Shown: in pieces, positions 1-64,000 of the stretch
Numbering within the stretch: position 1 is the first letter of the stretch
How the letters are laid out: each line of letters opens with the position of its first letter
NCBI GenBank assembly: GCA_964579435.1
Contig: CAZOGI010000010.1
Span: 23,583 to 87,582 of the forward strand
Direction: 5' to 3'
Length of the DNA: 64,000 bases
DNA from: an uncultured Planctomycetales bacterium
Lineage (GTDB): Bacteria > Omnitrophota > Gorgyraeia > Gygaellales > Profunditerraquicolaceae
Position numbers and translations under genes: made by a program
The notes under the pieces: model-generated
Told to the model about the DNA's origin: nothing
The model's database searches: none
What the model saw: the letters and a program-made list of their open reading frames with translations, nothing else

Positions 1-39
1 CCAAAGGCCGGCCGGTTTTTATCGTGAAGGAATCCTCCC

Positions 40-774
40 TTGAGCGCTAAAATCCTTCCCAAAGTAGTCATCCTCTGCGGCGGACAGGGCAAGAGACTGC
101 GCCCCCTGACCCAGAAACTCCCCAAGCCCCTGATCAAGCTCCACGACAAGCCGGTTCTGGAGCACATCATCGAGTTTTACTGGAAACGGGGATTCAAGGA
201 CTTCGTGCTGCTAGTCGGGTTCAACGCAGCCGCAATCAGGCGTTTCGTCGTGCGCTTGAAGCTGCCGGTCAGGATCGAACTTTCCGACGCGGGTGAAAAG
301 GCGGGGATCCTGGAACGCATCTACCGGGCGCGCGGACTGTTCGGGGACCGCGCGATCATCACCTACGGCGACACCTTCATCGACGTGGATATCGCAGCGA
401 TGCTCAAACGCCACCTTGCCCGAAAGCCTCTGGCGACGATCACCATCGCCGACATCCGCAGCCCCTTCGGACTGGTATCGCTGGACAGACAATCCCGTAT
501 TCGATCATTCGACGAGAAACCCCTGCAGCCATTCTACATCGGACATATGATCCTGGAAAAAACGGCCCTGCGGCGCCTTGACCGGCGAACGGTCAGCCTG
601 CCGGACGGGGAGGGGCTGGTCCGTTTCTTCAAACAGCTTATCCGCGGCAAGCATATTGACGCCTTCAAGCACGCAGGCCTGCAGATCACCTTCAACACGA
701 TGCAGGAATACCGCAAAGCCCAGACCGCATTCCTTCAATTCTACACCCAACGTGAGGAGAACGAAAGACCATGA
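40..774 (+). CDS. Sugar-phosphate nucleotidyltransferase, glucose-1-phosphate cytidylyltransferase (RfbF)-like paralog
   Basis: TTG start at 40 with GAAGGA RBS at 26-31. N-terminal VVILCGGQGKRLRPLT...KPKPLI nucleotidyltransferase G-loop. Similar in layout to the RfbF at 5168. Confidence 0.65.
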   Translation: MSAKILPKVVILCGGQGKRLRPLTQKLPKPLIKLHDKPVLEHIIEFYWKRGFKDFVLLVGFNAAAIRRFVVRLKLPVRIELSDAGEKAGILERIYRARGLFGDRAIITYGDTFIDVDIAAMLKRHLARKPLATITIADIRSPFGLVSLDRQSRIRSFDEKPLQPFYIGHMILEKTALRRLDRRTVSLPDGEGLVRFFKQLIRGKHIDAFKHAGLQITFNTMQEYRKAQTAFLQFYTQREENERP

Positions 775-1751
775 GCACCCTCAAGGGAAAACGAATCCTG
801 GTAACCGGAGGCAGCGGATTCATCGCTTCGCATCTGGTCAAGCGGCTCCTCGGCGAGGGCGCGCGCGTCGCGATCCTCACCAAATACAACAGCGTCATCG
901 ATAACGTGCGCCTCAGCGGCGTCTGGAGCCGGATACTGCCGCTGGAGGCGGACCTGCGCAACGGCGACTCCCTGGAGAAGGTGCGCGCGCTGCGGCCCCA
1001 GATCGTCTATCACTTCGCCGCCTACAACCACGTCGGCGACAGCTTCGAAAACGTCGCCGAGGCTATCGACTCAAACTCCAAAGGAACCGTCAACCTCATG
1101 CAGGCCTACGGCGGTTACGAGCGCTTCGTCTACATCTCTTCTTCCGAGATTTACGGGTTCCAGAAGACGGTTCCCTTCAAGGAAACGATGACGCCGTTTC
1201 CGACCTCCCCCTACGCGGTCGGCAAATACTCCGGAGAACTCTATGCGCGCATGGTCCGGCACGTCTTTAAAAAACCGGTGGTCGTCCTGCGTCCGTTCAA
1301 TGCCTTCGGCCCCTACCAGAGCCCGCGCGCGATCATCGCCGAGCTTATCCTCAAGGCCCTGCGCGGGGAGGAGATCGTCACCACCAAAGGCATCCAGACC
1401 CGCGATTTCAACTTCGTCGAAAACCTCGTCGACGGATTCATCCTCGCCGCACAGAAAGACGCGGCGATCGGGGAGGTCATCAACATCGGCTCGGGCCGGG
1501 AGATCACTATCCGCGACCTGGTGACACTGGTCCACTCCCTCAGCGGCTCCCGCTCGAAGCTCTCGATCGGCAAACTCCCGTACCGGCCGACCGAGATCTG
1601 GCGCATGCAGGCTGACGCAAGAAAAGCGAAAAAGATCCTCGGCTGGTCACCGCGGGTGAACCTCGAAGAAGGGCTGCAGCGCACCATCGCCTGGTTCCGG
1701 GATTTCGTCGCGCTCTATACGCAGGAAGATTCCCCCCTCAACCAGTTATGA
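771..1751 (+). CDS. NAD-dependent epimerase/dehydratase (SDR, nucleotide-sugar 4,6-dehydratase / epimerase family)
   Basis: ILVTGGSGFIASHLVKRLL Rossmann motif. YxxxK (YAVGKYSGE) catalytic region. ATGA overlap with upstream gene. Confidence 0.8.
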   Translation: MSTLKGKRILVTGGSGFIASHLVKRLLGEGARVAILTKYNSVIDNVRLSGVWSRILPLEADLRNGDSLEKVRALRPQIVYHFAAYNHVGDSFENVAEAIDSNSKGTVNLMQAYGGYERFVYISSSEIYGFQKTVPFKETMTPFPTSPYAVGKYSGELYARMVRHVFKKPVVVLRPFNAFGPYQSPRAIIAELILKALRGEEIVTTKGIQTRDFNFVENLVDGFILAAQKDAAIGEVINIGSGREITIRDLVTLVHSLSGSRSKLSIGKLPYRPTEIWRMQADARKAKKILGWSPRVNLEEGLQRTIAWFRDFVALYTQEDSPLNQL

Positions 1752-2596
1752 GCAAAGATCGGCGCAAGATACTGGTGACCGGGGCGCAAGGCTTTTTGGG
1801 CACACACCTCCTCAAGGCCCTGCGCGACGGCGGGCTCATTCCCTTTCAGTACGAGGGGGACGTGCGTCTCATCCACACCCTGCGCGCGCATTTCCCCGCG
1901 GTCTGCCATCTCGCAGGTTTCACGAAGACAAGCCCCTGCGTCTCCGAGCGGCTGCTGTTTGACTCCAACGTCACCGGCACCGCCAGCGTGATGCTCTACT
2001 GCGCGAGGGAAAACGCGCGCTGCGTATTCGCCTCGTCGGCTGCCGTGTATGAGCCGAAACCTATACTCCGGCGGATCAAAGAGGAAGACGCACTCGCCCC
2101 GGTTTCTGCCTATGGGATCAGCAAGCTGCTGGCGGAAAACATCTGCGCCCAATTCGCCCAGAGCGCCGGCGTCGCGACCGTTGCCCTGAGGATCTTCAAC
2201 CTTTACGGGCCGGGACAGAAGATGCCGTTTCTCGTCCCGTCCCTGCTGGATGCGCTCTCCCGGAACAAACCGGCGGACCTGGCCACCCCCGCAGCCATGC
2301 GCGATTTCGTGCATGTCCAGGATGTCTGTGCGGCGTTCGTGGCTGCCTGCGGGATAAAAACTTCAGGTTTCCTGGCCCTGAACGTCGGCACCTCCCAGGG
2401 CCACTCGGTCGAAGAAGTTGCCCGCCTGGCGGCGCAGATCCTGAAAGTGAAACCGCGGTTGCGACGCGATCCCCGGCGCAGAAAAGAACGGGACTTCGTC
2501 ATCGCTGAAACACGCGCCATCAGAAGAACGCTTGGCTGGAAACCATCCGTGCTTTTGCGCGCCGGGCTGGAACAGACAGCACAAACAGTATCCTAA
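1748..2596 (+). CDS. NAD-dependent epimerase/dehydratase family protein (short SDR)
   Basis: ILVTGAQGFLGTHLLKAL Rossmann motif, YGISKLLAE catalytic YxxxK. ATGA overlap with upstream gene. Confidence 0.7.
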   Translation: MSKDRRKILVTGAQGFLGTHLLKALRDGGLIPFQYEGDVRLIHTLRAHFPAVCHLAGFTKTSPCVSERLLFDSNVTGTASVMLYCARENARCVFASSAAVYEPKPILRRIKEEDALAPVSAYGISKLLAENICAQFAQSAGVATVALRIFNLYGPGQKMPFLVPSLLDALSRNKPADLATPAAMRDFVHVQDVCAAFVAACGIKTSGFLALNVGTSQGHSVEEVARLAAQILKVKPRLRRDPRRRKERDFVIAETRAIRRTLGWKPSVLLRAGLEQTAQTVS

Positions 2597-2601
2597 CCCA
2601 T

Positions 2602-3315
2602 ATGCAAAAATCGACCATCGATCCGGCGCTGCGCCGGCACATCGAATCAGTAGGGGGCAAATACCGCCAGCTCACCGATACCCCCAGCTTCCGCTACTAC
2701 CTGAAGCGCCGGACCCGGCTGATGCAGGAACTTTTATGCCCCCGTATCAACGCCTCAACCGTTATACTGGACCTGGGCAGCGGCAACGGCGACTACCTGC
2801 AGACACTGCCGGGGCGCAAAAAACTCATCTGCCTGGATTTGTCTTTCAACGCCCTCAAGGCAAGCCGCAACGAAGCCGAAGATACCGTGCCGCTGAATGC
2901 CGACGTCCTGCGCCTGCCCCTGCAGGACGGCTGCATCGACGCGATCCTGCTCTTCGGCATGCTCCACCACGCCCCCGACCACCTGGCGCAGATATTCCGG
3001 GAGCTGGCGCGCGTCCTGCGCGCAGGCGGCATCGTGCTTATCGACGAGCCGAACGGCTACAACCTCTTCTGGTTCCTCTTCATGAAACTCAACGAGATAG
3101 ACCGCATCGGCGCCCGGCCCCTCTTTGCCCATACCCTCAAGAGATGCGCGCGACACAGCGGCCTGACCTTGAAAAGCTCCTCCTTCTGGGGCCTGGTTCC
3201 GCCGTTTTTGAAAGGAGAGTCGGGCGTGCTTTTTTTCGAACGGCTCTCCCGGGCGCTTGAGCGCACCCCGCTGGCCTTTGTCTGCACGCGCCTGACCATG
3301 GTGCTGGAGAAGTAA
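2602..3315 (+). CDS. Class I SAM-dependent methyltransferase
   Basis: VILDLGSGNGDY (motif I), LLFGMLHH, and an acidic motif II. About 237 aa, typical MTase size. Confidence 0.75.
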   Translation: MQKSTIDPALRRHIESVGGKYRQLTDTPSFRYYLKRRTRLMQELLCPRINASTVILDLGSGNGDYLQTLPGRKKLICLDLSFNALKASRNEAEDTVPLNADVLRLPLQDGCIDAILLFGMLHHAPDHLAQIFRELARVLRAGGIVLIDEPNGYNLFWFLFMKLNEIDRIGARPLFAHTLKRCARHSGLTLKSSSFWGLVPPFLKGESGVLFFERLSRALERTPLAFVCTRLTMVLEK

Positions 3316-3317
3316 CC

Positions 3318-5156
3318 GTGCGCCCACTCATTCCCCGGCTGATACTCTGCGCGGCGCTGGCCTTTCCGGCGCTCCTGAGCGTTCCGGCGATCACCAGCCA
3401 TATCGATGATCCCAATGCGATCGTCTACTTCAACAACGACGAAGGCTACCTCATGGACCTGGTCTGGCACTATTACTCCGGGGAAAAACGCGCCAGTTAC
3501 CAGGCGGATTTCGATTACGGGCTGCAGCTGCTCTACCTCTCCGACGCCGCGAAGCTCTTCCTGCCGGCACACATCCGATTGAGCCCCGGATCGTTCGTCC
3601 TCTTCCTGCGCTGGCTCCACCTGTGCGCCTGGATCGCCTGCATCGCACTGCTCTACCGGATCATGGCGAAGCAGTTCAACTCTGAGGCTGCGGCAGCCGC
3701 GGCCGCAGCGCTCCTTGCGGTGCGGCCGGCATTCGCCTATTTTTCGATGAACCTCAAGCCCGAACCACTCGTCTTGCTCTTTACACTCCTGGGACTCTTT
3801 TTCTGCCTGCGCATTCTTCATGAAAAACCCCTGCCGAACATGCTGCTCTCGTGCGCATTCGCGTCCCTGGCGTTCCTGACCAAGTACGCCGGGGCGCTGC
3901 TCTTGCCGGCGATAGTCTGCGCGCTGTACCTGCGCCAGCGGACGGACCGTTCGACGCCGCGCCTGCGCGTCAGCACATTGCTGCCTTCTCTTTTCGGTCT
4001 GGCGCTTGTGGGGATCATACTCTTCCTCGTCACCGGCTACGTCCGCAAATCAACCGGCACGACCTGGGCGCAGGAATACGGGATAGGCCACTGCCTTTTC
4101 GCCGAACGCGCTTTCAGCCTCCCTTTTGCCTTAGCCATACTGCTGATACTCGTTCCGCTCATCGCCGCGCTGCTCAAGCGTATCCGTCACCCGCCTATCG
4201 AGCGTCTGGTCAAAGAAGGAGAGAGGCTCGAGGCCGCTGCGCTTCCGGTCTGCGCCGCCTTTGCTGCCTTCAGCACGATTTTCGGGATTCGCTGGCTTTT
4301 CAATCCCCGGCATTTCGTAACCACCTACGCCTTCCTGGGCTCATCCGCCACATCCTCTCGCCACCTCAGCGCACTCACGGGCAACGCCTCGATCGCGGTT
4401 GAGTTCCTGAAGAATGCGCTTGAGCAGATCGTTGCCCTCGACCCCTTCCTGTGCCTGGGACTGCTGGCGTACGCTTACGCCGAATACAGAACCGTTTGCC
4501 GCCTCAACGCCGCAGCGGACCGCTTTGCGGCACACCAACGCCTCGTGCTCGTCGTTTTTCTCTTGCCCGGGCTGGCCCTGGCCTTCTCGATGCTGCGCAT
4601 GGCGCAACACCACCTGCTCGCCTACACGGCGGTCATGATCGTACTGACCCTGCAGGCGATCCCGCTCCTTGCCGGGTTCCTGCGTCCGCCGAAGCTGCGT
4701 ACGGCCCTCGCCGTCCTTTTGTGCGCGGGGATAATCCTTGATCTGTCGATCAACGGCTCGATCGTCATCGCCCAACGCAGGAGATATCTCCTGCAAAGTC
4801 ACGACGTGGCTTTCCGGGTCAAAGACTGGTTCCTGCGCACCATCCCCAGAAACGCGCGGATCGTCGCCGACCATCCGACGCGCGTCTATGTGCCCGATGG
4901 ATACACGGCTATACGCCATTTCATCGGTTATCAGGATGACCGGGTCGAGCAGCTCCGAAGCCTGGTTGAGCTTGTGAAGCCGGAGTTTATCTATTATAAT
5001 AGAGGTCCCAGCGGCGGGGAACCGATCCCGGCGCTCGAGCGGATACTTCCGGAAGCACCCTACCGGCTTATCAAGCTTTTTAAAGACGATACCGGACCCT
5101 TCCAGCGCAGGGAGGGCGACGAATTCGCGCTGTACCAAAGGACCGTCAAACAGTAA
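3318..5156 (+). CDS. Large polytopic membrane protein, possible GT-C-fold glycosyltransferase (ArnT/PMT-like)
   Basis: 612 aa with more than 10 hydrophobic segments. Lies inside a polysaccharide locus. No decisive motif recognised. Confidence 0.4.
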   Translation: MRPLIPRLILCAALAFPALLSVPAITSHIDDPNAIVYFNNDEGYLMDLVWHYYSGEKRASYQADFDYGLQLLYLSDAAKLFLPAHIRLSPGSFVLFLRWLHLCAWIACIALLYRIMAKQFNSEAAAAAAAALLAVRPAFAYFSMNLKPEPLVLLFTLLGLFFCLRILHEKPLPNMLLSCAFASLAFLTKYAGALLLPAIVCALYLRQRTDRSTPRLRVSTLLPSLFGLALVGIILFLVTGYVRKSTGTTWAQEYGIGHCLFAERAFSLPFALAILLILVPLIAALLKRIRHPPIERLVKEGERLEAAALPVCAAFAAFSTIFGIRWLFNPRHFVTTYAFLGSSATSSRHLSALTGNASIAVEFLKNALEQIVALDPFLCLGLLAYAYAEYRTVCRLNAAADRFAAHQRLVLVVFLLPGLALAFSMLRMAQHHLLAYTAVMIVLTLQAIPLLAGFLRPPKLRTALAVLLCAGIILDLSINGSIVIAQRRRYLLQSHDVAFRVKDWFLRTIPRNARIVADHPTRVYVPDGYTAIRHFIGYQDDRVEQLRSLVELVKPEFIYYNRGPSGGEPIPALERILPEAPYRLIKLFKDDTGPFQRREGDEFALYQRTVKQ

Positions 5157-5167
5157 GGGAGAGACCG

Positions 5168-5965
5168 ATGAAGGCAGCAGCCAATATCCCGGCCATCATT
5201 CTCTGCGGCGGCAAGGGAGAGCGCATGCGGGAAGAGACCGAGATCAAGCCCAAACCGATGGTTGAGATCGGCGGAAAACCGATCCTCTGGCACATCATGA
5301 AATATTACTCTCATTTCGGAATGAGTTCGTTTATCCTGGCCCTTGGCTATAAGGGCGACCTCATCAAAAAGTACTTTTTCGACTATCGACTGCTCTGCAG
5401 CGACCTGACGATCTCACTCGACCCGAAGGTCCCGGCGCATATCCGCTCCCTTTCGACCGAAACCCACTGGGAGATCACCTGCGCCGATACCGGAGAAAAT
5501 ACGCTTAAAGGCGGCAGGATCAAACGGCTGGAACCGTACCTGAAGAACGAGCTCTTCCTTTTGACCTACGGCGACGGGCTGTGCACGGTCGACATCAAAA
5601 AACTCCTGGCGTTCCACCGTTCCCACGGCAAAATCGGCACCGTCACCGCCGTGCGTCCGCCGTCGCGCTTCGGCGAGATACTGCTCTCGGGAGACCGGGT
5701 CAGGGAATTCGAGGAGAAACCGCAGCTGACCAGCGGTTACATCAACGGCGGATTTTTCGTCTTCAAGCGCGAATTCCTCGAATACCTCACCGCCGAGGAA
5801 ACCTGCGATCTTGAATTCGGCGCCTTGCAGCAACTGGCCCGGGACAAACAGCTCATGGCCTACCGGCACGACGGATACTGGCAGTGCATGGACACGATCC
5901 GCGACCGGGACTACCTCAACAAACTCTGGGAGACAGAGACACCTCCCTGGAAGGTATGGAAATGA
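5168..5965 (+). CDS. rfbF: Glucose-1-phosphate cytidylyltransferase
   Basis: IILCGGKGERMREETEIKPKPMVEIGGKPILWHIMKYYSHFG is a near-canonical RfbF N-terminus. 265 aa. Confidence 0.85.
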   Translation: MKAAANIPAIILCGGKGERMREETEIKPKPMVEIGGKPILWHIMKYYSHFGMSSFILALGYKGDLIKKYFFDYRLLCSDLTISLDPKVPAHIRSLSTETHWEITCADTGENTLKGGRIKRLEPYLKNELFLLTYGDGLCTVDIKKLLAFHRSHGKIGTVTAVRPPSRFGEILLSGDRVREFEEKPQLTSGYINGGFFVFKREFLEYLTAEETCDLEFGALQQLARDKQLMAYRHDGYWQCMDTIRDRDYLNKLWETETPPWKVWK

Positions 5966-7029
5966 CCCCGTCCGCTCAAAGAACGGTCCTGGTGACCGGG
6001 AACCTTGGCTACATCGGTCCGGTAATGGTCAAAACTCTCAAGGAAAACGGATACCGGGTCGTGGGGCTGGATACCGGCTGGTTCGGCGATTGCGACTTCT
6101 TCAGGCTCCCGCCGGCGTACCTGCCGGACCGACAGATCCGCAAGGACGTACGCCGCGCCGGCCCCGAAGACGTAGCCGGGATAGATGCGATCGTGCATCT
6201 GGCGGCGCTCTCCAACGACCCCCTCGGGGAGCTCAACCCCATTCTGACCGACGAGATCAACCGGCAGGCGAGCGTACGCCTGGCGCGGATCGCCAAGGAA
6301 GCGGGGACGCAGCGCTTCATCTTCGCCTCATCCTGCAGCGTCTACGGCATCATGGACTCCGACGCGCCCATCGATGAGAGCGGACAGCTCAACCCCCTCA
6401 CCGCGTACGCGAAGGCAAAGGTCGGCGCAGAGGAGGAATTGCGCGCGCTGGCCGATGACTCCTTTCACCCGGTCTTCCTGCGCAACGCCACCGTGTACGG
6501 CGTTTCGCCCCGGTTACGCCTGGACCTGGTCGTCAACAACCTCTGCGCCGTCGGCTTTCTCACCAAGGAGCTGCTTATCCTCAGCGACGGCACGCCCTGG
6601 CGTCCGTTGGTGCACATCGAGGATTTCTGCGCCGCATTCGCCGCCGCCCTGCAGGCGCCGGCGGAACAGATCCATGCCCAGGCATTCAACGTGGGCACGG
6701 ACGCGGGAAATTACCGGGTGAGCGAAATCGCCGAGGCTATACGCCTGCAGCTGCCGGGTGCGACCGTACGCATCTCCCGCACCAGCTCTCCCGACGAACG
6801 CAGTTATCGCGTCAGTTTCTCCAAGATACGCTCGAGACTGCCCGGGTTCAAACCGTGCCGCGACCTGCGCCAGGGCATCGCCGAGATCCTGCAGGCGTAC
6901 GCGCAGCAACGCCTCTGCCCAGACGATTTCCAGGGAAAACAGTTCTTCCGCCTGCGCGCGCTCAAGGCCCTCATTGAGACAGGCTCGCTGGATGAGCGGT
7001 TATATCAAACCATAAGGAGCTCACGATGA
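5956..7029 (+). CDS. NAD-dependent epimerase/dehydratase
   Basis: VLVTGNLGYIGPVMVKTL Rossmann motif. YAKAKVGAE YxxxK. Start ATG 5956 (MEM) overlaps the rfbF stop at 5963-5965. Confidence 0.75.
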   Translation: MEMTPSAQRTVLVTGNLGYIGPVMVKTLKENGYRVVGLDTGWFGDCDFFRLPPAYLPDRQIRKDVRRAGPEDVAGIDAIVHLAALSNDPLGELNPILTDEINRQASVRLARIAKEAGTQRFIFASSCSVYGIMDSDAPIDESGQLNPLTAYAKAKVGAEEELRALADDSFHPVFLRNATVYGVSPRLRLDLVVNNLCAVGFLTKELLILSDGTPWRPLVHIEDFCAAFAAALQAPAEQIHAQAFNVGTDAGNYRVSEIAEAIRLQLPGATVRISRTSSPDERSYRVSFSKIRSRLPGFKPCRDLRQGIAEILQAYAQQRLCPDDFQGKQFFRLRALKALIETGSLDERLYQTIRSSR

Positions 7030-7475
7030 TCGACGGAGTTCAGGTCATTCCCTTGAAAAAAATATGCGACGAACGCGGCATGATCATGCACATGCTCAAA
7101 AAAACCGATCCGCACTTCGAGCAGTTCGGCGAGATATATTTCGCCACCGCTTATCCCGGGGTGGTCAAAGGCTGGCACGAGCATACCCGTCAGGTACAGA
7201 TGTACGCCTGTATCGTCGGCATGATCAAACTGGTCCTCTACGACAACCGGCCGAAATCGCCGACGATTCGGCAACTGGCGGAGCTCTTCATCGGAGAGGA
7301 CAACTACCAGCTCGTGCGCATCCCCACCGGCGTCATCAACGGCTGGAAGAACATCGGCACCGATACCGCGATCCTGGCGAACTGCTCCAGCCTGCCTCAT
7401 GAGCAGGACGAGATGCTGCGCTATGACCCGCACGGGGAAACCGTGCCGTACCGCTGGGAACGGGCCGACCGCTGA
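7026..7475 (+). CDS. RmlC-like cupin sugar epimerase (dTDP/CDP-4-dehydro-6-deoxyhexose 3,5-epimerase family)
   Basis: 149 aa. FGEIYFATAYPGVVKGWHEHTRQ cupin motif typical of the RmlC family. ATGA overlap with upstream gene. Confidence 0.65.
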   Translation: MIDGVQVIPLKKICDERGMIMHMLKKTDPHFEQFGEIYFATAYPGVVKGWHEHTRQVQMYACIVGMIKLVLYDNRPKSPTIRQLAELFIGEDNYQLVRIPTGVINGWKNIGTDTAILANCSSLPHEQDEMLRYDPHGETVPYRWERADR

Positions 7476-7478
7476 GCC

Positions 7479-8369
7479 ATGATCAAAACCTATGCGTTGG
7501 TGATCGGGGCAAACGGTCTTATCGGACGGCAGGTTGGCAGGCTCCTGGGGGAGGAGTCCAAGAGCTGGCAGGGAACGGTGCGCAGCCGGCCGGAAGAGCG
7601 CCTGCGGCAACTGGACCTCACCGACTCCGTGGCTACCGAACGGCTCCTGTACGAACTGATGCCGGAGGGGGTATACCTATGCGCGAACCTTGCCGGAGGG
7701 GTCGACTTCTGCGAACGCACCCCCGAGGCCGGCAGGGCCTTCTACGTCGAAGGCACCCGCACGATCGCCCTGGCCTGCAAACGTCTTGGCTGCTGGCTGG
7801 GGTTCATCTCGACGGACTATGTCTTCGACGGGCAGGCCGGCCCCTACCGCGAAGAGGATGCGACGCACCCCCTGAACAAATACGGGGAGTTCAAGCTCGA
7901 GGCAGAGGATATCATCCGGCAGACCCTGCAGCGTTACTCGATCGTGCGCACCACCAACGTCTACGGATGGGACCCGCTCACCGTGACCCCGAATTTCATG
8001 ATGCAACTCTACCGCAGCATCTCTCAGGACAAACCCTTTCGCGCCGCCAGCTACCTCTGGGGAAACCCGACCTACGCGGCGGACCTGGCTGCGGCCCTGA
8101 TCGAGCTGCAGGAGAAAAGAGGCTACGGGACCTTTCACGTCGTGGGCCCGACCTTCATTAACCGCTACGATTGGGCCCTGAAGGCATGTGCCGCCTGGGG
8201 TTTCAACACCTCGCTCATCGAAGAAGCTCGCGAGATTCCTCCGGGAATGGTAGCGCGGCCCCTGAAAGCCCCGCTTTCCTGCGAACGGTTCCAGACAAAC
8301 TACCGCACGCGCCTGATGCCGCTGGAGGAAGGGCTGCTGCGCATGAAGGATACGATGGGCGGACGATGA
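7479..8369 (+). CDS. RmlD-like NAD(P)H-dependent 4-ketoreductase (dTDP-4-dehydrorhamnose reductase family)
   Basis: ALVIGANGLIGRQV Rossmann motif. TNVYGWD and SYLWGNPTYAADLAAALIEL regions typical of RmlD. 296 aa. Confidence 0.7.
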   Translation: MIKTYALVIGANGLIGRQVGRLLGEESKSWQGTVRSRPEERLRQLDLTDSVATERLLYELMPEGVYLCANLAGGVDFCERTPEAGRAFYVEGTRTIALACKRLGCWLGFISTDYVFDGQAGPYREEDATHPLNKYGEFKLEAEDIIRQTLQRYSIVRTTNVYGWDPLTVTPNFMMQLYRSISQDKPFRAASYLWGNPTYAADLAAALIELQEKRGYGTFHVVGPTFINRYDWALKACAAWGFNTSLIEEAREIPPGMVARPLKAPLSCERFQTNYRTRLMPLEEGLLRMKDTMGGR

Positions 8370-9289
8370 ACAAACCGTTTTTCAGCGTGATCATCTCCAC
8401 ATACAACCGCGCGGCGGTTCTGCCCCGGGCGATCGCCAGCGTCCTCGACCAGACCGAGAAGGATTTGGAGCTCATCATCATCGACAACGGCTCAACCGAC
8501 TCCACCCCGCAGACGCTCGCCCAAATCAAGGATCCGCGCATCATCGCCCTGCGCAACCCCGTTTCCACCGGCTCCTGCGACGGGCCGCGCAACCTCGGCA
8601 TAGAGAAAGCCCGCGGCGCTTACACCTCTTTTCTCGACGATGACGACCTCTGGTACCCCGAGAAACTCGCCAAGACCCGCGCCGCGATCGAGCGCCATCC
8701 CGGGATAGACGTCGTCGCTCATTACGAGAACAGGCGCGTCAACGGGATCTTAAGCGGATTGATCCGGCACGAAGCAGAACCGGACCAACTCTTTGAAACC
8801 CTGCTCTACGATACCAACTGCCTTTCGCCCTGCGCCATCTCTTTGCGCACGCCGCTGCTGCGAGAACTGAAAGGGTTTGACCTGCGCCCGGAGTTCGCCG
8901 CGGCAGCGGATTACGATTTCTGGCTGCGCATGGCAAAACGGGGGGTGAGCATCCATTTCATAAAGGAGGCGCTGGGGGAATTCAACCAGAACGCAGAAAA
9001 CGGCAGCGTCACCGACGGCCGCTTCGATGCCAAGATCGCCTGGCTCATCGAATACCACATCCGTCTTTACGAGCACAGACGTTTCCCCCGGTATTCCGCC
9101 CGGGCCCTCAACCGGCTCTTCGTCCTCAACCTGATCGCCGCGCGCTCGTTTTTTTGCCGCCGCGCGATCGGCTCGGCGCTGCGCCACGCGACCAAGGCGG
9201 CGGCCTGCCTCATCTTCGAACCGCTGATGCCCAACCGCATACCGAAAGAGAAAAACCCATGCCCCGGCATGAACGCATCGCCCTCATAG
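8366..9289 (+). CDS. Glycosyltransferase family 2
   Basis: FSVIISTYNRAAVLPRAIASVLDQT...ELIIIDNGSTDST GT-A N-terminus. DDDD motif (FLDDDDLW). Start ATG 8366 overlaps the upstream stop. Confidence 0.8.
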   Translation: MNKPFFSVIISTYNRAAVLPRAIASVLDQTEKDLELIIIDNGSTDSTPQTLAQIKDPRIIALRNPVSTGSCDGPRNLGIEKARGAYTSFLDDDDLWYPEKLAKTRAAIERHPGIDVVAHYENRRVNGILSGLIRHEAEPDQLFETLLYDTNCLSPCAISLRTPLLRELKGFDLRPEFAAAADYDFWLRMAKRGVSIHFIKEALGEFNQNAENGSVTDGRFDAKIAWLIEYHIRLYEHRRFPRYSARALNRLFVLNLIAARSFFCRRAIGSALRHATKAAACLIFEPLMPNRIPKEKNPCPGMNASPS

Positions 9290-10227
9290 GAGGGGCCGGT
9301 TTCATCGGCGTCTCCCTCGCAGAGCGTCTGGTCGCGGACCAGCGCGTCCTGATCATCGACAACCTCCACCGCAACGCCCTGCACAAAAATCCCTTACGGC
9401 GCAACAGGAACCTGCGGCTGATCAAGGCCGACATCCTGAAGCCACGGACCTTCGCCCCGCACCTGCGCGGCGTCAATACGATCGTGCACCTGGCATCGAT
9501 CGCGGGAGTAGATACCGTCATCTCCCATCCGGTCAAGACCATGGAGGTCGCCCTGATCGGAACCTATAATGTCCTGAAGGCGATCAAAGATCCCGGGACC
9601 CTGCGGCGGTTCGTCTTTTTCTCGACAAGCGAGATCTACGGCCCGCAGGCGGAACAGGTCAAAGAGACCGACCCGGCGACGATCGGCCCGGTTTCGCAGC
9701 CGCGCTGGACCTACGCGGCGGCAAAGTACGCCGCCGAGCACCTGGTCATGAACTGGGCGCGCCAGAACCGGGCGGATGCGCTCACCGTCCGGCCGTTCAA
9801 TGTCTTCGGCCCGCGACAGGTGGGGATCGGCGCCATCCACACCTTTATCCGCCGCGCCCTCGCCGGGCAAGACCTCCTGCTCAACAACGCCGGAACGTCC
9901 GTGCGCTCCTGGTGTTACATCGACGATTTTATCGACGGGCTCCTGCGCTGCCTGAGCGTCAAAGAGGCAAACGGATATGCCTTTAACCTGGGCAATCCCG
10001 ACAATACCGTCCGGACGCGCTCGCTCGCAGAGACGATCGTGGCGTTGACCGGGTCAAAGAGCCGGATACTGAAAACCCCGCAGGCCGGGGTCGACGTGCG
10101 CACACGTATCCCGGATATCACCCTGGCAAAGAGCATCCTGGGGTACTGCCCGCGCATTGACCTGGAGACCGGCCTCAAACGCACGATCGAGTGGTACCGC
10201 AGGCAGAAAGACGAAGGCAGGCCATGA
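9259..10227 (+). CDS. NAD-dependent epimerase/dehydratase
   Basis: [18 protein letters not shown] Rossmann motif. YAAAKYAAE YxxxK. Confidence 0.75.
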
Positions 10228-10748
10228 ATTCCCGACCGTTCAGATCCCACGGAAACGGCACCTTCAAGCGCGCGGACTTCGCCGCGCTGGGTAAGAACGT
10301 CATTTTCGAAAAGGGAGTGCTGGTCTTTCATCCCGGAACGATCCGCATCGAAGATAACGTCTACATCGGCCACAGCACGATCCTCAAAGGCTATCATCAG
10401 AACACCCTAAAGATCGGCAGCGGCACCTGGATCGGCCAGCAGTGCTTCCTGCACAGCGCCGGAGGCCTGCGCATCGGCAGGAACGTCGGCATCGGCCCCG
10501 CGGTCAGGATCTTGACGTCTTCCCACAGCGCCGAGCCGCGGGGCATCCCCATACTGCAGACGCCGCTCATTTTCAGAGCGGTCGTGATCGAAGACGACGG
10601 CGATATCGGGACGGGAGCGATCATTTTGCCCGGGGTTTCCATCGGCCGCGGCGCCCTTATCGGGGCCGGCAGTGTCGTCACCAGGGACATACCCGCATAC
10701 AGCGTCGCCGCGGGTGTCCCGGCCCGCGTCAAGCGCAAACGAACTTGA
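10224..10748 (+). CDS. Hexapeptide-repeat (LbH) acetyltransferase
   Basis: Repeated [LIV]G-x-x-x-x-I hexapeptides ([51 protein letters not shown]). ATGA overlap with upstream gene. Confidence 0.75.
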
Positions 10749-10753
10749 ATACC

Positions 10754-11458
10754 GTGAACGCGCCGCCGCAGATCAGCGCTGTCGTCATGGCCTACAACGA
10801 GGCTGGGTCCCTGCGCAGCGTCGTCGAAGAGATCGGCAGGGAATTGCAGGGGCTCTCGCGTCCCTGCGAGATCATCATCGTAAACGACGGCTCGACCGAC
10901 GGGTCCGCGCAAGCGGCAGAGGAGCTCGCCCGGGCCAACCCGTCGGTAAGCGTGATACATCATCCGGCCAACCGCGGGTTAGGGGGGGTGTACGCGACCG
11001 GATTCGCCAAGGCGCGCGGCGACTACATCACCTTTTTCCCCGCGGACGGCCAATTCCCCGCCTCGATCATCAAACGCTTCTTGTGCCGCATGGACGATGC
11101 GGACCTGATCCTGGGATACATCCCCGAACGCAAAAGCCCCGTCCTGGGGATACTTCTGTCGGCATGCGAAAAACTGCTCTACCGCTGCCTTTTCGGCCCG
11201 GTCCCGCGGCTCCAGGGGATATTCATGGTGCGCCGCTCGATACTCCGGGAGCTGAACCTGCAGAGCGACCCCGCGCGGGGATGGGGGATCGTCATGGAGC
11301 TGATCATCAGGGCCCACCGCGCACGAATGCGGATCGCGCACGAATCAACCACCATGCGCCCCCGTTCCTGCGGCTCCTCGAAAGTGAACAACATACGGAC
11401 TGCAGCGGCTAATTTCAAACAGCTCCTGCGGCTCTTCTTCATCCTCAGACGCCGATGA
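10754..11458 (+). CDS. Glycosyltransferase family 2 (DPM1/ArnC-like polyprenyl-phosphate sugar synthase type)
   Basis: ISAVVMAYNEAGSL...CEIIIVNDGSTDGS. GTG start at 10754 (alternative ATG 10787). About 230 aa, the size of lipid-linked sugar synthases. Confidence 0.7.
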   Translation: MNAPPQISAVVMAYNEAGSLRSVVEEIGRELQGLSRPCEIIIVNDGSTDGSAQAAEELARANPSVSVIHHPANRGLGGVYATGFAKARGDYITFFPADGQFPASIIKRFLCRMDDADLILGYIPERKSPVLGILLSACEKLLYRCLFGPVPRLQGIFMVRRSILRELNLQSDPARGWGIVMELIIRAHRARMRIAHESTTMRPRSCGSSKVNNIRTAAANFKQLLRLFFILRRR

Positions 11459-12975
11459 AACGCTCTAGCGGCATTATCCTGGCCGTACTGCTGGCGGCCA
11501 ACCTCGTTGCGCATTTCCTGCCCCTGGAACGCCAGGCCCTGGCGCCCGACGATTACGCGGCACTGGTCCGCGCCCGGGGAGTCTCCCTGAAACAGGCCCT
11601 GAGCAACACGCTGCGCTACCCCGACCGGCCGCTCAATTATCTGGTCCTGTATCTTCAGGCGCGCTTTACCGGCGACCATCCGCAAAGAGGGCTTGTCCTT
11701 GTATTTCTCTCCAGCACGCTTTTGCTGCTGTGCGTTTTCCTCCTCTTTGATGCGCTCACCGGCGAGCGGCGCCTGGCGCTGCTGGCAGGATTCTTTTACT
11801 GCCTGCTCCCTGTAAAGCTGGAGACCTACCATACGCCGATCTTTTTCAACACCAACCTCGCCAGCTGCCTTTTCGTGCTGAGTTTCTATTTCTTTGTGCG
11901 TTTCGCGAACGAAAACCGGCGTCTTTATCTGTCTCTGTCGCTGTTGCTCTACGGAACCGGCATCTTCTGGTACGAAATCGGATTTTTCCTCCCCATCATC
12001 GCCGCGTGCTACTACCTTTTCCAGCGCAAAGAAAAGATCGACTCCCGGGCGCTCCTGCCGTACCTGTCTCTCATGGGTATCTATGCGGCGTATCGCCTCT
12101 CGGGCGGGTTCGGTTGTGCGGACAGACCGGAGAGCACGCACCAGCTCCGGGCGGCGGCGTTTCCGCTCAATCTGCTGGAGCTGGCGCACCACCTGGGCGG
12201 CCGCTATCTCCTGCGCACCGCCGGCTACGGCCTTATGCAATTTTTCAAAGCGGATCTTGCCTGGCCGCTGGTATGGGCCGGGTGCAATGCGGCGTTACTC
12301 ACCCTGATCCAAAAGAGACACATGACACAGGACACAAGACACAAAAAAGAACCGGTCAACAACCTGTTTCTGACGTGTGTCTTCGCCTTTTTCGCGCTGC
12401 CCATCCTGCTCAACGGGGCAGGGGGGGTTGCCGGAAGACACCTGGTCCTGCCGTCGCTGGCCCTGGCACTGTGGCTTGCCCTCTGGTGCGACCGGCCTGC
12501 GCCCGCGGGCCGCCGGTTTTGGATCTGGATCAGCGCAGGGCTCCTGTGCATCAGCCAGGGGACTGCCTGGAGCCAGGTCGTCGCCTGCCGGATCAATGCG
12601 GGGATCTACCGCGCATTGAAAGCCAATGCCCCGCAGTTGCAGAAGGCCGAAACGGTCATCATCGATCTGGAGAGCTTCGCCCGCCACATCCCGTTCACCC
12701 TCGTGCAGCGCGATTTCAATGTGCTCAACACCTATTACGGCGTCCAGTGCCTGGAAGACTGGGGACTGGTCTCGATGGTGCGCCTTGCCGGCGGCTCCCG
12801 GCACCGGACGTATAGCGCGGTTTCTACGCCCGCTCCCGAAGGGGCCGATGAGCTGCGCTTCTCGATACTGCAGGACGCCGGCTACCGTACCAAGAAACGC
12901 CTGACGATAACCGTGCCGAAGAAAAACTCCTTCCTCCTCGACTATGCAGACGCACAACGATACTTTCCCCGCTAA
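11455..12975 (+). CDS. Polytopic membrane protein, possible GT-C-like glycosyltransferase
   Basis: 506 aa with multiple TM segments. Contains an internal NGACACA heptamer repeat at 12318-12345. Confidence 0.4.
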   Translation: MKRSSGIILAVLLAANLVAHFLPLERQALAPDDYAALVRARGVSLKQALSNTLRYPDRPLNYLVLYLQARFTGDHPQRGLVLVFLSSTLLLLCVFLLFDALTGERRLALLAGFFYCLLPVKLETYHTPIFFNTNLASCLFVLSFYFFVRFANENRRLYLSLSLLLYGTGIFWYEIGFFLPIIAACYYLFQRKEKIDSRALLPYLSLMGIYAAYRLSGGFGCADRPESTHQLRAAAFPLNLLELAHHLGGRYLLRTAGYGLMQFFKADLAWPLVWAGCNAALLTLIQKRHMTQDTRHKKEPVNNLFLTCVFAFFALPILLNGAGGVAGRHLVLPSLALALWLALWCDRPAPAGRRFWIWISAGLLCISQGTAWSQVVACRINAGIYRALKANAPQLQKAETVIIDLESFARHIPFTLVQRDFNVLNTYYGVQCLEDWGLVSMVRLAGGSRHRTYSAVSTPAPEGADELRFSILQDAGYRTKKRLTITVPKKNSFLLDYADAQRYFPR

Positions 12976-14281
12976 AAGCGGGAGATCGCCGATGCGCATG
13001 CTGCTGGCAGCCGCCTTTGTGGGCGCCTGCGCGCTCTCTCCCGCATTCGGGCTCTGCAGCGCGCTCACCGTTGCATTTTTCCTCTTTGCGCGCTCCAGAA
13101 CCCCGAAAGAGTACCGGCTGCCCCTGACCGTTATCCTGGCAGGATCGCTTGCCGTCAGGCTGTTCCTGTTGGCCCTGCTGCAGCTGTTTTTACTCTCCCA
13201 GCAGCGGCTGGACCTCTTCGGCGACGCTGCCGACAATATCACGCACGGCATCCTGATCGCCCGGGCCCTGCCTGATCTAAACAGCCCCCTGGTCTACCAC
13301 ATCTCGCATCTCTGGTCGAATATCGCCTATAATATCCACATCAAAACCTTCTTCAACGGATTCTTCTTCCTCTTGGCCGGCCCGGATCTGCTGAGCCTCA
13401 AATACACCAACGCCCTGGCGATCGCCGCGGCCGCGTTTCTGCTCTTCCGGGTAGGCTGCGCGCTGCGCGGCCCCCGGACCGGGCTGTTCGCAGCAGCCCT
13501 GCTTTGCTTCTGGCCGACCCTGTTGATCTGGTCGCTCTCGGATCTTAAAGAGGCGCAGACGATCCTGACTATTTGCCTGCTCTTATTCTGCGGGGTGCGC
13601 ATCATCCTCAACCCTGGCGATGCGCGGATACTCGGTGCGCTCGTTCTCGCCGGAGGATACCTGGTGCTGCTGCGGACGAAACTGTTGCCGATCGTGATCG
13701 CCTATACGACGGCGGTCACGGTAACCGCTTTTTTCAAAACCATCCCTTCCGGCAAGCGCCCCTTCGCGGTTCTGATCCTGGCGCTGCTTTCGGGTGCGCT
13801 GCTCCTCTGGCAGCAAAAATACTTCTGGATCGGGTACGATCTGGTCCTCGGCGCCCAGATCGGCTTTCTCACCAGCGGCGGATGGAATTACGATTTCCTC
13901 CGTTATCTCAACGTACTCCCGCCACATTCACCCGGCTTCATGCTGCTTTTCTCTCTCTTTGCCTGGTTCCATTTCCTGAGCGAACCCTTGCCCTGGCACG
14001 GTTTTTCGCTGGGGCTGCGCACGCTCATTCCCTTTACCCTGCTCTGGTATGCGCTCTTGGCGATGGCCGTGCGCGGACTCTTTATGGTTTGGCAGCACCC
14101 GAACAAACGGTCCCGGATCGTACCTCTTTGCCTGTGGTTCTTGATCTACGGGACGATGGTCGGTATGTCCATCGCCAATATCGGCACCGCCGTGCGTTTT
14201 CGCGACGCGCTGCTGCCGGCCGTCGTCCTCCTGGCCGGCTGCGGGCTGCGCTCACACGATGACTCGACCGCCTGCCCATAA
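12944..14281 (+). CDS. Polytopic membrane protein (polymerase/ligase or GT-C-like)
   Basis: 445 aa, highly hydrophobic throughout. Alternative start ATG 12992. Confidence 0.4.
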   Translation: MQTHNDTFPAKSGRSPMRMLLAAAFVGACALSPAFGLCSALTVAFFLFARSRTPKEYRLPLTVILAGSLAVRLFLLALLQLFLLSQQRLDLFGDAADNITHGILIARALPDLNSPLVYHISHLWSNIAYNIHIKTFFNGFFFLLAGPDLLSLKYTNALAIAAAAFLLFRVGCALRGPRTGLFAAALLCFWPTLLIWSLSDLKEAQTILTICLLLFCGVRIILNPGDARILGALVLAGGYLVLLRTKLLPIVIAYTTAVTVTAFFKTIPSGKRPFAVLILALLSGALLLWQQKYFWIGYDLVLGAQIGFLTSGGWNYDFLRYLNVLPPHSPGFMLLFSLFAWFHFLSEPLPWHGFSLGLRTLIPFTLLWYALLAMAVRGLFMVWQHPNKRSRIVPLCLWFLIYGTMVGMSIANIGTAVRFRDALLPAVVLLAGCGLRSHDDSTACP

Positions 14282-15416
14282 CCGTTTTTTCGATCCGCAA
14301 CGCTGCCGGCTCTTTGCCCTCGGCCGTAACGGCATGTATGCGGCAGGGCTCCTTGCCGGTATCGGTAAAGGGGATCAGGTGCTAACCCCTGCCTTTGACT
14401 GTGACGCAGCGCTACAGCCTTTCCGCGCGCTCGGGGCCGACTGCGTCTTTTACCGCAGCGATCCGCTGACCCTGGAGGCAGACCGGCAGGACCTCCAACG
14501 GCGGATCGGCCCGCGCACCAAGCTCATCCACATCATCCAGCATTTCGGCATGCCGCAACCGTGGGATGAGATCGCAAAGATCCGGGAGAGAACCGGCATC
14601 CCGATCCTGGAAGACAATGCCTACTCGCTTTTTTCCTCGTACCGCAACCGCCCCTTCGGCACGTTCGGCGACATGGCGGTCTTCTCCCTGCGCAAGAATT
14701 TTCCGTTGACCGACGGGGGGATGCTGCGCCTCAATGCCCCGGGATACAGCCTGCAACGCTTTCCCGACCGGAAACCGCCATTGCTGTACCGCGAACAGAC
14801 AGGCCCGCTCCTGAGCCTGACCAAACGCCGCCTTGTTTCGATGCCATATTTGGGGACCGCACTGCGCGGCCTCCGGCACCGCCTGGGGCAGGCCCCTTTG
14901 GTTGCGCCGCCGCTCTATTGCGAAAACGCCGGGATCCCCGTAGTGGCGCAGCGCGACAAAACCGGCACAGAATTCTCCTGCGACTATCTGCGGCCGATGT
15001 CGGGGTATGCGCGAAAGCGATTTTTCTCCTATACGGACGGACTGATCCGGGAGATAGGGGAGAAGAAACGCTTTTTCTACGCGCAGGCGACGCTGCGGCT
15101 TAAACAGGCGCCGGGAATCTCGGTACTCTGGCCACAGCTGCCCGAAGGCATCGTTCCCTTCGGCGTGCTGTTACTGGTACCGCGCGGCCGCGACCGGCTC
15201 TATGAGCGCCTCTGCAGGCAACACGAAGTATTGACCTGGCCGACCCTGCCGGGCGCGGTCCTGGAACGCCTTGCGGAATTTCCCGAAGTCCTCACCCTGG
15301 GAAGGCAACTGCTGATACTCAACCTTCCCGCCGACAGGATCCTGCGCAAAGACTTTGCCTCATCCTGGGAGCAGCTCCTTGAACGGACCGCCTCACTGAG
15401 CGCAGAATATTCATGA
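14259..15416 (+). CDS. DegT/DnrJ/EryC1/StrS-like PLP-dependent sugar aminotransferase/dehydratase family protein (atypical short N-terminus)
   Basis: ILEDNAYSLFSSYRNRPFGTFGDMAVFSLRKNFPLTDGG resembles the DegT region around the PLP lysine. The N-terminal part looks shortened. Confidence 0.5.
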   Translation: MTRPPAHNRFFDPQRCRLFALGRNGMYAAGLLAGIGKGDQVLTPAFDCDAALQPFRALGADCVFYRSDPLTLEADRQDLQRRIGPRTKLIHIIQHFGMPQPWDEIAKIRERTGIPILEDNAYSLFSSYRNRPFGTFGDMAVFSLRKNFPLTDGGMLRLNAPGYSLQRFPDRKPPLLYREQTGPLLSLTKRRLVSMPYLGTALRGLRHRLGQAPLVAPPLYCENAGIPVVAQRDKTGTEFSCDYLRPMSGYARKRFFSYTDGLIREIGEKKRFFYAQATLRLKQAPGISVLWPQLPEGIVPFGVLLLVPRGRDRLYERLCRQHEVLTWPTLPGAVLERLAEFPEVLTLGRQLLILNLPADRILRKDFASSWEQLLERTASLSAEYS

Positions 15417-16528
15417 GACACTCCTGGATCACGAGCCTGGAAGACTTTCTGCCCCTCGCCGCCGAATGGGACGCGGCCGCACAAAAGGCCAACAACGATA
15501 ACCCGTTTCTTCTTTCCAGTTTCATCACCGCCTGGTGGCAGTATTTCAAAAAGGGAAAGGCGTTGCGGATACTGGCCCTCTTCGACCACGGCCGGCTGTG
15601 CGCGGGACTGCCGCTCTTTAAAGAACGCCTCGGCACCCGGGCCGCAGGCATATCCGTCCTGCGTTACCCGGGCGGTTCAGCGGCGAATTACACCGAACCG
15701 TTCACGCTACTTGACGGAGCGCATTTTTGGGAGGCCTTCGAGGAAGCGCTGGGCGCACGCCGGGACTGGGACGCGCTTGCGCTCACCGACGTGCGCGCCT
15801 CATCGGTCCTCGTCGCTTCACAACCGTCTCTCTCTTTTGCGCGGACCGCGCAGCTGATTGCGCTGCACGACCATGACAATTACGTCCTGGACCTGGGCGC
15901 TGCCGCAGGTCCCGGCGCGCAACTCTCCAAAAAGCTCCTCAAAGATCTGCGCGCCAAACGCAAACACGCCGAAACGCGGCTGGGCCCGATCAGCTTGCGC
16001 GAAAAGACCGCTGAAGGGCACGTCCGGGAGCTCTTCGATACCTATCGCGCCTTTTCGCGCGCCGCCTTTTCGCAGCGCAGCCGCAGGAGCGCCTTCGAAG
16101 ACGGCGCCTACGCCGATTTTTTCCGGACCTTCCTGTCGGATATGCAGCGCCAGGGCCGCCTGGAGGCGCACGGGCTCTACGCGGGAGAGACCATCCTGGC
16201 GATCAGCTTCGCCTACCGCTTCGGCCCGGGATTCAACTGGGTACTCACCGGTTTTGACTACCGCTACCGGTATTTCCGGCCCGGCTACCTTCTCATCGAG
16301 GAGATCATTAAAATGCTCCTGAAGAGGGGAGAGACGCGCTATAATTGGTACGGGTACGGACGTTTTTACAAGGACCAGTGGTGCAACCGTACCGAGCCGC
16401 TCCTGCGCTTCTGGGCGATACGCAACAGCTTTCGCGGCGCGGCGTTCTGGACCGGGGAACGGATCAAACAGCGCGCCAGGCAGAACCCCTTGCTGGCAGG
16501 GATCAAACGAAAGCTCCAGCCCCGCTAA
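15413..16528 (+). CDS. FemAB-like / GNAT-fold acyltransferase (PEP-CTERM-locus-type FemAB-related protein)
   Basis: 371 aa. Soluble two-lobed protein sitting between a sugar-aminotransferase-like gene and a polysaccharide deacetylase. Assigned on overall resemblance only. Confidence 0.45.
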   Translation: MRHSWITSLEDFLPLAAEWDAAAQKANNDNPFLLSSFITAWWQYFKKGKALRILALFDHGRLCAGLPLFKERLGTRAAGISVLRYPGGSAANYTEPFTLLDGAHFWEAFEEALGARRDWDALALTDVRASSVLVASQPSLSFARTAQLIALHDHDNYVLDLGAAAGPGAQLSKKLLKDLRAKRKHAETRLGPISLREKTAEGHVRELFDTYRAFSRAAFSQRSRRSAFEDGAYADFFRTFLSDMQRQGRLEAHGLYAGETILAISFAYRFGPGFNWVLTGFDYRYRYFRPGYLLIEEIIKMLLKRGETRYNWYGYGRFYKDQWCNRTEPLLRFWAIRNSFRGAAFWTGERIKQRARQNPLLAGIKRKLQPR

Positions 16529-16532
16529 CACC

Positions 16533-17495
16533 ATGAAGATCGCCTCTGGCCTTCTGAACTCATACCGCAGCGTCAAAAAAAGCGCCCGCCATTTTCATAA
16601 TACCCGGCTGGACCGCTCGCCCAAGATGCTGGTGATTACCTATCACCGGGTAGTGCCTGCGGCCTGCTTCGATCCGCTGGGCGTCACCGTGAACCTGGAG
16701 ACGTTCAGGAAACAGATCCTCGGGATCGGCAGGAGATATCCGATCATTCCCCTGGCGACTGCCGCGGATTGGAGCAAAAACGGATTCCCCCGCCTGCCGC
16801 GCACGCACGCGGTCATCACGTTCGACGACGGCTATGCCGACAATTTCGCGTACGCCGCGGAATTCCTGAATGCACAGGGCATCCCGGCGGCATTCTTTGT
16901 GGTGACCGACTGGGCCGGTTCAAACCGGCTGCCCTGGGAGCATGTGCTGATGAGCGAACTCCTTCGGAAGAACACGGCGCTACGCGAACTGACGATCGGC
17001 ACTCGAACGATTTCCCAACGCACCGCCGAGTCGCGGCGGGCGTTCGCCCTGCGCGTCTTTGCGGCGGTCAAAACCGCTGCGCCCCAGGCGCGCCGCGGGC
17101 TTCAGGAGCGCCTCAACGACGGCGAAAAAACAGGAGAGCGCCTTTTTATGACCTGGGAGGAGCTGCACAGCCTCACCCGTTTTGGCCATGAGATCGGCTC
17201 CCACACCCAAACGCACCAATCGCTGCCGACCCTGCCGTTGGAAGAAGCGCTCCGGGAGATCCGTCAGAGTAAGGTTACCGTCGAGCGTCATACCAAAAGG
17301 CCCTGCCGTCATTTCGCCTTTCCCTTCGGCAGCCCCGACGACTACACCGATGAGCTTATCGAAGCGGTGCGCGCCGCCGGATATGATACCTGCCTCCTGA
17401 ATACCCAGGGCCCGACCCGGTTCGGACCGGAAACGTTCTGTTACCGCAGGATCGCCATGAGTGAGACAACCCGTATCTCCTCGCTGGCGGGATGA
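16533..17495 (+). CDS. Polysaccharide deacetylase (NodB homology domain)
   Basis: ITFDDGYADNFAYAAEFL and FGHEIGSHTQTHQSL metal-binding motifs. Confidence 0.8.
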   Translation: MKIASGLLNSYRSVKKSARHFHNTRLDRSPKMLVITYHRVVPAACFDPLGVTVNLETFRKQILGIGRRYPIIPLATAADWSKNGFPRLPRTHAVITFDDGYADNFAYAAEFLNAQGIPAAFFVVTDWAGSNRLPWEHVLMSELLRKNTALRELTIGTRTISQRTAESRRAFALRVFAAVKTAAPQARRGLQERLNDGEKTGERLFMTWEELHSLTRFGHEIGSHTQTHQSLPTLPLEEALREIRQSKVTVERHTKRPCRHFAFPFGSPDDYTDELIEAVRAAGYDTCLLNTQGPTRFGPETFCYRRIAMSETTRISSLAG

Positions 17496-18448
17496 CCATG
17501 ATCTCCGTCGTCATCCCGACGCACAACCGGGCGGCATTCCTGCCCGAAGCGATCGAAAGCGCGCTGGCGCAGACGCACCCCGAGCGCGAGGTCATCGTTG
17601 TCGACGACGCCTCCACCGACGGGACCGGGGCGATCCTCACGCGCTTCGGCACGCGCATCCGCGCGCTCTTTCAGCAAAACAGCGAACGCGCCGCCGCGCG
17701 CAATAACGGCATCCGCCACGCACGCGGCGAGATCATCGCGCTGCTTGATTCCGACGACGCCTGGCTGCCCGAACACCTGGAATCCTGCTGGAAGTTGCTG
17801 CGGGATAACCCGCGCCTGGGCGTCGCTTTTGCGGGGTCCTACCTGATCGACGGGCAGGGACGCACCCTGGGGCGGATGCCGATACGCCGCCAGGAAGGGG
17901 CGCTTTTCGAAAAGATCGTCTCGAGCTTCTCCTCGGGCGGCTGCAACGCCTCATCCTGCCTGATCCGCCGGGATATCCTGCTCAAAGCGGGGCTCTTCAA
18001 CGAAAACCGGGCCCTCTGCGGCTCAGAGGACTGGGAGCTCTGGGCGCGCCTTGCGGCGCTAACACAGATCGCCCCGACCGACCGCTACACCGTCAAGGTC
18101 CGCACCCACGCACAGCAGACCTCCGCCAACGCCGAGCGCATGAGCGCGTCGATGCAGCTTGCCCTGCGCACGGTACTTGACAACCCGGCGCTGGCCGCAC
18201 GCACCGCCGGATTGCGCCGGCAGGCCGAATGCAGCATGCATACGGTCATCGCGACCGGCTATTACGGCTGCAAGGATATGCGCCGCGCCCGTGCGCACCT
18301 GGGTAAGGCGCTGCGCGCGTATCCAGCGGGGCTCTTCACCAACCGCCTCATTATCTTTACGCTGCTGCGTTCGCTCCTCGGAGGAGAACTCAGCAGTGCG
18401 CTGCGAAAGCTCAAATGGAAACTCCAGCACCAAACACTCAGCCGATAA
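17492..18448 (+). CDS. Glycosyltransferase family 2
   Basis: ISVVIPTHNRAAFLPEAIESAL...VIVVDDASTDGT. DSDD motif. ATGA overlap with upstream gene. Confidence 0.8.
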   Translation: MTMISVVIPTHNRAAFLPEAIESALAQTHPEREVIVVDDASTDGTGAILTRFGTRIRALFQQNSERAAARNNGIRHARGEIIALLDSDDAWLPEHLESCWKLLRDNPRLGVAFAGSYLIDGQGRTLGRMPIRRQEGALFEKIVSSFSSGGCNASSCLIRRDILLKAGLFNENRALCGSEDWELWARLAALTQIAPTDRYTVKVRTHAQQTSANAERMSASMQLALRTVLDNPALAARTAGLRRQAECSMHTVIATGYYGCKDMRRARAHLGKALRAYPAGLFTNRLIIFTLLRSLLGGELSSALRKLKWKLQHQTLSR

Positions 18449-19698
18449 ACACCCTCTTCATCAGCTATAACGGGGCGCTGCAGCCGCTCCTGCAATCGCA
18501 GGGCATCCCGTATCTGGAAGGCCTCACCCGCCACGGGTTTCGTCCGGTACTCCTCACCTTCGAGCGTCCGGATGACCTAAAGAAAGAGGGAGGCGAAGAC
18601 ACGGAAGAGACGCTGCGCAGGCGTCTCCGGGGAAGCGGCCTCATCTGGCGCCGCCTTATCTACCACAAACGGCCGACGGTTCCGGCGACTTTTTTCGACA
18701 TCGCCCTGGGGACGTGCGCCTCTATCGGCCTGGTCCTGAAATACCGGATCCGCCTCATCCACTGCCGCGCAACCATCCCGGCGCTCATCGGGTTCCTGGT
18801 CAGCCGCCTGACCCGGACACCCCTGATCTTCGACCTGCGGGGGCTGATGGCAGAGGAGTACGCTGACGGTGGGATGTGGAAGAAAAACGGGTTCCTCTAC
18901 CGCCTGACCCGCTGGATCGAAAAAAGGCTCCTCGTCAAATCAGACGCGCGCATCGTGCTGAGCGAGAATATCGCAACGTTCCTGAAGGAGAGCGATTACC
19001 TTCCGGCCCCGGCGGGCGATCCGGGAAAGGAGAGCACGGTCATTCCCTGCTGCGTCGACTCCCGCCGCTTCAGTCTAAACGCCGCCCCGGCATTGCCCGA
19101 ACCTGCCCGCACTGCCTCTGCCGGGCGTTTCGTGCTTCTCTACAGCGGGTCACTGGGCACCTGGTATCTCCTGGATCAGATGCTTGACTTTTTCCAAGAG
19201 CTGCGGCTGCGCGTTCCCGCAGCGCACTTCGTACTGGCAACCCATACCGGCACGGACGCTGTGCTCCGGCGCAGAGACGAACGCCGGATTCCCCAAAACT
19301 CCCTTTCGGTCATCGAAGCCGCGTTTGCGCAGATGCCCGGGGTAATCTCGGCAGCCGACGCCGGCATCTTTTTCATAAAGCCGGTTTTTTCGAAACGCTC
19401 TTCCTGCCCGATAAAATTCGCCGAATACCTGGCCTGCGGCAAACCCGTGGTGCTCAATGCCGGGATCGGGGACACCGACGCGATTGTCGAGAAGAGGAAG
19501 GTAGGAGTGGTAATAAAATCCTTCCATAGACGCGATCTTTCGGATAAGATAAGTGAATTGCTCGCCCTTCTGGCCCAGCCGCGCAGCATCCTGGCGCAGC
19601 GCTGTGCCGAGACCGCGGAGGAACTCTTCGGCCTCGCCGAAGGGATAGAGCGTTACGCGGCGGTGTATCGACGCGTTTTGGCGCGCAGCACCCCGTGA
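18415..19698 (+). CDS. Glycosyltransferase family 4 (GT-B)
   Basis: GT-B layout. C-terminal EYLACGKPVVLNAGIGDTD resembles the GT4 E-x7-E region. Confidence 0.6.
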   Translation: METPAPNTQPINTLFISYNGALQPLLQSQGIPYLEGLTRHGFRPVLLTFERPDDLKKEGGEDTEETLRRRLRGSGLIWRRLIYHKRPTVPATFFDIALGTCASIGLVLKYRIRLIHCRATIPALIGFLVSRLTRTPLIFDLRGLMAEEYADGGMWKKNGFLYRLTRWIEKRLLVKSDARIVLSENIATFLKESDYLPAPAGDPGKESTVIPCCVDSRRFSLNAAPALPEPARTASAGRFVLLYSGSLGTWYLLDQMLDFFQELRLRVPAAHFVLATHTGTDAVLRRRDERRIPQNSLSVIEAAFAQMPGVISAADAGIFFIKPVFSKRSSCPIKFAEYLACGKPVVLNAGIGDTDAIVEKRKVGVVIKSFHRRDLSDKISELLALLAQPRSILAQRCAETAEELFGLAEGIERYAAVYRRVLARSTP

Positions 19699-20594
19699 GA
19701 GAGGAATCCATGCCCCCCAAAGCTTTCGTTACCGGCGCCAACGGCATGCTCGCCGACGCGCTCTGCCCGCTCCTGGCCAAAAGCGGCATGACCGTTATCG
19801 GTTCGGACATAGTCCCTGCTGAAGGGCTCCTGAAGCTCAATGTCGCCGAACGCAGCGCCGTCCAAGAAGCGATCCGGGAATGCCGGCCCGCCTTTGTCTT
19901 TCATCTTGCCGCAGAGACCAACGTCGACAAATGCGAGAGCGAAAAGGAACACGCCTTCGCCATTAACTGGCGGGGAACCGAATACGTGGCGCAGGCGGCG
20001 GCCGCGGCCGGCGCGACGCTGGTCTATATCAGCACCGGTGCGGTCTTTGACGGCCGCAAGAAAGGCGGCTACACCGAAGAGGATACCCCGGCGCCTTTGA
20101 GCGTTTACGGCACCAGCAAGCTCAAAGGAGAAGAGGCGGTCCGCTCCATCACCCCGCGCCATTGTATCGTACGCGCCGGATGGATGATCGGCGGCCTCAA
20201 TAAGGACAAAAAATTCGTCTGGAAGATCCTTCAGCAGCTCAAGGAGAACAAACCCCTCAAGGCGGTGGTCGACAAATTCGGCAGCCCGACCTTCACCGCC
20301 GATTTTTCCCGCGGGATCCTTTCGATCGTCGAGAAGGGCGCCTACGGCACCTACCATTGCGCCAACGAAGGGATCTGCACCCGCTACGATATCGCGCGAA
20401 AGATCGTCGAATTCCTGGGCCGCCGGGACATTGTTGTCGAAGCGGTCACCTCGGAGGCATTTCCGCTCCCGGCACCGCGCGGAGAATCAGAAGCGCTCCT
20501 CAACGCACAGATGCGCCGGCTGGGGCTTCCTGCGCAGCGGCACTGGGAAGAAGCCTTGCGGGAATACCTGAAAACCGCGACCGCCCCGGTATGA
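19695..20594 (+). CDS. RmlD-like NAD(P)H-dependent reductase, second paralog
   Basis: AFVTGANGMLADAL Rossmann motif. YGTSKLKGE YxxxK. KFGSPTFTADFS typical of the RmlD family. Confidence 0.7.
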   Translation: MREESMPPKAFVTGANGMLADALCPLLAKSGMTVIGSDIVPAEGLLKLNVAERSAVQEAIRECRPAFVFHLAAETNVDKCESEKEHAFAINWRGTEYVAQAAAAAGATLVYISTGAVFDGRKKGGYTEEDTPAPLSVYGTSKLKGEEAVRSITPRHCIVRAGWMIGGLNKDKKFVWKILQQLKENKPLKAVVDKFGSPTFTADFSRGILSIVEKGAYGTYHCANEGICTRYDIARKIVEFLGRRDIVVEAVTSEAFPLPAPRGESEALLNAQMRRLGLPAQRHWEEALREYLKTATAPV

Positions 20595-21676
20595 GGATCC
20601 TGTTCCTGCAGCCGTATCCGACCGAAGGACCCAGCAGCCGATACCGCGTCGAGCAGTTCATTCCCGGACTGCGCGCGCGGGGATGGGACTGCTGTGTGCG
20701 GCCGTTTCTTTCACCCGGGTTCTATCGCATCCGCTACACGAAAGGCCAGACCCTGCGCAAGATCTGGCTCTTCTTTCTCTGCAGTATCCGCCGCGCCGCA
20801 GACCTGGGGCGCGCCTTCGCCAGCGATATCGTCTTCATCCATCTTGAGGCATTCCCCCTGGGGCCGCCGCTCTTTGAATGGATACTCTTTCGCTGCGGCA
20901 AAAAAATAGTCTACGATATCGACGACGCCATCTACCTGGGCAGGACCAGCCCCGCAAACCGTTCCCTGCGTTTCCTGAAATGCCCCGGGAAGATCCCTCA
21001 CCTCATCCGCATGGCAGATGCGGTCGTCACCTGCAACACGTACCTGGGAGACTATTGCCGGCGCTGGAACAAAGAGGTATCCGTCATCCATACCGCCCTC
21101 GACACCGACCGCTTCAGCCCGCCGCCGGCATCCCGGCGGGGCGCGGGAGCGTTGACGATCGGCTGGATCGGCTCCCACAGCACCGCTGCCTACCTGGACC
21201 GGCTGCAGGGCATACTCGTGACGCTGGCCCGGGAATTTTCCTTCCGGTTCCTCATCGTCGGCGCAGGAGAATACCTCTTGCGCGCGCCGGGGGTTCGCGT
21301 CGAATACGCCGCCTGGCGGCTCGACGAAGAGGTGGAGCGCTTCCGGTCTCTCGATATCGGCGTCTACCCCTTACCGGACGACGAATGGGTGTTGGGCAAG
21401 ACCGGCTTCAAGACGCTGCAGTTTATGAGCGTCGGCGTCCCGTGCGTCGCCTCGGCAGTCGGGACGAACAGGCAGATCATCCGCGACGGCGTCAACGGCT
21501 TCCTGGCCAAGACCGACGATGAATGGCTGCGCAAGCTGCGGCTGCTGCTGCAGGATGAGCGGCTGCGCCGTTCGATCGGCGATGAAGGCCGCCGTACCGT
21601 CGAAAGCACCTATTCCCTCAAAATCGCTGCGGCGCGCCTGGAAGCGCTCCTGCAGTCAGTTCACCAACGGCGATAG
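20591..21676 (+). CDS. Glycosyltransferase (GT-B, GT1/GT4-like)
   Basis: MRILFLQPYPTEG N-terminus. C-terminal FMSVGVPCVASAVGTNRQIIRDGVNGFL motif. ATGA overlap with upstream gene. Confidence 0.65.
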   Translation: MRILFLQPYPTEGPSSRYRVEQFIPGLRARGWDCCVRPFLSPGFYRIRYTKGQTLRKIWLFFLCSIRRAADLGRAFASDIVFIHLEAFPLGPPLFEWILFRCGKKIVYDIDDAIYLGRTSPANRSLRFLKCPGKIPHLIRMADAVVTCNTYLGDYCRRWNKEVSVIHTALDTDRFSPPPASRRGAGALTIGWIGSHSTAAYLDRLQGILVTLAREFSFRFLIVGAGEYLLRAPGVRVEYAAWRLDEEVERFRSLDIGVYPLPDDEWVLGKTGFKTLQFMSVGVPCVASAVGTNRQIIRDGVNGFLAKTDDEWLRKLRLLLQDERLRRSIGDEGRRTVESTYSLKIAAARLEALLQSVHQRR

Positions 21677-21680
21677 CCTT

Positions 21681-23585
21681 ATGTGCGGCATCTGCGGATT
21701 CATCGACAACCGGGCAGACGGGGCATGCGGCGAAGAGGTGCTGCGGGAGATGAACCGCCGCCTTTCGCACCGCGGACCCGACGACGAAGGAACCTACCTT
21801 GCCCGTTCGCCCCGTGTGGGGACCGTGGGCCTGGGCCACCGGCGCCTCAAGATCATCGATCTCTCCGCCGCCGGAAGGCAGCCGATGGCCAATGAAGACG
21901 GCAGCATCCGCCTCGTCCTCAACGGGGAAATCTACAACTACCGCCAGCTGCGCGCCCTGCTGCAGGAGAAAGGCCATGTCTTCTCTTCCGAGACCGACAC
22001 CGAAACCCTGGTCCATCTCTACGAAGAGGAGGGGACGGGACTGCTGCAACGGCTGCGCGGGATGTTCGCCTTCGCCCTCTGGGACGAAAAGAAACAGCTC
22101 CTCTTGCTTGCGCGTGACCGCATCGGGAAGAAACCGCTCGTGTACGCACAGGACGGCCGGTTTTTCTGTTTCGCTTCGGAGCTCAACAGCCTGATGGCTG
22201 CGGCAACCGGCCGCCCCCAGATGGAAATGCCGGCGCTGGACGACTACTTAAGCTTCGGGTACATCCCGGCGCCGCTGACCATTTACAAGGGTATCCGCAA
22301 ACTCCCGCCGGGACATTTCCTCATACTCAGGGATGGGCGGATGAGCCTGGAGCGCTACTGGCGGCTGCAGTACGGGCCGAAGCGGCGCATCAGCGAAGAG
22401 GATGCCGCCCAGGAAACCCTGCGGCTGCTGGAGGAATCGGTGCGCGTTCGGCTCAACAGCGACGTGCCCCTGGGCGCTTTCTTAAGCGGAGGTATCGACT
22501 CAAGCGCGGTGGTCGCGCTCATGAGCCGGGCAGGGGCGGGACAAGTCAAAACCTTCTCGATCGGATTCGGCGACGCCGATTACGACGAGCTCAAATTCGC
22601 GCGCCTCATCGCCCGCCGTTACGGGACCGACCACCACGAATTCACCGTCCGGCCCAACGCCCTCGGGATCATCGACGAGCTCGTGACCCGTTACGGCGAA
22701 CCGTTCGCCGACTCCTCCTGCATCCCGACCTACTACGTCTCCGAGATGACCCGCCGCTCGGTCACCGTCGCCCTCAACGGCGACGGGGGAGACGAATTGT
22801 TCGCCGGCTATGACCGGTACCGGGCGATGCTCATCGCGCAAAAGCTCTTCGAATACCCGCATGCGCTGCGCAGCAGGCTGCGGGCGCTGGAACGGCTCCT
22901 GCCGGATTCACCCAACCCCCGCAGCAGGCTGCGCAGGGCAAAACGGTTCCTGCAGGCCGCGTTCATGCCCGAAGCGAAACGCTACTGCCGGTGGCTGGGG
23001 ATCTTCACCCCCGAGCAGCGGCACAGCCTCTATTTAACGCGGGACAGCAGCCTGTACGAAAAAGACCGCGCCGCTGACCTCATCACCGCACTCCTGGGCG
23101 AGGCAAACACCGAGGCGCTTCTGGACAGGATACTCTATACCGACAGCCTCCTGTACCTGCCCTTTGATCTGCTGGTCAAAGTCGATATCGCCAGCATGAC
23201 CCATGCGCTGGAAGCGCGTTCTCCGTTCCTGGACCAGGAACTCATCGAATTCGTCGCCCGGCTTCCGGCGGATTACAAGCTGCGCGGCTCGACGAGCAAG
23301 TACCTCCTCAAAAAAGCGCTCCACCCCCATCTGCCCGGCCCGATACTGTCGCGGGGCAAGATGGGATTCGGCGTCCCCCTGGGCAGGTGGTTCCGCGGAG
23401 AGCTGCGCGATTTCGTCAAAGACAACCTCTGCTGCGCGCAGACGCGTATCACCTCATTCCTGAACGCGGAAGAGATCGACCGCATCGTCCACGAGCACAT
23501 CGTGCTGAACAAAGACCGTTCGTACCAGATATGGAGCCTGCTGATGCTGGAGTTGTGGCATCGCCGTTTTATGCCGTCGCCGTAA
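21681..23585 (+). CDS. Asparagine synthase (glutamine-hydrolysing) family amidotransferase, EPS-locus type
   Basis: MCGICGF N-terminal nucleophile. SGGIDSS PP-loop. 634 aa. Confidence 0.85.
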   Translation: MCGICGFIDNRADGACGEEVLREMNRRLSHRGPDDEGTYLARSPRVGTVGLGHRRLKIIDLSAAGRQPMANEDGSIRLVLNGEIYNYRQLRALLQEKGHVFSSETDTETLVHLYEEEGTGLLQRLRGMFAFALWDEKKQLLLLARDRIGKKPLVYAQDGRFFCFASELNSLMAAATGRPQMEMPALDDYLSFGYIPAPLTIYKGIRKLPPGHFLILRDGRMSLERYWRLQYGPKRRISEEDAAQETLRLLEESVRVRLNSDVPLGAFLSGGIDSSAVVALMSRAGAGQVKTFSIGFGDADYDELKFARLIARRYGTDHHEFTVRPNALGIIDELVTRYGEPFADSSCIPTYYVSEMTRRSVTVALNGDGGDELFAGYDRYRAMLIAQKLFEYPHALRSRLRALERLLPDSPNPRSRLRRAKRFLQAAFMPEAKRYCRWLGIFTPEQRHSLYLTRDSSLYEKDRAADLITALLGEANTEALLDRILYTDSLLYLPFDLLVKVDIASMTHALEARSPFLDQELIEFVARLPADYKLRGSTSKYLLKKALHPHLPGPILSRGKMGFGVPLGRWFRGELRDFVKDNLCCAQTRITSFLNAEEIDRIVHEHIVLNKDRSYQIWSLLMLELWHRRFMPSP

Positions 23586-23601
23586 GGCCCAAGAGAACCC
23601 C

Positions 23602-25488
23602 ATGACCGAAACCGTCAAAGAAGACATCATCTGCATTTCCTCCATCGACTGGGATTTCATCTGGCAGGGGCACCAGGAGATCTGCTCGACCCTGGCCCGC
23701 CAGGGCAACCGCGTCCTCTTCATCGAGAATACGGGAGTTCGCTCCCCCGGGATCCGGGATATGGGCAGGCTGCGCAGCCGCATCCGCAACTATCTGCGCG
23801 GGACCAAAGGCATACGCAAGGAAGCCCCCAACCTCTACGTTTACTCGCCGCTTGCCCTGCCGTTCCCGTATTCCCGCCTCGCCCGGATGATCAACCGGCG
23901 GCTGATGCTCTCGATGATCCGGCGCTGGATGGATGCGATCGGGTTCCAGCGGCCCGTGATCTGGACCTTTCTGCCGACCGGCACGGCGCTGGACCTCATC
24001 CACAGCCTCGAACCGAAACTCCTCATCTACTATTGCATCGACAATTTTACCGCCAGTTCCGCAGCCGCCGCCAGGATCCGTTCCAGCGAGCGAGCGCTGA
24101 TCAGGGAAGCGGACCTGGTCTTTACGACCTCGCACGCCCTCTATGAGTACTGCGCCCGGGACAGCTCCCGCGTGCACCTGTTCCCTTTCGGGGTCAACAT
24201 AAGCCGCTTCGAGGCGGTGCGCGACGATCCCAACGCGCCCGTCCCGCCGGACATCGCGGCGCTGCGCCCGCCGATCGTCGGCTACGTCGGCGGCATCCAC
24301 AAATGGATCGATTTTCCCCTCCTGGAGCATGCGGCGCGCGCGCTTCCCGATGTCACCTTCGCCCTGGTCGGCCCCCTGCAGGCCGACCCGGGAACGCTGC
24401 GGGGCCTGCCCAACGTGCATTTCCTGGGGAACAAACAGCACACCGAACTGCCGCACTACATAAAACGGTTCTCGGCTGCCGTCATTCCCTACCGCCTCAG
24501 CGAATACACCCGTAACGTCTATCCGACAAAACTCAACGAATACCTCTCCCTCGGCACCCCGGTTGTCTCAACCGCGCTGCCGGAAATAGAGGCATTCGCG
24601 CGCAAACATCCCGGGACCGTCGAGCTTGCCGATTCTCCGGAATCTTTTTCCCAGCGCCTCAAGGAAACCCTCCGCAAGAAAGAGGATGCGCCGCAACGCT
24701 CGGCGCGGATAGCCGCCGCGCGCCTGAACAGCTGGGAGGCGCGCATCGCCGAGATGTCCGCGCTTATCGGCGAAGCTCTGGAGAAAAAACGCATCCAGCA
24801 GGAAGCGCACTGGACGGAAAACATTCTGGCCTTCTCCCGCGCTGCTTCGCGCAAGATCTCCTCCATAATCCTCTTGACCGGCCTCGCCTACGGCGCCCTT
24901 TTTTACACCCCCTTGCTCTGGACCCTGGCCCGGCCGTTGCTGGTGGTCGAGAAACCGCTCAAGAGCGACGCGATAGTCGTCTTTGCCGGAGGGGTGGGGG
25001 AGTCGGGGAAATGGGGGCAAGGGTACGAGGAACGCGTGCAGTATGCCGTCGAACTGTACCGGCAGGGATTCGCCCCCAAGCTCCTCTTCTCCTCCGGCTA
25101 CAGCTACGCCTTCAAGGAACCGCAGATCATGAAAGCCCTGGCCGTTTCGCTGGGCGTCCCAACCACTGACATACTCCTGGAAGAGAATGCGATCCGCACC
25201 TACGAAAATGCCCTCTACAGCAGCGCCCTGTGCCGCGCGCACGGCTGGCACTCGATCCTCCTGGTCACTTCGCCCTATCATACGCGCCGCGCCTGCCTGG
25301 TCTTTCGAAAGATCGCGCCGCAGCTTTACGTCAGGTATACGCCCATTCCCCAAAGCCTTTTTTACACCCCGCCTGCCCGCAACGCAGGCGGCGGTATCCT
25401 GAAGAGATGGGCCACCCCCGATCAGGTCAGCGGCATACTGCATGAATATATAGGCATCGTCTACTATTGGATCAAAGGCTGGATTTAA
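23602..25488 (+). CDS. Glycosyltransferase (GT-B) fused to a C-terminal YdcF/ElyC/SanA-like DUF218 domain
   Basis: The N-terminal 400 aa show GT-B features. The C-terminal block VVFAGGVGE...KLLFSSGYSY...TYENALYS resembles DUF218. Confidence 0.6.
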   Translation: MTETVKEDIICISSIDWDFIWQGHQEICSTLARQGNRVLFIENTGVRSPGIRDMGRLRSRIRNYLRGTKGIRKEAPNLYVYSPLALPFPYSRLARMINRRLMLSMIRRWMDAIGFQRPVIWTFLPTGTALDLIHSLEPKLLIYYCIDNFTASSAAAARIRSSERALIREADLVFTTSHALYEYCARDSSRVHLFPFGVNISRFEAVRDDPNAPVPPDIAALRPPIVGYVGGIHKWIDFPLLEHAARALPDVTFALVGPLQADPGTLRGLPNVHFLGNKQHTELPHYIKRFSAAVIPYRLSEYTRNVYPTKLNEYLSLGTPVVSTALPEIEAFARKHPGTVELADSPESFSQRLKETLRKKEDAPQRSARIAAARLNSWEARIAEMSALIGEALEKKRIQQEAHWTENILAFSRAASRKISSIILLTGLAYGALFYTPLLWTLARPLLVVEKPLKSDAIVVFAGGVGESGKWGQGYEERVQYAVELYRQGFAPKLLFSSGYSYAFKEPQIMKALAVSLGVPTTDILLEENAIRTYENALYSSALCRAHGWHSILLVTSPYHTRRACLVFRKIAPQLYVRYTPIPQSLFYTPPARNAGGGILKRWATPDQVSGILHEYIGIVYYWIKGWI

Positions 25489-25501
25489 AAGAGGAGACCG
25501 C

Positions 25502-26353
25502 ATGAAACTCATCGACCCCAAAGGCAGACTCTTCGGCGTCATCAACGTCATCGACCTTCTCGCGCTCATCTTCCTTCTTTCCTTCATCCCGCTTTTCATC
25601 TTCTCCCTGCGCCTGCTCATGCCGCGCAAAATCGCCAAGCCGCAGGTCGAATACGTGACCATCGAGCTCTATGGGCTGTTCAAAAAGCTTCCGGCCGAAA
25701 CAGCCGAGACAGTTGCCGCCGCCGACACCGAACGCGCGCCCGACGGCTCTATCCTGGGCACCATCCTCTGGCGCGGAGAAACACGGCCGCACACCTGGAA
25801 GATAGACCTGGGCAACAACAAATTCCAGACCGTCCAGGACCCCTCCCTCAAGGAAATCCCGGTGAAACTGGCGCTTCGCGTCGAGCGGGTCGGCGAAAAG
25901 GCGACCTATAACATGCACCCAATCTCGCTGAATGAAGAACTGATCTTTTGCGCGGAAAAATACACCGCCCGCCTTCAGCTCAGGCCCGAGGGATTCCCGA
26001 CGGAATGGCTTACCGTTAAGGTCTGCTTCACCGGCCTATCCCCCGAATTGAGCAAATTGATCCGGGAAGGGGCCAACGAAAAAGACGAAACAAACCAGAT
26101 CATCGGCAAGGTCAGCAGGATCATCTCGTCGATCGTTTTAGAGCCCTCCCCGAACAAACTGCTGCAGGCGCAATTCGATCAAAACACAAAAGAGTACAAT
26201 CGCGTGATGACCGTGGTCGCAATGAAGCTTTTCTGCAGGAAGAGCCCTACCGGAGAATTCCAGTACAAGGATTTCGCCGTGCGCGTCGGCTCCCAGATCG
26301 TTTTCGCGACGCCGCACTTCATCATATCCGGGGATGTTCTCGAAATGGAATGA
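25502..26353 (+). CDS. Hypothetical membrane-anchored protein (possibly DUF4330-like)
   Basis: N-terminal MKLIDPKGRLFGVINVIDLLALIFLL signal-anchor segment. No catalytic motif seen. Confidence 0.35.
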   Translation: MKLIDPKGRLFGVINVIDLLALIFLLSFIPLFIFSLRLLMPRKIAKPQVEYVTIELYGLFKKLPAETAETVAAADTERAPDGSILGTILWRGETRPHTWKIDLGNNKFQTVQDPSLKEIPVKLALRVERVGEKATYNMHPISLNEELIFCAEKYTARLQLRPEGFPTEWLTVKVCFTGLSPELSKLIREGANEKDETNQIIGKVSRIISSIVLEPSPNKLLQAQFDQNTKEYNRVMTVVAMKLFCRKSPTGEFQYKDFAVRVGSQIVFATPHFIISGDVLEME

Positions 26354-26991
26354 CCATGAAATCTGAGGTCCTCAGCAAAAGCCTGACCAGACACCTCTTG
26401 AACGGGATGCGGCTATCCGCTATCCGGTGGCTGCGCCTGTTCGCATATGCCTATCCGCAGAGCGTCTCCTGCCGGTCGCTGCAACGCCTCGGATCCCCGT
26501 ACGGCAACAGCCGCACGCGCACGACAATCGCTCTGGCTCAACAGCTCTTTAATAATTCCGCTCACGGATACCCGTTCAGTCTTTTGCGAAGAGCCATGCT
26601 CATGCTTTCAGGAGTGCTGCTGCGGGAAAGGGGATTGCTCAAGAGCAGCCTTTTCGCTGCCGGCATGCGCACCGCAGGCGCACGGCTTATGCGCACGCTC
26701 GTTGACATTTCCGAGAACAGCATCCTGCGCGTCAGGGCAAAGCAACAAACCCGCGCGCCGGAATGGGCGATACTCCTTTTCTGCGGCCTGGGCATCGCCG
26801 CGGCACAGGCGCTCCTGGCACCGCCTCTGTGGACTTGCGTGTCTCCCCCCGTCGTCGTTTTTCGCAGCCTGTGCGCAGGACTGGGGGCATTGTCGGCGAT
26901 CGGCCTCATCGCCTTTCCCGATGAGCTCAAAAGGACCGCTGCGGGAAGCCTCGTCGCGGGGATCATAAATAGGTGTTGTAAAGGGGGCTGA
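26350..26991 (+). CDS. Hypothetical protein with C-terminal hydrophobic segments
   Basis: ATGA overlap with upstream gene. No recognisable motifs. Confidence 0.3.
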   Translation: MTMKSEVLSKSLTRHLLNGMRLSAIRWLRLFAYAYPQSVSCRSLQRLGSPYGNSRTRTTIALAQQLFNNSAHGYPFSLLRRAMLMLSGVLLRERGLLKSSLFAAGMRTAGARLMRTLVDISENSILRVRAKQQTRAPEWAILLFCGLGIAAAQALLAPPLWTCVSPPVVVFRSLCAGLGALSAIGLIAFPDELKRTAAGSLVAGIINRCCKGG

Positions 26992-27052
26992 TTTCCCTTA
27001 CAATATGCGCCAGATGAAAGATAACCAAGGCTCACCCAAACGAGGACAAAAG

Positions 27053-28027
27053 ATGAATATACTGATCACCGGCGGCGCCGGATTCATCGGTTCGCACCTG
27101 GCAGAGCGCCTCCTGCGCGCGGGACACCGGGTAACGGCATTGGACAACCTTTCGACCGGCAAGATTTCCAATATCGCGCACCTGCAGAAAGACCGATCCT
27201 TCCAGCTGGTCATCGGCACGATCCTCAACGAGATGCTCGTCGACAAGCTGGTGGAGCGTTGCGACTGCATCTTCCATCTGGCGGCGGCGGTCGGCGTTGA
27301 GCTCATCGTCAAAAAGCCGATGGAATCACTCACCACCAACATCAAGGGCAGCGAGATCGTCCTGAACATGGCCCACCGTTACCACAAAAAGATCCTCATC
27401 ACCTCCACCTCCGAGATATACGGCAAAAACACCTCCGGCCCCCTCAAGGAAGACGGCGACCGGATCCTCGGATCCCCCTTAAAGACCCGCTGGAGCTACT
27501 CGACCGCCAAGGCAGTCGATGAGATGCTGGCATACGTCTACTGGAAGGAATACGGGGTCCCCTCGGTTATCGTGCGGCTCTTTAACACCGTCGGCCCGCG
27601 GCAATCAAGCGCCTACGGCATGGTCATGCCGCGTTTTATCGAGCAGGCGCTGGCAAACAGGCCGCTGACGGTCTTCGGCTCGGGCAAGCAAACGCGCTGC
27701 TTTATCCACGTCAAGGACGTGGTGAGCGCCCTCATCAAGCTCAGCAACGAGCCGCGCGCGATAGGGGAGGTCTTCAACATCGGCTCCCAGGAAGAGATCA
27801 GCATCGAAAAACTCGCCCTCAGGATCATCGCGCTCACCAGGAGCAAATCCAAGATCCAATACCTCCCGTACGAAAAGGCCTACGAAGAGGGATTCGAGGA
27901 TATGCAGCGTCGTGTCCCCGACACCTCCAAGATAAAAAAACTGGTCGGTTTTAAGCCGACGGTTTCCCTCTCCGGGATCATCCTCGACACCCTGCGCTCT
28001 CTTAAGAAAACAGCCAAGACACGCTAG
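27053..28027 (+). CDS. NAD-dependent epimerase/dehydratase (GalE / UDP-sugar epimerase-like)
   Basis: MNILITGGAGFIGSHLAERLL Rossmann motif. YSTAKAVDE YxxxK. Confidence 0.8.
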   Translation: MNILITGGAGFIGSHLAERLLRAGHRVTALDNLSTGKISNIAHLQKDRSFQLVIGTILNEMLVDKLVERCDCIFHLAAAVGVELIVKKPMESLTTNIKGSEIVLNMAHRYHKKILITSTSEIYGKNTSGPLKEDGDRILGSPLKTRWSYSTAKAVDEMLAYVYWKEYGVPSVIVRLFNTVGPRQSSAYGMVMPRFIEQALANRPLTVFGSGKQTRCFIHVKDVVSALIKLSNEPRAIGEVFNIGSQEEISIEKLALRIIALTRSKSKIQYLPYEKAYEEGFEDMQRRVPDTSKIKKLVGFKPTVSLSGIILDTLRSLKKTAKTR

Positions 28028-28031
28028 GCTC

Positions 28032-29297
28032 TTGCGCCATACGCACGCTATGGCCGACTCCCGTCACCGACAACCAACCGCTGCGGTGCGCGTCATGCGC
28101 ATCATCGCCCGCCTGAATATCGGCGGCCCGGCAATCCATGCGGTACTGCTCAGCAGCTGCCTGGACCGGAACCGTTTCGAAACGCTCCTGGTCACCGGGG
28201 AAAAAGAGCCCCGGGAAGGGGACATGTCCTATCTGGCCAGGCGCGCGCGGATAGAAGCGGTGGTCATCCCGCAGATGCGCCGGTCACTCAACCCCTTGCT
28301 CGACCTGATCGCCTTCTTTAAGATCTGCGGCTTGATCTCCCGTTTCCGGCCGCAGATCCTGCACACCCACACCGCCAAAGCCGGCACCCTCGGGCGCCTG
28401 GCTGCCTTAACGATCAACCTCTGGCGCGCCCTGACCTTGAGCCCCTTCATCCGCACGGTGCATACGTTCCACGGTCATGTGCTCAGCGACTATTTCAACC
28501 CGATCCAGACCGCTTTCTTCCGAACGCTTGAACGCCTTCTCGCGGCAGGGACCGACCGGCTCGTGACCGTCAGCGAAACGGTTAAACAGGATCTACTGCG
28601 CCTCAAGATCTCCTCCGGGAAACGATTGAGCGTCATCCGGCTTGGGTTCGACCTCGAGCCTTTTTTGTCGCTTGAGCCGGCCCGTTGCGCTACCAGACCG
28701 CGGGTCGGCATCGTCGGCAGGCTCGTGCCGATCAAGAACCACCGCATGTTCCTGGACGCGGTCACGCTCCTGGAAACGGACGCGCAGGCGCATTGTGACT
28801 TTGAAATCATCGGTGACGGCGAGCTGCGCGAATCGCTTCAGTCTTATGCGCAACAGAAAGGCATCGCAGCGCACCTTGAGTTCCGGGGCTGGCAACAGGA
28901 CCTGCCGGCCGTCTACCGCAACCTCGACATCGTCGCGCTGACCTCACTCAACGAAGGCACGCCCGTCTCGATCATCGAAGCGCTCGCCTCAGGGCGAGCG
29001 GTCGTCGCAACCCAGGTCGGAGGGGTCAGCGATCTGCTCGGAGCGGCCCGCAGCGGTTTCGAGGATAACGCTGGTTTCAAAGTATGCCAGCGGGGAATAC
29101 TCATCCGCTCCGGCGATGCGCGCGGCCTCTTTGAGGCGCTGCGGTTTCTCTGCGCGCATCCGCAGCTGTGGCCGGCGCTTACCGAAGCAGGCAGGATATT
29201 CGCCCGGGAGAATTTCGGCAAGGAGCGGCTGGTGGGGGAGATAGAGCGACTGTACGGGGAGTTATTGAAACATAGACACATGACACCTGACACATGA
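28032..29297 (+). CDS. Glycosyltransferase family 4
   Basis: GT-B layout. C-terminal TSLNEGTPVSIIEALASGRAVVATQVGGVSDL resembles the GT4 signature. Probable start ATG 28095. The 3' end runs into a GACACA heptamer repeat. Confidence 0.7.
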   Translation: MRHTHAMADSRHRQPTAAVRVMRIIARLNIGGPAIHAVLLSSCLDRNRFETLLVTGEKEPREGDMSYLARRARIEAVVIPQMRRSLNPLLDLIAFFKICGLISRFRPQILHTHTAKAGTLGRLAALTINLWRALTLSPFIRTVHTFHGHVLSDYFNPIQTAFFRTLERLLAAGTDRLVTVSETVKQDLLRLKISSGKRLSVIRLGFDLEPFLSLEPARCATRPRVGIVGRLVPIKNHRMFLDAVTLLETDAQAHCDFEIIGDGELRESLQSYAQQKGIAAHLEFRGWQQDLPAVYRNLDIVALTSLNEGTPVSIIEALASGRAVVATQVGGVSDLLGAARSGFEDNAGFKVCQRGILIRSGDARGLFEALRFLCAHPQLWPALTEAGRIFARENFGKERLVGEIERLYGELLKHRHMTPDT

Positions 29298-29427
29298 CAC
29301 AAGGTGGAGCACACGAACACAGGAACACAAGGAAATCCCGTGCCCTGATGCTCTTGTGCACCGGTGCGCCTGGCTCTTATAACTGGTGTCTTGTGCCTGG
29401 TCACCCGATTTGTTATAATATAGACTT

Positions 29428-31233
29428 ATGACTCTGCCGATCGCACCCATACTCAGCTACCTGCCGGTATTCCTGCTGGCCTTCGCCCTGAGTTTTTTCG
29501 CCACCCCGATCGTGCGGCGCATCGCTCTGCACCAGGGCCTCATCGCCTACCCGCGCTCCGACCGCTGGCACAAGCAACCGACCGCCCTCATGGGAGGCAC
29601 CAGCATCTTCCTGGCAACGCTGGGGACGATCCTTTTTTTCCGGCTCTTTTCGCCCCCGATGACCGGGCTGCTCCTGGGAGGGACATTCCTCTTCCTCGCC
29701 GGCCTTGCCGATGATAAAATCCACCTGACGCCCTATACCAAGCTTTTCTTCCAGATCGCCGCCGGGTGCATCGCGGTCCTCTTCGGGACGACCCTGCCGC
29801 TCCCGCTGCACTCGATGCTCACCGTGCCGCTGACCCTGCTGTGGATCGTCGGGGTGACGAATTCTTTCAACCTCCTCGACAATATCGACGGCCTCGCGGC
29901 GGGGATCGCGACCATCTCCTCGCTCATGCTCTTCTTCACTTCACTGGTGCTCTCGCAGAACCCCTTCAGCATATTCGCGCTGATCCTGGCTGCTGCCGCG
30001 CTGGGATTCCTGCCCTATAATTTCAATCCCGCCCGGATCTTCATGGGAGACTCCGGCAGCATGTTCCTGGGATTCTCCCTGGCGGTCATCTCGATCTCGG
30101 GGAGCGGACGGCACCTCTCGAGCCTGTCCCTGACCATGCTCATCCCGGTCCTCATCCTTTCGGTGCCGATCTTCGATACTCTTTTCGTGATGATCGTGCG
30201 CACGCTCAACGGCCGCCGGATATTCGACGGCGGCAAAGACCATACCTCGCACCGTCTGGTCACCCTGGGGCTCTCCCAGCGCAAAACCGTCCTTCTGCTC
30301 TACGCCGTCAGCGTCGCCTTCGGCCTGATCGCAATACTCTATACCGCCCGCTTCAACCTCTTCGTCATCTCGGCGGTCGCCTTTCTTTCGGCGACGGTCC
30401 TGCTGTTCTTCGGCATCTTCCTCTTCGACGTAACCTCTTTCCCCGACGAAAAATCGGTCCGCCGCAAACAGCGGATGATGGCCGATGCCACGATCCTCAA
30501 CAACATCCTCATGCACAAACGCCGCTTCGTCGAGGTGCTCCTGGACCTGTCCTTTATCTTTATCGCCTACTACGCGTCGTATTTCCTGCGCTTTGAGGGC
30601 GTGGCCCTGCGGACCAACCTCGTGCTGATGCGGGAATCGCTCCTCTGGGTCATCCTCATCAAACTCTCGGTTTTCTTCATCTTCGGCATGTACCGGGGGA
30701 TGTGGCGTTATATCAGCGTCTCCGACCTGCTGACGATCTTCAAGGTCGTTTCCATCGGCTCGGTCTCCTCGATTATCTTCGTGACTTTCCTCTACCGCTT
30801 CCAGGATTATTCGCGCAAGGTCTTCTTCATCGACTGGATACTGCTGCTCTTTTTGACCTTGGGCTCGCGCATCATCATCCGGGTCATGGGCGAATTCTTC
30901 AGCGGATCGAAAAAAGGCAACACCAAGGTACTGATCTTCGGGGCAGGGGACACCGGCGAGATGCTCGTGCGCGAGATAAAACGAAACGCCGCGCTCTGCT
31001 ACAGCCCCGTCGGTTTCATCGATGACGACCCCACCAAGATCGGCACCAAGATACAGGGGGTCGCGGTTTTGGGCAACCGCGAACGCCTCGACCAGATCGT
31101 CCGGGAACGGGGGATACAGCTGCTCCTGGTCGCGGCCCCGGACATCGGCACCGAAGAATTCCAGGAACTGAGCGCCTACTGCAAGGAAAAAGGTATCGCG
31201 CTCAAGAAGATCAAGGGGCTTCTCGACGACTAA
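29428..31233 (+). CDS. Polyprenyl-phosphate hexose/HexNAc-1-phosphate transferase (WecA/MraY-like) fused to a C-terminal CoA-binding/Rossmann domain
   Basis: N-terminal 350 aa has 10-11 TM segments with MraY/WecA-type motifs (DDKIHL, NSFNLLDNIDGL, MGDSGSMFLG). C-terminal KVLIFGAGDTGEMLVREI Rossmann motif, as in the N-terminal halves of WbaP/PglF-type proteins. Confidence 0.7.
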   Translation: MTLPIAPILSYLPVFLLAFALSFFATPIVRRIALHQGLIAYPRSDRWHKQPTALMGGTSIFLATLGTILFFRLFSPPMTGLLLGGTFLFLAGLADDKIHLTPYTKLFFQIAAGCIAVLFGTTLPLPLHSMLTVPLTLLWIVGVTNSFNLLDNIDGLAAGIATISSLMLFFTSLVLSQNPFSIFALILAAAALGFLPYNFNPARIFMGDSGSMFLGFSLAVISISGSGRHLSSLSLTMLIPVLILSVPIFDTLFVMIVRTLNGRRIFDGGKDHTSHRLVTLGLSQRKTVLLLYAVSVAFGLIAILYTARFNLFVISAVAFLSATVLLFFGIFLFDVTSFPDEKSVRRKQRMMADATILNNILMHKRRFVEVLLDLSFIFIAYYASYFLRFEGVALRTNLVLMRESLLWVILIKLSVFFIFGMYRGMWRYISVSDLLTIFKVVSIGSVSSIIFVTFLYRFQDYSRKVFFIDWILLLFLTLGSRIIIRVMGEFFSGSKKGNTKVLIFGAGDTGEMLVREIKRNAALCYSPVGFIDDDPTKIGTKIQGVAVLGNRERLDQIVRERGIQLLLVAAPDIGTEEFQELSAYCKEKGIALKKIKGLLDD

Positions 31234-32466
31234 ATGACCGCGCCTTCGGCTCTGCTGACGCTCATCCAGGCACTCCTCTTCGGCGGCTGCCTGTGCTTTT
31301 TGCTCTTCGCCCCGTTCTCCAACGTCCTGGTCAAGGTCTGCTTCGGCGTCGGATCCTTTCTCTGGCTCGTCTATAACGTCCTCGATCGCAAAAAAAAGTT
31401 CCTCCGGGGCGTCCTGCCCGCACACCCGGTCAACCGCGCCCTTGCGTTCTTCGCCCTTGCCGGGCTGGCGTCGGTCCTCCTGGGCCATAACCCCTACCAG
31501 AGCCAGGGCGTATTTTTCGACAAATACCTGACCTATTTCTTCCTCTACGCTATCGGCATGGGACTCGCCGCGCGCATCGCTTCGGCGCCGCGCTGCCTCT
31601 CCTGGATACTGGTAACCGTCGCCCTGCTTTTCGGGATAGGGGGGGTGCACGATCTTATTCTCTACCACCGCATCAATGCGGCGCTCGCCGAACGGTTGTG
31701 GTCTGTCTTCAGGCACCAGATTAAATTCTACGCCTTCCCGCTGTATGTGACCTTCTATCTGCCGTTGTGCTTTTACCTTTTCATCGGATCCCGCAAACGG
31801 TTCCTGCGCGCCTCGGCGGCATGCGCCACGGCGCTCTTGTCCGTCTGCCTCTTCGCCAATGCCTCGCGCATCGCCTTCGGCGCCGTCCTCTCCAGCATCC
31901 TGCTGATCGCCTTTCTGCGCAGCCGCCGCAGCGCCCTCACCGTTTCGGCATTCTGCCTCCTGGCCGTCGGCGCGGTCCTGCTCATCCCGCAGGCGCGCGT
32001 GCGCATGAAGACCATCCCCAAGCCGGCTGAATGGTCCAACCGCCTGCCCCTGTACCGCTCGGCCTGGATGATCTACCGCGACAATCCGCTCTTCGGCGTC
32101 GGGGTCGGCAACTTTGAGCGGAGCCTGCATATCCCCAAATACGAACTCCCCGCCGATTATCCGGTCCCCCGCGAGCTTAACCTCCATGCCCACAACACCT
32201 ACCTTGAGCTGGCTGCCGAGATGGGGACGATCGGCCTTGCCGCGTTCCTGGGCGTATTTGCGGCATTCTTCATCGCCCTGCGGCGCAGGCTTACGCACAC
32301 TCCTGCCCCGCAGGACACCGCGCTTCTCTGCGGCATGGCGGCATCGATACTGGCGGTTTTGATTTTCGGCGTCGGCGCCTCGATCATTACCGTCGGCCTT
32401 ACCGTCTCCAGTTATTTCTGGCTTTTCTTCGGCCTGGCTTCCGGATTGCTGATCTCTAAACAATAA
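31234..32466 (+). CDS. O-antigen ligase / Wzy-type polymerase family membrane protein
   Basis: Polytopic protein. HAHNTYLELAAEMGTIGLAAFLGVF matches the Wzy_C / O-antigen ligase motif. Confidence 0.7.
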   Translation: MTAPSALLTLIQALLFGGCLCFLLFAPFSNVLVKVCFGVGSFLWLVYNVLDRKKKFLRGVLPAHPVNRALAFFALAGLASVLLGHNPYQSQGVFFDKYLTYFFLYAIGMGLAARIASAPRCLSWILVTVALLFGIGGVHDLILYHRINAALAERLWSVFRHQIKFYAFPLYVTFYLPLCFYLFIGSRKRFLRASAACATALLSVCLFANASRIAFGAVLSSILLIAFLRSRRSALTVSAFCLLAVGAVLLIPQARVRMKTIPKPAEWSNRLPLYRSAWMIYRDNPLFGVGVGNFERSLHIPKYELPADYPVPRELNLHAHNTYLELAAEMGTIGLAAFLGVFAAFFIALRRRLTHTPAPQDTALLCGMAASILAVLIFGVGASIITVGLTVSSYFWLFFGLASGLLISKQ

Positions 32467-32482
32467 CCGCTCCTTTTCCCGC

Positions 32483-34717
32483 ATGAACCGGTTTGCCGCA
32501 GGCATTACCTTCAGCGCCGCCGCAGGCATCATTGCCCAAGCGCTCCTTTTCCGGGAACTCTCGGTTGCCGTCTATACAAACGAGCTGCTCCTGGGGGCGC
32601 TTTTGTGCCAGTGGCTCATCATTGCCGCCCTGGGCGCAGCCGGTGCGATTTTCTTTCTGCGCCGCGCTACCCCTGCAAATTGGTTTTTTCTTTTCCTTGA
32701 GATCGCCTTCGCCCTTACCCTGGCTGCCGCCGTTACCTTCATTCGCTCCTTCAGGATTGTCTTTGCGATCGCTCCGGGAAAAGAACCGGGCCTCGGCATC
32801 GCGCTCCTCGTCTGCGGCATGAGCTGTCTGATCCCGGCCCTTATTCACGGAGCGCTGTTCCCTCTCTGGGCGCGCGTGCTGCCCGGGGAAAAAACAGTCG
32901 CACGGGCGTACGGCTGGGAAGCCCTCGGAGCGGCAGGCGGGGGAGTACTCTGCAGCTTCTGGCTCTTCCCGCACTTTTTTACGTACACAATACTCTTTGC
33001 GCTTTTTTCGGGTTGTCTGTGCATCGGCATAAGCATGCTGCGCAGGCCGGCGAAAACACGTCTGGCTTGGTGCGCCTTGGTTCTCGGAACCGCCCTGATC
33101 GTACGGCACCCGCTCGGCGCAGCCCTGGACCGGATCGAAAAAACAACCGCAGCCCGGCAGTGGGCGCATGCCGGCAGGCTCCTGGATTCCCGGCATTCGC
33201 GTTACGGACACCTCGCCCTTATTGCACGCAACGGACAACATACATATTATTACAACGGGACGCCGTTGCTGAGTTTGCCCGGATCGGACATCGACTTCGA
33301 AGAAACCGTCTCCCATCTGGCGCTTCTGGCGCATCCGTCTCCGGCGCAGGTACTGCTCCTGGGCCAAGGAAGCATCCGGCTCATCCCGCAGATACTCAAA
33401 CACCCCGTCGAAAAACTCGACTACGCCGAGCTTGACGACACACTCTTCTTTCTCATGGAACACAACGACCCGCAGAGCTCCCGCGCCTCCCTCAGCGACC
33501 CGCGCGTCAACCTGCGCTACCGCGACGGCCGCGCCTTCCTGACGGAGACGAACGCACTCTATGACGTCATCCTTATCATGCCTTCGAGTCCCCGCAGCCT
33601 TTTTACCAACCGCTTTTTGACGCGCGAATTTTACCTTCTGGCGCGCCAACACCTGAAACCGGGCGGCATCGTTGCCGCCTGGCAGGACGGATCAGACCAT
33701 TACCTGAGCCCGCAGAGAAATCGTATCCTCTCCAGCGTCTATGCCGCTTTCTCTTCTGCGTATCCCCGAACCCTGCTGCTGCCCGGGACGACCACCGTTC
33801 TTATCGGAACCGAAGACGAAGCCGCGTTTACAAAGACAGGGGATTGGGCCGAAGAACGCTACAGTGAACGCGGGCTGAAGCTATCGACGACGAACGAAAT
33901 GCACCTGCGCGATCGTTTCGCGCTGGGCCTGCCGCCTGCGAACTGGATGCTGCGGGAACTCCTCCCGCAAACACCCCGCAACAGCGACCGCCGTCCTTTT
34001 GGCGTCTTTGCCGGGATGGCCTTCTGGCAGAAACAGAATAGCCCCTCAACGGCATGGATTCTGGAGTCTGTCTCAGGCATCAGGACAAAACACTTGCTTT
34101 TCTTTTTACTGTCGGCAATGGCGTTTTGGGGAACAGCGCTTCGGCGCAGAAGAGACCCGGTCTCCCGCATTACAGAAATCGCGGTCTTTTCAACCGGATT
34201 CTGGGGGATGTGCTCTTCGATGCTGATCCTGTGTTCCTATCAAACAGTTCAGGGATACATCTTCGAGCGCTACGGGCTGATCGCGGGACTGTACATGGCA
34301 GGCCTGGGCATCTCAAGCTTCTGGGCGGCGAGAAGCGGAAGAAGAACAACGCGGCAGTTTCTCCTGCGCACCGAGATCGGCATGGTGCTGGCCTCATTCG
34401 GGCTCCTCCTGCTGCCGTCGATACGGGTACCCCATGCAACTGCGGTTTTTTGCCTGGCCTCTTTTGCGGCGGGCCTTCTCTGCGGGGCGGATTTCGCTTT
34501 TTCCAGCATCCTTGCATCAAATGATTCCGGCAAAGAAAACGCCCGGTTATACGTCGCGGATTTGGCCGGAGGATGCCTGGCGGCTTTGAGCGCGGGGGTC
34601 GTCCTGCTGCCGGTCATCGGGATGGCCTCGACGGCAGCGCTTTTGGCTGCGCTCAAAGCCTGCAGCGCCGCCTTCGCCTGGCGTTTAGGGCGCTTCCTGC
34701 CGCTGCCTTCCGATTAA
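32483..34717 (+). CDS. Fused polytopic membrane domain / spermidine-synthase-like (aminopropyltransferase fold) protein
   Basis: Central region VLLLGQGSIRLIPQILKH...DYAELDDTLFF...DPRVNLRYRDGRAFL...YDVILI resembles the spermidine synthase Rossmann domain. It is flanked by two multi-TM blocks. Confidence 0.5.
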   Translation: MNRFAAGITFSAAAGIIAQALLFRELSVAVYTNELLLGALLCQWLIIAALGAAGAIFFLRRATPANWFFLFLEIAFALTLAAAVTFIRSFRIVFAIAPGKEPGLGIALLVCGMSCLIPALIHGALFPLWARVLPGEKTVARAYGWEALGAAGGGVLCSFWLFPHFFTYTILFALFSGCLCIGISMLRRPAKTRLAWCALVLGTALIVRHPLGAALDRIEKTTAARQWAHAGRLLDSRHSRYGHLALIARNGQHTYYYNGTPLLSLPGSDIDFEETVSHLALLAHPSPAQVLLLGQGSIRLIPQILKHPVEKLDYAELDDTLFFLMEHNDPQSSRASLSDPRVNLRYRDGRAFLTETNALYDVILIMPSSPRSLFTNRFLTREFYLLARQHLKPGGIVAAWQDGSDHYLSPQRNRILSSVYAAFSSAYPRTLLLPGTTTVLIGTEDEAAFTKTGDWAEERYSERGLKLSTTNEMHLRDRFALGLPPANWMLRELLPQTPRNSDRRPFGVFAGMAFWQKQNSPSTAWILESVSGIRTKHLLFFLLSAMAFWGTALRRRRDPVSRITEIAVFSTGFWGMCSSMLILCSYQTVQGYIFERYGLIAGLYMAGLGISSFWAARSGRRTTRQFLLRTEIGMVLASFGLLLLPSIRVPHATAVFCLASFAAGLLCGADFAFSSILASNDSGKENARLYVADLAGGCLAALSAGVVLLPVIGMASTAALLAALKACSAAFAWRLGRFLPLPSD

Positions 34718-37456
34718 CGCAGAGAGCTCCGGGGCAAGGGGAGAACGCATCTGCCGCAATCTCTGCAGCTGCTCCTGCGCCGAAGCGAAATCCTTACGTT
34801 CCAAAAAAAGCCTCCCGAGGTGAAAAACTGCCAGGGGAGAGGGGCTGGGCAGCGACAAAGCCCGGACGAACGCCTCCTGAGCCTCATCGAGCCTGCCGCG
34901 TGCCATTTCAATGACACCGACGCTCACCCATGCCTCGCAGGATTTGGGGTCTCGCGCAAGGAAATCCTGAAGCACAGCCAGGGCATCATCGAAACGCCGC
35001 TGCGTTGCCAACAGAGCGCTCAGGTTCAACGCTGCCCGCCGGTGTCCCGGCTCAAGCCGGAGGGTTAAGCGGTATTCATCGATCGCCGGCGCCGTGATCT
35101 TCTGGCTTTCGTACGTGACTGCAAGATTGTAATGCGCCCGGGCGTTGGAAGGATCCAGGTCCAGCGCGCGCTTCAGGGCATTCGCCGCTTTGACGGGATC
35201 GCGCCGTTTTCCGCTCAAGATCCCCATCCGCAGGAATGCCTCGGCTGAACCCGGGTCGATCTCGGCCGCCGCCTGGTACAGGCGCAACGCTTTCTCCTGC
35301 ATCCCCAGCTCCTCCAAAACGCCGCCGAAGGCAAGATACGGTCCCGCACCCGGGGTTTGGCGCCGCGCCTTTTCAAAAGCCTGCTCCTGCGCCGTAAACG
35401 TCGCCTGTTCCTCCCGCAAGCCGATTAGTTGCCGCAGAAGGCGTTTGTCCTGAGGCCGGCGGGAAGCCTCTGACTGCAGAAGCTCCAGCGCCTGCGCGAA
35501 GAGTCCTTCCTGGCGGTAAAGCTTCAGGAGCAAGCGCAGGGCCGGGACAAAATCAGGCGAACGCTGCACGCACTCCCGGGCATACCGGATTGCTTGCGGG
35601 GAATCATTCTTCTGCTCAAAAAGCTGAGCCAGAGTGTAGAGCGCCAGGTAATCCCCGGGGTTCAAAGAGAGAGCGGTGCGCAGCGATTCTTCGGCGCGTT
35701 CCATCATACCCTTGCGCAGATACAACGCTCCCAGATCGGAGTAAACCCGGGATTCCTGCGGTTCTCGGGAAATAAGCTTCAGATACGTATCGATCGCTCC
35801 GGTAATATTGCCTGCCGCCACATAAGATTCGGCAAGGTTAAAATACGCCTCTTGGTATCGCGGTTCGACGGAAATCGCGGTCCGGAATGAGGCGATTGCC
35901 CGCTCATACCGCTCGCGCGAACGGTACAGTACGCCCAGGTTATTATGCACCTCCGGCAGCCGGGGATTGACCGCAAGGGCCTGGCGCAGGAACGCCTCGC
36001 CTTTATCCGTTTCGCCCCGCTCAAAATAGAGCACGCCCAGATTGGCGATTCCCCTGACATACGAAGGGTCAAGGCGGAATGATTCGCGAAACGCCCGCTC
36101 GGCGCGCTGGAAATCATGCGCATTCTTGTAGGCCATCCCCAGGTTGAGCTGCGCGCGCGGCTTGCGGGGAGATTTGGAGACCACATCCTCCCACAGTCCG
36201 GTATCGGTAAGCCAGACATTTCCGTAACGCAGCGTCCCCGCGCCGAAGGCGAAAACAACCAGAGCCAGAAACAAAACCCATGCACGCGTTGCCGCCTGAG
36301 CGCCGAGTTCGGCCCGCTGCTGCGGCATGATGCGCCCGAAAAAACGGTACAGGGCCAGCACCCCCAGCACGATCCAGCCCACGGAGGGCAGATACAGCCG
36401 GTGCAGGAAGACCGTATCTTTAAGCGGCACAAAACTGGAATCGGGAGCGCTGATCAGAAAATAGAACAGCGCCCAGAAAACCAGGGACGGATGCGACCGG
36501 AAGCGGCGTCGCAGCCACACCAGAAGCGAAAACAGCGCCGCGCAGGCCACAAAGGTCAGCGGCTCGAATATCGACGCCGCATAACGCCAGTCATAATCGA
36601 GGTTGAGCCCAACGGGAAAAATAAGGATAAAAAGGTAATACCAGAAAACCGAACACTGCGTCAGCAAATACGTCCAGGCGCTCACAAACGGTATGCCAAA
36701 ACCTGCAGCCGCTTGTTCCCCGTACGCGCCGCTGCGGTAACCTCCCCCGATCAGATATGCGCCGAAGAGCAGGGTCGCCGCAAGGCACAGGTAGAACCAG
36801 CGTCTCCTTGAAAGTGCGCGCAACGAGCGCCCGGAAATAAAACAGTAATCGAAGAGCGCAATTACCAGGGGGGCGGTATTTCCGGTCTCCTTGGAGCCGA
36901 TCGCGCACAAAACCGCAACGACGGTTGCCGAAAGCAGCGGCACGCGGAAACGCCGAAACCGTTCGGCGAGGATGAATAAAACCAGAGACGCCAGATAAAA
37001 GAACGAACACAACAGGACTGACCGGCTCGAGACATAGACGACTGACTCCACGCGCACCGGATGGACCACGAAAATAAGCGCGCTCAGGAACGCGGCACGA
37101 ATCCCCGGCGCACGCCATCTCTCGGGCACCGACGGGAGCGAAAACGTCAGGGAGAGGAAAACGAAGAGCAAAACCCCGTTGAGCGCATGCAGCAGCGTAT
37201 TGAAGAGATGGTATCCGAAAGGCTCGAGCCCGCCGAGGCGATAATTGATCGCGAAACTCAATTGGTACAGCGGACGCTCGCTGAAACGCAGGAAGGGATT
37301 GCTCAGGTTCCGGATAAACCGGTTCTCGGTAACCGTCCCCTGGTCGTCGAACTGAAAAGGGCTGCTCAGCGTGTGGGCATACAGCAGGAAGGCGCTTGCC
37401 ACCAGCAGCACCGCCAGGAATACGACCGGAACGGTTTGTTTCGAGCTCATAGTCAT
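34685..37456 (-). CDS. TMTC-like protein: N-terminal DUF1736/GT-C-like membrane domain plus long C-terminal TPR array
   Basis: The N-terminus (FQFDDQGTVTEN...PLYQLSFAINY...GYHLFNTLLHAL) matches the DUF1736/PMT_2-type motif. About 16 TPR repeats (AxxxY/F, LGxxY patterns) follow. Start set at ATG 37456 (MTMSSKQ). Confidence 0.7.
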   Translation of the reverse strand: MTMSSKQTVPVVFLAVLLVASAFLLYAHTLSSPFQFDDQGTVTENRFIRNLSNPFLRFSERPLYQLSFAINYRLGGLEPFGYHLFNTLLHALNGVLLFVFLSLTFSLPSVPERWRAPGIRAAFLSALIFVVHPVRVESVVYVSSRSVLLCSFFYLASLVLFILAERFRRFRVPLLSATVVAVLCAIGSKETGNTAPLVIALFDYCFISGRSLRALSRRRWFYLCLAATLLFGAYLIGGGYRSGAYGEQAAAGFGIPFVSAWTYLLTQCSVFWYYLFILIFPVGLNLDYDWRYAASIFEPLTFVACAALFSLLVWLRRRFRSHPSLVFWALFYFLISAPDSSFVPLKDTVFLHRLYLPSVGWIVLGVLALYRFFGRIMPQQRAELGAQAATRAWVLFLALVVFAFGAGTLRYGNVWLTDTGLWEDVVSKSPRKPRAQLNLGMAYKNAHDFQRAERAFRESFRLDPSYVRGIANLGVLYFERGETDKGEAFLRQALAVNPRLPEVHNNLGVLYRSRERYERAIASFRTAISVEPRYQEAYFNLAESYVAAGNITGAIDTYLKLISREPQESRVYSDLGALYLRKGMMERAEESLRTALSLNPGDYLALYTLAQLFEQKNDSPQAIRYARECVQRSPDFVPALRLLLKLYRQEGLFAQALELLQSEASRRPQDKRLLRQLIGLREEQATFTAQEQAFEKARRQTPGAGPYLAFGGVLEELGMQEKALRLYQAAAEIDPGSAEAFLRMGILSGKRRDPVKAANALKRALDLDPSNARAHYNLAVTYESQKITAPAIDEYRLTLRLEPGHRRAALNLSALLATQRRFDDALAVLQDFLARDPKSCEAWVSVGVIEMARGRLDEAQEAFVRALSLPSPSPLAVFHLGRLFLERKDFASAQEQLQRLRQMRSPLAPELSALIGRQRQEAP

Positions 37457-37475
37457 CGGGCCGTTTTGCGGCCGT

Positions 37476-37814
37476 TCATGTCTTCTGGCCCTCTGCCTCC
37501 AGCAGCACGAGTCTTTGGGTAAGCAGTTTGATCTTCTGTTCGAGACAGGAGATAGCGATCGAAAAATGGAGCAGCATCGCCGTGATGACGAAAAACGCTG
37601 CAAGAAAGAGCAGGGAGGGAGGGTAGTAGACGCCGACGAGCGCCGAGACCCGCTCCAGCAACGCGCGCCAAAGGCACAGGGAGAGGAGCATCCCGCAGCC
37701 CAGAAGCCACAGCAGGGCATACTTCTCCTTAAGACGCCCCGTGCGGATGCTGTAGAAGACAAAACCGACCAGCGCCAGGATCCCGCATACCGCAAACACT
37801 TGTATCCGGCTCAT
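37476..37814 (-). CDS. Small DUF2304-like membrane protein (GT2-partner)
   Basis: 112 aa, 3-4 TM helices. Immediately downstream of a DPM1-like GT2 with a 4-nt overlap, the usual GT2/DUF2304 pairing. Confidence 0.5.
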   Translation of the reverse strand: MSRIQVFAVCGILALVGFVFYSIRTGRLKEKYALLWLLGCGMLLSLCLWRALLERVSALVGVYYPPSLLFLAAFFVITAMLLHFSIAISCLEQKIKLLTQRLVLLEAEGQKT

Positions 37815-38548
37815 TCCTCGCCTCCCGGGTTATCCGTTTTTCCTGCCGACACCAGCAACAGCGCCAAAGAGACTTTGGCCATGTAATACAACGCCCGCAA
37901 AGGGGTAATGCTCGAGCGGCCGCCGCAACGTCCCCGCATCGCCACCGGCACCTCAAGCACCCGGAAACCGCTCTTGAGCGCCAAAACCGTCGATTCCGGC
38001 TCCGGATAATCATCCGCATACTCCCGGGAAAAAAGCTCGACCACCTCACGCCTCATGAGACGCATACCCGAAGTCGGATCGGTTATCCAAACTCCGGTCC
38101 GCAGCCAGATCAGGCAGGACAGGAACCGGATACCGATCCTGCGCAGGAACGTGGAAGGATAGCCGCCTGCGGCACGGAAACGCGAGGCAATGACCATATC
38201 CGCACCCGCCTGCGAAGCGCGGCGGCACAGCAGCGCCGCCATCGCCGGGAGCGCCGCGGCGGGATGCTGTCCGTCGCCGTCAACCTGAACGAGGGCGTCA
38301 AATCCTTGGCGCAGGCAATAACGGAAACCCGTCTGCATGATCGCGCCGATCCCCATGTTGAAAGGCATCCGTAACACCGTAGCCCCGGCGGCACGGGCGG
38401 ACTCATCCGTCGCGTCCCCAGAAGCATCGTCGATCACCAGGACCTCGGCAGCCACGCCCGAACCCTTGACCTCGGCGATGACACCCCGAATGCTCTCTTC
38501 CTCGTTGTATGCGGGGACCACCGCCAGAACCCGCAATTGCTCACTCAT
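37811..38548 (-). CDS. Glycosyltransferase family 2 (polyprenyl-phosphate sugar synthase, DPM1/GtrB-like)
   Basis: LAVVPAYNEEESI...VLVIDDASGDAT...QVDGDGQHP motifs. Confidence 0.75.
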   Translation of the reverse strand: MSEQLRVLAVVPAYNEEESIRGVIAEVKGSGVAAEVLVIDDASGDATDESARAAGATVLRMPFNMGIGAIMQTGFRYCLRQGFDALVQVDGDGQHPAAALPAMAALLCRRASQAGADMVIASRFRAAGGYPSTFLRRIGIRFLSCLIWLRTGVWITDPTSGMRLMRREVVELFSREYADDYPEPESTVLALKSGFRVLEVPVAMRGRCGGRSSITPLRALYYMAKVSLALLLVSAGKTDNPGGEE

Positions 38549-40769
38549 AGGCCGGCGCATCCTCCCGCAACGGATCAACCGCTGCCCCCGCGAGGCTGCG
38601 CTCGATCATCCAGATCTTATCCTTCAACTGCTCCTTTATCAACGCCTCCTGCCGGGAATCCCCGAGCCGTTCCACCACCCGCCGGTAGACGGCAATACTC
38701 TCCTGCGCACGGCCAAGGCGCTCATAGCACACCCCCAGGTAATACTGTGACAGGGAAAATTCCGGGACAACGCAGACGATCCCTTCCAGATGGGGGAGCG
38801 CCTCGCTAAAAAGGGACTGGGACATAAGCGTCATGGCCAGGTTATACCGGGCCGGCAGCAGGGCCGGCATGATCTCCAAGCAGCGCTGATACAGCCGGAC
38901 CGCTTTTTGCGGATTTCCCGCGCTGCGGTAACAGACCGCCGCGTTTATCATCGCTTGCACCGCCTGCGGGTGCTCCTTAAGGACGGCCTCGAACGAGGCG
39001 ATCGCGTCAGAGTAGCGTTTCTGCTGCAGGAAAGAAAACCCCTGCGCATACGCCGGGCTGGCGCCTGCGTCATTGAGGAACGCAGCGATCTTCTTCTCTA
39101 CTCCCATCTTCAGGAAGGCCTCGCGGGCATCCCGGGGCGCCATCCCCTGTAACCGCAGCGCCGCCTCGAGCAACAGGTACAGCTCAAGCGCATCATGATG
39201 CAGGAGCAGCGTCTGCTTGATGACCGTTTCCGCCGCCGCAGCCTCGCCGCTGCGCAGCAGCGCCTCGGCGAGATTGCGCCCGGCCCACAGATGGTTCGGG
39301 CGCAAACGCAGAGCCTCCCGGTATTCGCCGATTGCCCGCGGCAAATCCCCCCGCGCGTGATAGAGGAGCCCGACCTGATTATGCGCATCCGCCAGCGGCA
39401 CCTGGTCGAAATTGGGCGCGTGCAGGCTCGTCGCCCTTACCATGACCAGCACCAGCGCGCCCCGCGCCAGGAGTTCCCTGCCGCGCTGCGCGCGCGCGGC
39501 ATTCACGGTTGCGGCCAAAAAATCAGCCGCCCAGAGAGCCAAAACCGGCACCAGGACTTCCCGGTACCGGTCGATTATGTGGCCCAGGATCAACACCAGC
39601 GACGTCACAAAAAAATAGAGGATCAGCGGACCGTGCCCTTCCAGACCGCGCCGGCGCAGGATCATCCACGCCAATCCGCTTAGACCAAAGACGGCCAGCG
39701 GCCAGAACCCGATCGAGCCGTAGCGCAGGAGGCGCGAGCGCAGCCGGAAATACGCCATCTGGTAATTATCGGAGAGCCCGGTCCGGTTTACCAGGAGTAT
39801 GGATTTGCGGCCGAGAAGCTGCCAGAAATGCGCCGGATCGGACCGGATCTCCTCGATCGTCTGTCGGGTCCAGAAACGGGAGACCTGCGACGGCTTCAGG
39901 GGACGGCCGCTGCGGCGCCGGGCCTCGCGCAGCGAATCGATCTCTTCGAACGCCGGGTCGATGCGCATGAAATCCGGCTCTTTGAGGCCGCCGTCGGCAC
40001 CCCGGAAATTACCGATGTAAAAGTTGATCCCGGCGCCGTAGGTCGTCAAAACCGCATCTTTACCGACAACCAAATTGCGCACGGCAAGGACGCCGATGAC
40101 CAGGCCGAAACCGAGCAGGAAAGAGAAAACGCGCTTGACGGCGGGTGCGCTGAGGCGGCCGGTAACGGCGATGAAAACGGCCAACGCCAGGGCAAAAACA
40201 AGCACGGTATCCTTTGCCAGGGCGGCAAACCCCAGGCACATCCCCGCGGCGAACCAGGCCGCAGGTTTCAAAGAACGCTGCGCCCGCATGACGCACCAGA
40301 GGCCGGCCGTGCACCAGAAGACTTCCAAAACCGATTTCAGGAGCAAGCTCTCGAAAAAGATCGCCGGTCCGTAGAAAACGCTGATCAGGGAAGCCAGGAG
40401 CGCCCTGCGGCGCGACATGAGCATGCACCCCATCGAATACACGAAAAGCGGGACGCAGGAACCGATCAGGAACTGGATAAGGCGAGCGGCGGTGATCGAA
40501 CCTCCGAGGGCGTACACCACCGCCAAAAAATACGCGTACAGCGGCGAGACAAAATAGATGCCGTTGCCCAGCCACCCTTTGGAGAGAAGCGAGCGCGCCC
40601 AGGCGTCATAATACTGGGAATCGAAAAGGAGGGAACCAAAAAGGATGTCGCCGCGCACCTCAAAAAAATAGGCCAGGCGCAGCACAAGGGCGGCGGCAAA
40701 GAGAGCTCCCCAGAGCCATCGGGGGGGAGGTTTGAGCGCCGCACCGGGAGTGGCGGGTGATCGCGACAT
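38541..40769 (-). CDS. GT-C-fold (ArnT/PMT, GT39/GT83-like) membrane glycosyltransferase fused to C-terminal TPR repeats
   Basis: N-terminal 450 aa polytopic, with an FDSQYYDAWARSLL motif. C-terminal 280 aa of TPR repeats. Confidence 0.65.
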   Translation of the reverse strand: MSRSPATPGAALKPPPRWLWGALFAAALVLRLAYFFEVRGDILFGSLLFDSQYYDAWARSLLSKGWLGNGIYFVSPLYAYFLAVVYALGGSITAARLIQFLIGSCVPLFVYSMGCMLMSRRRALLASLISVFYGPAIFFESLLLKSVLEVFWCTAGLWCVMRAQRSLKPAAWFAAGMCLGFAALAKDTVLVFALALAVFIAVTGRLSAPAVKRVFSFLLGFGLVIGVLAVRNLVVGKDAVLTTYGAGINFYIGNFRGADGGLKEPDFMRIDPAFEEIDSLREARRRSGRPLKPSQVSRFWTRQTIEEIRSDPAHFWQLLGRKSILLVNRTGLSDNYQMAYFRLRSRLLRYGSIGFWPLAVFGLSGLAWMILRRRGLEGHGPLILYFFVTSLVLILGHIIDRYREVLVPVLALWAADFLAATVNAARAQRGRELLARGALVLVMVRATSLHAPNFDQVPLADAHNQVGLLYHARGDLPRAIGEYREALRLRPNHLWAGRNLAEALLRSGEAAAAETVIKQTLLLHHDALELYLLLEAALRLQGMAPRDAREAFLKMGVEKKIAAFLNDAGASPAYAQGFSFLQQKRYSDAIASFEAVLKEHPQAVQAMINAAVCYRSAGNPQKAVRLYQRCLEIMPALLPARYNLAMTLMSQSLFSEALPHLEGIVCVVPEFSLSQYYLGVCYERLGRAQESIAVYRRVVERLGDSRQEALIKEQLKDKIWMIERSLAGAAVDPLREDAPAYE

Positions 40770-40773
40770 TGGG

Positions 40774-41757
40774 TTACCTCTCCTGGCGCGCCTGAAAAAG
40801 CGCCAGCGCTTTCAGGACGACGCAGGTGGTATGCAAATAGAACCCCTCATCGACGCGCCTGCCGTAGAGGGCGCGCAAGCGCTCGTAGTCCCCGAAGGAG
40901 CCGTTCGGATTCTGGCAGGAGAGAAGGAACTTTACTCCCTGAGGGATAATCGTTGCTGTGCGCATTTTGAGCAGTTCCATGCACAGTAAAAGCTCGGCCA
41001 CCAGGTCGGGATCCCGCTTTCCGATATATGCCGCAGCCAGATCGCTCAGGACCGAATCCAGGTATTGCGCATCGCTTTCGCTCAGCAGCTCCGACAGGGA
41101 GTCGTCACCGAAGCCGGCGAGCGCCAGGACCTCATGCGTCAGCGCGTACACCTCCAGCGTATCGAGGGCAGAAGCATCGGGACGCGCCTGGATAATGCCC
41201 GCGCGGTATGCCGCACGCAGGTCAAAGGGCGGCTCGATGCCGAAAAAACGGTAATAGACGGCGAAAGCCAGCTGCTGGTTAACGCCCCGGGAAGAAAGGT
41301 GCGCGTTCAGGCGGGGGAGGATGGCGCGGATCTCTTGGCGGTATGCGGTTGTCTCGAAGCCGGATTTCTCCAGGAGGTAACAAAAACGCAGGTACGAGGT
41401 CGCATCCTCGGCAAACTGCTCCGCCGGGATCGCTCCCATATCGTGAAACGAAGCCTCCTCGGTGATGCGGGCGATCTTGCGCAGGCGCAGCTCGAGGGAC
41501 GGCCGCAGCTGCGGCGGCAGACGGGGCGCGATCGCCGTATACGCTTCAAAAAGCTCGACGGTCTTTTTCTTCCCCTTGATCCCGAAACGGCGCAATTGCC
41601 CCGGGTTAAACTCGATCGTATCCAGCCAGGGCGCAGCCTTGATCATGCTGCGCAGCAGGAGTTCCCGGAGCAAAGGCTCCGAGGAAGCGCCGCAACCGGG
41701 CACCGCGACAGAGAGGCCGACAACCAAAGCAAGGGGGAGGAAGGTACGGTTCGTCAT
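40774..41757 (-). CDS. Hypothetical secreted protein/lipoprotein
   Basis: N-terminal signal peptide MTNRTFLPLALVVGLSVAVPGCG. First gene of the minus-strand operon. Confidence 0.4.
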   Translation of the reverse strand: MTNRTFLPLALVVGLSVAVPGCGASSEPLLRELLLRSMIKAAPWLDTIEFNPGQLRRFGIKGKKKTVELFEAYTAIAPRLPPQLRPSLELRLRKIARITEEASFHDMGAIPAEQFAEDATSYLRFCYLLEKSGFETTAYRQEIRAILPRLNAHLSSRGVNQQLAFAVYYRFFGIEPPFDLRAAYRAGIIQARPDASALDTLEVYALTHEVLALAGFGDDSLSELLSESDAQYLDSVLSDLAAAYIGKRDPDLVAELLLCMELLKMRTATIIPQGVKFLLSCQNPNGSFGDYERLRALYGRRVDEGFYLHTTCVVLKALALFQARQER

Positions 41758-41868
41758 AGCGACTTGAGGAAATATTATAACATGAAAGGTCGCAGGGACA
41801 CAATGACCCTTGATACCAGCCTAAAATCCCATTGAGTTAACCGGCGGCGGTTGATAGAATAAGGGCAG
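41758..41868. promoter_or_regulatory. Divergent intergenic promoter region
   Basis: 111-bp AT-enriched spacer between the divergently transcribed operons (minus 40774-41757 and plus 41869 onward). Contains TATAAC-like and TTGATA elements. Confidence 0.4.
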
Positions 41869-43308
41869 ATGAATATATTACTCCTGAACCCCTCCTTCGG
41901 CCCCGACTTCTGCAAATCCGCCCGCTGGTTCGCCCGCTCGCGCGGCAGGGTGCAGCGCCATCCCGATTTCCTCTGCGAGGCAACGGCGCTTCTGGAAGCG
42001 CACGGACACGACTGCGCGCTTATCGACGCGGCTGCCGGGAACCTCGGCGCCGAAGAGACCGCCCAACACATACGCCGCATCCGGCCGCAGTTGACGCTCA
42101 TCCAGGCAACGACCCCGAGCATCGATTCCGACATCTCCTGGGCCCGGCAGGCAAAAGAGCTGACCGGCGGCAGGTCCCGCACCGTTCTGGTCGGAGCGCA
42201 CGTGACCGCCGAACCCGAAGACACCTTGCGGCGGGGCAGGGGCGCGGTTGATGCCGTTGCCCGGGGAGAGTACGACCTGACGCTCAAGGAACTGGCAGAT
42301 GGATCTGACTTCGGCTCGATCCTTGGCCTTGCGTACCTGAGCGCCGACACGTTCGTCGCCACCGCGCCGCGCCCGTTCATCGAAGACCTGGACACGCTGC
42401 CCTTTCCGGCGTGGAGACACATCGACCCGCGCACCTACCGCGACGGGACCAAACGCCACCCCTTTATCACGCTGCTGGGCTCCCGGGGGTGCTTGGGGAC
42501 ATGCACCTTCTGCCTTTTGCCGCAAACGATGTACGGCCGCCGCGCCCGGACCAAGAGCCCGCAGCGCATTATCGATGAGATCCGCTACGATCTTGGCCTC
42601 TTCCCGTTCCTGAAGGAGATCATGTTCGAGGACGACACCTTTGTCAGCGCCGCTAACGCGGGGCGCCTCGAAAGCATATGCCGCCTCCTGGAAAAAGAAC
42701 GCATCCGCATACCCTGGAGCGCAAACGCGCGCGCCGACCTGCTCGACCGCGCGCTCCTGGAGCGCCTTAAAAAATGCGGTTGCAGGATGCTCTGCGTCGG
42801 TTACGAATTCGGCGCCCAGGAGATGCTGGATGCGGCCGGCAAGAATATTCCGCTTTCGACGATGCGCGAATTTTCCGCGTGGGCTGCCGAAGCCGGTATC
42901 CGCCTGCACGGCTGTTTCATGTTCGGCGGACCGGGGGAGAACGAGCGGACCTGCAGACAGACCCTGGAGTTCGCCAAAGAGCTTCCCCTGGAAACGGCCC
43001 AGTTCTCGGGGATCGCCGCGTACCCGGGCACCGCGTATTACCGGTGGTCGAAAGAGAAGGGATATCTGTGCGCCCGCGACTGGAGCGACTGGGTCCGCGC
43101 AGACGGCGAGCAGGCGACGGTGCTGCAGTTCCCCGGACTCCCCAAAGAAGAAATAAACCGCTGGATCAACAGGAGCCTGCGCGAATTTTACCTGCGTCCG
43201 GCGCAGCTCGCCCGGCTCGCGGGGGCGAGCCTGCGCAGCTGGAACGATTTCGAAACAAGGCTCTACGGTCTGCGTCAATTACTCGCGGGCGAGGCGCTCA
43301 AACGATGA
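41869..43308 (+). CDS. B12-binding domain radical SAM protein (class B rSAM) 1
   Basis: N-terminal cobalamin-binding Rossmann-like domain. CxxxCxxC (GCLGTCTFC). 479 aa. Confidence 0.8.
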   Translation: MNILLLNPSFGPDFCKSARWFARSRGRVQRHPDFLCEATALLEAHGHDCALIDAAAGNLGAEETAQHIRRIRPQLTLIQATTPSIDSDISWARQAKELTGGRSRTVLVGAHVTAEPEDTLRRGRGAVDAVARGEYDLTLKELADGSDFGSILGLAYLSADTFVATAPRPFIEDLDTLPFPAWRHIDPRTYRDGTKRHPFITLLGSRGCLGTCTFCLLPQTMYGRRARTKSPQRIIDEIRYDLGLFPFLKEIMFEDDTFVSAANAGRLESICRLLEKERIRIPWSANARADLLDRALLERLKKCGCRMLCVGYEFGAQEMLDAAGKNIPLSTMREFSAWAAEAGIRLHGCFMFGGPGENERTCRQTLEFAKELPLETAQFSGIAAYPGTAYYRWSKEKGYLCARDWSDWVRADGEQATVLQFPGLPKEEINRWINRSLREFYLRPAQLARLAGASLRSWNDFETRLYGLRQLLAGEALKR

Positions 43309-44705
43309 ACGTGCTCTTTATCGAACCTCCTGCCTTCGGCCCGTTCGGGACCCTGCGGATCCTGGGCAGCATCGGCTCGCTCAAGGCCGACATCCGCTGG
43401 CCGCCGTACGACCTGATGATCCTGGCGGGGATGGCGCGCGCGCAAAAACATCGCGCGCAGATCATCGATGCCCAAACCCGGGGCATGGACCTGCGCGCCG
43501 TGAAAGCCGCGATCGCCTCGCGCAATCCCGATTTTGTCGTTTTCACGACGACGCCGTTGACGCTGAGAGAGGATGCCCGCGTCGCAGAAGCCGCAAAAGC
43601 GGCTTCTGCCGCCATTCGCACCGTTGCCGTCGGACTCTCCATGCGCGCCTATCCGCTCAACCCCCTGCAGGAGACCCCGGCGCTGGACTATGCGGCGTAT
43701 GCCGATCCCGAGCCGATCCTCTCACAACTCCTGGAAGGGTGCCCCCCCGAAACAATCCCCGGGATATACCGCAGAGGCGCCGATCTTGCCGTCAAGAACC
43801 CGCCTGCGCAGCCGGCCCCGGATCTTGACCGCTTCGGTATACCCGCCCAGGACCTCATCGAGCATGCGCGATACCGCGATCCGCTCATGCGCGCGCGGCC
43901 GATGACCATCGTCAACTGTTCCCGCGGCTGTGCGGGATCCTGCGCCCACTGCCTCTCCGTTTTCCAGAAACCCCTGCGCTACCGAAGCGTCGCTTCGGTG
44001 ATGGAGGAGCTGCGGCTGTGTTGGCGGCTGGGCGTGCGCGAGATAAAATTTTTCGATTGCGGATTGACCAACGACCCTGACTGGACACGAAGGCTCTGCG
44101 AGGAGATGCTGCGCGGGGGGCTGTGCTTCTCCTGGAACGCAAACAGCCGTTGCGACCGTCTCAGCCTGCCGCTTTTGAAGCTGATGAAAAGAGCGGGGTG
44201 CCATACGGTGGCGATCGGCTCGGAGAGCGCAAGCAATACGGTACTGCGGGAGATGAACAAAGGGGTCACCCGCGATGGCATTGCCAAAGCCGTCGCAGAA
44301 GCCCGGAAGGCAGGCCTACGCATCATGCTCTATTTCACCCTGGGGCTCAAAGGGGAAACCGAAGAGACCGTCAAAGAGACCATCTCCTTCGCAAAAAGAA
44401 TGAACCCGGACTTCGCCACCTTCGGCCTGGCCGTGCCCATCCCGCAGACTCCCTTTTACGATTATCTCGTATCACAGGGGCTGCTCAAGAACGCCGGGAA
44501 CGCCTCCGGCGACCCGGACAACATACCCGCGTTTTCCTATCCGGGTTTAAGCGCTGCGCGGCTCTTTGCGCTCTCCCGAGAAGCATACCGTTCGTTTTAT
44601 CTGCGCCCGTCCTACATCCTGAAGAAACTCCTGGGGGCAACGCCCCGGGGGCTGATCAACGACGCGCGCAACGCCGTATACCTGGCGAAACGGATACTGC
44701 AATGA
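43305..44705 (+). CDS. B12-binding domain radical SAM protein (class B rSAM) 2
   Basis: MNVLFIEPP N-terminus. CSRGCAGSCAHC motif. ATGA overlap with gene 1. Confidence 0.8.
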   Translation: MNVLFIEPPAFGPFGTLRILGSIGSLKADIRWPPYDLMILAGMARAQKHRAQIIDAQTRGMDLRAVKAAIASRNPDFVVFTTTPLTLREDARVAEAAKAASAAIRTVAVGLSMRAYPLNPLQETPALDYAAYADPEPILSQLLEGCPPETIPGIYRRGADLAVKNPPAQPAPDLDRFGIPAQDLIEHARYRDPLMRARPMTIVNCSRGCAGSCAHCLSVFQKPLRYRSVASVMEELRLCWRLGVREIKFFDCGLTNDPDWTRRLCEEMLRGGLCFSWNANSRCDRLSLPLLKLMKRAGCHTVAIGSESASNTVLREMNKGVTRDGIAKAVAEARKAGLRIMLYFTLGLKGETEETVKETISFAKRMNPDFATFGLAVPIPQTPFYDYLVSQGLLKNAGNASGDPDNIPAFSYPGLSAARLFALSREAYRSFYLRPSYILKKLLGATPRGLINDARNAVYLAKRILQ

Positions 44706-46093
44706 CCGGACAAACAATCCTCCTGGTCAATCCCGGTCACCGCGAATGGGCGCGTGTGCTGCCGCTGGGCATCGCCTACGTTGCCGCTGCCGCCCGGAAA
44801 GCGGGATTCCCGGTGCGCACGATCGACGCAACCGCCGAACGACTTTCACCGCAGGCGCTGGCCCTGCGATTGAAAAAACTCAAACCTGCGGTCCTGGGGA
44901 TCACCGCGACCACGGTGCAGATCGCCTCTGCCTGGGAGATCGCCCGCCTGGCAAAAGAGCATGATCCCGGCTGCGTCACGGTGCTGGGAGGAGTCCACCC
45001 CAGCGCGCTGCCCGAGGAGAGCCTGGGACAGCCGTCTGTTGATTTCGTCTGCAGGGGAGAGGGAGAAGCAACTTTCGTTTCTTTACTCAGCGCCCTTTCC
45101 TCCCGCACTCACCCAGGGTCGGTCCAGGGGATATCCTTCCGCTCAAACGGCTCTGTCGTGCACACGCCGGACCGCCGGCTCGTTCCCGATCCGGACCTCT
45201 TCGCGTTTCCGGCGCGGGAGCTCTTTGACTTCCCCCGCCGGTACCAAAGCCCCCTTGCCCTGCGAAGAAGATGCGCGACGATCCTGACCAGCAGGGGCTG
45301 CCCGGGCACCTGCACCTTCTGCAACAAAAATATCTCCGGAAGCGTCTTTAGGCCGCGCAGCCCCGCCTCGGTCATCGAAGAGATGGAATCGCTCATCCGC
45401 ACCTTCGGCATCCAGGAATTCCATATTGCCGACGACTGTTTCAGCTGGGACATGCAGCGGGTCATGGACCTCTGCGCGCTGATGCGCAAACGCATCCCCG
45501 CCATCCGCTGGGCCTGCACCAACGGCATCCGCGTCGACCGCTCGACCAAACCGTTCTTTCGCGAAATGAAAGCCGCCGGCTGTTACCGCGTCTCCTTCGG
45601 CGTCGAATCGGGAGACGAGGCGCTGCTGAAGCGCATCGGCAAGAATATAGACCAGGAATCGATACGCAGGGCCGTCTCGCTTGCCCAAAGCGCAGGACTC
45701 GTCACCATCTGCTTTTTTATGCTCGGCAATCACGGCGAGACTGCCGCTCACGCTCAAAAAACCATCGAATTCGCCCGCTCTCTGCGCACCGATTACGCCC
45801 AGTTCACGCTGGCCATGCCCTATCCGGGAACCGCATTTTTCAGGCAGCTGGAGAAAGAAGGCCGGATCCGCAGCCGCGATTGGAGGAGGTATTCGGTGTA
45901 CGGGCCGGACATTCCCTACGAGCCGGCCGGGATGAGCGCAGAGGAATTGCTGGGCTTCTACAGACAGGCGTACCGCGCCTTTTATCTGCGGCCACGGCAG
46001 ATCGCCTTTCTCCTTTCCCGGCGGCTGCGCCTCGGCGCCGGCATCGGCAGCTTCGTACGCTCATCAGCGGAGGTCTTGCGCCGTGCCCGATAA
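44702..46093 (+). CDS. B12-binding domain radical SAM protein (class B rSAM) 3
   Basis: MTGQTILLVNPG N-terminus. TSRGCPGTCTFC motif. ATGA overlap with gene 2. Confidence 0.8.
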   Translation: MTGQTILLVNPGHREWARVLPLGIAYVAAAARKAGFPVRTIDATAERLSPQALALRLKKLKPAVLGITATTVQIASAWEIARLAKEHDPGCVTVLGGVHPSALPEESLGQPSVDFVCRGEGEATFVSLLSALSSRTHPGSVQGISFRSNGSVVHTPDRRLVPDPDLFAFPARELFDFPRRYQSPLALRRRCATILTSRGCPGTCTFCNKNISGSVFRPRSPASVIEEMESLIRTFGIQEFHIADDCFSWDMQRVMDLCALMRKRIPAIRWACTNGIRVDRSTKPFFREMKAAGCYRVSFGVESGDEALLKRIGKNIDQESIRRAVSLAQSAGLVTICFFMLGNHGETAAHAQKTIEFARSLRTDYAQFTLAMPYPGTAFFRQLEKEGRIRSRDWRRYSVYGPDIPYEPAGMSAEELLGFYRQAYRAFYLRPRQIAFLLSRRLRLGAGIGSFVRSSAEVLRRAR

Positions 46094-47084
46094 GAGCGCC
46101 ATGCCGGACATAGCCATCATCATTCCCGCCCGCAACTGCGCCGGCACCATACCGCTTGCGCTACAGGCGTGCCTCAAGCAGGATTACGCCGGCAGATACG
46201 AAATAATCGTCGTGGATGACGGCTCAACCGATGATACCGCAGCGGCCGTCAAAAATTTCCCCGTGCGTCTCATCGAACAAAAACACGCCGGCCCTGCCTG
46301 CGCGCGCAACCGGGGGACAAAAGCTTCAGAGGCGCAGCGCTACGCTTTCATCGATGCGGACTGCGTGCCGCCGTGCGATTGGCTGCGGCGCCTCAACGCT
46401 GCCTTCACGGCAACGGGGTACGCCTGCGCCTACGGCAGCTACACGATCCGCAACAAAAACTCCCTCCTGGCGGAAGGGATCTACCGGGAAATACTCCTGC
46501 GCCACAGCCGCCTCAAACAGGACTCTGCCGCACTCGGCTCCTACAACGCAATCTTCGACGCGACAGTCTTTCACGAATGCGGCGGCTTCGACGAATCATT
46601 CCGGGACGCAAGCGCCGAGGACACGGAGCTGGCGTACCGCCTTCGCCGCAACGGCAAACGCATACTTTTTCTGCCGGAGTGCACAGTGGCGCATCTTTTC
46701 CCCGAGCAGCTGGATTTCTATCTGGCTTCCCAATTCCGCCACGGTTTCTGGAGAGCGCGTCTCTACAGGCTGCATCCGGCAATGGCGGCAGGGGACGGAT
46801 ACACGCGGCTCAAGGACATCATCGAGACGCCCGCGGCGCTCCTGCTGAGCCTCTGCGCCGCGTTCTTTTTTCATCACGCCTGCCGCGTTGCCGCACTCCT
46901 GCTCTTTGCGGGACTGCTGCTTGCGCATGGCGCCTCCGCGGCGCAGCTCTCCCTGCAGGCGAAAAAGCCGGCGCTCCTCCTGTATGCCGGCGCGCTGCTC
47001 CTGCGCAGTTTTGCGCGGGCATACGGATTCTTTTTCGGGCTTCTGGCACTTCCCGGCAAAAACCGATGCGCTGCTCGATCGTAA
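46083..47084 (+). CDS. Glycosyltransferase family 2
   Basis: IAIIIPARNCAGTIPLALQACL...IIVVDDGSTDDT. DAD motif. Confidence 0.75.
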   Translation: MPDKSAMPDIAIIIPARNCAGTIPLALQACLKQDYAGRYEIIVVDDGSTDDTAAAVKNFPVRLIEQKHAGPACARNRGTKASEAQRYAFIDADCVPPCDWLRRLNAAFTATGYACAYGSYTIRNKNSLLAEGIYREILLRHSRLKQDSAALGSYNAIFDATVFHECGGFDESFRDASAEDTELAYRLRRNGKRILFLPECTVAHLFPEQLDFYLASQFRHGFWRARLYRLHPAMAAGDGYTRLKDIIETPAALLLSLCAAFFFHHACRVAALLLFAGLLLAHGASAAQLSLQAKKPALLLYAGALLLRSFARAYGFFFGLLALPGKNRCAARS

Positions 47085-47752
47085 TCCCCGCCCACAACGA
47101 AGAGGGCACGATCCGGACGCTCCTGGAAAGAACCCGGGAGTTTCTCGGCGGAACCGGGGAATGCGAGATCATTGTGGTCGATGACGGCTCAAGCGATAAA
47201 ACCGCAGAGCGGGTGCAGAAACTGGCGGCATCGATCCCGACGATACGGCTCCTGCGTCTTTCTCCCCGCAGAGGGCAGGGGATGGCGCTTGCCGCCGGGA
47301 TTGCTGCCGCACAGACCGGCATCATCGTCACGATGGATGCCGACCTGCAGAACGACCCGGCCGATATCCCGGCCCTGCTTGAGCGTCTCGAAAACGGCTT
47401 TGACGTTGTCTGCGGCTGGCGCAAAAACAGGAAAGACCCGTTCGTAAAACGAATAAAATCCCGGGTCGCCAACCTCTTGCAACGCCTTTTGCTCGGCGTT
47501 AAACTGCATGATATGAGCTGCACCCTGCGCGCCTACCGGCGGGAGGCGCTCGAAGGGATCGAATTCGGGCGGGGGTATGATTTTTCGCTCCTGCCGTACC
47601 TGATCGCGCGCCGCAAAGCCATGCGCATCTGCGAGGTCCCGGTCAGCCACGAGCGCCGGCACAGCGGCACCTCCAAATACGGGTTTTGGGGGACCTGCGC
47701 CGGGACATTCGTCAGTTTTGTGCGCTGCGTTGCAGCGCGACCGCATAAATGA
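47066..47752 (+). CDS. Glycosyltransferase family 2 (DPM1/ArnC-like polyprenyl-phosphate sugar synthase)
   Basis: CSIVIPAHNEEGTI...IIVVDDGSSDKT...MDADLQNDP. 228 aa. Confidence 0.75.
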   Translation: MRCSIVIPAHNEEGTIRTLLERTREFLGGTGECEIIVVDDGSSDKTAERVQKLAASIPTIRLLRLSPRRGQGMALAAGIAAAQTGIIVTMDADLQNDPADIPALLERLENGFDVVCGWRKNRKDPFVKRIKSRVANLLQRLLLGVKLHDMSCTLRAYRREALEGIEFGRGYDFSLLPYLIARRKAMRICEVPVSHERRHSGTSKYGFWGTCAGTFVSFVRCVAARPHK

Positions 47753-47799
47753 GGCGTGACCATCTAGAAACAAGAGACCTGGGTCAGGAAACATGCACA

Positions 47800-49704
47800 A
47801 TGCAAGGATACCCCATGACTGATCGCCGATTCAACCTTTTCATCAGCTTCGCCTGCCTGGCGCTCATCGCGCTCTCCTACGCCAACACTCTCAAGGCGGA
47901 TTTCCACTTCGACGATTTCGACAGCATCGTCAATGTCCCGGCGATCCGCAGCCTGACCAATTTCAAGGAGATATTCCGTCTCACCGAACGGCCGCTCGTC
48001 AACTACTCCTTCGCCGTCAACTACTTCTTCGGAAAACTCAACGTCACCGGATTCCATCTGGTCAATATCGGGCTCCACGCGCTCTGCACGCTGCTGGTCT
48101 TTTTCTTCCTGCGGGAATTGCTTGGCGTACCCCTGCTTAAGGAACGCTACAGCCAAAAGATTGGCCGGTGGCTCTCTGCGGGAAGCGCGTTTCTTTTTGC
48201 CGTCCATCCGGCCAGAGTGGAAGCGGTCACGTATATTACCGCCCGATCGGAGAGCATGGCGTCGGCTTTTTATCTGCTCTCCTGCCTTTGCTTCCTGAAA
48301 TCCCTCTCTGACATCAAGAGAGAGCGGCTCTTCCAAGCGGCGGCAATTGTAGCCAGCGCCATCGGCATGGCAACCAAGGAGATCGTCGCCACACTGCCGG
48401 CGTCCCTGCTGCTGCTCGATTATCTTTTTGTGTGCGCCGGGAATCCCGCCTGCCTGAAGAAACGCGCCCGGTTCCATGCCTCGATGTTCGCCACGATCGC
48501 CGTTACCGTTGCGCTGGTGCTCTATTCGGACAAATGGGGAGCAGCCGGACTGGGTAACCCGAACCTGCACACGCCCCTTCAACACGCCCTCAGTGGTTTG
48601 CGCGCGTACGTCTATTATCTGGCCCTTTTCATCTTTCCGGCACCCGGACGCCTTAACTTCGACACCGATTTTGCCCTCTCCCGCAGCTTCACCGAACCGC
48701 AGGTCCTCGGCGCAAGCCTCTTCATCGCCGCGGCACTTGTCTTGGCCCTGTACGAATCGCGCCGGTGCCCCTTGATCACCTTCGCGATCTTGTGGTATTT
48801 TCTCCTGCTTCTGCCGACCACCAGCTTCATTCCGATCGAAGACCTCGTCTATGAGCGCAGGATGTATCTGGCCGCGCTCGGGCCCGGGCTCATCACGCTC
48901 CTTGCCCTCGGGCCGCTTCCCCGACGCCTGCGCATCGGCATTCTGGCGCTGACAGTCGGGATCCTCTCCCTGTGGACCATCCAGCGCAACGCCATCTGGC
49001 GAACCGAATTCTCCCTCCTGAGCGATTCGCTCAAAAAATCTCCGTACAAAACCCGCACGCTTACGAATATGGGCATGTTTTACCTCACCAAACAACAGGA
49101 CTTAGCTGCTGCCCGCTCCTACCTTGCCAGGGCCTTGCACTACAACCCGGATGCGGCAAACAGCCTGCTGAATATGGGCGTGGTGCAGCTGTTGGAGAAC
49201 AATCTGTCCGGGGCAGAACAACTTTTCCGTAAATTGCTTTATCTCTTTCCGGACGCAACCGCCGGCTATGTCAACCTGGCGACCGTATACCGCCGCTCCG
49301 GCCGGCTCCGGGAAGCAGAAGAGCTTCTACGAACCGCAATCACCATCGAACCTTCCTTCGCGGAAGCGTACGGGAATCTGGGCGTTATTCTGGCAAGCAA
49401 AAGAGAATTTGAGGAAGCCGAAAAGGCGCTTATTAAATCAATCGCTCTGAATCCCGATCTGCCTGAGCCGCACCATAGCCTGGGGCTCATCTATCAGAAG
49501 AGGGGTGACCATAAAAACGCTATCACTCAATTCCAGAGAGCCGTCACTTTGCAGCCTCAATTTTCAAAGGCTCTTTACAGCATGGGCATCTCGTACCTGG
49601 CGCTTGGAGATAAAGAAAAAGCAGAGGAGACGTATGCGAAGCTCCTGAAAATCAATCTTGATCTGGCGCTAAACTTGTTGTCCAGGATTGAGTTAAGACT
49701 TTAG
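47800..49704 (+). CDS. TMTC-like DUF1736/GT-C membrane domain plus TPR repeats (third paralog)
   Basis: DFHFDDFDSIVNVPAIRS...PLVNYSFAVNY...GFHLVNIGLHAL parallels 34685-37456. C-terminal TPR repeats. The ORF opens at 47749; probable start is ATG 47800. Confidence 0.65.
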   Translation: MQGYPMTDRRFNLFISFACLALIALSYANTLKADFHFDDFDSIVNVPAIRSLTNFKEIFRLTERPLVNYSFAVNYFFGKLNVTGFHLVNIGLHALCTLLVFFFLRELLGVPLLKERYSQKIGRWLSAGSAFLFAVHPARVEAVTYITARSESMASAFYLLSCLCFLKSLSDIKRERLFQAAAIVASAIGMATKEIVATLPASLLLLDYLFVCAGNPACLKKRARFHASMFATIAVTVALVLYSDKWGAAGLGNPNLHTPLQHALSGLRAYVYYLALFIFPAPGRLNFDTDFALSRSFTEPQVLGASLFIAAALVLALYESRRCPLITFAILWYFLLLLPTTSFIPIEDLVYERRMYLAALGPGLITLLALGPLPRRLRIGILALTVGILSLWTIQRNAIWRTEFSLLSDSLKKSPYKTRTLTNMGMFYLTKQQDLAAARSYLARALHYNPDAANSLLNMGVVQLLENNLSGAEQLFRKLLYLFPDATAGYVNLATVYRRSGRLREAEELLRTAITIEPSFAEAYGNLGVILASKREFEEAEKALIKSIALNPDLPEPHHSLGLIYQKRGDHKNAITQFQRAVTLQPQFSKALYSMGISYLALGDKEKAEETYAKLLKINLDLALNLLSRIELRL

Positions 49705-49808
49705 TGAGGAGTGAGGAGTTAGGAGTTTGGAGTTTGGAGCTATGCTTTTAGTTCGTATTTTCTCCCAACTCCTAACTCCCTACCCCCAACTCCCTACTCC
49801 CAACTCCC
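49704..49808. repeat. Inverted arrays of heptamer repeats forming a long imperfect hairpin
   Basis: Left arm (GTGAGGA)2 GTTAGGA (GTTTGGA)2 at 49704-49739. Right arm (TCCCAAC/TCCTAAC/TCCCTAC)x6 at 49763-49808. The arms are mutually complementary with a roughly 23-nt loop. Lies immediately after the stop at 49702-49704. Confidence 0.7.
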
Positions 49809-49950
49809 GAATCACCTTGCCGCCTAAAATGAGCGATGGCATACTTTATAATAGGTAAGAAGATCGGCAACAAAAACCATGACACCAGAGACAAGAAAAC
49901 AAAAAAGAAAGTGACTCTTGAGAATAAAATAATATAATAATAGTTAAGCC
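49809..49950. promoter_or_regulatory. AT-rich promoter/leader region of the giant gene
   Basis: About 65-70% AT in a 63% GC background. TTTATAATAGG -10-like element. AT-rich tract TAAAATAATATAATAATAGTTAAGCC directly before ATG 49951. Confidence 0.45.
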
Positions 49951-52900
49951 ATGAAGAGCTTACCGACAAAGAAATTTTTCCGCACTTTTCTCATCCTGGG
50001 GATAACGACGCTCCTGTGCGCAACCCCGCATGCCCTTGCCGCAACCCGTTTCTATTTCGACGCCTCAACCGCAGCAGATGTCACTGCCTCCTATGACGCC
50101 GGCTGGGAATACCAATCCGAGGCAGGCCGCTACAAACTCAACAGGACCAAAGGCTCCTCCGCAATAACCATCGGCACCCAGATCGGCCCCTGGACCGCCG
50201 GCAGCGCCAACCAGGCCCTTGACCGCCAGTACATAAGCGATCCGATCGAAGCCCAGACCATAAGCGGCACGGTCAAAGGCCAGGTCATGTCGCGTGAATA
50301 CAACACCAGCGATAACGTGAACCGGATGTACATCACGGTCAAAGTCGTCTCCAACGACGGTTCCAGCGTGCGGGGGACACTCCTTGCCCTCAATACCTAT
50401 TACACGAATGCCGAACTGATCAGCAACGTAACCCACCGCAACGCCATCCTTGCCAATTCCGACACCGTCACCAACGTCACCGCGCAGCAGGGCGACCGCA
50501 TCCTCATCGAGATCGGCTTCGGCAGCTCGACAACCCAGACCACGCCCGAAGGCTCCTGCAAATGGGGGGAGAATGCATCCGACCTCCCGGAAAACGAAAC
50601 CCAAACAACCGACGGTGCGGGGTGGTTTGAGTTCTCCGCGGATATCACTTTCTATACTCCGCCCAAACCGCAATTCACCCAGAAAGCCTACCAGTGGGAG
50701 AATGACGATTCAACCTCAGGCGTCAACGCCAATTCACAGGCAGCCGAAGACAATACCGCCCTTACCGACGTGCGCATCGGACAGCGCCTCACCTGCAGGA
50801 TGCAGGTCGAGAACGACTCAACCGCCGCATCGAGCGACACCGTCTATCAGCTGCAGTGGGAGAACAACACCGATAACCCCGGGCGCTGGTTCCCGGTCGG
50901 CTACGGGACGCAGATCTCGTACGCAACCGGGCTCGCCGGCTTAAGCGGCGCCTCAACCGGCACCACCGCGCTCTGCGGAACCCCCACGTACACCATGGTC
51001 GCCGGCACCTGGCAGTCAGGGACGAGCCAGAACCCGCCCCACTCCATGGAGACGCAGCGAAGCGCGGAATTCTCTTTTGTCATCGACACCGCCAACGCAA
51101 AAGAAAATAAAGTCTATCGCCTGCGCCTCTTCGACAAAACAAACGCCCAGGCTTTCAATGCCTACACCGTCTATCCGCAGCTGACCACCGTCACCGCCGC
51201 CAACAACACCCTGCGCTACAGCAAAGAGCCACTCGATGCGGTGCAGAACACCTGGCGCATGGCCTCCTATCTGGACGAAACCGGCTATGACAACAGCGCC
51301 TCGGATAACTCGGTTTACGATTCGCTCCCCGCCCGGCGGCTTGCCCTTCGTGCGCAAGCCGACCTGACCTTTACCTCATTCGATGTTTCGCAATACCCGA
51401 CCTCGCAGATGGCCGTAGGCGTGGGAGACTTCAACAACGACGGCTACAACGACCTGCTCATGGGCGGCCAGCGCTACGCGACCTATGTCGGCCGGGCATA
51501 CCTTTATCTCGGCGGCAGCCCGATGGACAGCGTCTGTGACCTCACCATGCAGGCCGGTGCCCTCTACACCAATTCTTATTTCGGCTCCGCGGTCGCGGTC
51601 GGAGATATCAACAACGACAGTTTCGACGACGCCGTGGTCGGCAACTGGGGGTATTACCGTATGTACCTCTACTACGGCTCCACGACCATGAACAACGTCA
51701 TCGACATGACCTTTACCGGCGAAGCGACGAGCGACTACTACGGCTATTCGATCGGCATCAACGACGTCAACGGCGACAGCTTCAAGGATATCGTCACCAA
51801 CGCCCAGTGGTGGAATAACGGCCAGGGAAGACTCTACGTCTATTACGGCGGCACCACGATGAACAATGTTTGTGACCTGACGATAAACGGACAGGGAGGG
51901 GTGCACAACTATCCCGGGTTCGCCTGCGTCGTCGAAGACGTCAACAACGACAGTTTTGCCGACATACTCGTCAGCTCTCCCTACTACTACTATTCGGACA
52001 TGCGCGGCAGGGCATGGCTCTGGTACGGCGGAAACCCGATGGATGCCACCTGCGACAAGACCTTTACCGGAGAGACAACGGGCTCCTATTTCGGCGCTTC
52101 GGGATTATCGATCGGCGAAGTCAATAACGACGGCTTTAAGGACATCCTTATCGGAGCCTACGTCTACAGCTCCACGAAGGGCCGATCGTATCTTTTTTAT
52201 GGAGCGACCGGCACGAGCATGGATATAACCGCTGACAAAACCATCACCGGGAACGCGGGAGACTATCAGGGACAGGGAGAGCAGATCGTCGACGTCAATA
52301 ACGACGACTACGCTGACCTGGTCATCGGCGCCGATGCCTTCGGCAACAGCAGGGGAGTGGTCAAGATTTACTACGGCGGCGCCGACATGGACATCGTCGA
52401 AGACCTCAGCATCGCCACGGGCCAGACAGGCAACTATTTTTCCCAATCGGTCAATACGGGCGACCTGAACAACGACGGGGCCGCTGACCTGATCATCGGA
52501 GCCAACAGCTATCCGAGCCTCACCTACCAGGGCCGCGCCTGGGTTTATTACACCAAACCCCTCTTTGCCCCAACCCAGATCTTCGCCAAAAAGAACACCA
52601 ACAACACCGATTACATCGCCTTTGCCTGGAAAGGCAAAACCGACATGGCCGCAACTTCCGACAACATCATCGTCGAGGCTGCCCAGCAGACGGCGATGGA
52701 TGGCACTAACGACGAGACATTCACCGGAGAAGCGGGGAGCAATTTTTTCAGCAACTGTATCGCGCTTGCCGATTTCAACAACGACCATTACCAGGACCTG
52801 GTGCTGGGCGCCGACGGCTACAACAGCAACCAGGGCCGCGCCTATCTCTACTACGGCGGCACCGGCATAGTCGACACCGCCGCGGCACTTACGTTTAATT

Positions 52901-55900
52901 GTCCGGACACCGGCACCAATTATTTTGCGGGAGGCGGCTGGACCGTATCAACCGGGGACGTAAACGGGGACCTTTATGCCGACCTGCTCCTGGGGGCCGT
53001 CGGCTATAACACGAACATGGGCCGGGCTTTCCTGTACTTAAGCAAGCGCTTCGGCCTCATGGACGGCAGCCCTGACCTGACGCTCACCAGCCCGGCGACC
53101 GGCACAAACTCTTTCGGCAGGAACGCCGTCGGAGACGTCAACGGCGACGGTTTTGCCGATATGCTTATCGGTGCGCCCAGCTACGACACCAATAGGGGCC
53201 GGGTATACCTCTACTACGGCGCCTCAACTCCCGACGCCACTGCTGACCTGGTCCTCGCCGGCGAGACAACCGGAACCTATTTCGGCGACCGGATTGCGGT
53301 CAGTGACGTGAACGGCGATTATTTCTCGGACGTGCTGGTTATGGCTTATGCCTATGCCTCGACCCGCGGCAGGGCATACCTCTATTACGGCGGCACGACC
53401 ATGGATGCCACCTGTGACAAGACCTTTACCGGAGAAGCATCAAACACCAATTTCGGCCGCAGCGGCGGCATCGGCGATATCGATAACGACGGCTACGGCG
53501 ACGTCGTCATCGGGGCCAACCTGTACGCAACAAGCAGCGGCCGCGCCTATCTGTTCTGGGGCGCCACCAACATGGATGTCACCTGCGACAAAACCTTCAC
53601 CGGCGAAACAGCAAGCATACAGTTCGGCCAGGATGTCAGCATTTCCGACCTCAACGCCGACTCCTACGGGGATCTGGTCGTCACCGCCTACACCTGGAAC
53701 ACCAGCCAGGGCCGCGCCTATGTCTACAAAGGCGCCAGCCAGGCCTCCTTTGATACGACCTGTGACCTCACCTTAAGCGGCCTCACCACTACCGACAACT
53801 ACGGACGGGCCGCCCGCTCAGGCGATGTCAACAACGACGGATTCGCCGACCTGGTCGTCGGCGCCTACAATTACAACAGCGGACGCGGCCGGGCGTACCT
53901 CTATTACGGCGATACCGTCTCCTGGGTGACCCAGGCAACCGAAAGTTCCCTGGCAGCAGACACCCCCGGATGGATATACGCGTTCATCGATACCGACCCG
54001 AACCTCTATTACACGCCGGATAACTGGACGTATTGGCGGGTCTATCAGGCTCCGGGACAAGATACCAAAATTCTGGATATCGATTACGTGCAGTTCGACT
54101 TCCAGGCAACGGCGGTCAAGCTCATCTCTTTCTGGGCATTCGGCAAGGACGAAGAGGTCCAGGTCAGATGGGAAACCGCCTCTGAATCGCAGAACCTGGG
54201 CTTCAACCTCTACCGCTCGACATCCTCCGACGGAACTTACACCAAGATAAACGCAGGGATCATCTCCGGCCTCGGCAGCTCGCTGACCGGCAAAGAATAC
54301 TCCTTTACCGACGCCGATGTCTCAAACGGCCGCACCTACTACTACAAGCTGGAATCGATCGAGTTCACCGGCACCCGCGTCATGCACGGCCCCATCGAAG
54401 CGCATCCCGGGCTCGATGCCGACTCAGACGGCATGAGCGACGACTGGGAGGCGCATTACGGGCTCAACAGCGCTGACGCCTCGGACGCAGGGGCAGACCG
54501 CGACAGCGACGGACTGACGAATCTGCAGGAATACACCCTGGGCACCGACCCGACCCGCTCGGGCCAGGTAAGCGCAGGCGCAAGCGGCAGCGGCGGGCTC
54601 ACCGTCGTCTCCAGCGACTCAACCGGCATCACCCTGGAACTGCGCACCCCCGGGATCGAAAGCCGCACCGTCACCGTCAACAAACAAGCGTATCAATCCC
54701 TGAGCATCCCTGCCTATGCGCACGGCTATACGGCCATAAGCGCAAGCGCGCGCATGCCGGTCAAGCCGGTGATGCTTGCCCTGCCGCCCAATGCCGGCTG
54801 TTCCGTAGAAATCCTCAGCGAAGAGACGGAGATCTTCAGTAATTATACGGTAGAGCCGGTTACCACCTACACCCTGGAAGCGGATGCCAACGAAGAAGCG
54901 CTGCAATCGGGAGGCTTCGGCAAAACAGGACCGCTCGAGATAACGGTCGATCCGGCCGCGATCAACACCGTCTTCTATCAGCAGGACAGCAGCTATCCCG
55001 GGGAGCGCGCCGAGGTCGAATGGGTGGGAGATCTGCGCTCTCAGCGTATCGCCTGCCTGCGCCTGGCGCCGCTGCGCTTCAACCCGGCAAAGAAGGAGCT
55101 GACGATCTCCAAAGTCCTGCGCGTGCGGGTCACCTTTACCCAGGGAGGCGCTGCATCGGGAAACTGGCAGCTCTCCGAAACGGCCAAAAACGCGCGCATC
55201 AAGATCAAAACCGAAGGAGGCGGCATCCGCCGGCTTACCTGGACCGACCTGTATAACGCCGGCCTCACCGACGTGATCTGGTCCGACCCGCGACTCCTTT
55301 CCATGACCAACCTCGGCACGGAAATCGCTATCCGCGTCAAAGGCGAAGAGGACGGGATCTTCAATTTCGACGATTACGTGGAATTTTACGCCCGGGAAAT
55401 ACCGGCGCATTACGATGGATCGAGCCCCTACGCCGCGTATGCAAAATACTCTCCCCACAATGTTTACTTTTTGGGCTTTGGATCCTCCAACGGCAAACGC
55501 ATGGAGACGCGCGAAAGCAGCGCCAATGAAGGAAGCGTCTCGCCCGCGCGCTTCCGCCACACCGCCACCTTCGAGCAGAACGATTTTTACTGGAGCACCC
55601 GGGCGGGAGGGGAGCACGCAGACCGCTGGTTCTGGTCGCCTGCCCTCTGGGAAGACACGAGCCAGGAATACGCGCTGAACCTGCCCCATGTCGATGTCGA
55701 CAGCGCCGCCGAGACGGCAAGCGTCTCTTTGGTGTACTACCCGCTCCTGTACCTGCCGCAGCCCAGCGAAACCGCCAAAGCGACCGTCGCCCACGAAACA
55801 AGCGCAACCCTCAACGGCGTCTCCCTCGGCAGTGACACCTGGCAGGGCATGCAGGAACGCACCATCGAGGCGGAAATCGCACACGCCAGCCTTATTACCG

Positions 55901-57924
55901 GAAGCAACACCCTCAAGCTCGCGCACAAGAAAGTATCGCCTGCCGAGCACGACGCTCTTATCGCCAATTATTGCACGATCACCTACTGGCACACATTTGA
56001 GGCGGATTCGGACGCGCTCTCCTTCTCCTGCGCGAGCGAAACAGGGGACACCGCCGCATTCACGGTCACCGGCCTGACGACCCAGGAATGCTCTGCTTAC
56101 GATATTACCGATCCTGCCCAGCCGGTCGCCTTTTCCGGGCTCTCCGCGGTTTTCGACCCCGGAACCAACACCTACTGCGTTTCCTTCAAAGACGATATCC
56201 CGGCGGCGCAGGAGCGCCGTTATCTGGTGCTGGCCGACGCGCAAAAGACAGCCCCCGCGGCCCTTTCCTTCGTTGCCGCGCCGGCGCTTGACCTGAGCCT
56301 CGCCGGCAACCACGCCGATTACCTGATCATCACTCATTCCTCTTTTTCGGACGCCCTGGAGCCCCTCAAAAACCTGCACACCGCCCAGGCACTCGACGTG
56401 CAGATCATCGACATCGAAGATATCTATAACGCCTTCGCGTACGGGTTCCCGACGCCGCAGGCGGTCAAGGACTTCGTCAGCTACGCCTACGCGAACTGGA
56501 AAGGGCTCTGCCAAAAAACCTCGCCGCCCCGGGTCATGGCCCCGACGTACGTGCTCCTCGTCGGAGACGCCCACTACGATTACCGCGACAATCTCGGGAC
56601 CGGGCGCAGCATCTATGTGCCGACCTACCTCATTGCGGATCAACCCAATATCGGCGAGACCGCATCCGACAACTGGTTCGCCTGCATGGGGGGACAGGAG
56701 GATACCCTTGCGGATCTCTTTATCGGAAGGCTGCCGGTCAGGACAAACCAGGAGTGCCAGGCGGTAGTCTCCAAAACAATCGCCTACGCGGCACAGGAGG
56801 CCGGGGGAGCGTATACGCGGGCAACCTTCCTGGCCGATGTCGGCAGCGAATTCGAGCAGACCTGCGAGAGCCTCTCCGGCAAACTCTCCGCCGAAGTAAC
56901 CGGGCAAAAACTCTATTTGTCGGACTACCCCAGCGCCGCCTCGTTCGTCTCCGGACTCATCTCCTCCGTCAACAGCGGGACGCTCCTCTTGACCTATGTC
57001 GGCCACGCCGCAACCTATCTCTGGACCGCCGACGGCTCATTCGACACCGACTCCGTCGCCTCTCTGAACAACACCGCCGCCTTCCCGCTGGTCGTTTCCC
57101 TCGACTGCCTCGACGGCTACTTTATCAACCCCCAGGAACAGTACGAATCCCTCGCCGAGACCTTCCTGCGCAAATCCGGCTCCGGCGCCGTCGCCTGTTT
57201 CTCGCCCTCGGGCATGGGCATGCCGTCAAGCCATCTCATACTCGGCACCTATTTCTATAAAGCGCTCTTTGAGAGCGGCTCAACCCATCTGGGACAGGCG
57301 GCAACCGAAGCAAAACTCAATTATTTCGCCAGCACCGGCGCCGCCGGGCTGGACTTGGTGCATACCTATAACCTCTTGGGGGACCCGGCGCTCGCCCTGA
57401 AGATCCCGGCCGCTGCGTCCCAGACCGGCCAGACCGCCGTGACGACGACTGCCGCCGCGACAACTCAAACCGCAACAGAATCGGAATCCGCAACGACAAC
57501 GAGCGCGGAAACAGACGCCTTTACCTCGATCCTCGGCTCGGCGCTGGCCAACGTTGAAGAAGGCAAGAAATGGCGCGACGAAACCAAACAGGCCAAAGAC
57601 CCCCAGGACCCGGCAGAAACATCCGCGGAACCGCAGGGCGTCCTCGCGAAACTGCCGATCCCCAGGATCATCAAAGAGATCGTCAAGAAACAGAAGACGG
57701 CGCTGACGCAGCCAGCCGGCCAACCCGCGGCAACCGGTCTCACCCATGCGGATACCGCGCCGGAGGGAAGCGAATACGCTCAAGACGCAACAGTCCCGGA
57801 GCGTTCATCCGCCGTGCAGCAGAAATCCCCGCGCACGAATATCCTGCGCACCGTCATCGAAACAGTCTGGAAAGCTGTAGTCACCTTCTTCAAAAAACTC
57901 CTGGCCCTGATCCTGGGTAAATGA
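49951..57924 (+). CDS. Giant secreted multidomain protein: signal peptide, N-terminal beta-sandwich region, 14 FG-GAP (integrin-alpha-type) repeats, Asp-rich Ca-binding motif, peptidase C25 (gingipain-like) domain, Thr-rich linker, basic amphipathic C-terminus
   Basis: MKSLPTKKFFRTFLILGITTLLCATPHALA signal peptide. 14 copies of the [GD]D[VI]N[NG]D[GS][FY]xD[LV][LV][IV]G...GRAYLYYGG periodicity. DADSDGMSDDW...DRDSDGLTNLQEY TSP3-like motif. C25-like block HADYLIITHSSF...LDVQIIDIEDIYN...YVLLVGDAHYDY...TYVGHAATYLW...VSLDCLDGYF with His and Cys about 34 residues apart. Confidence 0.8.
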   Translation: MKSLPTKKFFRTFLILGITTLLCATPHALAATRFYFDASTAADVTASYDAGWEYQSEAGRYKLNRTKGSSAITIGTQIGPWTAGSANQALDRQYISDPIEAQTISGTVKGQVMSREYNTSDNVNRMYITVKVVSNDGSSVRGTLLALNTYYTNAELISNVTHRNAILANSDTVTNVTAQQGDRILIEIGFGSSTTQTTPEGSCKWGENASDLPENETQTTDGAGWFEFSADITFYTPPKPQFTQKAYQWENDDSTSGVNANSQAAEDNTALTDVRIGQRLTCRMQVENDSTAASSDTVYQLQWENNTDNPGRWFPVGYGTQISYATGLAGLSGASTGTTALCGTPTYTMVAGTWQSGTSQNPPHSMETQRSAEFSFVIDTANAKENKVYRLRLFDKTNAQAFNAYTVYPQLTTVTAANNTLRYSKEPLDAVQNTWRMASYLDETGYDNSASDNSVYDSLPARRLALRAQADLTFTSFDVSQYPTSQMAVGVGDFNNDGYNDLLMGGQRYATYVGRAYLYLGGSPMDSVCDLTMQAGALYTNSYFGSAVAVGDINNDSFDDAVVGNWGYYRMYLYYGSTTMNNVIDMTFTGEATSDYYGYSIGINDVNGDSFKDIVTNAQWWNNGQGRLYVYYGGTTMNNVCDLTINGQGGVHNYPGFACVVEDVNNDSFADILVSSPYYYYSDMRGRAWLWYGGNPMDATCDKTFTGETTGSYFGASGLSIGEVNNDGFKDILIGAYVYSSTKGRSYLFYGATGTSMDITADKTITGNAGDYQGQGEQIVDVNNDDYADLVIGADAFGNSRGVVKIYYGGADMDIVEDLSIATGQTGNYFSQSVNTGDLNNDGAADLIIGANSYPSLTYQGRAWVYYTKPLFAPTQIFAKKNTNNTDYIAFAWKGKTDMAATSDNIIVEAAQQTAMDGTNDETFTGEAGSNFFSNCIALADFNNDHYQDLVLGADGYNSNQGRAYLYYGGTGIVDTAAALTFNCPDTGTNYFAGGGWTVSTGDVNGDLYADLLLGAVGYNTNMGRAFLYLSKRFGLMDGSPDLTLTSPATGTNSFGRNAVGDVNGDGFADMLIGAPSYDTNRGRVYLYYGASTPDATADLVLAGETTGTYFGDRIAVSDVNGDYFSDVLVMAYAYASTRGRAYLYYGGTTMDATCDKTFTGEASNTNFGRSGGIGDIDNDGYGDVVIGANLYATSSGRAYLFWGATNMDVTCDKTFTGETASIQFGQDVSISDLNADSYGDLVVTAYTWNTSQGRAYVYKGASQASFDTTCDLTLSGLTTTDNYGRAARSGDVNNDGFADLVVGAYNYNSGRGRAYLYYGDTVSWVTQATESSLAADTPGWIYAFIDTDPNLYYTPDNWTYWRVYQAPGQDTKILDIDYVQFDFQATAVKLISFWAFGKDEEVQVRWETASESQNLGFNLYRSTSSDGTYTKINAGIISGLGSSLTGKEYSFTDADVSNGRTYYYKLESIEFTGTRVMHGPIEAHPGLDADSDGMSDDWEAHYGLNSADASDAGADRDSDGLTNLQEYTLGTDPTRSGQVSAGASGSGGLTVVSSDSTGITLELRTPGIESRTVTVNKQAYQSLSIPAYAHGYTAISASARMPVKPVMLALPPNAGCSVEILSEETEIFSNYTVEPVTTYTLEADANEEALQSGGFGKTGPLEITVDPAAINTVFYQQDSSYPGERAEVEWVGDLRSQRIACLRLAPLRFNPAKKELTISKVLRVRVTFTQGGAASGNWQLSETAKNARIKIKTEGGGIRRLTWTDLYNAGLTDVIWSDPRLLSMTNLGTEIAIRVKGEEDGIFNFDDYVEFYAREIPAHYDGSSPYAAYAKYSPHNVYFLGFGSSNGKRMETRESSANEGSVSPARFRHTATFEQNDFYWSTRAGGEHADRWFWSPALWEDTSQEYALNLPHVDVDSAAETASVSLVYYPLLYLPQPSETAKATVAHETSATLNGVSLGSDTWQGMQERTIEAEIAHASLITGSNTLKLAHKKVSPAEHDALIANYCTITYWHTFEADSDALSFSCASETGDTAAFTVTGLTTQECSAYDITDPAQPVAFSGLSAVFDPGTNTYCVSFKDDIPAAQERRYLVLADAQKTAPAALSFVAAPALDLSLAGNHADYLIITHSSFSDALEPLKNLHTAQALDVQIIDIEDIYNAFAYGFPTPQAVKDFVSYAYANWKGLCQKTSPPRVMAPTYVLLVGDAHYDYRDNLGTGRSIYVPTYLIADQPNIGETASDNWFACMGGQEDTLADLFIGRLPVRTNQECQAVVSKTIAYAAQEAGGAYTRATFLADVGSEFEQTCESLSGKLSAEVTGQKLYLSDYPSAASFVSGLISSVNSGTLLLTYVGHAATYLWTADGSFDTDSVASLNNTAAFPLVVSLDCLDGYFINPQEQYESLAETFLRKSGSGAVACFSPSGMGMPSSHLILGTYFYKALFESGSTHLGQAATEAKLNYFASTGAAGLDLVHTYNLLGDPALALKIPAAASQTGQTAVTTTAAATTQTATESESATTTSAETDAFTSILGSALANVEEGKKWRDETKQAKDPQDPAETSAEPQGVLAKLPIPRIIKEIVKKQKTALTQPAGQPAATGLTHADTAPEGSEYAQDATVPERSSAVQQKSPRTNILRTVIETVWKAVVTFFKKLLALILGK

Positions 57925-58745
57925 CAACCCGTCTTTTTTGCATCGAAATAGCCGATTATCCCTTCGGCATAGAAGCGCCCGAACCCCTCTGGGGCGCATT
58001 TCAGGAAACCTATCTGCCGTTCCTGAGCGCCCGGGAGCCGCGCTACCGCATCCGCGCCGAGATCGACCCCACCGCGCAACCCGTTGACCTCTGGGAGGGG
58101 ATGACCCTGGATAAGACGACGCTCTCGATCAGCGATGACACCTCGAGTGCGCGTTTCGATTTCAAGACAAAAGAAGGGACGATCCGCCTGAACCCCGCCA
58201 GACTCCTGGTGCCGTTGGGCGCCTTCCTGCGCAATATCGTCACTGTGCTCTTGAGCCTCCAGGATGACGGCCTCCTGATGCATGCCTGCGGGGTCCTGTA
58301 CGAAGAGGAAGCATTCCTCTTCACCGGGCGTTCCGGCGCCGGAAAAACGACGGTATCGCGCGCGCTCGCCCATTTGCCGACGATCTCCGACGATCTTTTG
58401 CTGGTCAAGCCCACCCCCGGAGGATTCGGCGTCTGGCCGCACCCGCGCTGGGGAGACCGCCAGAGCGGATCATTCCAAAACCGGCCGCACCGGATCAGCA
58501 GTATTTACCTCTTGTGCCAGGATACCGGGGTTTTCGTGAAAAGGCTCGGCCCGGCCCGGGCCACCGCGCACCTCTTGACCGTTCCGCACGTCCCCGTCAA
58601 CCGCATCCCCGCCGCGCGCATCCTGGAAAGCACCCAACGCCTGGCGGAGACGGTCCCGGTGTACGAACTGCACTTCCGGCCCGACCCGTCGTTCTGGGAA
58701 AAGATACTGCAGGAGAGAGAAAGGATTGTCGCTGCATGGAAATGA
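57921..58745 (+). CDS. HPr-kinase-related P-loop protein (HprK C-terminal-domain-like)
   Basis: FTGRSGAGKTTVSRAL P-loop in an HprK-like context. ATG 57921 overlaps the giant gene stop at 57922-57924. Confidence 0.6.
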   Translation: MTTRLFCIEIADYPFGIEAPEPLWGAFQETYLPFLSAREPRYRIRAEIDPTAQPVDLWEGMTLDKTTLSISDDTSSARFDFKTKEGTIRLNPARLLVPLGAFLRNIVTVLLSLQDDGLLMHACGVLYEEEAFLFTGRSGAGKTTVSRALAHLPTISDDLLLVKPTPGGFGVWPHPRWGDRQSGSFQNRPHRISSIYLLCQDTGVFVKRLGPARATAHLLTVPHVPVNRIPAARILESTQRLAETVPVYELHFRPDPSFWEKILQERERIVAAWK

Positions 58746-59017
58746 AATCAGCAATCCCGTTCAAGAACGAGAAGACCGCTTCCCGCATCATCCAGGACCA
58801 GGCCGTGATCGTCATCCTGGAAAACCAGGAGACGGTGGTCCTCAACGAGAGCGCCTCGCGCATCTGGGAACTAAGCGACGGGAAACGCACGCTCGGGGAA
58901 ATCGCCCGCATACTGGAAGAGGAATTTTCGGTATCCGCGCAAACCGCCCTGCAGGACGCCGCCGCCTTCCTGGGCGAAGCGGAAGGCAAGGGGATCTTTT
59001 CACTCAACCGCCCATGA
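58736..59017 (+). CDS. PqqD-family protein (RiPP recognition element-like peptide chaperone)
   Basis: 93 aa. QAVIVILENQETVVLNESASRIWELSDGKRTLGEIARIL is a typical PqqD/RRE fold signature. Confidence 0.7.
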   Translation: MEMKSAIPFKNEKTASRIIQDQAVIVILENQETVVLNESASRIWELSDGKRTLGEIARILEEEFSVSAQTALQDAAAFLGEAEGKGIFSLNRP

Positions 59018-60036
59018 CCCCGACCGGCTTCACCGATATCTTTGCGCACAGCATGCGGCAGAACCTCTGCCTGATCGCGCACCTGGAGCTCACCCACGCC
59101 TGCAACCTGCGCTGCCGGCACTGTTACTGCGTCCCCGACGCGGACCGGCCGGAGTGCTCGTTCGGGGAAATCCGCTCGGTCCTGCGGCAGCTCAAAGAAG
59201 CGGGAACGCTCTTTTTGTGCCTCAGCGGAGGCGAACTGCTCTGCAGAGCGGACATCTTCGAGATACTCTCCTGCGCGCGCGCCGAAGGGTTCGCCCTGCG
59301 CCTGATGACCAACGGCACGCTCATCGACGAAACGGCAGCCGCGCGCATCGCAGCCGCAGCCGCGGTTACGGTCGACATGAGCATCTACGCGGCAAATCCC
59401 CGGCTGCACGACGCGGTGACGGGAAAACCCGGATCGTTGCACCTGACCCTGCAGGCAGCAGCGCTCCTGAGGGAACGGGGGATACGCGTCGTGTTCAAGT
59501 TCATCGTCATGAAAGACACCGTCGGGGAATTCAAAAACATCCGCGCGCTCTGCCAAGAGAGAGGGATCGATTTCATCTACGACGTCTGCCTGGTCGAGCG
59601 CACCGACGGCGACGCCCGGCCGCTGCAGTACCGCCTGGACAAAGAAGGAATCAAATCGTTCCTGCGCCGGAACGCGCTGTCTCCCGCGGCATCGCCCGAC
59701 GGGTCGGTTTTGTGCACCGCCGGACTCAACAACATCTTCATCTCTCCGCAGCTGGACGTCTATCCCTGCATCGGCATCCGTGAAAAGATCGGCTCCCTGC
59801 GCCAAGGTTCCCTGAAGGACATCTGGGAATCCGCGCCGCTGCTGCGGAGGCTGCGCACCCTCACCGATGCCGAACTGAACGCCTGCTCTTCCTGCGCGAA
59901 GCGCGCCTACTGCTTCCGCTGCGCCGGCCTGGCGCTGGAAGCGTCAAACGACCTCTGCGCCCGCTCGCCGTTCGACTGCGAAGTTGCCCAGGCGCTCGCG
60001 GAAACCGCACAAAGAGAAAAGGAGACCGTCCTATGA
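59014..60036 (+). CDS. Radical SAM / SPASM domain peptide-maturase-like protein
   Basis: CNLRCRHCY CxxxCxxC. C-terminal SPASM cysteines (VLCTAG...VYPC...CSSCAKRAYCFRCAG). ATGA overlap with the PqqD stop. Confidence 0.8.
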   Translation: MTPTGFTDIFAHSMRQNLCLIAHLELTHACNLRCRHCYCVPDADRPECSFGEIRSVLRQLKEAGTLFLCLSGGELLCRADIFEILSCARAEGFALRLMTNGTLIDETAAARIAAAAAVTVDMSIYAANPRLHDAVTGKPGSLHLTLQAAALLRERGIRVVFKFIVMKDTVGEFKNIRALCQERGIDFIYDVCLVERTDGDARPLQYRLDKEGIKSFLRRNALSPAASPDGSVLCTAGLNNIFISPQLDVYPCIGIREKIGSLRQGSLKDIWESAPLLRRLRTLTDAELNACSSCAKRAYCFRCAGLALEASNDLCARSPFDCEVAQALAETAQREKETVL

Positions 60037-60194
60037 ACAAGAAAAATCAACCCGCCGCGAAACGACCGTACACCAAACCCGCTATCGCCTTCAGCAAAAA
60101 GATCGAGATCATCTCCGCGGTATGCGATTCCGGCTTCGGCGGACTGAGCAACTGCCGCAAATCATCGACGCCCTGCCTGCGTTCCCGGGCCTAA
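60033..60194 (+). CDS. Unannotated 53-aa Cys-containing small peptide, candidate precursor/substrate peptide
   Basis: ATG 60033 overlaps the rSAM stop (ATGA). AAAGGAGA Shine-Dalgarno sits 10 nt upstream. Product MNKKNQPAAKRPYTKPAIAFSKKIEIISAVCDSGFGGLSNCRKSSTPCLRSRA has a basic N-terminus and a C-terminal core with Cys residues. It is below the 60-aa ORF track cutoff. Confidence 0.35.
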   Translation: MNKKNQPAAKRPYTKPAIAFSKKIEIISAVCDSGFGGLSNCRKSSTPCLRSRA

Positions 60195-60207
60195 GCTCAG
60201 GCGTACC

Positions 60208-61824
60208 GTGGACCGTTCAGACCCCGAGACCGTCTCGCTCTCGCTGGTACGCGACAGCCTCAATGTCCGCGGCGGGACGATCACCCTCACGATCGCCGGA
60301 TCCTGCATGTCGCCGCTGATCCGGGCAGGAGACCGCGTCACCATACGATCGGTTTCTTTCGCTGAACTCACTCCCGGCGACATAATCGCCTTCCAGGACC
60401 GCAACCTGCTCTACGCGCACCGCCTGACCGGCAAAGATCCCCGCACGCAGAATCTGCACACCCAGGCGGACCGGTCATGGCAGACGGACATCGCGTTCTC
60501 CTTTTCCCAGGTGTTGGGAAAAGTGACCGCCGTCTCGAAACAGGGCAGGACCCTGCATCTTGACCGCTTCCCCGGCCGGCAGATCAACCGTGCCTATGGC
60601 GCCTGCCGCCGCCTGCTTCAGGCGATCACGCTCCCCGCGCGAGCGGCGCATGAGGCCCTGCGCCGGAGGCAGGGGACAGAGGAGCGGCAAGCACTCTTTG
60701 CGGTTGTCTCTGTCGCCAGCCGCGGCTTTCTGGAGACCCCGTTCCCGCTGCCGGAGCGCATCGATGAGCCCCTCTTTGGGGAACAGGCGCGCGCCCAAAC
60801 ACTGGCACCCTGGTGCTTTTGCGTACTGCGCGATCGGCAGCGCGACCACGATGTTTTTTCTCCCACTCTGCGCGAAACGCTCAGGCTCGAATATTACGAA
60901 ACCTTTTCCCTGAATGCCCAATCCCTCCCCGGGACACAGGAACTCTTCGCTCACCTGCGCGCCCAGGAGATCGGATTCCTCGTCTTCAAAGGCCTGGTGC
61001 TGGCCCAGGGCGTCTATGCGGATATCGGAGCGCGCCGCCTGGGAGACACCGATATCCTCATCAGAAGGGAGGACCTCTCCCGTCTCGACCGGGTCCTGCG
61101 CGAGAGAGGCTTTCGTTGTCCGGTTCCCCTCACGGCAGTCCCGGAGGCGCCCAACGCGTACCGCAATGCGCTGCTGTATTTGCCTCCCGACGGATCCCTG
61201 CAGAGACCGCTGCATGTGTACTGGCACTGGGTCAATCTCGCCGCGTTTTCCCGGCGCCTCCCCGGGTCGATACGGATGGAACGGATCTGGCAGGACCGCA
61301 TCAAGGTCGACATCGCCGGCATCTGCCTGGAGACGTTCTCCTGGGAACATCACCTCATCTACCTGTCCATGCACGCGCTCGCCCATTCCTATTTCCCGCT
61401 CAGCACCCTTATCGACATCGCCGGGCTGCTGACGAAACGCCGAAAAGACCTCGAGTGGAACGGCATCCTCAAAGACGCCCAGACCTTCGGCCTGGAGCGG
61501 CCGCTCTTGCTTGCCCTCACCCTGGCCCGGGAGATCTGCTCCGCCCCGGTTCCCGCCGCGGCGTTAAGCCGGCTACGGCCAACCCGCCTGAGCTTATTCG
61601 AAAGACGCTTCATCGCAGACGCGCAGCGGTTACGGCTGAAAACGGGAAAAGAGTGGCTCCTTTACCTGGGCATGAACGACACGCCGCTTGAGCGCCTCGA
61701 TTTTATCCTCCGCGCGCTTTTTCCGCCCGCGCACCTTCTTGCCCTCATCCGCCAGCAGCCGCGCGCCGCCCTCGCCGCATCGTACGGGAAACGCCTGGTC
61801 GCGGCAATGCGCAGCGCCTCCTAA
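60208..61824 (+). CDS. S24/S26 (signal-peptidase/LexA-like) peptidase domain fused to an uncharacterised nucleotidyltransferase-family domain
   Basis: N-terminus GSCMSPLIRAGDRVTI...PGDIIAF...YAHRLTGK...QVLGKVTAV parallels SPase I boxes B-E. The C-terminal 350 aa resemble NTP_transf_5-type nucleotidyltransferases (VFKGLVLAQGVYADIGARRLGDTDILIRRED). GTG start at 60208. Confidence 0.5.
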   Translation: MDRSDPETVSLSLVRDSLNVRGGTITLTIAGSCMSPLIRAGDRVTIRSVSFAELTPGDIIAFQDRNLLYAHRLTGKDPRTQNLHTQADRSWQTDIAFSFSQVLGKVTAVSKQGRTLHLDRFPGRQINRAYGACRRLLQAITLPARAAHEALRRRQGTEERQALFAVVSVASRGFLETPFPLPERIDEPLFGEQARAQTLAPWCFCVLRDRQRDHDVFSPTLRETLRLEYYETFSLNAQSLPGTQELFAHLRAQEIGFLVFKGLVLAQGVYADIGARRLGDTDILIRREDLSRLDRVLRERGFRCPVPLTAVPEAPNAYRNALLYLPPDGSLQRPLHVYWHWVNLAAFSRRLPGSIRMERIWQDRIKVDIAGICLETFSWEHHLIYLSMHALAHSYFPLSTLIDIAGLLTKRRKDLEWNGILKDAQTFGLERPLLLALTLAREICSAPVPAAALSRLRPTRLSLFERRFIADAQRLRLKTGKEWLLYLGMNDTPLERLDFILRALFPPAHLLALIRQQPRAALAASYGKRLVAAMRSAS

Positions 61825-61914
61825 CCCAACTCCTTCAGCGACTGGGAATTAAAAAAATCTTGCCCGATCGGATGAATTGTGTTAGAGTATTAAAAATATA
61901 GGTAAGAGGGGACA

Positions 61915-63846
61915 ATGCCGCAATACGATTTCAACCTTCGCGATTATTTCCGGATCTTCCGCAAACGCAAGCTCGTCATCATCCTGACCTTTCTTCTGGT
62001 TTGTGCCGTCAGCTATGCCTTTCTTTCCACCCAGCCGACCGTCTATCAGGCCGATTGCACCGTCAAGATCGAAGAGCGCAAGACCATCGCCGGGCTCCTG
62101 ACCGAATGGATCATGTACAATCCGGGCGATGTCATGGAATCCCAGACCAAGATCATCCGGGGGTTCCCGATCATGCGCCAGGTCGCCCTGCGCCTGAAGC
62201 TCATCGACCAGAACAGCTCGGAGGATCAGATAAACGAAGCGGTGAACCGGCTCCAGGACCAGGTCGAGACCGAGCGTATCGAGTCGACCAACATGATCAA
62301 GATCAAGACCTCTTCCGCATCGCCCGACGAAGCGATGAACCTGGCCAATACCGTCGCCGAGGTCTATATAGAAGAGAACCTCACCGAAAAAGCCAAACAG
62401 GCACGCCACGTGCGCCAGTTCATCCAGGACCAGCTCTCGGGGCTTGACTCCCGACTCAAGGAATCAGAAGAGAAACTCAAGGAATTCGGGACCGGTACCG
62501 ACGTCAAATTTGCCGCGCCCATCGAACAGAAACTCATCGAGCTGGAATTCCAGCGCGCGGAACTCCTGCAGAAATACACCGAAAAACACCCTCTGGTCAT
62601 CCAGATCCGCGAACAGATCAAAGAGCTCCAGCAACGGGTCAGCGATTACAGCGGCCAGGAGCTGGAGTACGCGCGGCTGACCCGGGAGATCGATGTCAAT
62701 AAGAAGCTCTACGCCATACTCAAGGAAAAGCTCGAAGAGGCGCGCATAACCGAGGCACAGAAGGTCGGCGACATCTCGATCGTCAACCCGGCCTTTTTGC
62801 CGACGACGCCGCTTTCCGGGAACAAACAACTCAAATTTCTCATCGGCGCCTTCCTCGGGCTCCTGCTGGGACTGACCTTCGCCTTCGTGACCGAAACCCT
62901 GGACACCTCCATCGCCACGATCGAGGACGTCGAATCGGTGATCAAGCTGCCGGTCCTGGGGGTCGTGCCTTCCTTCGAATCCGCGGCCCAGGAAGACCGC
63001 AGCATGCTCGACGAAATAAAAGAGCTCTTCCGGGGGAAAAAACGCACGCCGAGCGAAGAAGCCGCGATCCGGCTCATCGCGCACTATAAGCCGCAGTCGC
63101 CGATAACCGAGGCCTACCGCAACATCCATACCAACCTGAAACTGGACCAGAGCAAGAAGACGATCCTCATCACCAGTTCCAACCCGCAGGAAGGCAAGAG
63201 CAGCGTCGTCTGCAACCTGGCCATCGTCATGTCGCAGCTGGGGCTTAAAACCCTGATCATCTCCTCAGACCTGCGCCGTCCCGTGCTCTCCAAAACCTTC
63301 GGGATCCCGCGCGAACCGGGGCTCAGCGAGCTTGCCATGGGTACGGCGACCCTGGACCAGGCCCTCTACAGCATCACCGACATCCTGCTGGGGACCCTCA
63401 AGATCGAAGACATCCAAAAGACCCGCGGCATCGACAATATCTGGATCATCCCCTCGGGGAGCATGGTCACCAACCCCGTGGAGATCATCGAATCCGCCAA
63501 GCTGCAGGAGATCGTCGAGGCCGCCAAGAAACGTTTCGATTTCATCATCTTCGATTCCCCGCCGGTCCTTCCCGTCACCGACGCCAGCCTCCTGGCGCCG
63601 AAAATGGATTGCGTCATCATCGTCTACGAGATCGGCCGCACCAGCCGTGAAGCGCTCCTGCGCACCAAGATCCAGCTGGAAACCGTCGGCGCGCGTATAA
63701 CCGGGATCGTGCTCAACCATACCAAGCCCCAGACCGAAGCCCTGGCGACCTATCCCTACAATTACCGGTACAAATACCGCTACTATGACGAAGAGCACCA
63801 GAAGAAGCAGGGAGGGTTTTTCAAAAAGGCGCGCAAGAGAAGCTAA
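61915..63846 (+). CDS. Polysaccharide chain-length determinant (Wzz/GumC-like) fused to BY-kinase (Wzc/EpsG-type tyrosine autokinase)
   Basis: N-terminal TM plus coiled-coil periplasmic region. Walker A ITSSNPQEGKSSV. Walker B FIIFDSPPVL. C-terminal Tyr cluster YPYNYRYKYRYYDEE. Confidence 0.8.
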   Translation: MPQYDFNLRDYFRIFRKRKLVIILTFLLVCAVSYAFLSTQPTVYQADCTVKIEERKTIAGLLTEWIMYNPGDVMESQTKIIRGFPIMRQVALRLKLIDQNSSEDQINEAVNRLQDQVETERIESTNMIKIKTSSASPDEAMNLANTVAEVYIEENLTEKAKQARHVRQFIQDQLSGLDSRLKESEEKLKEFGTGTDVKFAAPIEQKLIELEFQRAELLQKYTEKHPLVIQIREQIKELQQRVSDYSGQELEYARLTREIDVNKKLYAILKEKLEEARITEAQKVGDISIVNPAFLPTTPLSGNKQLKFLIGAFLGLLLGLTFAFVTETLDTSIATIEDVESVIKLPVLGVVPSFESAAQEDRSMLDEIKELFRGKKRTPSEEAAIRLIAHYKPQSPITEAYRNIHTNLKLDQSKKTILITSSNPQEGKSSVVCNLAIVMSQLGLKTLIISSDLRRPVLSKTFGIPREPGLSELAMGTATLDQALYSITDILLGTLKIEDIQKTRGIDNIWIIPSGSMVTNPVEIIESAKLQEIVEAAKKRFDFIIFDSPPVLPVTDASLLAPKMDCVIIVYEIGRTSREALLRTKIQLETVGARITGIVLNHTKPQTEALATYPYNYRYKYRYYDEEHQKKQGGFFKKARKRS

Positions 63847-63852
63847 GAACGC

Positions 63853-64000
63853 ATGTCCGGCATGAACTCGTTTTGCACCCCAGGGCCACAGCGCCTTTTT
63901 TTTTCGCCCCGCGATGCTTTTGCGCAAAAGAGAGCGCAGGCAAGCCTTGCCCTCGTTTTTTCCCTCATCGCCCTCGCGCTCATCCTGCCGGTCGGCCTCC
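63853..64000 (+). CDS. Partial CDS (5' end only), hydrophobic N-terminus; unknown membrane protein
   Basis: ATG 63853 is 7 nt after the Wzc stop. MSGMNSFCTPGPQRLFFSPRDAFAQKRAQASLALVFSLIALALILPVGL then runs off the window. Confidence 0.3.
   Translation, partial: MSGMNSFCTPGPQRLFFSPRDAFAQKRAQASLALVFSLIALALILPVGL

Follow-up and report, generated by a model that had tools for sequence, protein, structure and literature searches.

Why would a glycan locus carry three consecutive genes for radical SAM enzymes, each with an N-terminal B12-binding domain? The initial annotation of the stretch of DNA analysed here (64,000 nucleotides, hereafter the window) described rSAM1, rSAM2 and rSAM3 (Table 1) as a triplicated set in an EPS locus and proposed an unusual modification of a sugar or lipid. 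We asked whether the genes are intact, how they are related, whether they recur elsewhere and on what substrate they may act.

Three intact genes of old, distinct lineages

All three proteins carry a B12-binding domain (PF02310; 43.5, 39.2 and 80.3 bits for rSAM1, rSAM2 and rSAM3, Pfam cutoff 32.1) and a radical SAM domain (PF04055), in agreement with the annotated domains and CxxxCxxC cores. The ORF listing and translation likewise bear out ATGA start/stop overlaps at both junctions, rSAM1/rSAM2 and rSAM2/rSAM3. Lengths had been given as 467–479 aa, of which the upper bound is correct and the lower is 463 aa. Because each protein aligns to intact homologs over 93–100% of its own length, none of the three is a pseudogene, a possibility that had been raised as an objection.

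Pairwise identities within the trio are 26.5%, 33.2% and 31.3%, one of them under the 30–50% that had been predicted for ancient paralogs. Each member also has its own orthologs, at up to about 50–57% identity, in MAGs of Omnitrophota, Nitrospirota, Elusimicrobia, Planctomycetota/Brocadiales and others. On these sequence comparisons the three are ancient paralogs, old and distinct lineages with separate orthologs, and local triplication is excluded.

The closest solved structure by sequence for the whole trio is AprD4 (PDB 6FD2; E = 5e-24, 3.5e-26 and 6e-20), a radical SAM 1,2-diol dehydratase of apramycin biosynthesis, which is also the top PDB fold match to an AF2 model of rSAM1 over its full length (pLDDT 90; TM 0.76/0.80). 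AprD4 shares the N-terminal fold of the trio and acts on a sugar ring, but its cluster motif is CxxxCxxxC and its substrate is a soluble aminoglycoside; the AprD4 model gives 90–110 bits on the trio (cutoff 500), at 23% identity. Since AprD4 does not bind cobalamin (PMC12931638), a predicted B12-type domain does not in itself establish cobalamin binding, and the cobalamin dependence of the trio is putative.

Two divergent operons in a glycan locus

The trio opens an overlapping six-gene operon, rSAM1-rSAM2-rSAM3-GT2a-GT2b-TM/TPR. GT2a starts with GTG and shares its first 11 nt with the end of rSAM3, and the true start of GT2b was placed at 47066; GT2b scores 130 bits against the NCBIfam ArnC model (cutoff 529). 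The annotated order of two GT2 genes and a TMTC-like protein downstream is correct, with "TMTC-like" apt only as a description of architecture (about nine TM helices plus TPR); no Pfam match and no profile match to PMT_2 were found. This protein is paralogous to the long TPR protein of the divergent operon (30% identity over 654 aa).

Table 1. Features of the two divergent operons (window coordinates).
Feature	Position	Strand	Description
TM + long TPR protein	34685-37456	-	Polytopic; ~923 aa counted from ATG at 37456
DUF2304 protein (GacJ/Rv3632 family)	37476-37814	-	Small membrane protein of 112 aa; joined to upstream GT2 by ATGA overlap
GacI/PpgS-like GT2	37811-38578	-	Polyprenyl-phosphate HexNAc synthase type
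GT-C glycosyltransferase	38541-40769	-	PMT_2 domain + TPR, 742 aa
DUF6895 protein	40774-41757	-	Single N-terminal TM helix; opens the divergent operon
Intergenic region	41758-41868		Between divergent operons; promoter-like hexamers
rSAM1	41869-43308	+	479 aa; CLGTCTFC at residue 208 (CxxxCxxC 208-215); HpnJ-like B12-domain radical SAM protein
rSAM2	43305-44705	+	466 aa; CAGSCAHC at 209; B12-domain radical SAM protein, B12 motif degenerate
rSAM3	44702-46093	+	463 aa; CPGTCTFC at 200; B12-domain radical SAM protein, canonical GGxHP B12-domain motif
GT2a	46083-47084	+	Family 2 glycosyltransferase, GT21/Glyco_trans_2_3 type; C-terminal TM helices
GT2b	47066-47752	+	228 aa; ArnC/DPM1-like, polyprenyl-phosphate sugar synthase-type GT2 (Pfam, NCBIfam)
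TM/TPR protein	47749-49704	+	~9 TM helices + C-terminal TPR; putative GT-C-type transferase; ATGA overlap with GT2b
Inverted repeat	49703-49807		Long, imperfect, GGAGT-rich units; directly 3' of operon; possible terminator or structured element

In the minus-strand operon, the GT-C glycosyltransferase and the long TPR protein are 45% and 41% identical to their orthologs in a second locus, L004, which also keeps the position of the DUF6895 gene; no relative of the DUF6895 protein was found in the PDB. The GacI/PpgS-like GT2 scores 90.7 bits against the PpgS model (cutoff 370) and is conserved next to rSAM genes in more than 10 loci. The DUF2304 gene (112.7 bits with a local HMM; PF10066, 82.2 bits in Pfam) had been missed; it lies within an ORF call of 1036 aa that extends too far.

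Around the two operons the window forms an extensive glycan locus encoding Wzy, a GT4 initiating transferase, a Wzz/GNVR kinase, AsnB, several GT1, GT2 and GT-C genes and sugar-nucleotide enzymes. No bch or hpn genes were found in the window. An ScmC/PqqD/rSAM-SPASM set lies 12 kb downstream of the trio, with an 8-kb gene in between.

A module that recurs across phyla

The synteny of both operons is shared with L004, and a compact core of PpgS-like GT2, DUF2304, rSAM1, rSAM2, a third rSAM and GT2a occurs in about 16 loci of Omnitrophota, Nitrospirota, Elusimicrobia, Planctomycetota, Brocadiaceae and unclassified MAGs. The genes that recur with the trio are the GacI/PpgS-like GT2, the DUF2304 (GacJ/Rv3632) activator and the GT21-like membrane GT2, frequently joined by GT-C transferases. 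Among 110 ORFs from the neighbourhoods of 13 loci, a Pfam census found Glycos_transf_2 in 22, Glyco_transf_21/Glyco_trans_2_3 (the GT2a type) in 8–10, DUF2304 in 9 and PMT_2 in 5. Because a recognisable PMT_2 gene lies within 6 kb in only 5 of the 13 compact loci, coupling to GT-C is not universal.

The three members differ in distribution. Orthologs of rSAM1 (46–57% identity) occur in many phyla, rSAM2 is the rarest orthogroup and is found only within this module, and the rSAM3 slot varies from lineage to lineage. GT2a is kept beside rSAM1 orthologs, and no pair is conserved more widely than rSAM1–GT2a (L003, L119, L122). PMT_2 or TMEM260-like GT-C genes together with GT2a flank rSAM1 orthologs in L119/L120 and L122, and an LPG_synthase_TM (HpnL-like) gene accompanies them in L001 and L122. 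At four loci (L060, L061, L065, L086) an rSAM3-like gene sits between an ArnC-like GT2 and a PMT_2 GT-C; the order verified in L065 is DegT-GT2-B12 rSAM-PMT_2-MTase. Of the rSAM3-like loci, 37 have 3 kb or more of flanking sequence on either side, and in 18 of these an ArnC-like GT2 lies within 2.5 kb. The plasmid of the cultured Lawsonia intracellularis carries a GT2, two DUF2304 genes, an rSAM1-like gene, methyltransferases and heptose-type genes. A literature search found no paper on this module.

This recurrence beside GT2, DUF2304 and GT-C genes in many phyla supports the original proposal of an unusual modification of a sugar or lipid-linked sugar, although the neighbourhood alone does not distinguish among a lipid-linked sugar, a nucleotide sugar and a finished polymer as the target. 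Modification after polymerisation, by methylation or epimerisation of the finished EPS or of the lipid-linked oligosaccharide repeat unit, would fit the position of the trio within a Wzy/Wzz-type EPS locus. However, the modules in L006 and L008 lie outside EPS loci, beside the housekeeping genes groES/EL, pantothenate kinase and uvrB, and contain neither EPS assembly nor NDP-sugar pathway genes; moreover, radical SAM enzymes reside in the cytoplasm and the polymer in the periplasm. We consider this reading very unlikely. Soluble nucleotide sugars are a somewhat better candidate, if still an improbable one: the trio would make an unusual NDP-sugar (C-methyl, deoxy or epimerised) for the adjacent GT2s. 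Linkage to GT2s and to epimerase, dehydratase and aminotransferase genes fits this equally well, and soluble (pseudo)saccharides are the substrates of AprD4 and of the class B enzymes of gentamicin type. Yet the tightest partners are membrane-associated (DUF2304, the GacI-like GT2, GT2a with its TM helices, GT-C), the closest family, HpnJ, takes a lipid-anchored sugar, and no NDP-sugar pathway genes accompany the modules in L006 and L008.

Nearest families and their limits

HpnJ (TIGR03471) is the best curated family for all 44 of 44 rSAM1 orthologs. The NCBIfam HpnJ model gives rSAM1 331 bits, a true HpnJ aligns to 97% of rSAM1 at 33–35% identity, and in a tree this HpnJ is the nearest outgroup to rSAM1 after a Lawsonia/L028 pair. 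The top NCBIfam match of rSAM3 is BchE (206 bits), and rSAM3 detects OxsB, TsrM, TokK and CysS by sequence. No member of the trio scores anywhere near the cutoffs for HpnJ (577.6), BchE (481) and HpnR (650). Class B methylases (GenK, GenD1, Fom3; TokK, TsrM, CysS, MgmA, OxsB) share superfamily and fold with the trio, and rSAM3 keeps the canonical GGxHP motif in its B12 domain, but identity is below about 20% and the cutoff of no curated methylase family is reached.

Assignment to housekeeping families had been named as evidence against a link to glycans, and HpnJ and BchE are nominally such families. Given that HpnJ is thought to turn lipid-linked glucosamine into a cyclitol (PMC13459092), and that the scores fall far short of the cutoffs, these matches do not refute the glycan reading. 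A role in housekeeping or in peptide modification, whether as class B enzymes of the BchE, true HpnJ or hopanoid methylase kind or as RiPP methylases tied to the PqqD/SPASM genes, could draw on the BchE match and on the SPASM set downstream. The low profile scores, the intervening 8-kb gene, a window lacking bch and hpn genes and compact modules in which no precursor peptide or PqqD gene was found largely refute it, and we regard it as extremely improbable.

The kinship with HpnJ also admits a free membrane glycolipid as the end product. GT2a would attach a sugar to a membrane lipid, and rSAM1 would turn that sugar, by contraction or rearrangement, into a cyclitol-like headgroup (compare the BHT cyclitol ether and calditol), which rSAM2 and rSAM3 would tailor further, yielding an envelope lipid and no GT-C donor. 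HpnJ and rSAM1 share length and two-domain architecture, and each has a membrane GT2 partner and, in some cases, an LPG_synthase_TM protein as well. The rSAM1–GT2a pair mirrors hpnJ–hpnI adjacency and the HpnL-like gene that follows it; the TM helices of GT2a and the frequent absence of GT-C from compact modules also agree. Against this, GT2a has no pairwise similarity to HpnI (HpnI model, only 26 bits), hopanoid genes and an HpnK-type deacetylase are absent, and hpn clusters lack both a GacI/GacJ-type pair and the one to three further radical SAM paralogs of the module. The strict linkage to that pair, whose products make polyprenyl-phosphate sugars, would be left unexplained. GT-C genes also lie beside the rSAM genes at four places: the window, L004, L119 and L122. 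We think this outcome unlikely.

A possible pathway on a lipid-linked sugar

We tentatively favour, at a little under an even chance, a model in which each of the trio is a different radical SAM enzyme within a single conserved, portable pathway that tailors a lipid-linked sugar before GT-C/TPR transfer. Its substrate, order of steps, chemistry, cobalamin use and acceptor are what we infer. On the cytoplasmic side of the membrane, the GacI/PpgS-like GT2 and its DUF2304 partner would join a sugar of HexNAc type to polyprenyl phosphate; GT2a may also participate, in a function that we do not assign. By abstracting hydrogen atoms, the trio would then remodel this membrane-anchored sugar, with rSAM1 (HpnJ/AprD4-like) and rSAM2 perhaps carrying out a conserved core rearrangement such as deoxygenation or ring contraction. 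The canonical B12-domain motif of rSAM3 and its lineage-variable slot suggest a variable tailoring step, for example C-methylation. These labels, rearrangement and methylation, are provisional, drawn from nearest relatives and B12-domain motif conservation, and class B enzymes have no sequence signature diagnostic of chemistry (PMC12931638). The modified sugar would be flipped across the membrane, for which no flippase was identified, and the flanking GT-C/TPR transferases would attach the sugar to an acceptor in the periplasm or at the surface, be it a protein or the EPS of this locus.

Parts of this scheme have parallels. GacI makes GlcNAc-P-undecaprenol and is stimulated by the DUF2304 protein GacJ, the lipid-linked sugar serving as GT-C donor, and PpgS/Rv3632 work in the same way (10.1101/180810). 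GacI/GacJ/GacL of Streptococcus pyogenes and PpgS/Rv3632/Rv3779 of Mycobacterium tuberculosis resemble the module in pairing a short GT2 with a DUF2304 partner and a nearby GT-C. The DegT-GT2-rSAM-PMT_2 order of L065 resembles ArnB/ArnC/ArnT, and in the Arn pathway ArnD chemically modifies the polyprenyl-phosphate sugar before GT-C transfer. Unlike the module described here, the Gac, Ppg and Arn systems contain no radical SAM enzymes, and we know of no radical SAM enzyme with a polyprenyl-phosphate sugar as substrate, which leaves the key step without precedent. By description, calditol synthase (Cds) of Sulfolobus offers a functional analogy for an rSAM1/HpnJ-type step, although on an archaeal tetraether lipid rather than a bacterial polyprenyl phosphate: this radical SAM enzyme, encoded with glycosyltransferases, has been proposed to turn a lipid-linked hexose into a carbocycle by contraction (PMC13459092).

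In summary, the three radical SAM genes belong to an uncharacterised gene module that recurs across many uncultured bacterial phyla, and this module may specify a portable route for tailoring lipid-linked sugars.

Architecture of the radical SAM operon

The three tandem genes rSAM1, rSAM2 and rSAM3 encode proteins in which an N-terminal, Rossmann-type B12-binding domain (PF02310; 43.5, 39.2 and 80.3 bits, respectively; Pfam cutoff 32.1) is fused to a radical SAM core (PF04055; 54.7, 78.6 and 73.0 bits; cutoff 29.5). Each has the CxxxCxxC motif for a [4Fe-4S] cluster and the partial TIM-barrel core of the radical SAM superfamily, and the fusion to PF02310 gives each the architecture of class B enzymes. 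The ORF listing and translation place an ATGA start/stop overlap at both junctions within the trio. The initial annotation of three ATGA-linked genes with B12-binding and radical SAM domains, followed by two GT2 genes, was correct. It had also expected pairwise identities of 30–50% for ancient paralogs; two of the three values (33.2% and 31.3%) lie in that range and one (26.5%) lies under it, and at this level of identity we regard the trio as old paralogs. The concern that one of the genes might be a pseudogene can be set aside, since homologs align over 93–100% of the length of each protein.

Because the overlaps continue from the trio through the two GT2 genes, GT2a and GT2b, to a gene for a membrane protein with tetratricopeptide repeats (TPR), gene order predicts a six-gene operon spanning 41869–49704. 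On its 5′ side the unit is bordered by a divergent intergenic region of 111 bp that contains promoter-like hexamers, and a long imperfect inverted repeat, with two 37-nt arms of degenerate GGAGT/ACTCC units that are ~76% complementary, lies immediately after the last stop codon of the unit. The repeat might act as a terminator or form some other structured element; a terminator scan returned matches no more numerous than in shuffled sequence.

The last protein of the unit had been labeled TMTC-like. Its architecture agrees with that label, with ~9 transmembrane helices followed by TPR, and the label describes architecture only. An FxFDD loop motif is invariant, residues 1–434 have no Pfam match at E ≤ 1, and comparison with the PMT_2 group gave an hhalign probability of 0.7%. 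The AF2 model has a pLDDT of 55.7 overall and below 50 in the membrane domain. The TPR proteins also contain a FAVHPxxxEAVxYIxxRS segment that may correspond to the DUF1736 motif of TMTC proteins; we give it no weight as evidence here.

Features of the radical SAM locus and its surroundings (window coordinates)
Feature	Position	Strand	Remarks
Class I methyltransferase gene	2602-3315		
PMT_2-type GT-C membrane protein	3318-5156	+	directly follows the methyltransferase gene
PMT_2-type GT-C membrane protein	11455-12975	+	
Protein with central spermine/spermidine synthase-like domain	32483-34717	+	744 aa; between Wzy gene and TPR gene
Membrane + TPR protein	34685-37456	-	start most likely ATG 37456
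DUF2304 protein	37476-37814	-	local HMM 112.7 bits; PF10066 (Pfam) 82.2 bits; ATGA overlap with upstream GT2
PpgS/GacI-like GT2	37811-38578	-	PpgS model NF058614, 90.7 bits
GT-C enzyme, PMT_2 + TPR	38541-40769	-	PMT_2 37.5 bits, cutoff 26.1
DUF6895 protein	40774-41757	-	one N-terminal TM helix; leads divergent operon
rSAM1	41869-43308	+	479 aa; CLGTCTFC at residue 208
rSAM2	43305-44705	+	466 aa; CAGSCAHC at residue 209
rSAM3	44702-46093	+	463 aa; CPGTCTFC at residue 200
GT2a	46083-47084	+	11-nt overlap with rSAM3
GT2b	from ATG 47066	+	starts 19 nt inside GT2a
Membrane + TPR protein	47749-49704	+	ATGA overlap with GT2b
Inverted repeat	49703-49807		
Promoter-like site	49911-49938		precedes giant C25 gene
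Giant C25 protein	49951-57924	+	2657 aa
ScmC/PqqD/SPASM set	57942-61839	+	ends with a small ORF and NTP_transf_5
ScmC-like	57942-58706	+	
PqqD-like	58757-59002	+	
Radical SAM/SPASM	~59029-59979	+	
Wzz/GNVR kinase	61915-63846		

A divergent operon with a GacI/GacJ-type pair

Directly upstream of the trio, a minus-strand operon encodes a DUF6895 protein, a GT-C enzyme, a small GT2, a DUF2304 protein and a second membrane/TPR protein. A short GT2 adjoined by a DUF2304 gene identifies a GacI/GacJ (PpgS/Rv3632)-type pair, and this pair is kept in related loci; the GT2 itself does not reach the PpgS equivalog level, for which the cutoff is 370 bits. The DUF2304 gene is easily overlooked because it lies inside a 1036-aa longest-ORF call (34685–37795, minus strand, TTG start) that is over-extended and covers it in another frame. 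A DUF6895 gene (5972–6970) also heads the divergent operon of L004, a related metagenomic locus, and the window's DUF6895 protein has no relative in a PDB sequence search.

The window as a whole is a glycan supercluster, with Wzy, a GT4 initiating transferase, a Wzz/GNVR kinase, AsnB, several GT1, GT2 and PMT_2 genes, a class I methyltransferase and many sugar-nucleotide enzymes. The GT-C-like proteins number at least five, suggesting several lipid-linked sugar decorations. In such surroundings the trio could also act on nucleotide sugars, which we consider unlikely, or on the finished polymer, for which we see very little likelihood.

Several neighboring features deserve mention in their own right. 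The gene directly after the operon, which is missing from the syntenic locus L004, encodes a giant protein that combines numerous FG-GAP repeats with a C25 propeptide and a gingipain-type Peptidase_C25 domain; the protein might be displayed at the surface or serve as an acceptor for glycosylation. The ScmC-like, PqqD-like and SPASM genes, located just before the kinase gene and found as the same set in L004, look like a RiPP-style maturation cassette inside an exopolysaccharide locus; a 436-aa ORF call (58726–60036) probably over-extends across the PqqD gene. The spermine/spermidine synthase-like domain is unusual for such a locus.

Family placement of the trio

The initial annotation had considered that profile searches might assign the trio to housekeeping families such as BchE or the hopanoid methylases. 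The best NCBIfam models are indeed HpnJ (TIGR03471) for rSAM1 and rSAM2 (331.3 and 182.2 bits; 192.3 for rSAM3) and BchE (TIGR02026) for rSAM3 (205.7 bits; 116.3 and 96.1 for rSAM1 and rSAM2), but all scores fall far under the curated cutoffs of 577.6 and 481.35, as do those for the AprD4 family (NF033070; 89.6, 109.6 and 91.8 bits for rSAM1–3; cutoff 500). HpnJ was likewise the best family for each of the 44 rSAM1 orthologs tested (top E value 8e-122), none of which reached the cutoff. The hopanoid genes shc, hpnH, hpnI and hpnK are absent from the Pfam and NCBIfam matches of window genes and related loci, and bch genes are absent from the window. On profile cutoffs and context we rejected the readings as BchE, true HpnJ, hopanoid methylase or RiPP enzyme; together they largely exclude housekeeping or RiPP roles, which we find scarcely credible.

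A more distant relationship to HpnJ is evident for rSAM1. The genuine HpnJ of Paraburkholderia, whose gene adjoins hpnI and an LPG_synthase_TM gene, shares 33–35% identity with rSAM1, and in a neighbor-joining tree genuine HpnJ is the next outgroup to rSAM1 after a pair formed by Lawsonia and the related locus L028. The reaction proposed for HpnJ is a ring contraction that turns the glucosamine in bacteriohopanetetrol glucosamine into a cyclitol, in the manner of calditol synthase; neither enzyme has been reconstituted (PMC13459092). An HpnI/HpnJ-like pathway to a free glycolipid, centered on the rSAM1–GT2a pair, might be envisaged from this relationship, but GT2a lacks pairwise resemblance to HpnI; with no blastp match, its role as an HpnI equivalent is unsupported, and we judge the pathway improbable.

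The closest solved structure by sequence is AprD4 (PDB 6FD2; E values of 5e-24, 3.5e-26 and 6e-20 for rSAM1–3). The AlphaFold model of rSAM1 (pLDDT 90.1) has a radical SAM core fold with a high-confidence N-terminal alpha/beta domain, and its best fold match is again AprD4 (TM 0.76/0.80), followed by MgmA, TsrM, CysS, OxsB and TokK. AprD4 carries out a sugar diol dehydration and binds no cobalamin despite its Rossmann-like domain, and no sequence motif is diagnostic of cobalamin binding in class B enzymes (PMC12931638). The GGxHP...LPEE segment of the B12 domain is canonical in rSAM3 and in an alternative clade that occupies the third radical SAM position in other loci; rSAM1 retains part of it, and the rSAM2 clade shows no conservation of it. 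Given this pattern, dependence on cobalamin is plausible for rSAM3 in particular.

Related loci in other genomes

Each paralog has its own orthologs, with identities of up to 57% for rSAM1 and up to 50% for both rSAM2 and rSAM3. A single metagenomic contig (L004/L005) repeats the window's synteny on both sides and has a fourth radical SAM gene. When genomes were scanned with an rSAM2 profile, no match exceeded 48% identity, and the 28 loci recovered all came from metagenome-assembled genomes (MAGs), in Omnitrophota, Nitrospirota/Thermodesulfovibrionia, Elusimicrobia, Brocadiaceae and other Planctomycetota, Bdellovibrionota, Bacteroidota and one Aenigmatarchaeota. The initial annotation had proposed looking for the same triplet in related genomes. 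About 16 of these loci contain a compact core of PpgS-like GT2, DUF2304, rSAM1, rSAM2, a third B12-type radical SAM gene and GT2a, with the third position of mixed ancestry. This core sometimes adjoins plain housekeeping genes (groES/EL, pantothenate kinase, uvrB), and recognizable GT-C genes lie near only some copies. A Pfam census of 110 neighboring ORFs from 13 loci yielded 22 matches to Glycos_transf_2, 8–10 to the GT2a-type Glyco_transf_21/Glyco_trans_2_3, nine to DUF2304 and five to PMT_2. The archaeal locus, from a DPANN MAG (L020; JAFGAZ010000020.1), contains an rSAM2 ortholog of 43% identity accompanied by additional B12-type radical SAM genes, implying that part of the module has moved between domains.

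In the neighbor-joining tree, built from 79 radical SAM proteins, rSAM1 (18 loci) and rSAM2 (26 members) are each monophyletic, and the window's rSAM3 clusters only with the proteins of L004, L006, L008, L010 and L011. The rSAM1 lineage extends well beyond the trio: in L119/L120 a pair of PMT_2 genes encloses an rSAM1 ortholog together with GT2a, and in L122 the neighbors are a TMEM260-like GT-C+TPR gene and one for LPG_synthase_TM. Some rSAM1 orthologs of ~700 aa are fused to a C-terminal class I SAM methyltransferase (P0008, P0015, P0017, P0019; L119, 7001–9094), and in L003 and Lawsonia the methyltransferase is a separate gene adjoining the rSAM1 relative, suggesting that the rSAM1 product is subsequently methylated.

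Among 37 rSAM3-like metagenome loci flanked on each side by 3 kb or more, an ArnC/PpgS-like GT2 lies within 2.5 kb in 18 and another B12-type radical SAM gene in 13. Four loci contain a GT2–radical SAM–PMT_2 cassette. One verified locus, L065, has overlapping genes in the order DegT, GT2, B12 radical SAM, PMT_2 and methyltransferase, an Arn-like layout into which a radical SAM enzyme has been inserted.

Plasmid 1 of the cultured pig pathogen Lawsonia intracellularis (L038; NC_008012, 27 kb) may offer an experimentally accessible relative. It encodes GT2, GalE, GT2, two DUF2304 proteins, SIS, an rSAM1-like protein (34% identity), five class I methyltransferases, a second radical SAM enzyme, GT2, a HAD-IIIA hydrolase and a GHMP kinase. 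A DUF2142 protein is also present.

A proposed pathway for sugar-donor remodeling

Three intact enzymes of distinct, old lineages thus overlap with two GT2 genes and a membrane/TPR gene, opposite a GacI/GacJ-type pair and a GT-C gene, and the association of the trio with GT2 genes and the GacI/GacJ-type pair is kept across phyla. We consider it likely that the trio modifies a glycan or glycolipid. GacI forms GlcNAc-P-undecaprenol and is bound and strongly stimulated by GacJ, a member of the DUF2304/Rv3632 family; the next step, transfer of the sugar outside the membrane, is carried out by the GT-C enzyme GacL, and PpgS/Rv3632 behave similarly (bioRxiv 10.1101/180810).

By analogy, the GacI/GacJ-like pair would attach HexNAc to polyprenyl phosphate on the cytoplasmic side of the membrane, the radical SAM enzymes would remodel the membrane-anchored sugar, and the GT-C/TPR enzymes would pass the product to a periplasmic acceptor. 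We give this order of events slightly less than an even chance; our search found no flippase. Within it, rSAM1 and rSAM2 would perform a conserved rearrangement of the HpnJ or AprD4 kind, and rSAM3 would provide a lineage-variable tailoring step, possibly C-methylation. Our fullest proposal is tentative, and we hold it to be rather doubtful: a widespread pathway, so far known almost exclusively from anaerobes that have not been cultured. In it, two to four radical SAM enzymes would turn HexNAc carried on polyprenyl phosphate into a non-canonical sugar (carbocyclic/cyclitol-like, deoxy and/or C-methyl-branched), and GT-C/TPR enzymes would install this sugar on envelope polymers or proteins.

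The components are of known kinds, namely class B-type radical SAM enzymes, a GacI/GacJ pair and GT-C enzymes. To our knowledge, no radical SAM enzyme acts on a polyprenyl-phosphate sugar, and we know of no study of any member of the rSAM1–3 orthogroups. A literature search found no account of this conserved combination, in which radical SAM enzymes form part of a donor system for polyprenyl-phosphate sugars. The module is a solid, testable genomic lead, not demonstrated new chemistry.

More than 220,000 class B radical SAM enzymes have been recorded, most of function not known (PMC12931638). The conserved gene order described here ties three class B lineages to a well-established glycan logic of polyprenyl-phosphate sugar synthase, activator and GT-C transfer, which turns anonymous annotations of "B12-binding radical SAM" into a testable hypothesis of new sugar-donor tailoring and points to uncharacterized envelope sugars in Omnitrophota, Nitrospirota, Elusimicrobia and Planctomycetota. 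rSAM1 also offers a tractable relative of HpnJ, whose ring contraction has never been reconstituted. If our fullest proposal is correct, the pathway would be the first case of radical SAM enzymes acting on a polyprenyl-phosphate sugar donor, and it would give bacteria an equivalent, beyond hopanoids and archaeal lipids, of the ring contractions of HpnJ and calditol synthesis.

Follow-up and report, generated by a model that had tools for sequence, protein, structure and literature searches.

The window, i.e., the whole 64,000-nucleotide stretch of DNA analysed here, probably contains a RiPP-type maturation operon that is co-transcribed with the gene of a giant secreted PorU-like C25 protein and whose product works with that protein; we hold this reading with rather more confidence than doubt. 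What was observed directly comprises the identities of the genes, their overlapping junctions, the gene order conserved across related loci, the family of precursor peptides, and the fact that the kinase and PqqD proteins are homologous to a characterised kinase and chaperone pair of lasso peptide pathways. The operon accompanies a giant C25 gene in dozens of uncultured bacteria, and neither the product nor the function of this combination has been described. Our literature search found no published description of the system, in agreement with the preliminary description of this DNA, in which it was regarded as uncharacterised.

Organization of the gene cluster

The cluster is a single string of genes on the plus strand, in which the gene encoding the giant FG-GAP/PorU-like C25 protein is followed by those encoding a kinase, a PqqD-family protein, a radical SAM (rSAM)/SPASM enzyme, a 53-aa peptide, an S26-like::NTP_transf_5 fusion protein, and a Wzz/BY-kinase. 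All gene positions given in the preliminary description were confirmed, as were the overlapping or nearly overlapping stop and start codons. ATGA overlaps are present at four junctions, namely those of the giant gene and the kinase gene (57921-57924), the kinase gene stop and the PqqD gene (58742-58745), the PqqD and rSAM genes (59014-59017), and the rSAM gene and the 53-aa ORF (60033-60036), while a gap of 13 nt separates the peptide ORF from the fusion gene. The same junctions are retained in a 90%-identical relative.

The Wzz/BY-kinase gene (61915..63846, plus strand) starts after a 90-nt gap without a terminator-like site and encodes a fusion of a Wzz/GNVR chain-length determinant with a BY-kinase, the domain of the latter passing the TIGR01007 threshold (162.9 bits vs. 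a cutoff of 108) and being accompanied by GNVR and Wzz matches. This gene was not conserved beside the cassette in the other loci examined. We treat it as a downstream neighbour that provides a polysaccharide-export context; its membership in the cassette has not been shown. The remaining sequence of the window forms an extensive glycan locus and contains genes for GT2/GT4, Wzy_C, DegT, RmlD, AsnB, and an initiating transferase.

Giant C25 protein

The giant protein (2657 aa; 49951..57924, plus strand) begins with a Sec signal peptide (aa 1-30), recognized by direct reading of the sequence. FG-GAP repeats occupy about aa 490-1400 (nt 51418-54150), and a Propeptide_C25 region spans aa 1551-1732 (nt 54601-55146). 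Next comes the Peptidase_C25 domain, which is PorU-like, at aa 2124-2483 (nt 56320-57399); the remaining 174 aa (nt 57400-57921) form a tail rich in Thr and Ala, the C-terminus of which is hydrophobic. Its C25 and FG-GAP assignments are both above the Pfam thresholds (262 bits for Peptidase_C25, 64 bits for Propeptide_C25, and 261 bits in 12 stretches for FG-GAP). The sole sequence match in PDB is PorU (6za2; E 6e-15 over 404 residues), and the GH..W and Cys positions, which represent the catalytic His and Cys, align between the two proteins. While the window protein shares with this type IX secretion sortase the C25 domain, a propeptide-like region, and the aligned catalytic residues, its score against the NCBIfam PorU equivalog is only 273 bits (cutoff 420), its C25 domain is the last domain of an FG-GAP protein of 2657 aa, and its transpeptidase activity has not been shown.

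The extra tail of the window protein, together with the translational coupling of its gene to the kinase gene, could be taken to mean that the cassette modifies this tail instead of a small peptide; a modified protein tail was one of two options raised earlier. We consider this highly improbable. In canonical related loci, the C25 domain forms the very end of the giant protein and no tail follows, and in the loci scanned the leader motif that PqqD would bind was found once per locus, within the short ORF encoding the small peptide.

Precursor peptide

The 53-aa peptide, MNKKNQPAAKRPYTKPAIAFSKKIEIISAVCDSGFGGLSNCRKSSTPCLRSRA (60033..60194, plus strand), has a YxxPxI leader motif and a three-Cys core, and the ATG of its ORF is preceded, 8 nt upstream, by the sequence AAGGAG. 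The proposal that this small Cys peptide is a precursor is supported by its place in a conserved precursor family, which comprises 618 clusters without existing annotation and is characterized by a YxxPx[ILV] leader and, usually, three Cys residues. Among the best 120 members of this family, YxxP is present in all 120, three Cys in 112, and a terminal Ser in 115, and 79 of the 83 unique peptides from related loci end in Ser as well. The window peptide resembles the family in its position, length, YxxP motif, and Cys count. Profiles built without it rank it first among 953 ORFs of the window, if only weakly (12.5 bits, E 0.006; E values ranged from 0.006 to 0.11). Judged by these similarities, it is a divergent member of a large precursor family. 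It ends in Ala, as no other of the best 120 peptides does, and Ser or Thr is the last residue of every other complete family member.

Kinase, PqqD, and radical SAM proteins

The product of the gene next to the giant gene (274 aa; 57921..58745, plus strand) is a P-loop kinase of the HPr-kinase/PEPCK fold and the ScmC family, as indicated by its homologues (one of them 90% identical) that bear Pfam PF27840 ScmC, by its motifs, and by an AF2 model (pLDDT 88), the fold of which matches only PEPCK and HprK/P. Conserved in it are H121, the P-loop GRSGAGKTT, and D157, and its catalytic motif, H-x14-GxxGxGK[ST]...D, matches that reported for lasso kinases (PMC10368454). Its HprK-like character was thus recognized correctly in the preliminary description, but the HprK-related kinase A and B families suggested there do not fit, the scores of the window kinase being far under the cutoffs of both and of the ScmC equivalog. 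Comparison of the kinase-family profile with the characterised kinase BsfK (hhalign 98.3%, E 1.7e-14, 222 columns) indicates that this family is homologous to BsfK, a Ser kinase of a lasso precursor, and the window protein is predicted to be a peptide Ser kinase. BsfK phosphorylates a core Ser of a precursor with the YxxPxL leader, and its PqqD partner, the chaperone BsfB1, strongly stimulates it; the precursor BsfA has no C-terminal Ser, and it is an internal Ser that is targeted (PMC10368454). With other lasso kinases, phosphorylation occurs at the C-terminal Ser (PMC8498205). As the window peptide ends in Ala, an internal Ser is the likely target of its kinase. In two related loci (L006 and L008), the kinase and the C-terminal Ser of the peptide are both kept despite the lack of an rSAM gene, and the peptide of the former is devoid of Cys as well.

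The PqqD-family peptide-binding chaperone, or RiPP recognition element (93 aa; 58736..59017, plus strand; alternative start at 58742), was assigned with a score above the Pfam threshold (PF05402; 7e-16, 58.7 bits, cutoff 23.4), and is below the cutoff for all NCBIfam PqqD subfamilies. It is 31% identical to BsfB1 over 62 aa, and BsfB1 scores 74.5 bits against the profile of the cassette PqqD proteins.

The rSAM enzyme (340 aa; 59014..60036, plus strand), in which the SPASM domain is complete, also passes the Pfam thresholds (PF04055, 74.5 bits; PF13186, 35 bits). Its CX3CX2C motif and seven C-terminal Cys are kept in 98-100% of 53 family members, and the closest solved structures, those of PqqE, SkfB, SuiB, and CteB, are of peptide-modifying enzymes. 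No NCBIfam equivalog cutoff is reached, and the score for the GeoRSP type, a comparison recommended in the preliminary description, is far under the cutoff.

S26-like::NTP_transf_5 fusion protein

The 538-aa fusion protein (60208..61824, plus strand; GTG start) consists of an N-terminal S24/S26-like peptidase domain of SipW/archaeal type (aa 18-110, nt 60259-60537) and an NTP_transf_5 nucleotidyltransferase domain (aa 188-443, nt 60769-61536). While the latter, as proposed earlier, matches PF14907 above the Pfam threshold (5e-40, 138 bits), the S24/S26 match remains sub-threshold (16-19 bits vs. 23.3, S24 at 1e-3; TIGR02228 26.6 vs. 51.85, 4e-6) and is supported by alignment with 35 standalone homologues from related loci. 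In place of G[RK]SMxP of the standalone proteins, the window domain has GSCMSP, with Cys instead of Ser at the position of the nucleophile, and TQAD replaces TKGD; HR is conserved. Judging from these replacements, the domain may act differently or be inactive. The fusion itself had been counted among the features of an uncharacterised system; it is not unusual, being present in 61 of the 150 best homologues of the nucleotidyltransferase, and in one locus (L067) the two parts are encoded by separate, adjoining genes.

The Ser-to-Cys and TKGD-to-TQAD replacements, the sole Ala-ending peptide of 120, its weak match to the family profile, and a gene order rearranged as compared with at least 80 loci might together mean that the window carries a decaying or repurposed cassette, in which the 53-aa ORF no longer gives the family product. 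That is hardly what one would expect from a cassette in which all reading frames are intact, the junctions overlap and persist in a 90%-identical relative, the ribosome-binding site is strong, and the catalytic motifs of the kinase, rSAM enzyme, and nucleotidyltransferase are preserved. Moreover, Cys at the nucleophile position is seen again in another fusion protein (P0317), and BsfK demonstrates that an internal Ser can serve as a target (PMC10368454). We find decay rather improbable and regard the window operon as a probable RiPP-type system.

Conservation of the cassette and its genomic context

The gene set of the cassette recurs in 92 related loci, which is more than chance; the sample represents mostly one peptide subtype and includes some near-duplicate loci. 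The usual order is giant C25, PqqD, rSAM, peptide, kinase, and S26-like peptidase, with the last gene following that of the kinase in 33 of 42 loci. Relative to these loci, the window copy is atypical in its Ala-ending peptide, its Cys as the S26 nucleophile, and its different gene order.

The link between the cassette and the giant protein, inferred originally from the window alone, is conserved well outside it: C25 was found in 34 of the 40 loci with enough upstream sequence. As a rule, its gene lies immediately beside that of PqqD, in many cases with only 4 nt between the stop-to-stop reading frames, and this adjacency holds over at least 33 distinct peptide variants. It would be difficult to reconcile with a free secreted antimicrobial or signalling peptide, beside which the giant protein would merely be co-regulated or, at the utmost, serve as a protease that trims the peptide outside the cell, and the canonical modules contain neither a transporter nor an immunity gene. 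Although all the enzyme types present are typical of RiPP clusters, and some cassettes (L003, L009, L010, and L090) are without C25, we consider a free product unlikely and favour one that works with the C25 protein.

The polysaccharide context described for the window holds for four nucleotidyltransferase-bearing loci (the window, L003, L010, and L061), which sit among glycan genes, but not for canonical loci such as L011. As it concerns only a part of the family, a link of the cassette to polysaccharide assembly stays speculative. Such a link could take the form of a peptide bridge: the C25 protein, sortase-like as PorU, would cut a protein and join its new C-terminus to the N-terminal amine of the matured peptide, the Ser phosphate of which would be coupled by the nucleotidyltransferase to a glycan, and the peptide would thereby tether the surface protein to polysaccharide. 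PorU is the only solved sequence relative of the C25 region, and the catalytic His and Cys of the two align. It is a C25 transpeptidase by which cargo is attached, through an amide bond, to the amine of a Ser or Gly on a glycan (PMC7468200). Both the frequent presence of C25 and the glycan surroundings of the four loci fit the idea of a bridge. However, direct evidence is lacking, L011-type loci have C25 but neither a nucleotidyltransferase nor glycan genes, L003 and L010 have the latter two but no C25, no peptide exporter is present, and the C25 protein is below the PorU equivalog cutoff. The bridge is therefore a doubtful variant, and the less specific partnership of peptide and C25 protein is preferred.

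Proposed mechanism

All steps of the mechanism are inferred from homology and the conserved neighbourhood, and measurements of the chemistry do not exist for any family member. The 53-aa peptide would be synthesised and held at its leader by PqqD via the YxxPxI motif, and the rSAM/SPASM enzyme would cross-link its three-Cys core in the cytoplasm, with Cys-derived thioethers as the most likely product. The kinase, assisted by PqqD, would phosphorylate a Ser, which in the wider family would be the near-invariant C-terminal one, and the NTP_transf_5 domain would attach a sugar or a nucleotide to the Ser phosphate. The last function is proposed by analogy to the lasso pathways, where a nucleotidyltransferase, sometimes fused to the leader protease, adds hexose to the Ser phosphate (PMC8498205); the analogy has a literature basis only and involves no sequence comparison. 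The S26-like domain would then cut off the leader, probably after a small residue in ...ISA/VC, and the mature peptide would act together with the C25 surface protein, be it in the role of a partner, a substrate, or a regulator. The module is without a transporter, and how the cytoplasmic product and the secreted protein meet is unexplained.

Relation to known systems

In quinohemoprotein amine dehydrogenase, a small cross-linked gamma subunit is matured by an rSAM/SPASM enzyme before removal of its leader (QhpD/QhpC). The Qhp system (QhpC, QhpD, and QhpE) resembles the window operon in its logic: the small Cys peptide is cross-linked, a serine peptidase removes the leader, and the mature peptide works with a large extracytoplasmic protein. 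By this precedent, the peptide could be built into the C25 protein as a subunit or an inhibitor, in keeping with the tightly conserved neighbourhood of the C25 gene and the cassette and with the co-occurrence of a three-Cys core, a SPASM enzyme, and a leader peptidase of the serine type. However, the sequences resemble QhpC and QhpD at no more than the superfamily level, no exporter is present while Qhp has a dedicated one, and the Qhp system offers no equivalent of the kinase or of the invariant C-terminal Ser. We regard this role as improbable, and the partnership with the C25 protein proposed above leaves the role of the peptide less narrowly defined.

The operon shares with sactipeptide and ranthipeptide pathways an rSAM/SPASM enzyme (closest to SkfB, CteB, SuiB, and PqqE among the solved ones), a PqqD-type recognition element, and a Cys-rich precursor; its rSAM enzyme matches no equivalog model, and these pathways involve no kinase, nucleotidyltransferase, S26-like peptidase, or C25 partner. 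The SynChlorMet (SCM) cassette, defined by the NCBIfam/TIGRFAM models ScmA, ScmC, ScmD, ScmE, and ScmF, likewise combines a small Cys/Gly peptide with an HprK-like ScmC, a PqqD-like ScmD, and rSAM/SPASM enzymes. The homologues of the window kinase bear the Pfam family named after ScmC (PF27840), and the L009 peptide matches ScmA weakly. In contrast, no ScmA match was found in the window with the NCBIfam profiles, its proteins are far under the cutoffs (ScmC 23.8/125, ScmD 17.5/100, ScmE 100.5/400, and ScmF 74.2/400), and it has one rSAM enzyme instead of two and the additional C25, S26-like, and nucleotidyltransferase proteins.

With kinase-bearing lasso clusters (paeninodin, pseudomycoidin, and Bradymonas bsf), the operon shares the YxxPx[LI] leader, a discrete PqqD chaperone, and an HPr-kinase-like peptide Ser kinase, the homology to BsfK and BsfB1 having been tested here by sequence, as well as a nucleotidyltransferase sometimes fused to the leader protease and the C-terminal Ser as the usual phosphosite. 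Unlike these clusters, it has neither a lasso cyclase nor a transglutaminase-type B2 protease, and contains instead the rSAM/SPASM enzyme, the Cys-rich core, the S26-like peptidase, and the giant C25 protein.

Organization of the operon

Seven genes lie in a row on the plus strand and encode a giant C25 protein (2657 aa, 49951-57924), a kinase of HPr-kinase fold (274 aa, 57921-58745), a PqqD protein (93 aa, 58736 or 58742 to 59017), a radical SAM (rSAM)/SPASM enzyme (340 aa, 59014-60036), a 53-aa peptide (60033-60194), a fusion of an S26-like domain with an NTP_transf_5 nucleotidyltransferase (538 aa, 60208-61824, GTG start) and, as the last, a Wzz/BY-kinase (643 aa, 61915-63846). The overlapping stop and start codons claimed in the preliminary description are present as ATGA at four junctions in a row (57921, 58742, 59014, and 60033). 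The peptide ORF, whose ATG is preceded at 8 nt by AAGGAG, is followed after 13 nt by the fusion gene, which a gap of 90 nt separates from the Wzz/BY-kinase gene.

Right behind the stop codon (49704) of the upstream TPR gene there is a long imperfect hairpin of GGAGTT-like repeats (49715-49785; dG -42.5 kcal/mol, z -5.3 vs. shuffled sequences), and this hairpin is separated from the giant gene by an AT-rich stretch, within which 49911-49938 resembles a promoter. Because of these upstream features, the giant gene is plausibly the first of the transcription unit, although no transcript data are available. A promoter and terminator scan gave no signal above chance and no terminator-like site of note within the operon, and the Rfam scan of the window identified zero RNA families.

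The kinase and its characterized relative

The kinase does not belong to the HprK-related families A and B proposed for it earlier (15.8 bits with TIGR04352 and 18.7 bits with TIGR04355 vs. a cutoff of 200), and it stays far below the cutoff of the ScmC equivalog model as well (23.8 vs. 125 bits). Local Pfam results contain no match of the window kinase to PF27840 (ScmC); precomputed matches to this family are recorded for its 90%-identical relative P0001 and for 70 of 73 homologues.

All of the best 50 Foldseek matches to the AlphaFold2 model of the kinase (pLDDT 88), which take in all 47 matches with E <= 0.001, are PEPCK or HprK/P structures, except for the respiratory supercomplex chain 8iuf_E2 at rank 39. 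In the alignment of 34 family members, residues H121, G136, G139, G141, K142, T144, and D157 show little or no variation, and the P-loop motif GxSGxGK[TS]T is kept. The window kinase thereby satisfies the criteria of the HPr kinase/PEPCK fold, namely, the fold itself, the His, the P-loop GxxGxGK[ST], and the acidic residue.

As judged from sequence comparison, the kinase is homologous to BsfK, the biochemically characterized Ser kinase of the Bradymonas lasso peptide cluster. BsfK, taken like the precursor BsfA and the PqqD chaperone BsfB1 of this cluster in the form printed in PMC10368454, aligned with the profile of the kinase family over 222 columns (hhalign, 98.3%, E 1.7e-14), scored 62.7 bits in hmmsearch, and was 39% identical over the P-loop region in BLASTP. 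It is an HPr-kinase-like enzyme with the key residues H-G-G-G-K-S-D-D, is strongly stimulated by BsfB1, and has as its phosphorylation target the core residue Ser3 of a precursor whose leader contains YxxPxL; the internal position of this target is explained by the lack of a C-terminal Ser in BsfA (PMC10368454).

A family of precursor peptides

Small ORFs resembling the 53-aa ORF adjoin the genes of ScmC-like kinases in every related locus that we opened. Their products share the leader motif [KR]xPYx[KA]Px[ILV], a core rich in Cys and Gly, and a C-terminal Ser. A profile made of eight such peptides retrieved 618 sequence clusters; the best 120 of them contain YxxP without exception and, in 112 cases, exactly three Cys residues, and they end with Ser (115, of which 109 with Gly-Ser), Thr (four), or, in the window peptide only, Ala. 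The source names of family members include Nitrospirae, Thermodesulfovibrionales, Myxococcota, and Chloroflexia, with most of them being from uncultured lineages. The NCBIfam scan of the eight peptides gave no score at or above a cutoff, the window peptide matched neither ScmA nor any Pfam model, and precomputed Pfam domains are absent from the family members listed.

We define members of this family by YxxPx[ILV] in the leader, about three Cys residues, Ser or Thr as the last residue, and adjacency to kinase and rSAM genes. The window peptide has the leader motif, the three Cys residues, and the position, and lacks the C-terminal Ser: it ends with CLRSRA (60180-60194), which is the sole end other than Ser or Thr among the 120 best clusters and the 82 complete peptides of the loci compared. 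It is closest to the Myxococcota subtype, as can be seen from the pairs SGFGG/GGFGG, KSSTPC/QSSQPTVMC, and CLRSRA/CLNIGS. With profiles from which it was excluded, it ranked first among the 953 six-frame ORFs of the window, albeit with a weak match (12.5 bits, E 0.006). Since this match is weak, position, length, motif, and translational coupling carry no less weight than similarity in our assignment of the small ORF as a probable precursor peptide and a divergent member of the family. BsfA matches the peptide profile with 15 bits through its leader motif only.

In locus L009, a further rSAM/SPASM and PqqD pair is accompanied by the gene of a 102-aa precursor (10948-11256, minus strand), which shares the YxxP leader, repeats a GG..C unit some six times, and matches ScmA weakly (18.7 bits vs. 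a cutoff of 35). In L063, two precursor genes stand in tandem ahead of the kinase gene (430-1014).

Predicted maturation enzymes

The PqqD protein was recognized by PF05402 (58.7 bits vs. a gathering threshold of 23.4), as had been expected from its sequence. The models of the PQQ, GeoRSP, lasso, Scm, and HPr-rel-A subfamilies all scored below their cutoffs, including the ScmD equivalog (17.5 bits vs. 100). BsfB1 matches the profile of the cassette PqqD proteins with 74.5 bits. The rSAM/SPASM nature of the next protein is supported by PF04055 (74.5 bits) and PF13186 (35 bits), by the CX3CX2C motif, and by a C-terminal motif of seven Cys residues; all ten of these residues are kept in 98-100% of 53 relatives. 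The suggested GeoRSP assignment was not borne out (94.1 bits with TIGR04303 vs. a cutoff of 400), and the ScmE and ScmF scores (100.5 and 74.2 bits) are also far from the cutoffs of 400. The nearest relatives of solved structure are the peptide-modifying enzymes PqqE, SkfB, SuiB, and CteB.

The nucleotidyltransferase domain of the fusion protein was readily confirmed (PF14907, 138 bits vs. a gathering threshold of 31.2) and contains the motif GxxDxD, with LGDTDIL conserved between it and P0080. The match of the other domain to S24/S26 peptidases is weak and below threshold (16-19 bits vs. 23.3 for PF00717; 26.6 vs. 51.85 for TIGR02228). In its motif GSCMSP (60298-60315, aa 31-36 of the fusion), Cys takes the place of the nucleophile Ser found in 35 of 36 related proteins (G[RK]SMxP); the motif could be read in 36 fusion proteins, of which P0317 alone shares this Cys with the window protein. 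The domain retains the His-Arg pair and has TQAD in place of TKGD.

A word-indexed search with the fusion protein returned one homologue and an exhaustive search many, 61 of the best 150 being fusions of the same type, which are therefore common. NTP_transf_5 was found in seven of the loci compared; in L067 it is encoded by a separate gene directly behind the S26-like gene, and this adjacency accounts for the fusion in the window. A sequence search of solved structures gave nothing meaningful for the fusion protein, and its AlphaFold model, based on a two-sequence alignment, was unusable (pLDDT 40).

The giant protein and the conserved neighborhood

The giant protein has a Sec-type signal peptide, FG-GAP repeats, and the Pfam domains Propeptide_C25 and Peptidase_C25, the last of which, suggested earlier as a search target, matched with 262 bits. 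Among solved structures, its C25 region has a single sequence relative, PorU, the sortase of type IX secretion (E 6e-15), and aligns to it in the catalytic His and Cys (GH and C); its score with the PorU equivalog NF033707 is below the cutoff (273 vs. 420 bits). PorU, a C25 transpeptidase, attaches its cargo through an amide bond to a glycan-borne amine of Ser or Gly (PMC7468200).

For the comparison of gene neighborhoods, 92 related loci were collected by look-ups of kinase and peptide homologues, one scan of a genome collection (with the kinase alignment and a generic P-loop pattern, which yielded one locus only), and one metagenome scan, and were scored with profiles made from the cassette proteins. 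This sample was gathered mostly with one peptide subtype as bait and includes near-duplicates. In the canonical order, exemplified by L011 with its GS-terminated peptide, the gene of a giant C25 protein is followed by those of PqqD, the rSAM enzyme, the peptide, the kinase, and a standalone S26-like protein of 160-175 aa. The association with a giant C25 protein inferred from the window alone recurs in 34 of the 40 loci whose sequence extends past the cassette on its 5' side (33 of 39 when distinct peptide variants are counted, and 29 of 31 in the metagenome-scan loci alone), and the C25 frame often ends no more than 4 nt from the PqqD frame. The linkage is conserved; the nature of the partnership has not been demonstrated. 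An S26-like gene is present in 33 of 42 loci with room behind the kinase gene. L030, L031, L032, L036, and L037 have a tandem pair of genes for large C25 proteins (1-8562) in front of the cassette.

Several variants depart from this order. The Myxococcota variant (L003, L010) lies within polysaccharide loci and has the nucleotidyltransferase and no C25 protein; L004 has an FG-GAP giant without C25, and L092 is alike, with a large unannotated upstream ORF; L006 from Chloroflexia (9426-17942) encodes the kinase, PqqD, a 1051-aa C25 protein, and a Cys-free peptide ending with GS, and no rSAM enzyme; L008 has nothing but the peptide and the kinase, together with a giant protein of another kind. 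All of these variants keep the kinase along with the C-terminal Ser. An uncalled frame behind the kinase gene of L003 (10675-11412) matches the S26-like profile (E 6e-13), and the Myxococcota type may therefore encode an S26-like peptidase too. Small proteins flanking the cassette of L006 share with the window giant, near its aa 1440-1520, the domain VEWSTASE...YYYLVEEVD. The cassette product could alternatively, though with low probability, be a free natural product, a reading that the variants without C25 leave room for and that has to be set against the tight C25 linkage of most loci.

The window copy is an atypical member of this family. Its kinase gene stands first rather than fourth, and its S26-like domain is fused to the nucleotidyltransferase, whereas it is standalone in canonical loci. 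Its giant protein has, besides the FG-GAP repeats, a 174-aa tail after the C25 domain, whereas canonical giants stop at GDPALxxx. The earlier idea that the cassette modifies this tail was rejected, as the canonical giants have none. Decay of the window copy offers another, rather unlikely explanation of its peculiarities, to which the missing C-terminal Ser and the substituted nucleophile could belong; the kinase P-loop, the rSAM cysteine motifs, the nucleotidyltransferase motif, and the four ATGA junctions are all intact.

Relation to known systems

The nearest known systems are the kinase-bearing lasso clusters and the SynChlorMet cassette, which is known in silico, and the operon is a member of neither. 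It is not a lasso cluster because it includes no Asn-synthetase-like cyclase and no transglutaminase-type B2 protease; the only Asn synthase of the window (21519-23585) has a full GATase domain and is 36 kb away from the peptide gene. While BsfK and BsfB1 are homologous to the kinase and PqqD of the window family, BsfA resembles its peptides only in the leader motif. Membership in the SynChlorMet cassette was rejected since every score was far below cutoff and ScmA remained unmatched. The Bradymonas cluster, which contains a kinase and a nucleotidyltransferase, borders the gene of an FG-GAP repeat protein that its authors assumed to be unrelated (PMC10368454, Introduction); giant FG-GAP proteins likewise adjoin the cassette in the window and in L004.

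To the preliminary description the system looked uncharacterized, and we found no account of this combination in the searchable literature. We found no paper that deals with the precursor peptides, the accompanying S26-like protein, or the linkage to C25 (subscription journals were outside the search), queries on SynChlorMet, ScmC, HprK-related kinase, NTP_transf_5, and C25 with PqqD returned nothing relevant, and two RRE surveys do not mention kinases. The enzyme types are known from RiPP pathways. Their combination, as far as the literature searched goes, has not been described: an rSAM/SPASM enzyme and a PqqD-dependent HPr-kinase-like kinase with an S26-like peptidase, in some loci a nucleotidyltransferase, and, in tight linkage, a giant surface protein with a PorU-like C25 domain. 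The precursor family comprises more than 600 sequence clusters, and none of the Pfam and NCBIfam models scanned represents it.

Possible pathway

Most likely, the pathway is of RiPP type. PqqD would bind the leader, the rSAM/SPASM enzyme would cross-link the Cys core, and the kinase would phosphorylate a Ser, which is predicted to be internal in the window peptide and C-terminal elsewhere. The target of other lasso kinases is the C-terminal Ser of their precursor, and in pseudomycoidin a nucleotidyltransferase, sometimes fused to the leader protease, adds a hexose to the phosphate (PMC8498205, a review). The nucleotidyltransferase of the cassette may similarly decorate the Ser phosphate, and the S26-like domain may cut off the leader. 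In all three subtypes the core follows a small residue (LAA|EE, VMA|SF, and ISA|VC), which, by our inference, fits the specificity of S26-type peptidases. The near-invariant C-terminal Ser and the peptide kinase together make a chemical prediction open to direct test.

The product would finally act with the C25 surface protein. The C25 link may mean that the modified peptide is a partner, substrate, or anchor of this protein and not a free antibiotic; if so, a peptide serving a surface protein would broaden the supposed purpose of RiPP machinery, and C25 domains would have a role beyond type IX secretion. The route by which a cytoplasmic product would meet a secreted protein is unexplained, as canonical modules encode no transporter. 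A less likely possibility is that the peptide is a subunit or an inhibitor of the C25 protein, which the conserved linkage would allow and the missing route would hinder. Another alternative is that a sortase-like C25 domain makes a peptide bridge, a reading favored by the aligned catalytic residues of PorU and weakened by the score below the PorU cutoff. In the form of a covalent adaptor, the peptide would be joined by its new N-terminus to the C-terminus of a surface protein by the PorU-like C25 domain, and the nucleotidyltransferase would couple its phospho-Ser to a glycan; we consider this quite improbable. Were it true, a radical-SAM-cross-linked peptide of ribosomal origin would bridge exopolysaccharide and a surface protein in a setting other than the type IX system of Bacteroidota. 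The proposed RiPP-type pathway is of relevance to researchers of both RiPPs and the cell surface.

Surroundings of the operon

A glycan locus makes up the other ~50 kb of the window. Shortly before the giant gene, it contains three tandem B12-binding radical SAM genes (41869-46093, plus strand) followed by genes of two GT2 glycosyltransferases and a TPR protein; a B12-rSAM gene is likewise located upstream of the cassette in L090. A DUF6895 protein (40774-41757, minus strand) is also encoded within this locus, as is the asparagine synthase at 21519-23585, which is of AsnB type and full-length. In L003 from Myxococcota, an Asn synthase is encoded close to the cassette too.

Follow-up and report, generated by a model that had tools for sequence, protein, structure and literature searches.

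The 64-kb window analysed here, meaning the whole stretch of DNA under study, is a polysaccharide locus and holds the gene for a giant protein of 2657 aa, in which FG-GAP beta-propellers are joined to a domain of peptidase family C25, immediately upstream of a set of peptide-modification genes. To our knowledge, C25 peptidases are known almost wholly from the Porphyromonas gingipains and the T9SS sortase PorU, and the question is what such a protein does in this setting. The gene, the signals upstream of it and the parts of its product are arranged in the window as follows.

49715..49780, + strand, long imperfect hairpin of GGAGTT-type short repeats, between an upstream TPR gene and the giant gene
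49911..49938, + strand, sigma-70-like promoter match (GTGACT, 16-nt spacer, TATAAT; 10/12; a consensus match only)
49951..57924, + strand, giant C25 peptidase gene, ATG-to-stop ORF for a 2657-aa multidomain protein, predicted to be exported
49951..50040, + strand, Sec-type signal peptide, residues 1–30 (...PHALA/AT), read from the sequence; no lipobox
50041..51390, + strand, N-terminal region, residues 31–480, no family match
51391..52590, + strand, FG-GAP beta-propeller 1, repeats 1–7, residues ~481–880, with Ca-binding D-x-N-x-D loops
52726..53985, + strand, FG-GAP beta-propeller 2, repeats 8–14, residues ~926–1345, from Pfam and repeat count
54100..54405, + strand, Fn3-like beta-sandwich (W-x-T...GFNLYRS...YYYKLE) that starts the C-terminal module, from invariant columns of alignment A1
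54406..54561, + strand, bacterial TSP3-like Asp-rich Ca motif (DSDGMSDDWE...DSDGLTNLQEY), residues 1486–1537
54601..55146, + strand, Propeptide_C25 prodomain-like domain, residues 1551–1732 (Pfam PF08126, E 1.8e-17)
55147..56319, + strand, beta-sandwich domains, residues 1733–2123, matching the PorU region N-terminal to the catalytic domain
56320..57399, + strand, Peptidase_C25 catalytic domain, residues 2124–2483, with His2352 at 57004–57006 and Cys2386 at 57106–57108
57406..57555, + strand, Thr/Ala-rich linker, residues 2486–2535, from composition
57556..57648, + strand, conserved post-C25 motif F..IL...LANVE...KWRD..K, from alignment and comparison with relatives
57835..57921, + strand, basic amphipathic C-terminal helix with Trp and Phe (hydrophobic moment 0.52–0.57)

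Gene integrity, N-terminal region and tail

The reading frame at 49951..57924 (+) is uninterrupted, with no frameshift and an even base composition, and its product is identical to a 2657-aa protein deposited in NCBI (P0001, from a 92.6-kb contig), which confirmed the earlier sequence-only reading of the gene as one real ORF. The pairing of FG-GAP repeats with a C25 domain is essentially unique, as it might be if an assembly artefact or a pseudogene had fused two genes, but the open frame, the even composition and the identical NCBI protein all speak against such a fusion, as do relatives with N-terminal extensions of 900–5000 residues that run straight into the same Fn3-like module start; the fusion was rejected on these grounds and its probability is taken to be negligible. 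Upstream, the hairpin at 49715..49780 folds as RNA with −42.5 kcal/mol (z = −4.3 vs shuffles) and probably marks a transcription-unit boundary, and the promoter-like site lies 13 nt 5' of the ATG of the giant gene.

The signal peptide is the sole transmembrane-like segment of the giant protein (residues 12–31), in agreement with its earlier description as secreted, and the protein is predicted to be Sec-exported. Residues 31–480 matched no Pfam or NCBIfam family, and the AlphaFold model of residues 236–485 was unusable (pLDDT ~25). Downstream of this region, FG-GAP (PF01839) matched 14 stretches with E 1.3e-79, showing D/E-x-N/D-x-D loops every ~57 residues and a ~45-residue insertion between repeats 7 and 8 that gives a 2 x 7 layout; two seven-bladed propellers of 14 repeats with Ca-binding loops had indeed been proposed from the sequence. 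AlphaFold modelled propeller 1 with moderate confidence (pLDDT 53–82) and propeller 2 confidently (pLDDT 80–92), and the propeller model matched seven-bladed integrin alpha propellers with TM 0.66–0.70. The D-x-N-x-D-G Ca-binding loops are shared with integrin alpha and with bacterial FG-GAP/VCBS proteins; unlike integrin alpha, the window protein carries two propellers in tandem, fused to a peptidase and without an integrin beta partner. An FG-GAP N-terminal region was seen in 1 of the 284 collected C25 proteins, namely the window protein, the only other FG-GAP match in this collection being a weak one in P0336. FG-GAP was not found in the other sampled loci, and precomputed Pfam annotation places FG-GAP-type domains together with C25 also in P0042 and in P0091, which has a T9SS C-terminal domain.

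The Asp-rich motif that follows the Fn3-like domain had been called thrombospondin-type-3-like. The motif itself is present, but its score against TSP3_bac (PF18884) was below threshold (21.5 bits vs a cut-off of 25, E 2.2e-4) and the eukaryotic TSP_3 model (PF02412) gave no match, so that by sequence the TSP3 resemblance is at motif level only. This DGMSDDWE-type motif is widespread in secreted proteins and dominated the genome-contig scan, in which the whole C-terminal module was matched by L001 only.

At the other end of the protein, the Thr/Ala-rich linker (14 T and 13 A in 51 residues) and the basic amphipathic C-terminus were both recovered as first described, and the reported absence of sorting signals was also borne out. 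Specifically, no T9SS C-terminal domain, PEP-CTERM or LPXTG model from Pfam or NCBIfam matched the giant protein at E ≤ 1, and the last 150 residues matched no NCBIfam family at E ≤ 10, including amphi-Trp (TIGR04354), PEP-CTERM and LPXTG, in a search whose HMMER filters discard most matches above about 0.1; without a profile match, all four were dismissed as identities for the tail. In Pfam the same 150 residues gave one weak chance match (Histone, E 0.013). The L082 and L084 proteins and P0233 have similar tails, and the terminal helix is possibly an in-plane membrane or surface anchor. The post-C25 motif is C-terminal in P0034, P0035, P0227, P0229 and the L085 protein and internal in P0036.

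The C25 module and its characterized relatives

The Peptidase_C25 model (PF01364) was matched over its full length (profile positions 1–374 of 374) with 262.2 bits against a cut-off of 23 (E 1.2e-77). In the alignment, His2352 (YVGH) corresponds to RgpB His211 (YTGH) and PorU YAGH, and Cys2386 (SLDC) to RgpB Cys244 (DVAC) and PorU ATC; in alignment A1 the GH pair (G968 H969) was invariant in 5/5 sequences and Cys2386 was kept in all four that reach that far (P0037 is truncated). Judged by its sequence, the giant protein thus belongs to peptidase family C25 (MEROPS C25, clan CD) with its dyad intact, as anticipated from the YVGHA and SLDCLDG motifs, and the domain is predicted to be a catalytically active peptidase. 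Domain searches matched FG-GAP, Peptidase_C25 and Propeptide_C25, and TSP_3 was without a match. The AlphaFold model of the C25 module (pLDDT 88.6, pTM 0.89) had PorU (6za2) as its best match in a fold search (E 9e-31, 846 columns). The C25 fold was also matched in the comparison with RgpB (TM 0.67–0.69), as it was with Kgp, the entries 1cvr, 4ief and 4rbm giving E 2.5e-19 to 4.8e-17 and target TM 0.62–0.69.

Upstream of the catalytic domain, residues 1733–2123 gave a confident all-beta model, and the model of the prodomain-like domain matched the RgpB and Kgp prodomains with TM 0.75; by analogy, the presence of this domain points to synthesis as a latent zymogen. The Fn3-like domain is kept in all close relatives, and sequence comparison marks the C-terminal module of ~1100 residues, from the Fn3-like domain through the C25 catalytic domain, as the conserved unit. 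Relatives of this module form 5348 representative clusters at E ≤ 1e-30, and their N-terminal regions vary, including LamG, Fn3 and beta-helix-like repeats. The architecture had been regarded as unusual, which holds for the rare FG-GAP N-terminal region but not for giant size combined with a C-terminal C25 module, as this is common among the relatives.

The term gingipain-like, used in the sequence-only reading, is accurate at the level of the C25 family, but PorU is nearer in sequence (E 9e-15 vs E 3e-3 for RgpB) as well as in the fold search. With RgpB and Kgp (1cvr, 4ief, 4rbm, 5mun) the window protein shares the caspase-like catalytic fold, the equivalents of His211 and Cys244 and a homologous prodomain-like domain. 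It differs from them in its marginal sequence similarity (16–19% identity), in the ~390 residues of beta-sandwich between the prodomain-like and catalytic domains and in lacking both haemagglutinin/adhesin domains and a T9SS C-terminal domain. The residue aligned to RgpB Asp163 of the S1 pocket, which is Arg- or Lys-specific in gingipains, is not conserved among close relatives, the alignment there being unreliable at such low identity.

With PorU of P. gingivalis, the window protein has in common the C25 family, the order of His then Cys in the dyad and the multidomain layout N-terminal to the catalytic domain. PorU is also an extracytoplasmic enzyme tied to surface glycan biology, a property that is predicted for the window protein. 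PorU retains a T9SS C-terminal sorting domain of its own and has the PorV/Q/Z attachment complex as its partner, whereas the window protein lacks this domain and the Bacteroidota context, ends in a different tail, is extended at the N-terminus by 1350 residues that include the two FG-GAP propellers and has a peptide-modification cassette as its genomic partner. PorU removes a C-terminal signal by cleavage and links the C-terminus so formed to anionic lipopolysaccharide (PMC11285876).

Since PorU is the top NCBIfam, PDB sequence and fold match, we considered whether the protein could be a PorU orthologue, that is, a T9SS C-terminal signal peptidase or sortase. Identity to PorU is 15%, and the best NCBIfam matches, PorU NF033707 (aligned over residues 1790–2503) and PorU2 NF052324, scored far under their curated cut-offs (273.1 bits vs 420 and 208.8 vs 450). 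No T9SS C-terminal domain was found, true PorU-like proteins fall outside the window's clade in the tree and the named relatives are Omnitrophota, Kiritimatiellae and Desulfobacterales MAGs, not Bacteroidota. Orthology is refuted by these observations and is scarcely credible; PorU is the nearest characterized relative, closer than the gingipains, and not an orthologue. The gene stands for a very large, uncharacterized environmental branch of C25 with a PorU-like architecture and without T9SS features.

The downstream cassette and its association with C25

The giant gene is followed in the window by a cassette and a polysaccharide gene, as listed below.

57921..58745, + strand, ScmC/HprK-like P-loop protein, its start overlapping the stop of the giant gene (ATGA); homologues carry Pfam ScmC PF27840
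58736..59017, + strand, PqqD-family peptide-binding protein, 93 aa (TIGR03859 43.8 bits vs a cut-off of 46; orthologues carry PF05402)
59014..60036, + strand, radical SAM/SPASM enzyme, 340 aa from the ATG at 59014, in ATGA overlap with the PqqD gene
60033..60194, + strand, candidate precursor peptide, 53 aa, in ATGA overlap with the radical SAM gene
60208..61824, + strand, S24/S26-like peptidase–NTP_transf_5 fusion, no transmembrane segment
61915..63846, + strand, Wzc-type chain-length determinant and tyrosine autokinase, by similarity

Four-base (ATGA) overlaps link the giant and ScmC-like genes, the PqqD and radical SAM genes, and the radical SAM and peptide genes, while a longer overlap of 10 bases joins the ScmC-like gene to the PqqD gene. 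The gene had been described as embedded in a polysaccharide locus and coupled to the genes downstream, and the overlap at the first of these junctions agrees with this. The leader of the 53-aa peptide contains a PY.KP motif, and three Cys are conserved in its core; the peptide has no signal peptide and matches no NCBIfam family, and homologues occupy the same position in 11 other loci, with more divergent relatives also in existence. L074 and L079 encode the S24-like and NTP_transf_5 parts of the last cassette protein as two genes, and L078, L108 and L112 as one fused gene. No exporter gene adjoins the cassette within the window, ABC2 transporter genes being adjacent in L074 and L161 only.

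In combining a ScmC/HprK-like P-loop protein with PqqD and a radical SAM/SPASM enzyme, the cassette resembles those of the SynChlorMet type. Curated names (TIGR04248–04251, TIGR04352–04355) were rejected because all NCBIfam matches were far under their cut-offs (ScmC 23.8 bits vs 125, HprK_rel_B 18.7 vs 200, HprK_rel_A 15.8 vs 200, ScmD 17.5 vs 100 and ScmE 100.5 vs 400); the orthologues carry the broader Pfam domains ScmC (PF27840), PqqD, Radical_SAM and SPASM. A second likeness is to the tailoring pair of paeninodin and pseudomycoidin, an HPr-kinase homologue with a nucleotidyltransferase, the NTP_transf_5 domain of the window being fused to a peptidase. In the lasso peptide clusters a phosphate is placed on the C-terminal Ser by the kinase and is then extended with hexoses by the nucleotidyltransferase, which in some cases is a fusion with the leader protease (PMC8498205); many of the small cassette peptides end in Ser or Thr. 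Unlike the SynChlorMet and lasso systems, the window cassette remains under the curated cut-offs, lacks a lasso cyclase and has a precursor peptide family for which there is no model, and its association with C25 was not found in the literature searched. More broadly, a literature search returned nothing describing C25 with a radical SAM/PqqD/SPASM, exopolysaccharide, RiPP or SynChlorMet cassette.

The shared gene order is C25, ScmC/HprK-like, PqqD, radical SAM/SPASM, a ~50-residue three-Cys peptide, S24-like peptidase and NTP_transf_5. The three closest homologues with available context (41, 38 and 35% identity) have the same cassette downstream and, in the metagenome scan, cassette genes adjoined C25 in 33 of the ~62 loci with a long C25 match (the window included), in several gene orders; at some loci two C25 paralogues flank cassette genes (S24 and PqqD). 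In a neighbour-joining tree the window's clade was cassette-linked in 9/11 cases, one of the two exceptions having no flanking DNA. Owing to this synteny across many divergent contigs, the downstream link is much stronger than could be told from the window alone. Neither partner is always found with the other: C25 relatives lack the cassette in L075–L077, L080 and one whole tree clade, and the cassette occurs without C25 in a Myxococcota polysaccharide locus (L161) and in L162, where it adjoins a 1900-aa propeller protein lacking C25.

This independence is what would be expected of a stand-alone secreted adhesin-protease whose propellers bind a ligand and whose C25 domain degrades matrix or foreign proteins, its position beside the cassette reflecting co-regulation only. 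The great size of the family and N-terminal regions that look like variable adhesin passengers also favour this explanation. Against it, immediate adjacency persists across highly divergent contigs despite a reshuffled gene order, including the loci with two C25 genes; co-regulation alone rarely preserves direct adjacency at 30–40% protein identity, and the giant gene overlaps the first cassette gene by 4 bases. Taken together, an independent adhesin-protease is a serious contender but an unlikely one.

A predicted peptidase partner of the cassette

As the closest relatives almost always adjoin the same cassette and the genes are joined by ATGA overlaps, the most likely role, which we hold to be somewhat more probable than all others combined, is that of a Sec-exported, modular C25 protein acting as the extracytoplasmic peptidase partner of the peptide-modification system in a polysaccharide or biofilm locus. 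The N-terminal 1350 residues (N-terminal region and two propellers) would then be a lineage-specific, variable binding region and the ~1100-residue C-terminal module, with the overall architecture of PorU, the conserved working part. By analogy with gingipains and PorU, the Cys thiolate would attack a peptide bond to form an acyl-enzyme, which would be resolved by water in a protease or by an amine in a transpeptidase. Substrates of the enzyme may be the modified peptide after its export, or else proteins of the surface or matrix. The soluble S24-like peptidase of the cassette could itself remove the leader, which may leave no need of C25 for this step, and C25 is accordingly a weakened candidate for leader peptidase.

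One role put forward earlier, that of the giant protein as substrate or scaffold of the downstream enzymes, is weakened by the three-Cys peptide gene 3' of the radical SAM gene. Here the tail would be phosphorylated or cross-linked before Sec export, or the protein would assemble with a cross-linked peptide subunit. Some radical SAM/SPASM enzymes, such as the anaerobic sulfatase-maturing enzymes, act on exported proteins ahead of their export, and QhpD introduces cross-links into QhpC, a small subunit that then becomes part of a periplasmic enzyme with a propeller subunit. These precedents lend the idea some support, as do the cassette of L162, placed after a giant propeller protein without C25, and the post-C25 motif common to cassette-linked relatives, internal in P0036. 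That motif, however, is known from ~8 proteins only and is absent from many cassette-linked C25 proteins. All well-sampled cassettes, moreover, encode a conserved small peptide with Cys, directly behind the radical SAM gene or close to it, whose typical leader-type motif would suit binding by PqqD. The 53-aa peptide is more likely than the giant protein to be the substrate of the modification enzymes, and a substrate or scaffold role is quite improbable.

The peptidase partner may possibly work as a PorU-style transpeptidase instead. In its most specific form, an improbable one, it would be a transpeptidase outside Bacteroidota and without T9SS. The exported peptide would carry cross-links made by the radical SAM enzyme and perhaps a phospho-glycosyl modification from the ScmC-like and NTP_transf_5 proteins; the transpeptidase would cleave it and attach either this peptide or a matrix protein by a covalent bond to the exopolysaccharide that the locus makes. 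If true, this would be a new peptide–polysaccharide conjugation system. In a related reading, the giant enzyme may take up the cross-linked peptide as a small subunit, or be regulated by it.

What is new here is a C25 branch that is repeatedly linked, in polysaccharide loci of several phyla, to a cassette for peptide modification. Should this link be functional, it would constitute a testable new system between modified peptides and the biofilm matrix, in which the ~50-residue peptide is a defined candidate substrate for an orphan protease family, and would show whether the sortase-like chemistry of C25 is more general than T9SS.

Domain architecture and fold of the giant C25 protein

The giant gene (49951..57924, + strand) is a single unbroken ATG-to-stop ORF of 2657 aa with uniform base composition along its length, and its product is identical to a giant protein deposited in NCBI (P0001) on a 92.6-kb contig. 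An assembly artefact was rejected by the tests made here and is practically inconceivable. Pfam matches comprised 14 FG-GAP stretches (E 1.3e-79), a Propeptide_C25 domain at residues 1551–1732 (E 1.8e-17) and a full-length Peptidase_C25 domain at residues 2124–2483 (profile positions 1–374 of 374, E 1.2e-77); the protein is thus a member of the C25 family. All 14 FG-GAP repeats carry a D/E-x-N/D-x-D loop at a spacing of ~57 residues, and an extra ~45 residues between repeats 7 and 8 divide them into two sets of seven, bearing out the Ca-binding-type loops and paired propellers of the sequence-only reading. A classical signal peptide at the N-terminus forms the sole transmembrane-like segment of the protein, and residues 31–480 matched no Pfam or NCBIfam family. 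The Asp-rich motif (residues 1486–1537) resembles bacterial TSP3, as had been proposed, although its score of 21.5 bits lies below the cut-off of 25. The expected Thr/Ala-rich linker (residues 2486–2535) and amphipathic C-terminus (a helix predicted in the final 28 residues, hydrophobic moment 0.52–0.57) were both found, and Pfam and NCBIfam models for the T9SS C-terminal domain, PEP-CTERM, LPXTG and amphi-Trp gave no match, in line with the claimed lack of a PEP-CTERM, LPXTG or T9SS sorting signal. The domain, signal-peptide and tail results therefore confirm that description in nearly every detail.

Among solved structures, the best sequence match was PorU (6za2, E 9.2e-15), with a marginal match to RgpB (E 3e-3). 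The proposed catalytic His (YVGHA) and Cys (SLDCLDG) were upheld, YVGH2352 and SLDC2386 aligning on the dyads of both PorU and RgpB (..YTGH.. and ..DVAC.., His211/Cys244, in the latter). A model of residues 1540–2500, built on an alignment of 33 relatives, reached a pLDDT of 88.6 and a pTM of 0.89, and in Foldseek searches against the PDB it matched PorU (E 9e-31 across 846 columns), RgpB (target TM 0.67–0.69, a positive outcome of the fold comparison proposed earlier) and Kgp (TM 0.61–0.62), with the RgpB and Kgp prodomains matched separately (TM 0.75). As modelled, this module consists of a gingipain-type prodomain-like domain, beta-sandwich domains and a caspase-like C25 catalytic domain, a layout that is PorU-like on the sequence and Foldseek matches. 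A second model (residues 236–1385) was of mixed quality, with an overall pLDDT of 56.9 (80–92 in propeller 2, 53–82 in propeller 1, residues 236–485 unusable); it matched seven-bladed integrin alpha headpieces (TM 0.66–0.70).

The top NCBIfam matches were PorU, at 273 bits for a cut-off of 420, and PorU2, at 209 bits for one of 450; the likeness is real though sub-threshold. The giant protein shares with PorU the prodomain-like/beta-sandwich/catalytic layout and the dyad positions but differs in its score below the cut-offs, in having no T9SS C-terminal domain and in its taxonomic setting. On these three points PorU orthology is rejected as extremely improbable; by analogy, the protein may work in the manner of a PorU/gingipain enzyme.

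Conserved and variable parts among relatives

With residues 1384–2500 as the query, relatives were found that are full length over the module, Fn3-like domain through C25. The closest, P0034, comes from an Omnitrophota MAG and bears the name “C25 family cysteine peptidase”; its identity is 41% by BLASTP and 43% in a later alignment. P0035 to P0042 come next. At E <= 1e-30 an exhaustive search gave 5348 representative clusters, of which many are 1000 to >6000 residues long. The N-terminal regions of relatives vary from LamG, Fn3 arrays or beta-helix-like repeats to no recognisable domain. In this clade, then, it is ordinary for a giant protein to end in a C25 module, which tempers the earlier view of an unusual architecture; the unusual part is the double FG-GAP propeller. 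Strong FG-GAP repeats were confined to the giant protein among 284 collected C25 proteins and occurred in no other ORF of the fetched loci, and in precomputed Pfam annotation two distant proteins, P0091 and P0042, combine C25 with domains of FG-GAP type.

The C-terminal tails differ between lineages. The tail motif F..IL...LANVE...KWRD of the giant protein recurs in P0034, P0035, P0227, P0229 and the L085 protein, and internally in P0036, while terminal amphipathic Trp/Phe helices like its own were found in P0233 and in the proteins of loci L082 and L084. Unlike that of the giant protein, the tails of the C25 proteins of L086–L090 and L075–L077 contain GGGCF(I/V)(A/S)TA(AYGS), after which a hydrophobic helix and basic residues come in L087–L090 (and L076/L077); we take these tails to resemble a CFI-box-type C-terminal sorting domain. 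Several C25 proteins of L100, L116, L118–L120, L132, L095 and L104 end in a short conserved (F/Y)LP(L/I)..K.Y, possibly a sorting signal specific to their lineage.

Gene context and cassette synteny

From end to end the window is a polysaccharide locus. Besides epimerases, dehydratases and many GT2/GT4/PMT_2 glycosyltransferases, it encodes an aminotransferase, a deacetylase, an asparagine synthase and Wzy_C, an initiating transferase as well as TPR proteins, and it also carries three genes for B12-radical SAM proteins and one for a Wzc-type kinase. The giant gene, as had been noted, is embedded in this locus and coupled to it: it opens a unit in which small overlaps chain it to a peptide-modification cassette.

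Genes of the unit and the kinase gene that follows
49951–57924 (+), giant C25 protein, first gene of the chain
57921–58745, ScmC/HprK-like P-loop protein, ATGA overlap with the giant gene
58736–59017, PqqD-family protein, 10-base overlap with the ScmC-like gene
59014–60036, radical SAM/SPASM protein, ATGA overlap with the PqqD gene
60033–60194 (+), 53-aa ORF (candidate peptide), ATGA overlap with the radical SAM gene
60208–61824 (+), S24-like peptidase fused to NTP_transf_5, 13-base gap after the 53-aa ORF
61915–63846, Wzc-type kinase, 90-base gap after the fusion gene

The intergenic region upstream of the giant gene holds a long imperfect inverted repeat (49703–49815; GGAGTT/GGAGTGA-type short tandem units in one arm, complements in the other) that folds at -42.5 kcal/mol (z = -4.3). 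In the AT-rich stretch after it, a promoter-like site ends just 13 nt short of the ATG, and a Shine-Dalgarno sequence is not obvious. A run of three B12-binding radical SAM genes (41869–46093, +), followed by two genes for GT2 and one for a TPR protein, lies directly upstream of the giant gene, with a DUF6895 protein (40774–41757) and a 218-aa ORF of no family (41775–42434) beside it on the opposite strand. Elsewhere in the locus, adjoining a Wzy_C gene, a 744-aa protein (32483–34717, +) has a spermidine-synthase-like domain, its N-terminal region matching membrane-type polyamine aminopropyltransferases.

The order C25, ScmC, PqqD, radical SAM/SPASM, small ORF, then S24 and/or NTP_transf_5 was kept at all three of the closest homologues with context, P0034 (L074), P0035 (L078) and P0036 (L079), running on in L074 into Wza, Wzc and Wzy genes. 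The 53-aa ORF of the window has homologues in their small ORFs, all sharing a leader-like ..KPY.KP.I....IE.LSAVC.. and three conserved Cys.

Unannotated small ORFs of ~50 aa directly after the radical SAM/SPASM gene in other loci
L074, 6307–6465
L078, 8349–8489
L079, ~7020–7172
L081, L083, L086–L090, L108 and L112, further loci

Recognisably homologous peptides, with a Ser or Thr often at the C-terminus, were present at 12 loci, the window included, and more divergent ones retain the PY.KP motif, Cys residues and often a C-terminal Ser or Thr. Falling in no Pfam or NCBIfam family, the small ORF has, from its sequence, the look of a precursor to a modified peptide not yet described; the cassette proteins and peptide are likewise named by no curated NCBIfam model.

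Scanning metagenomes with the module alignment gave 80 loci, and HMMs from the four cassettes were searched against all ORFs. Cassette genes adjoined the C25 gene in 33 of the ~62 loci with a long C25 match (window and earlier loci counted), the co-occurrence that the sequence-only reading had proposed to look for. Order variants included C25-S24-ScmC-PqqD-rSAM-NTP, C25-ScmC-peptide and rSAM-ScmC-S24-C25, and in L100, L116, L118–L120, L132, L095 and L104 two C25 paralogues flank S24-PqqD or PqqD-rSAM-ScmC-S24. In a neighbour-joining tree of the catalytic domains, true PorU-like proteins formed the outgroup and one clade was without the cassette; in the clade of the giant protein 9 of 11 members were cassette-linked, one of the two exceptions being without flanking DNA. 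The S24/S26-like serine peptidase and NTP_transf_5 are encoded separately in L074 and L079 and as a fusion in L078, L108, L112 and the window, where the fusion has no transmembrane segment. This recalls lasso-peptide clusters, where a fusion of nucleotidyltransferase and leader protease sometimes occurs (PMC8498205).

Viewed from the cassette side, the link to C25 is not obligatory. The Wzy/GT/AsnB polysaccharide locus L161 (Myxococcota MAG, GCA_039030075.1) lacks a C25 gene yet encodes, at 7185–12762, NTP_transf_5, PqqD and radical SAM together with a 61-aa peptide, ScmC and an ABC2 transporter, so that the cassette's tie to polysaccharide loci is independent of the peptidase. In L162 (2736–10825), a 1900-aa FG-GAP/PQQ-type beta-propeller protein without C25 is directly followed by a 61-aa PY.KP-type peptide, PqqD, radical SAM/SPASM and ScmC, showing that the cassette pairs also with giant propeller proteins without a peptidase. 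A third ScmC homologue had no cassette around it and lies beside a sugar nucleotidyltransferase. This non-obligatory association would suit a stand-alone adhesin-protease merely co-regulated with the cassette, but direct adjacency persists at 30–40% identity and the giant gene overlaps the first cassette gene, making this reading rather unlikely. That the giant protein is itself the substrate or scaffold of the cassette, as the conserved tail motif and L162 hint, is very unlikely, the conserved small peptide being a more economical substrate.

Proposed role

As read from sequence and modelled structure, the giant protein combines a signal peptide, an intact clan-CD dyad, a PorU-like fold and a prodomain-like domain, and we consider it moderately probable that it is a cassette-partnered extracytoplasmic C25 peptidase. 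PqqD would bind the small peptide and the radical SAM/SPASM enzyme would cross-link its Cys residues in the cytoplasm, with possible phosphorylation and glycosylation of its C-terminal region by the ScmC/HprK-like and NTP_transf_5 proteins. The soluble S24-like domain would be the obvious leader peptidase, which would leave an extracytoplasmic step for the C25 enzyme. The module, presumably made in latent form, would cleave peptide bonds through a Cys2386 acyl-enzyme resolved by water (hydrolysis) or an amine (transpeptidation). The propellers and N-terminal region (31–480) would target the enzyme, and the amphipathic tail could keep it on the membrane surface. It might further process the exported peptide, attach peptide or protein to glycan in the style of PorU, or act on matrix proteins. 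PorU cleaves the C-terminal domain and also attaches anionic lipopolysaccharide (PMC11285876); a PorU-style peptide-polysaccharide conjugation system outside Bacteroidota is a clearly unlikely possibility.

In the literature searched, no C25 peptidase was described as linked to a RiPP-like cassette, and the conserved C25-cassette synteny is the main new result. The giant protein itself belongs to a known peptidase family, in which it is a rare FG-GAP fusion from a non-T9SS clade that is uncharacterised and linked to the cassette.
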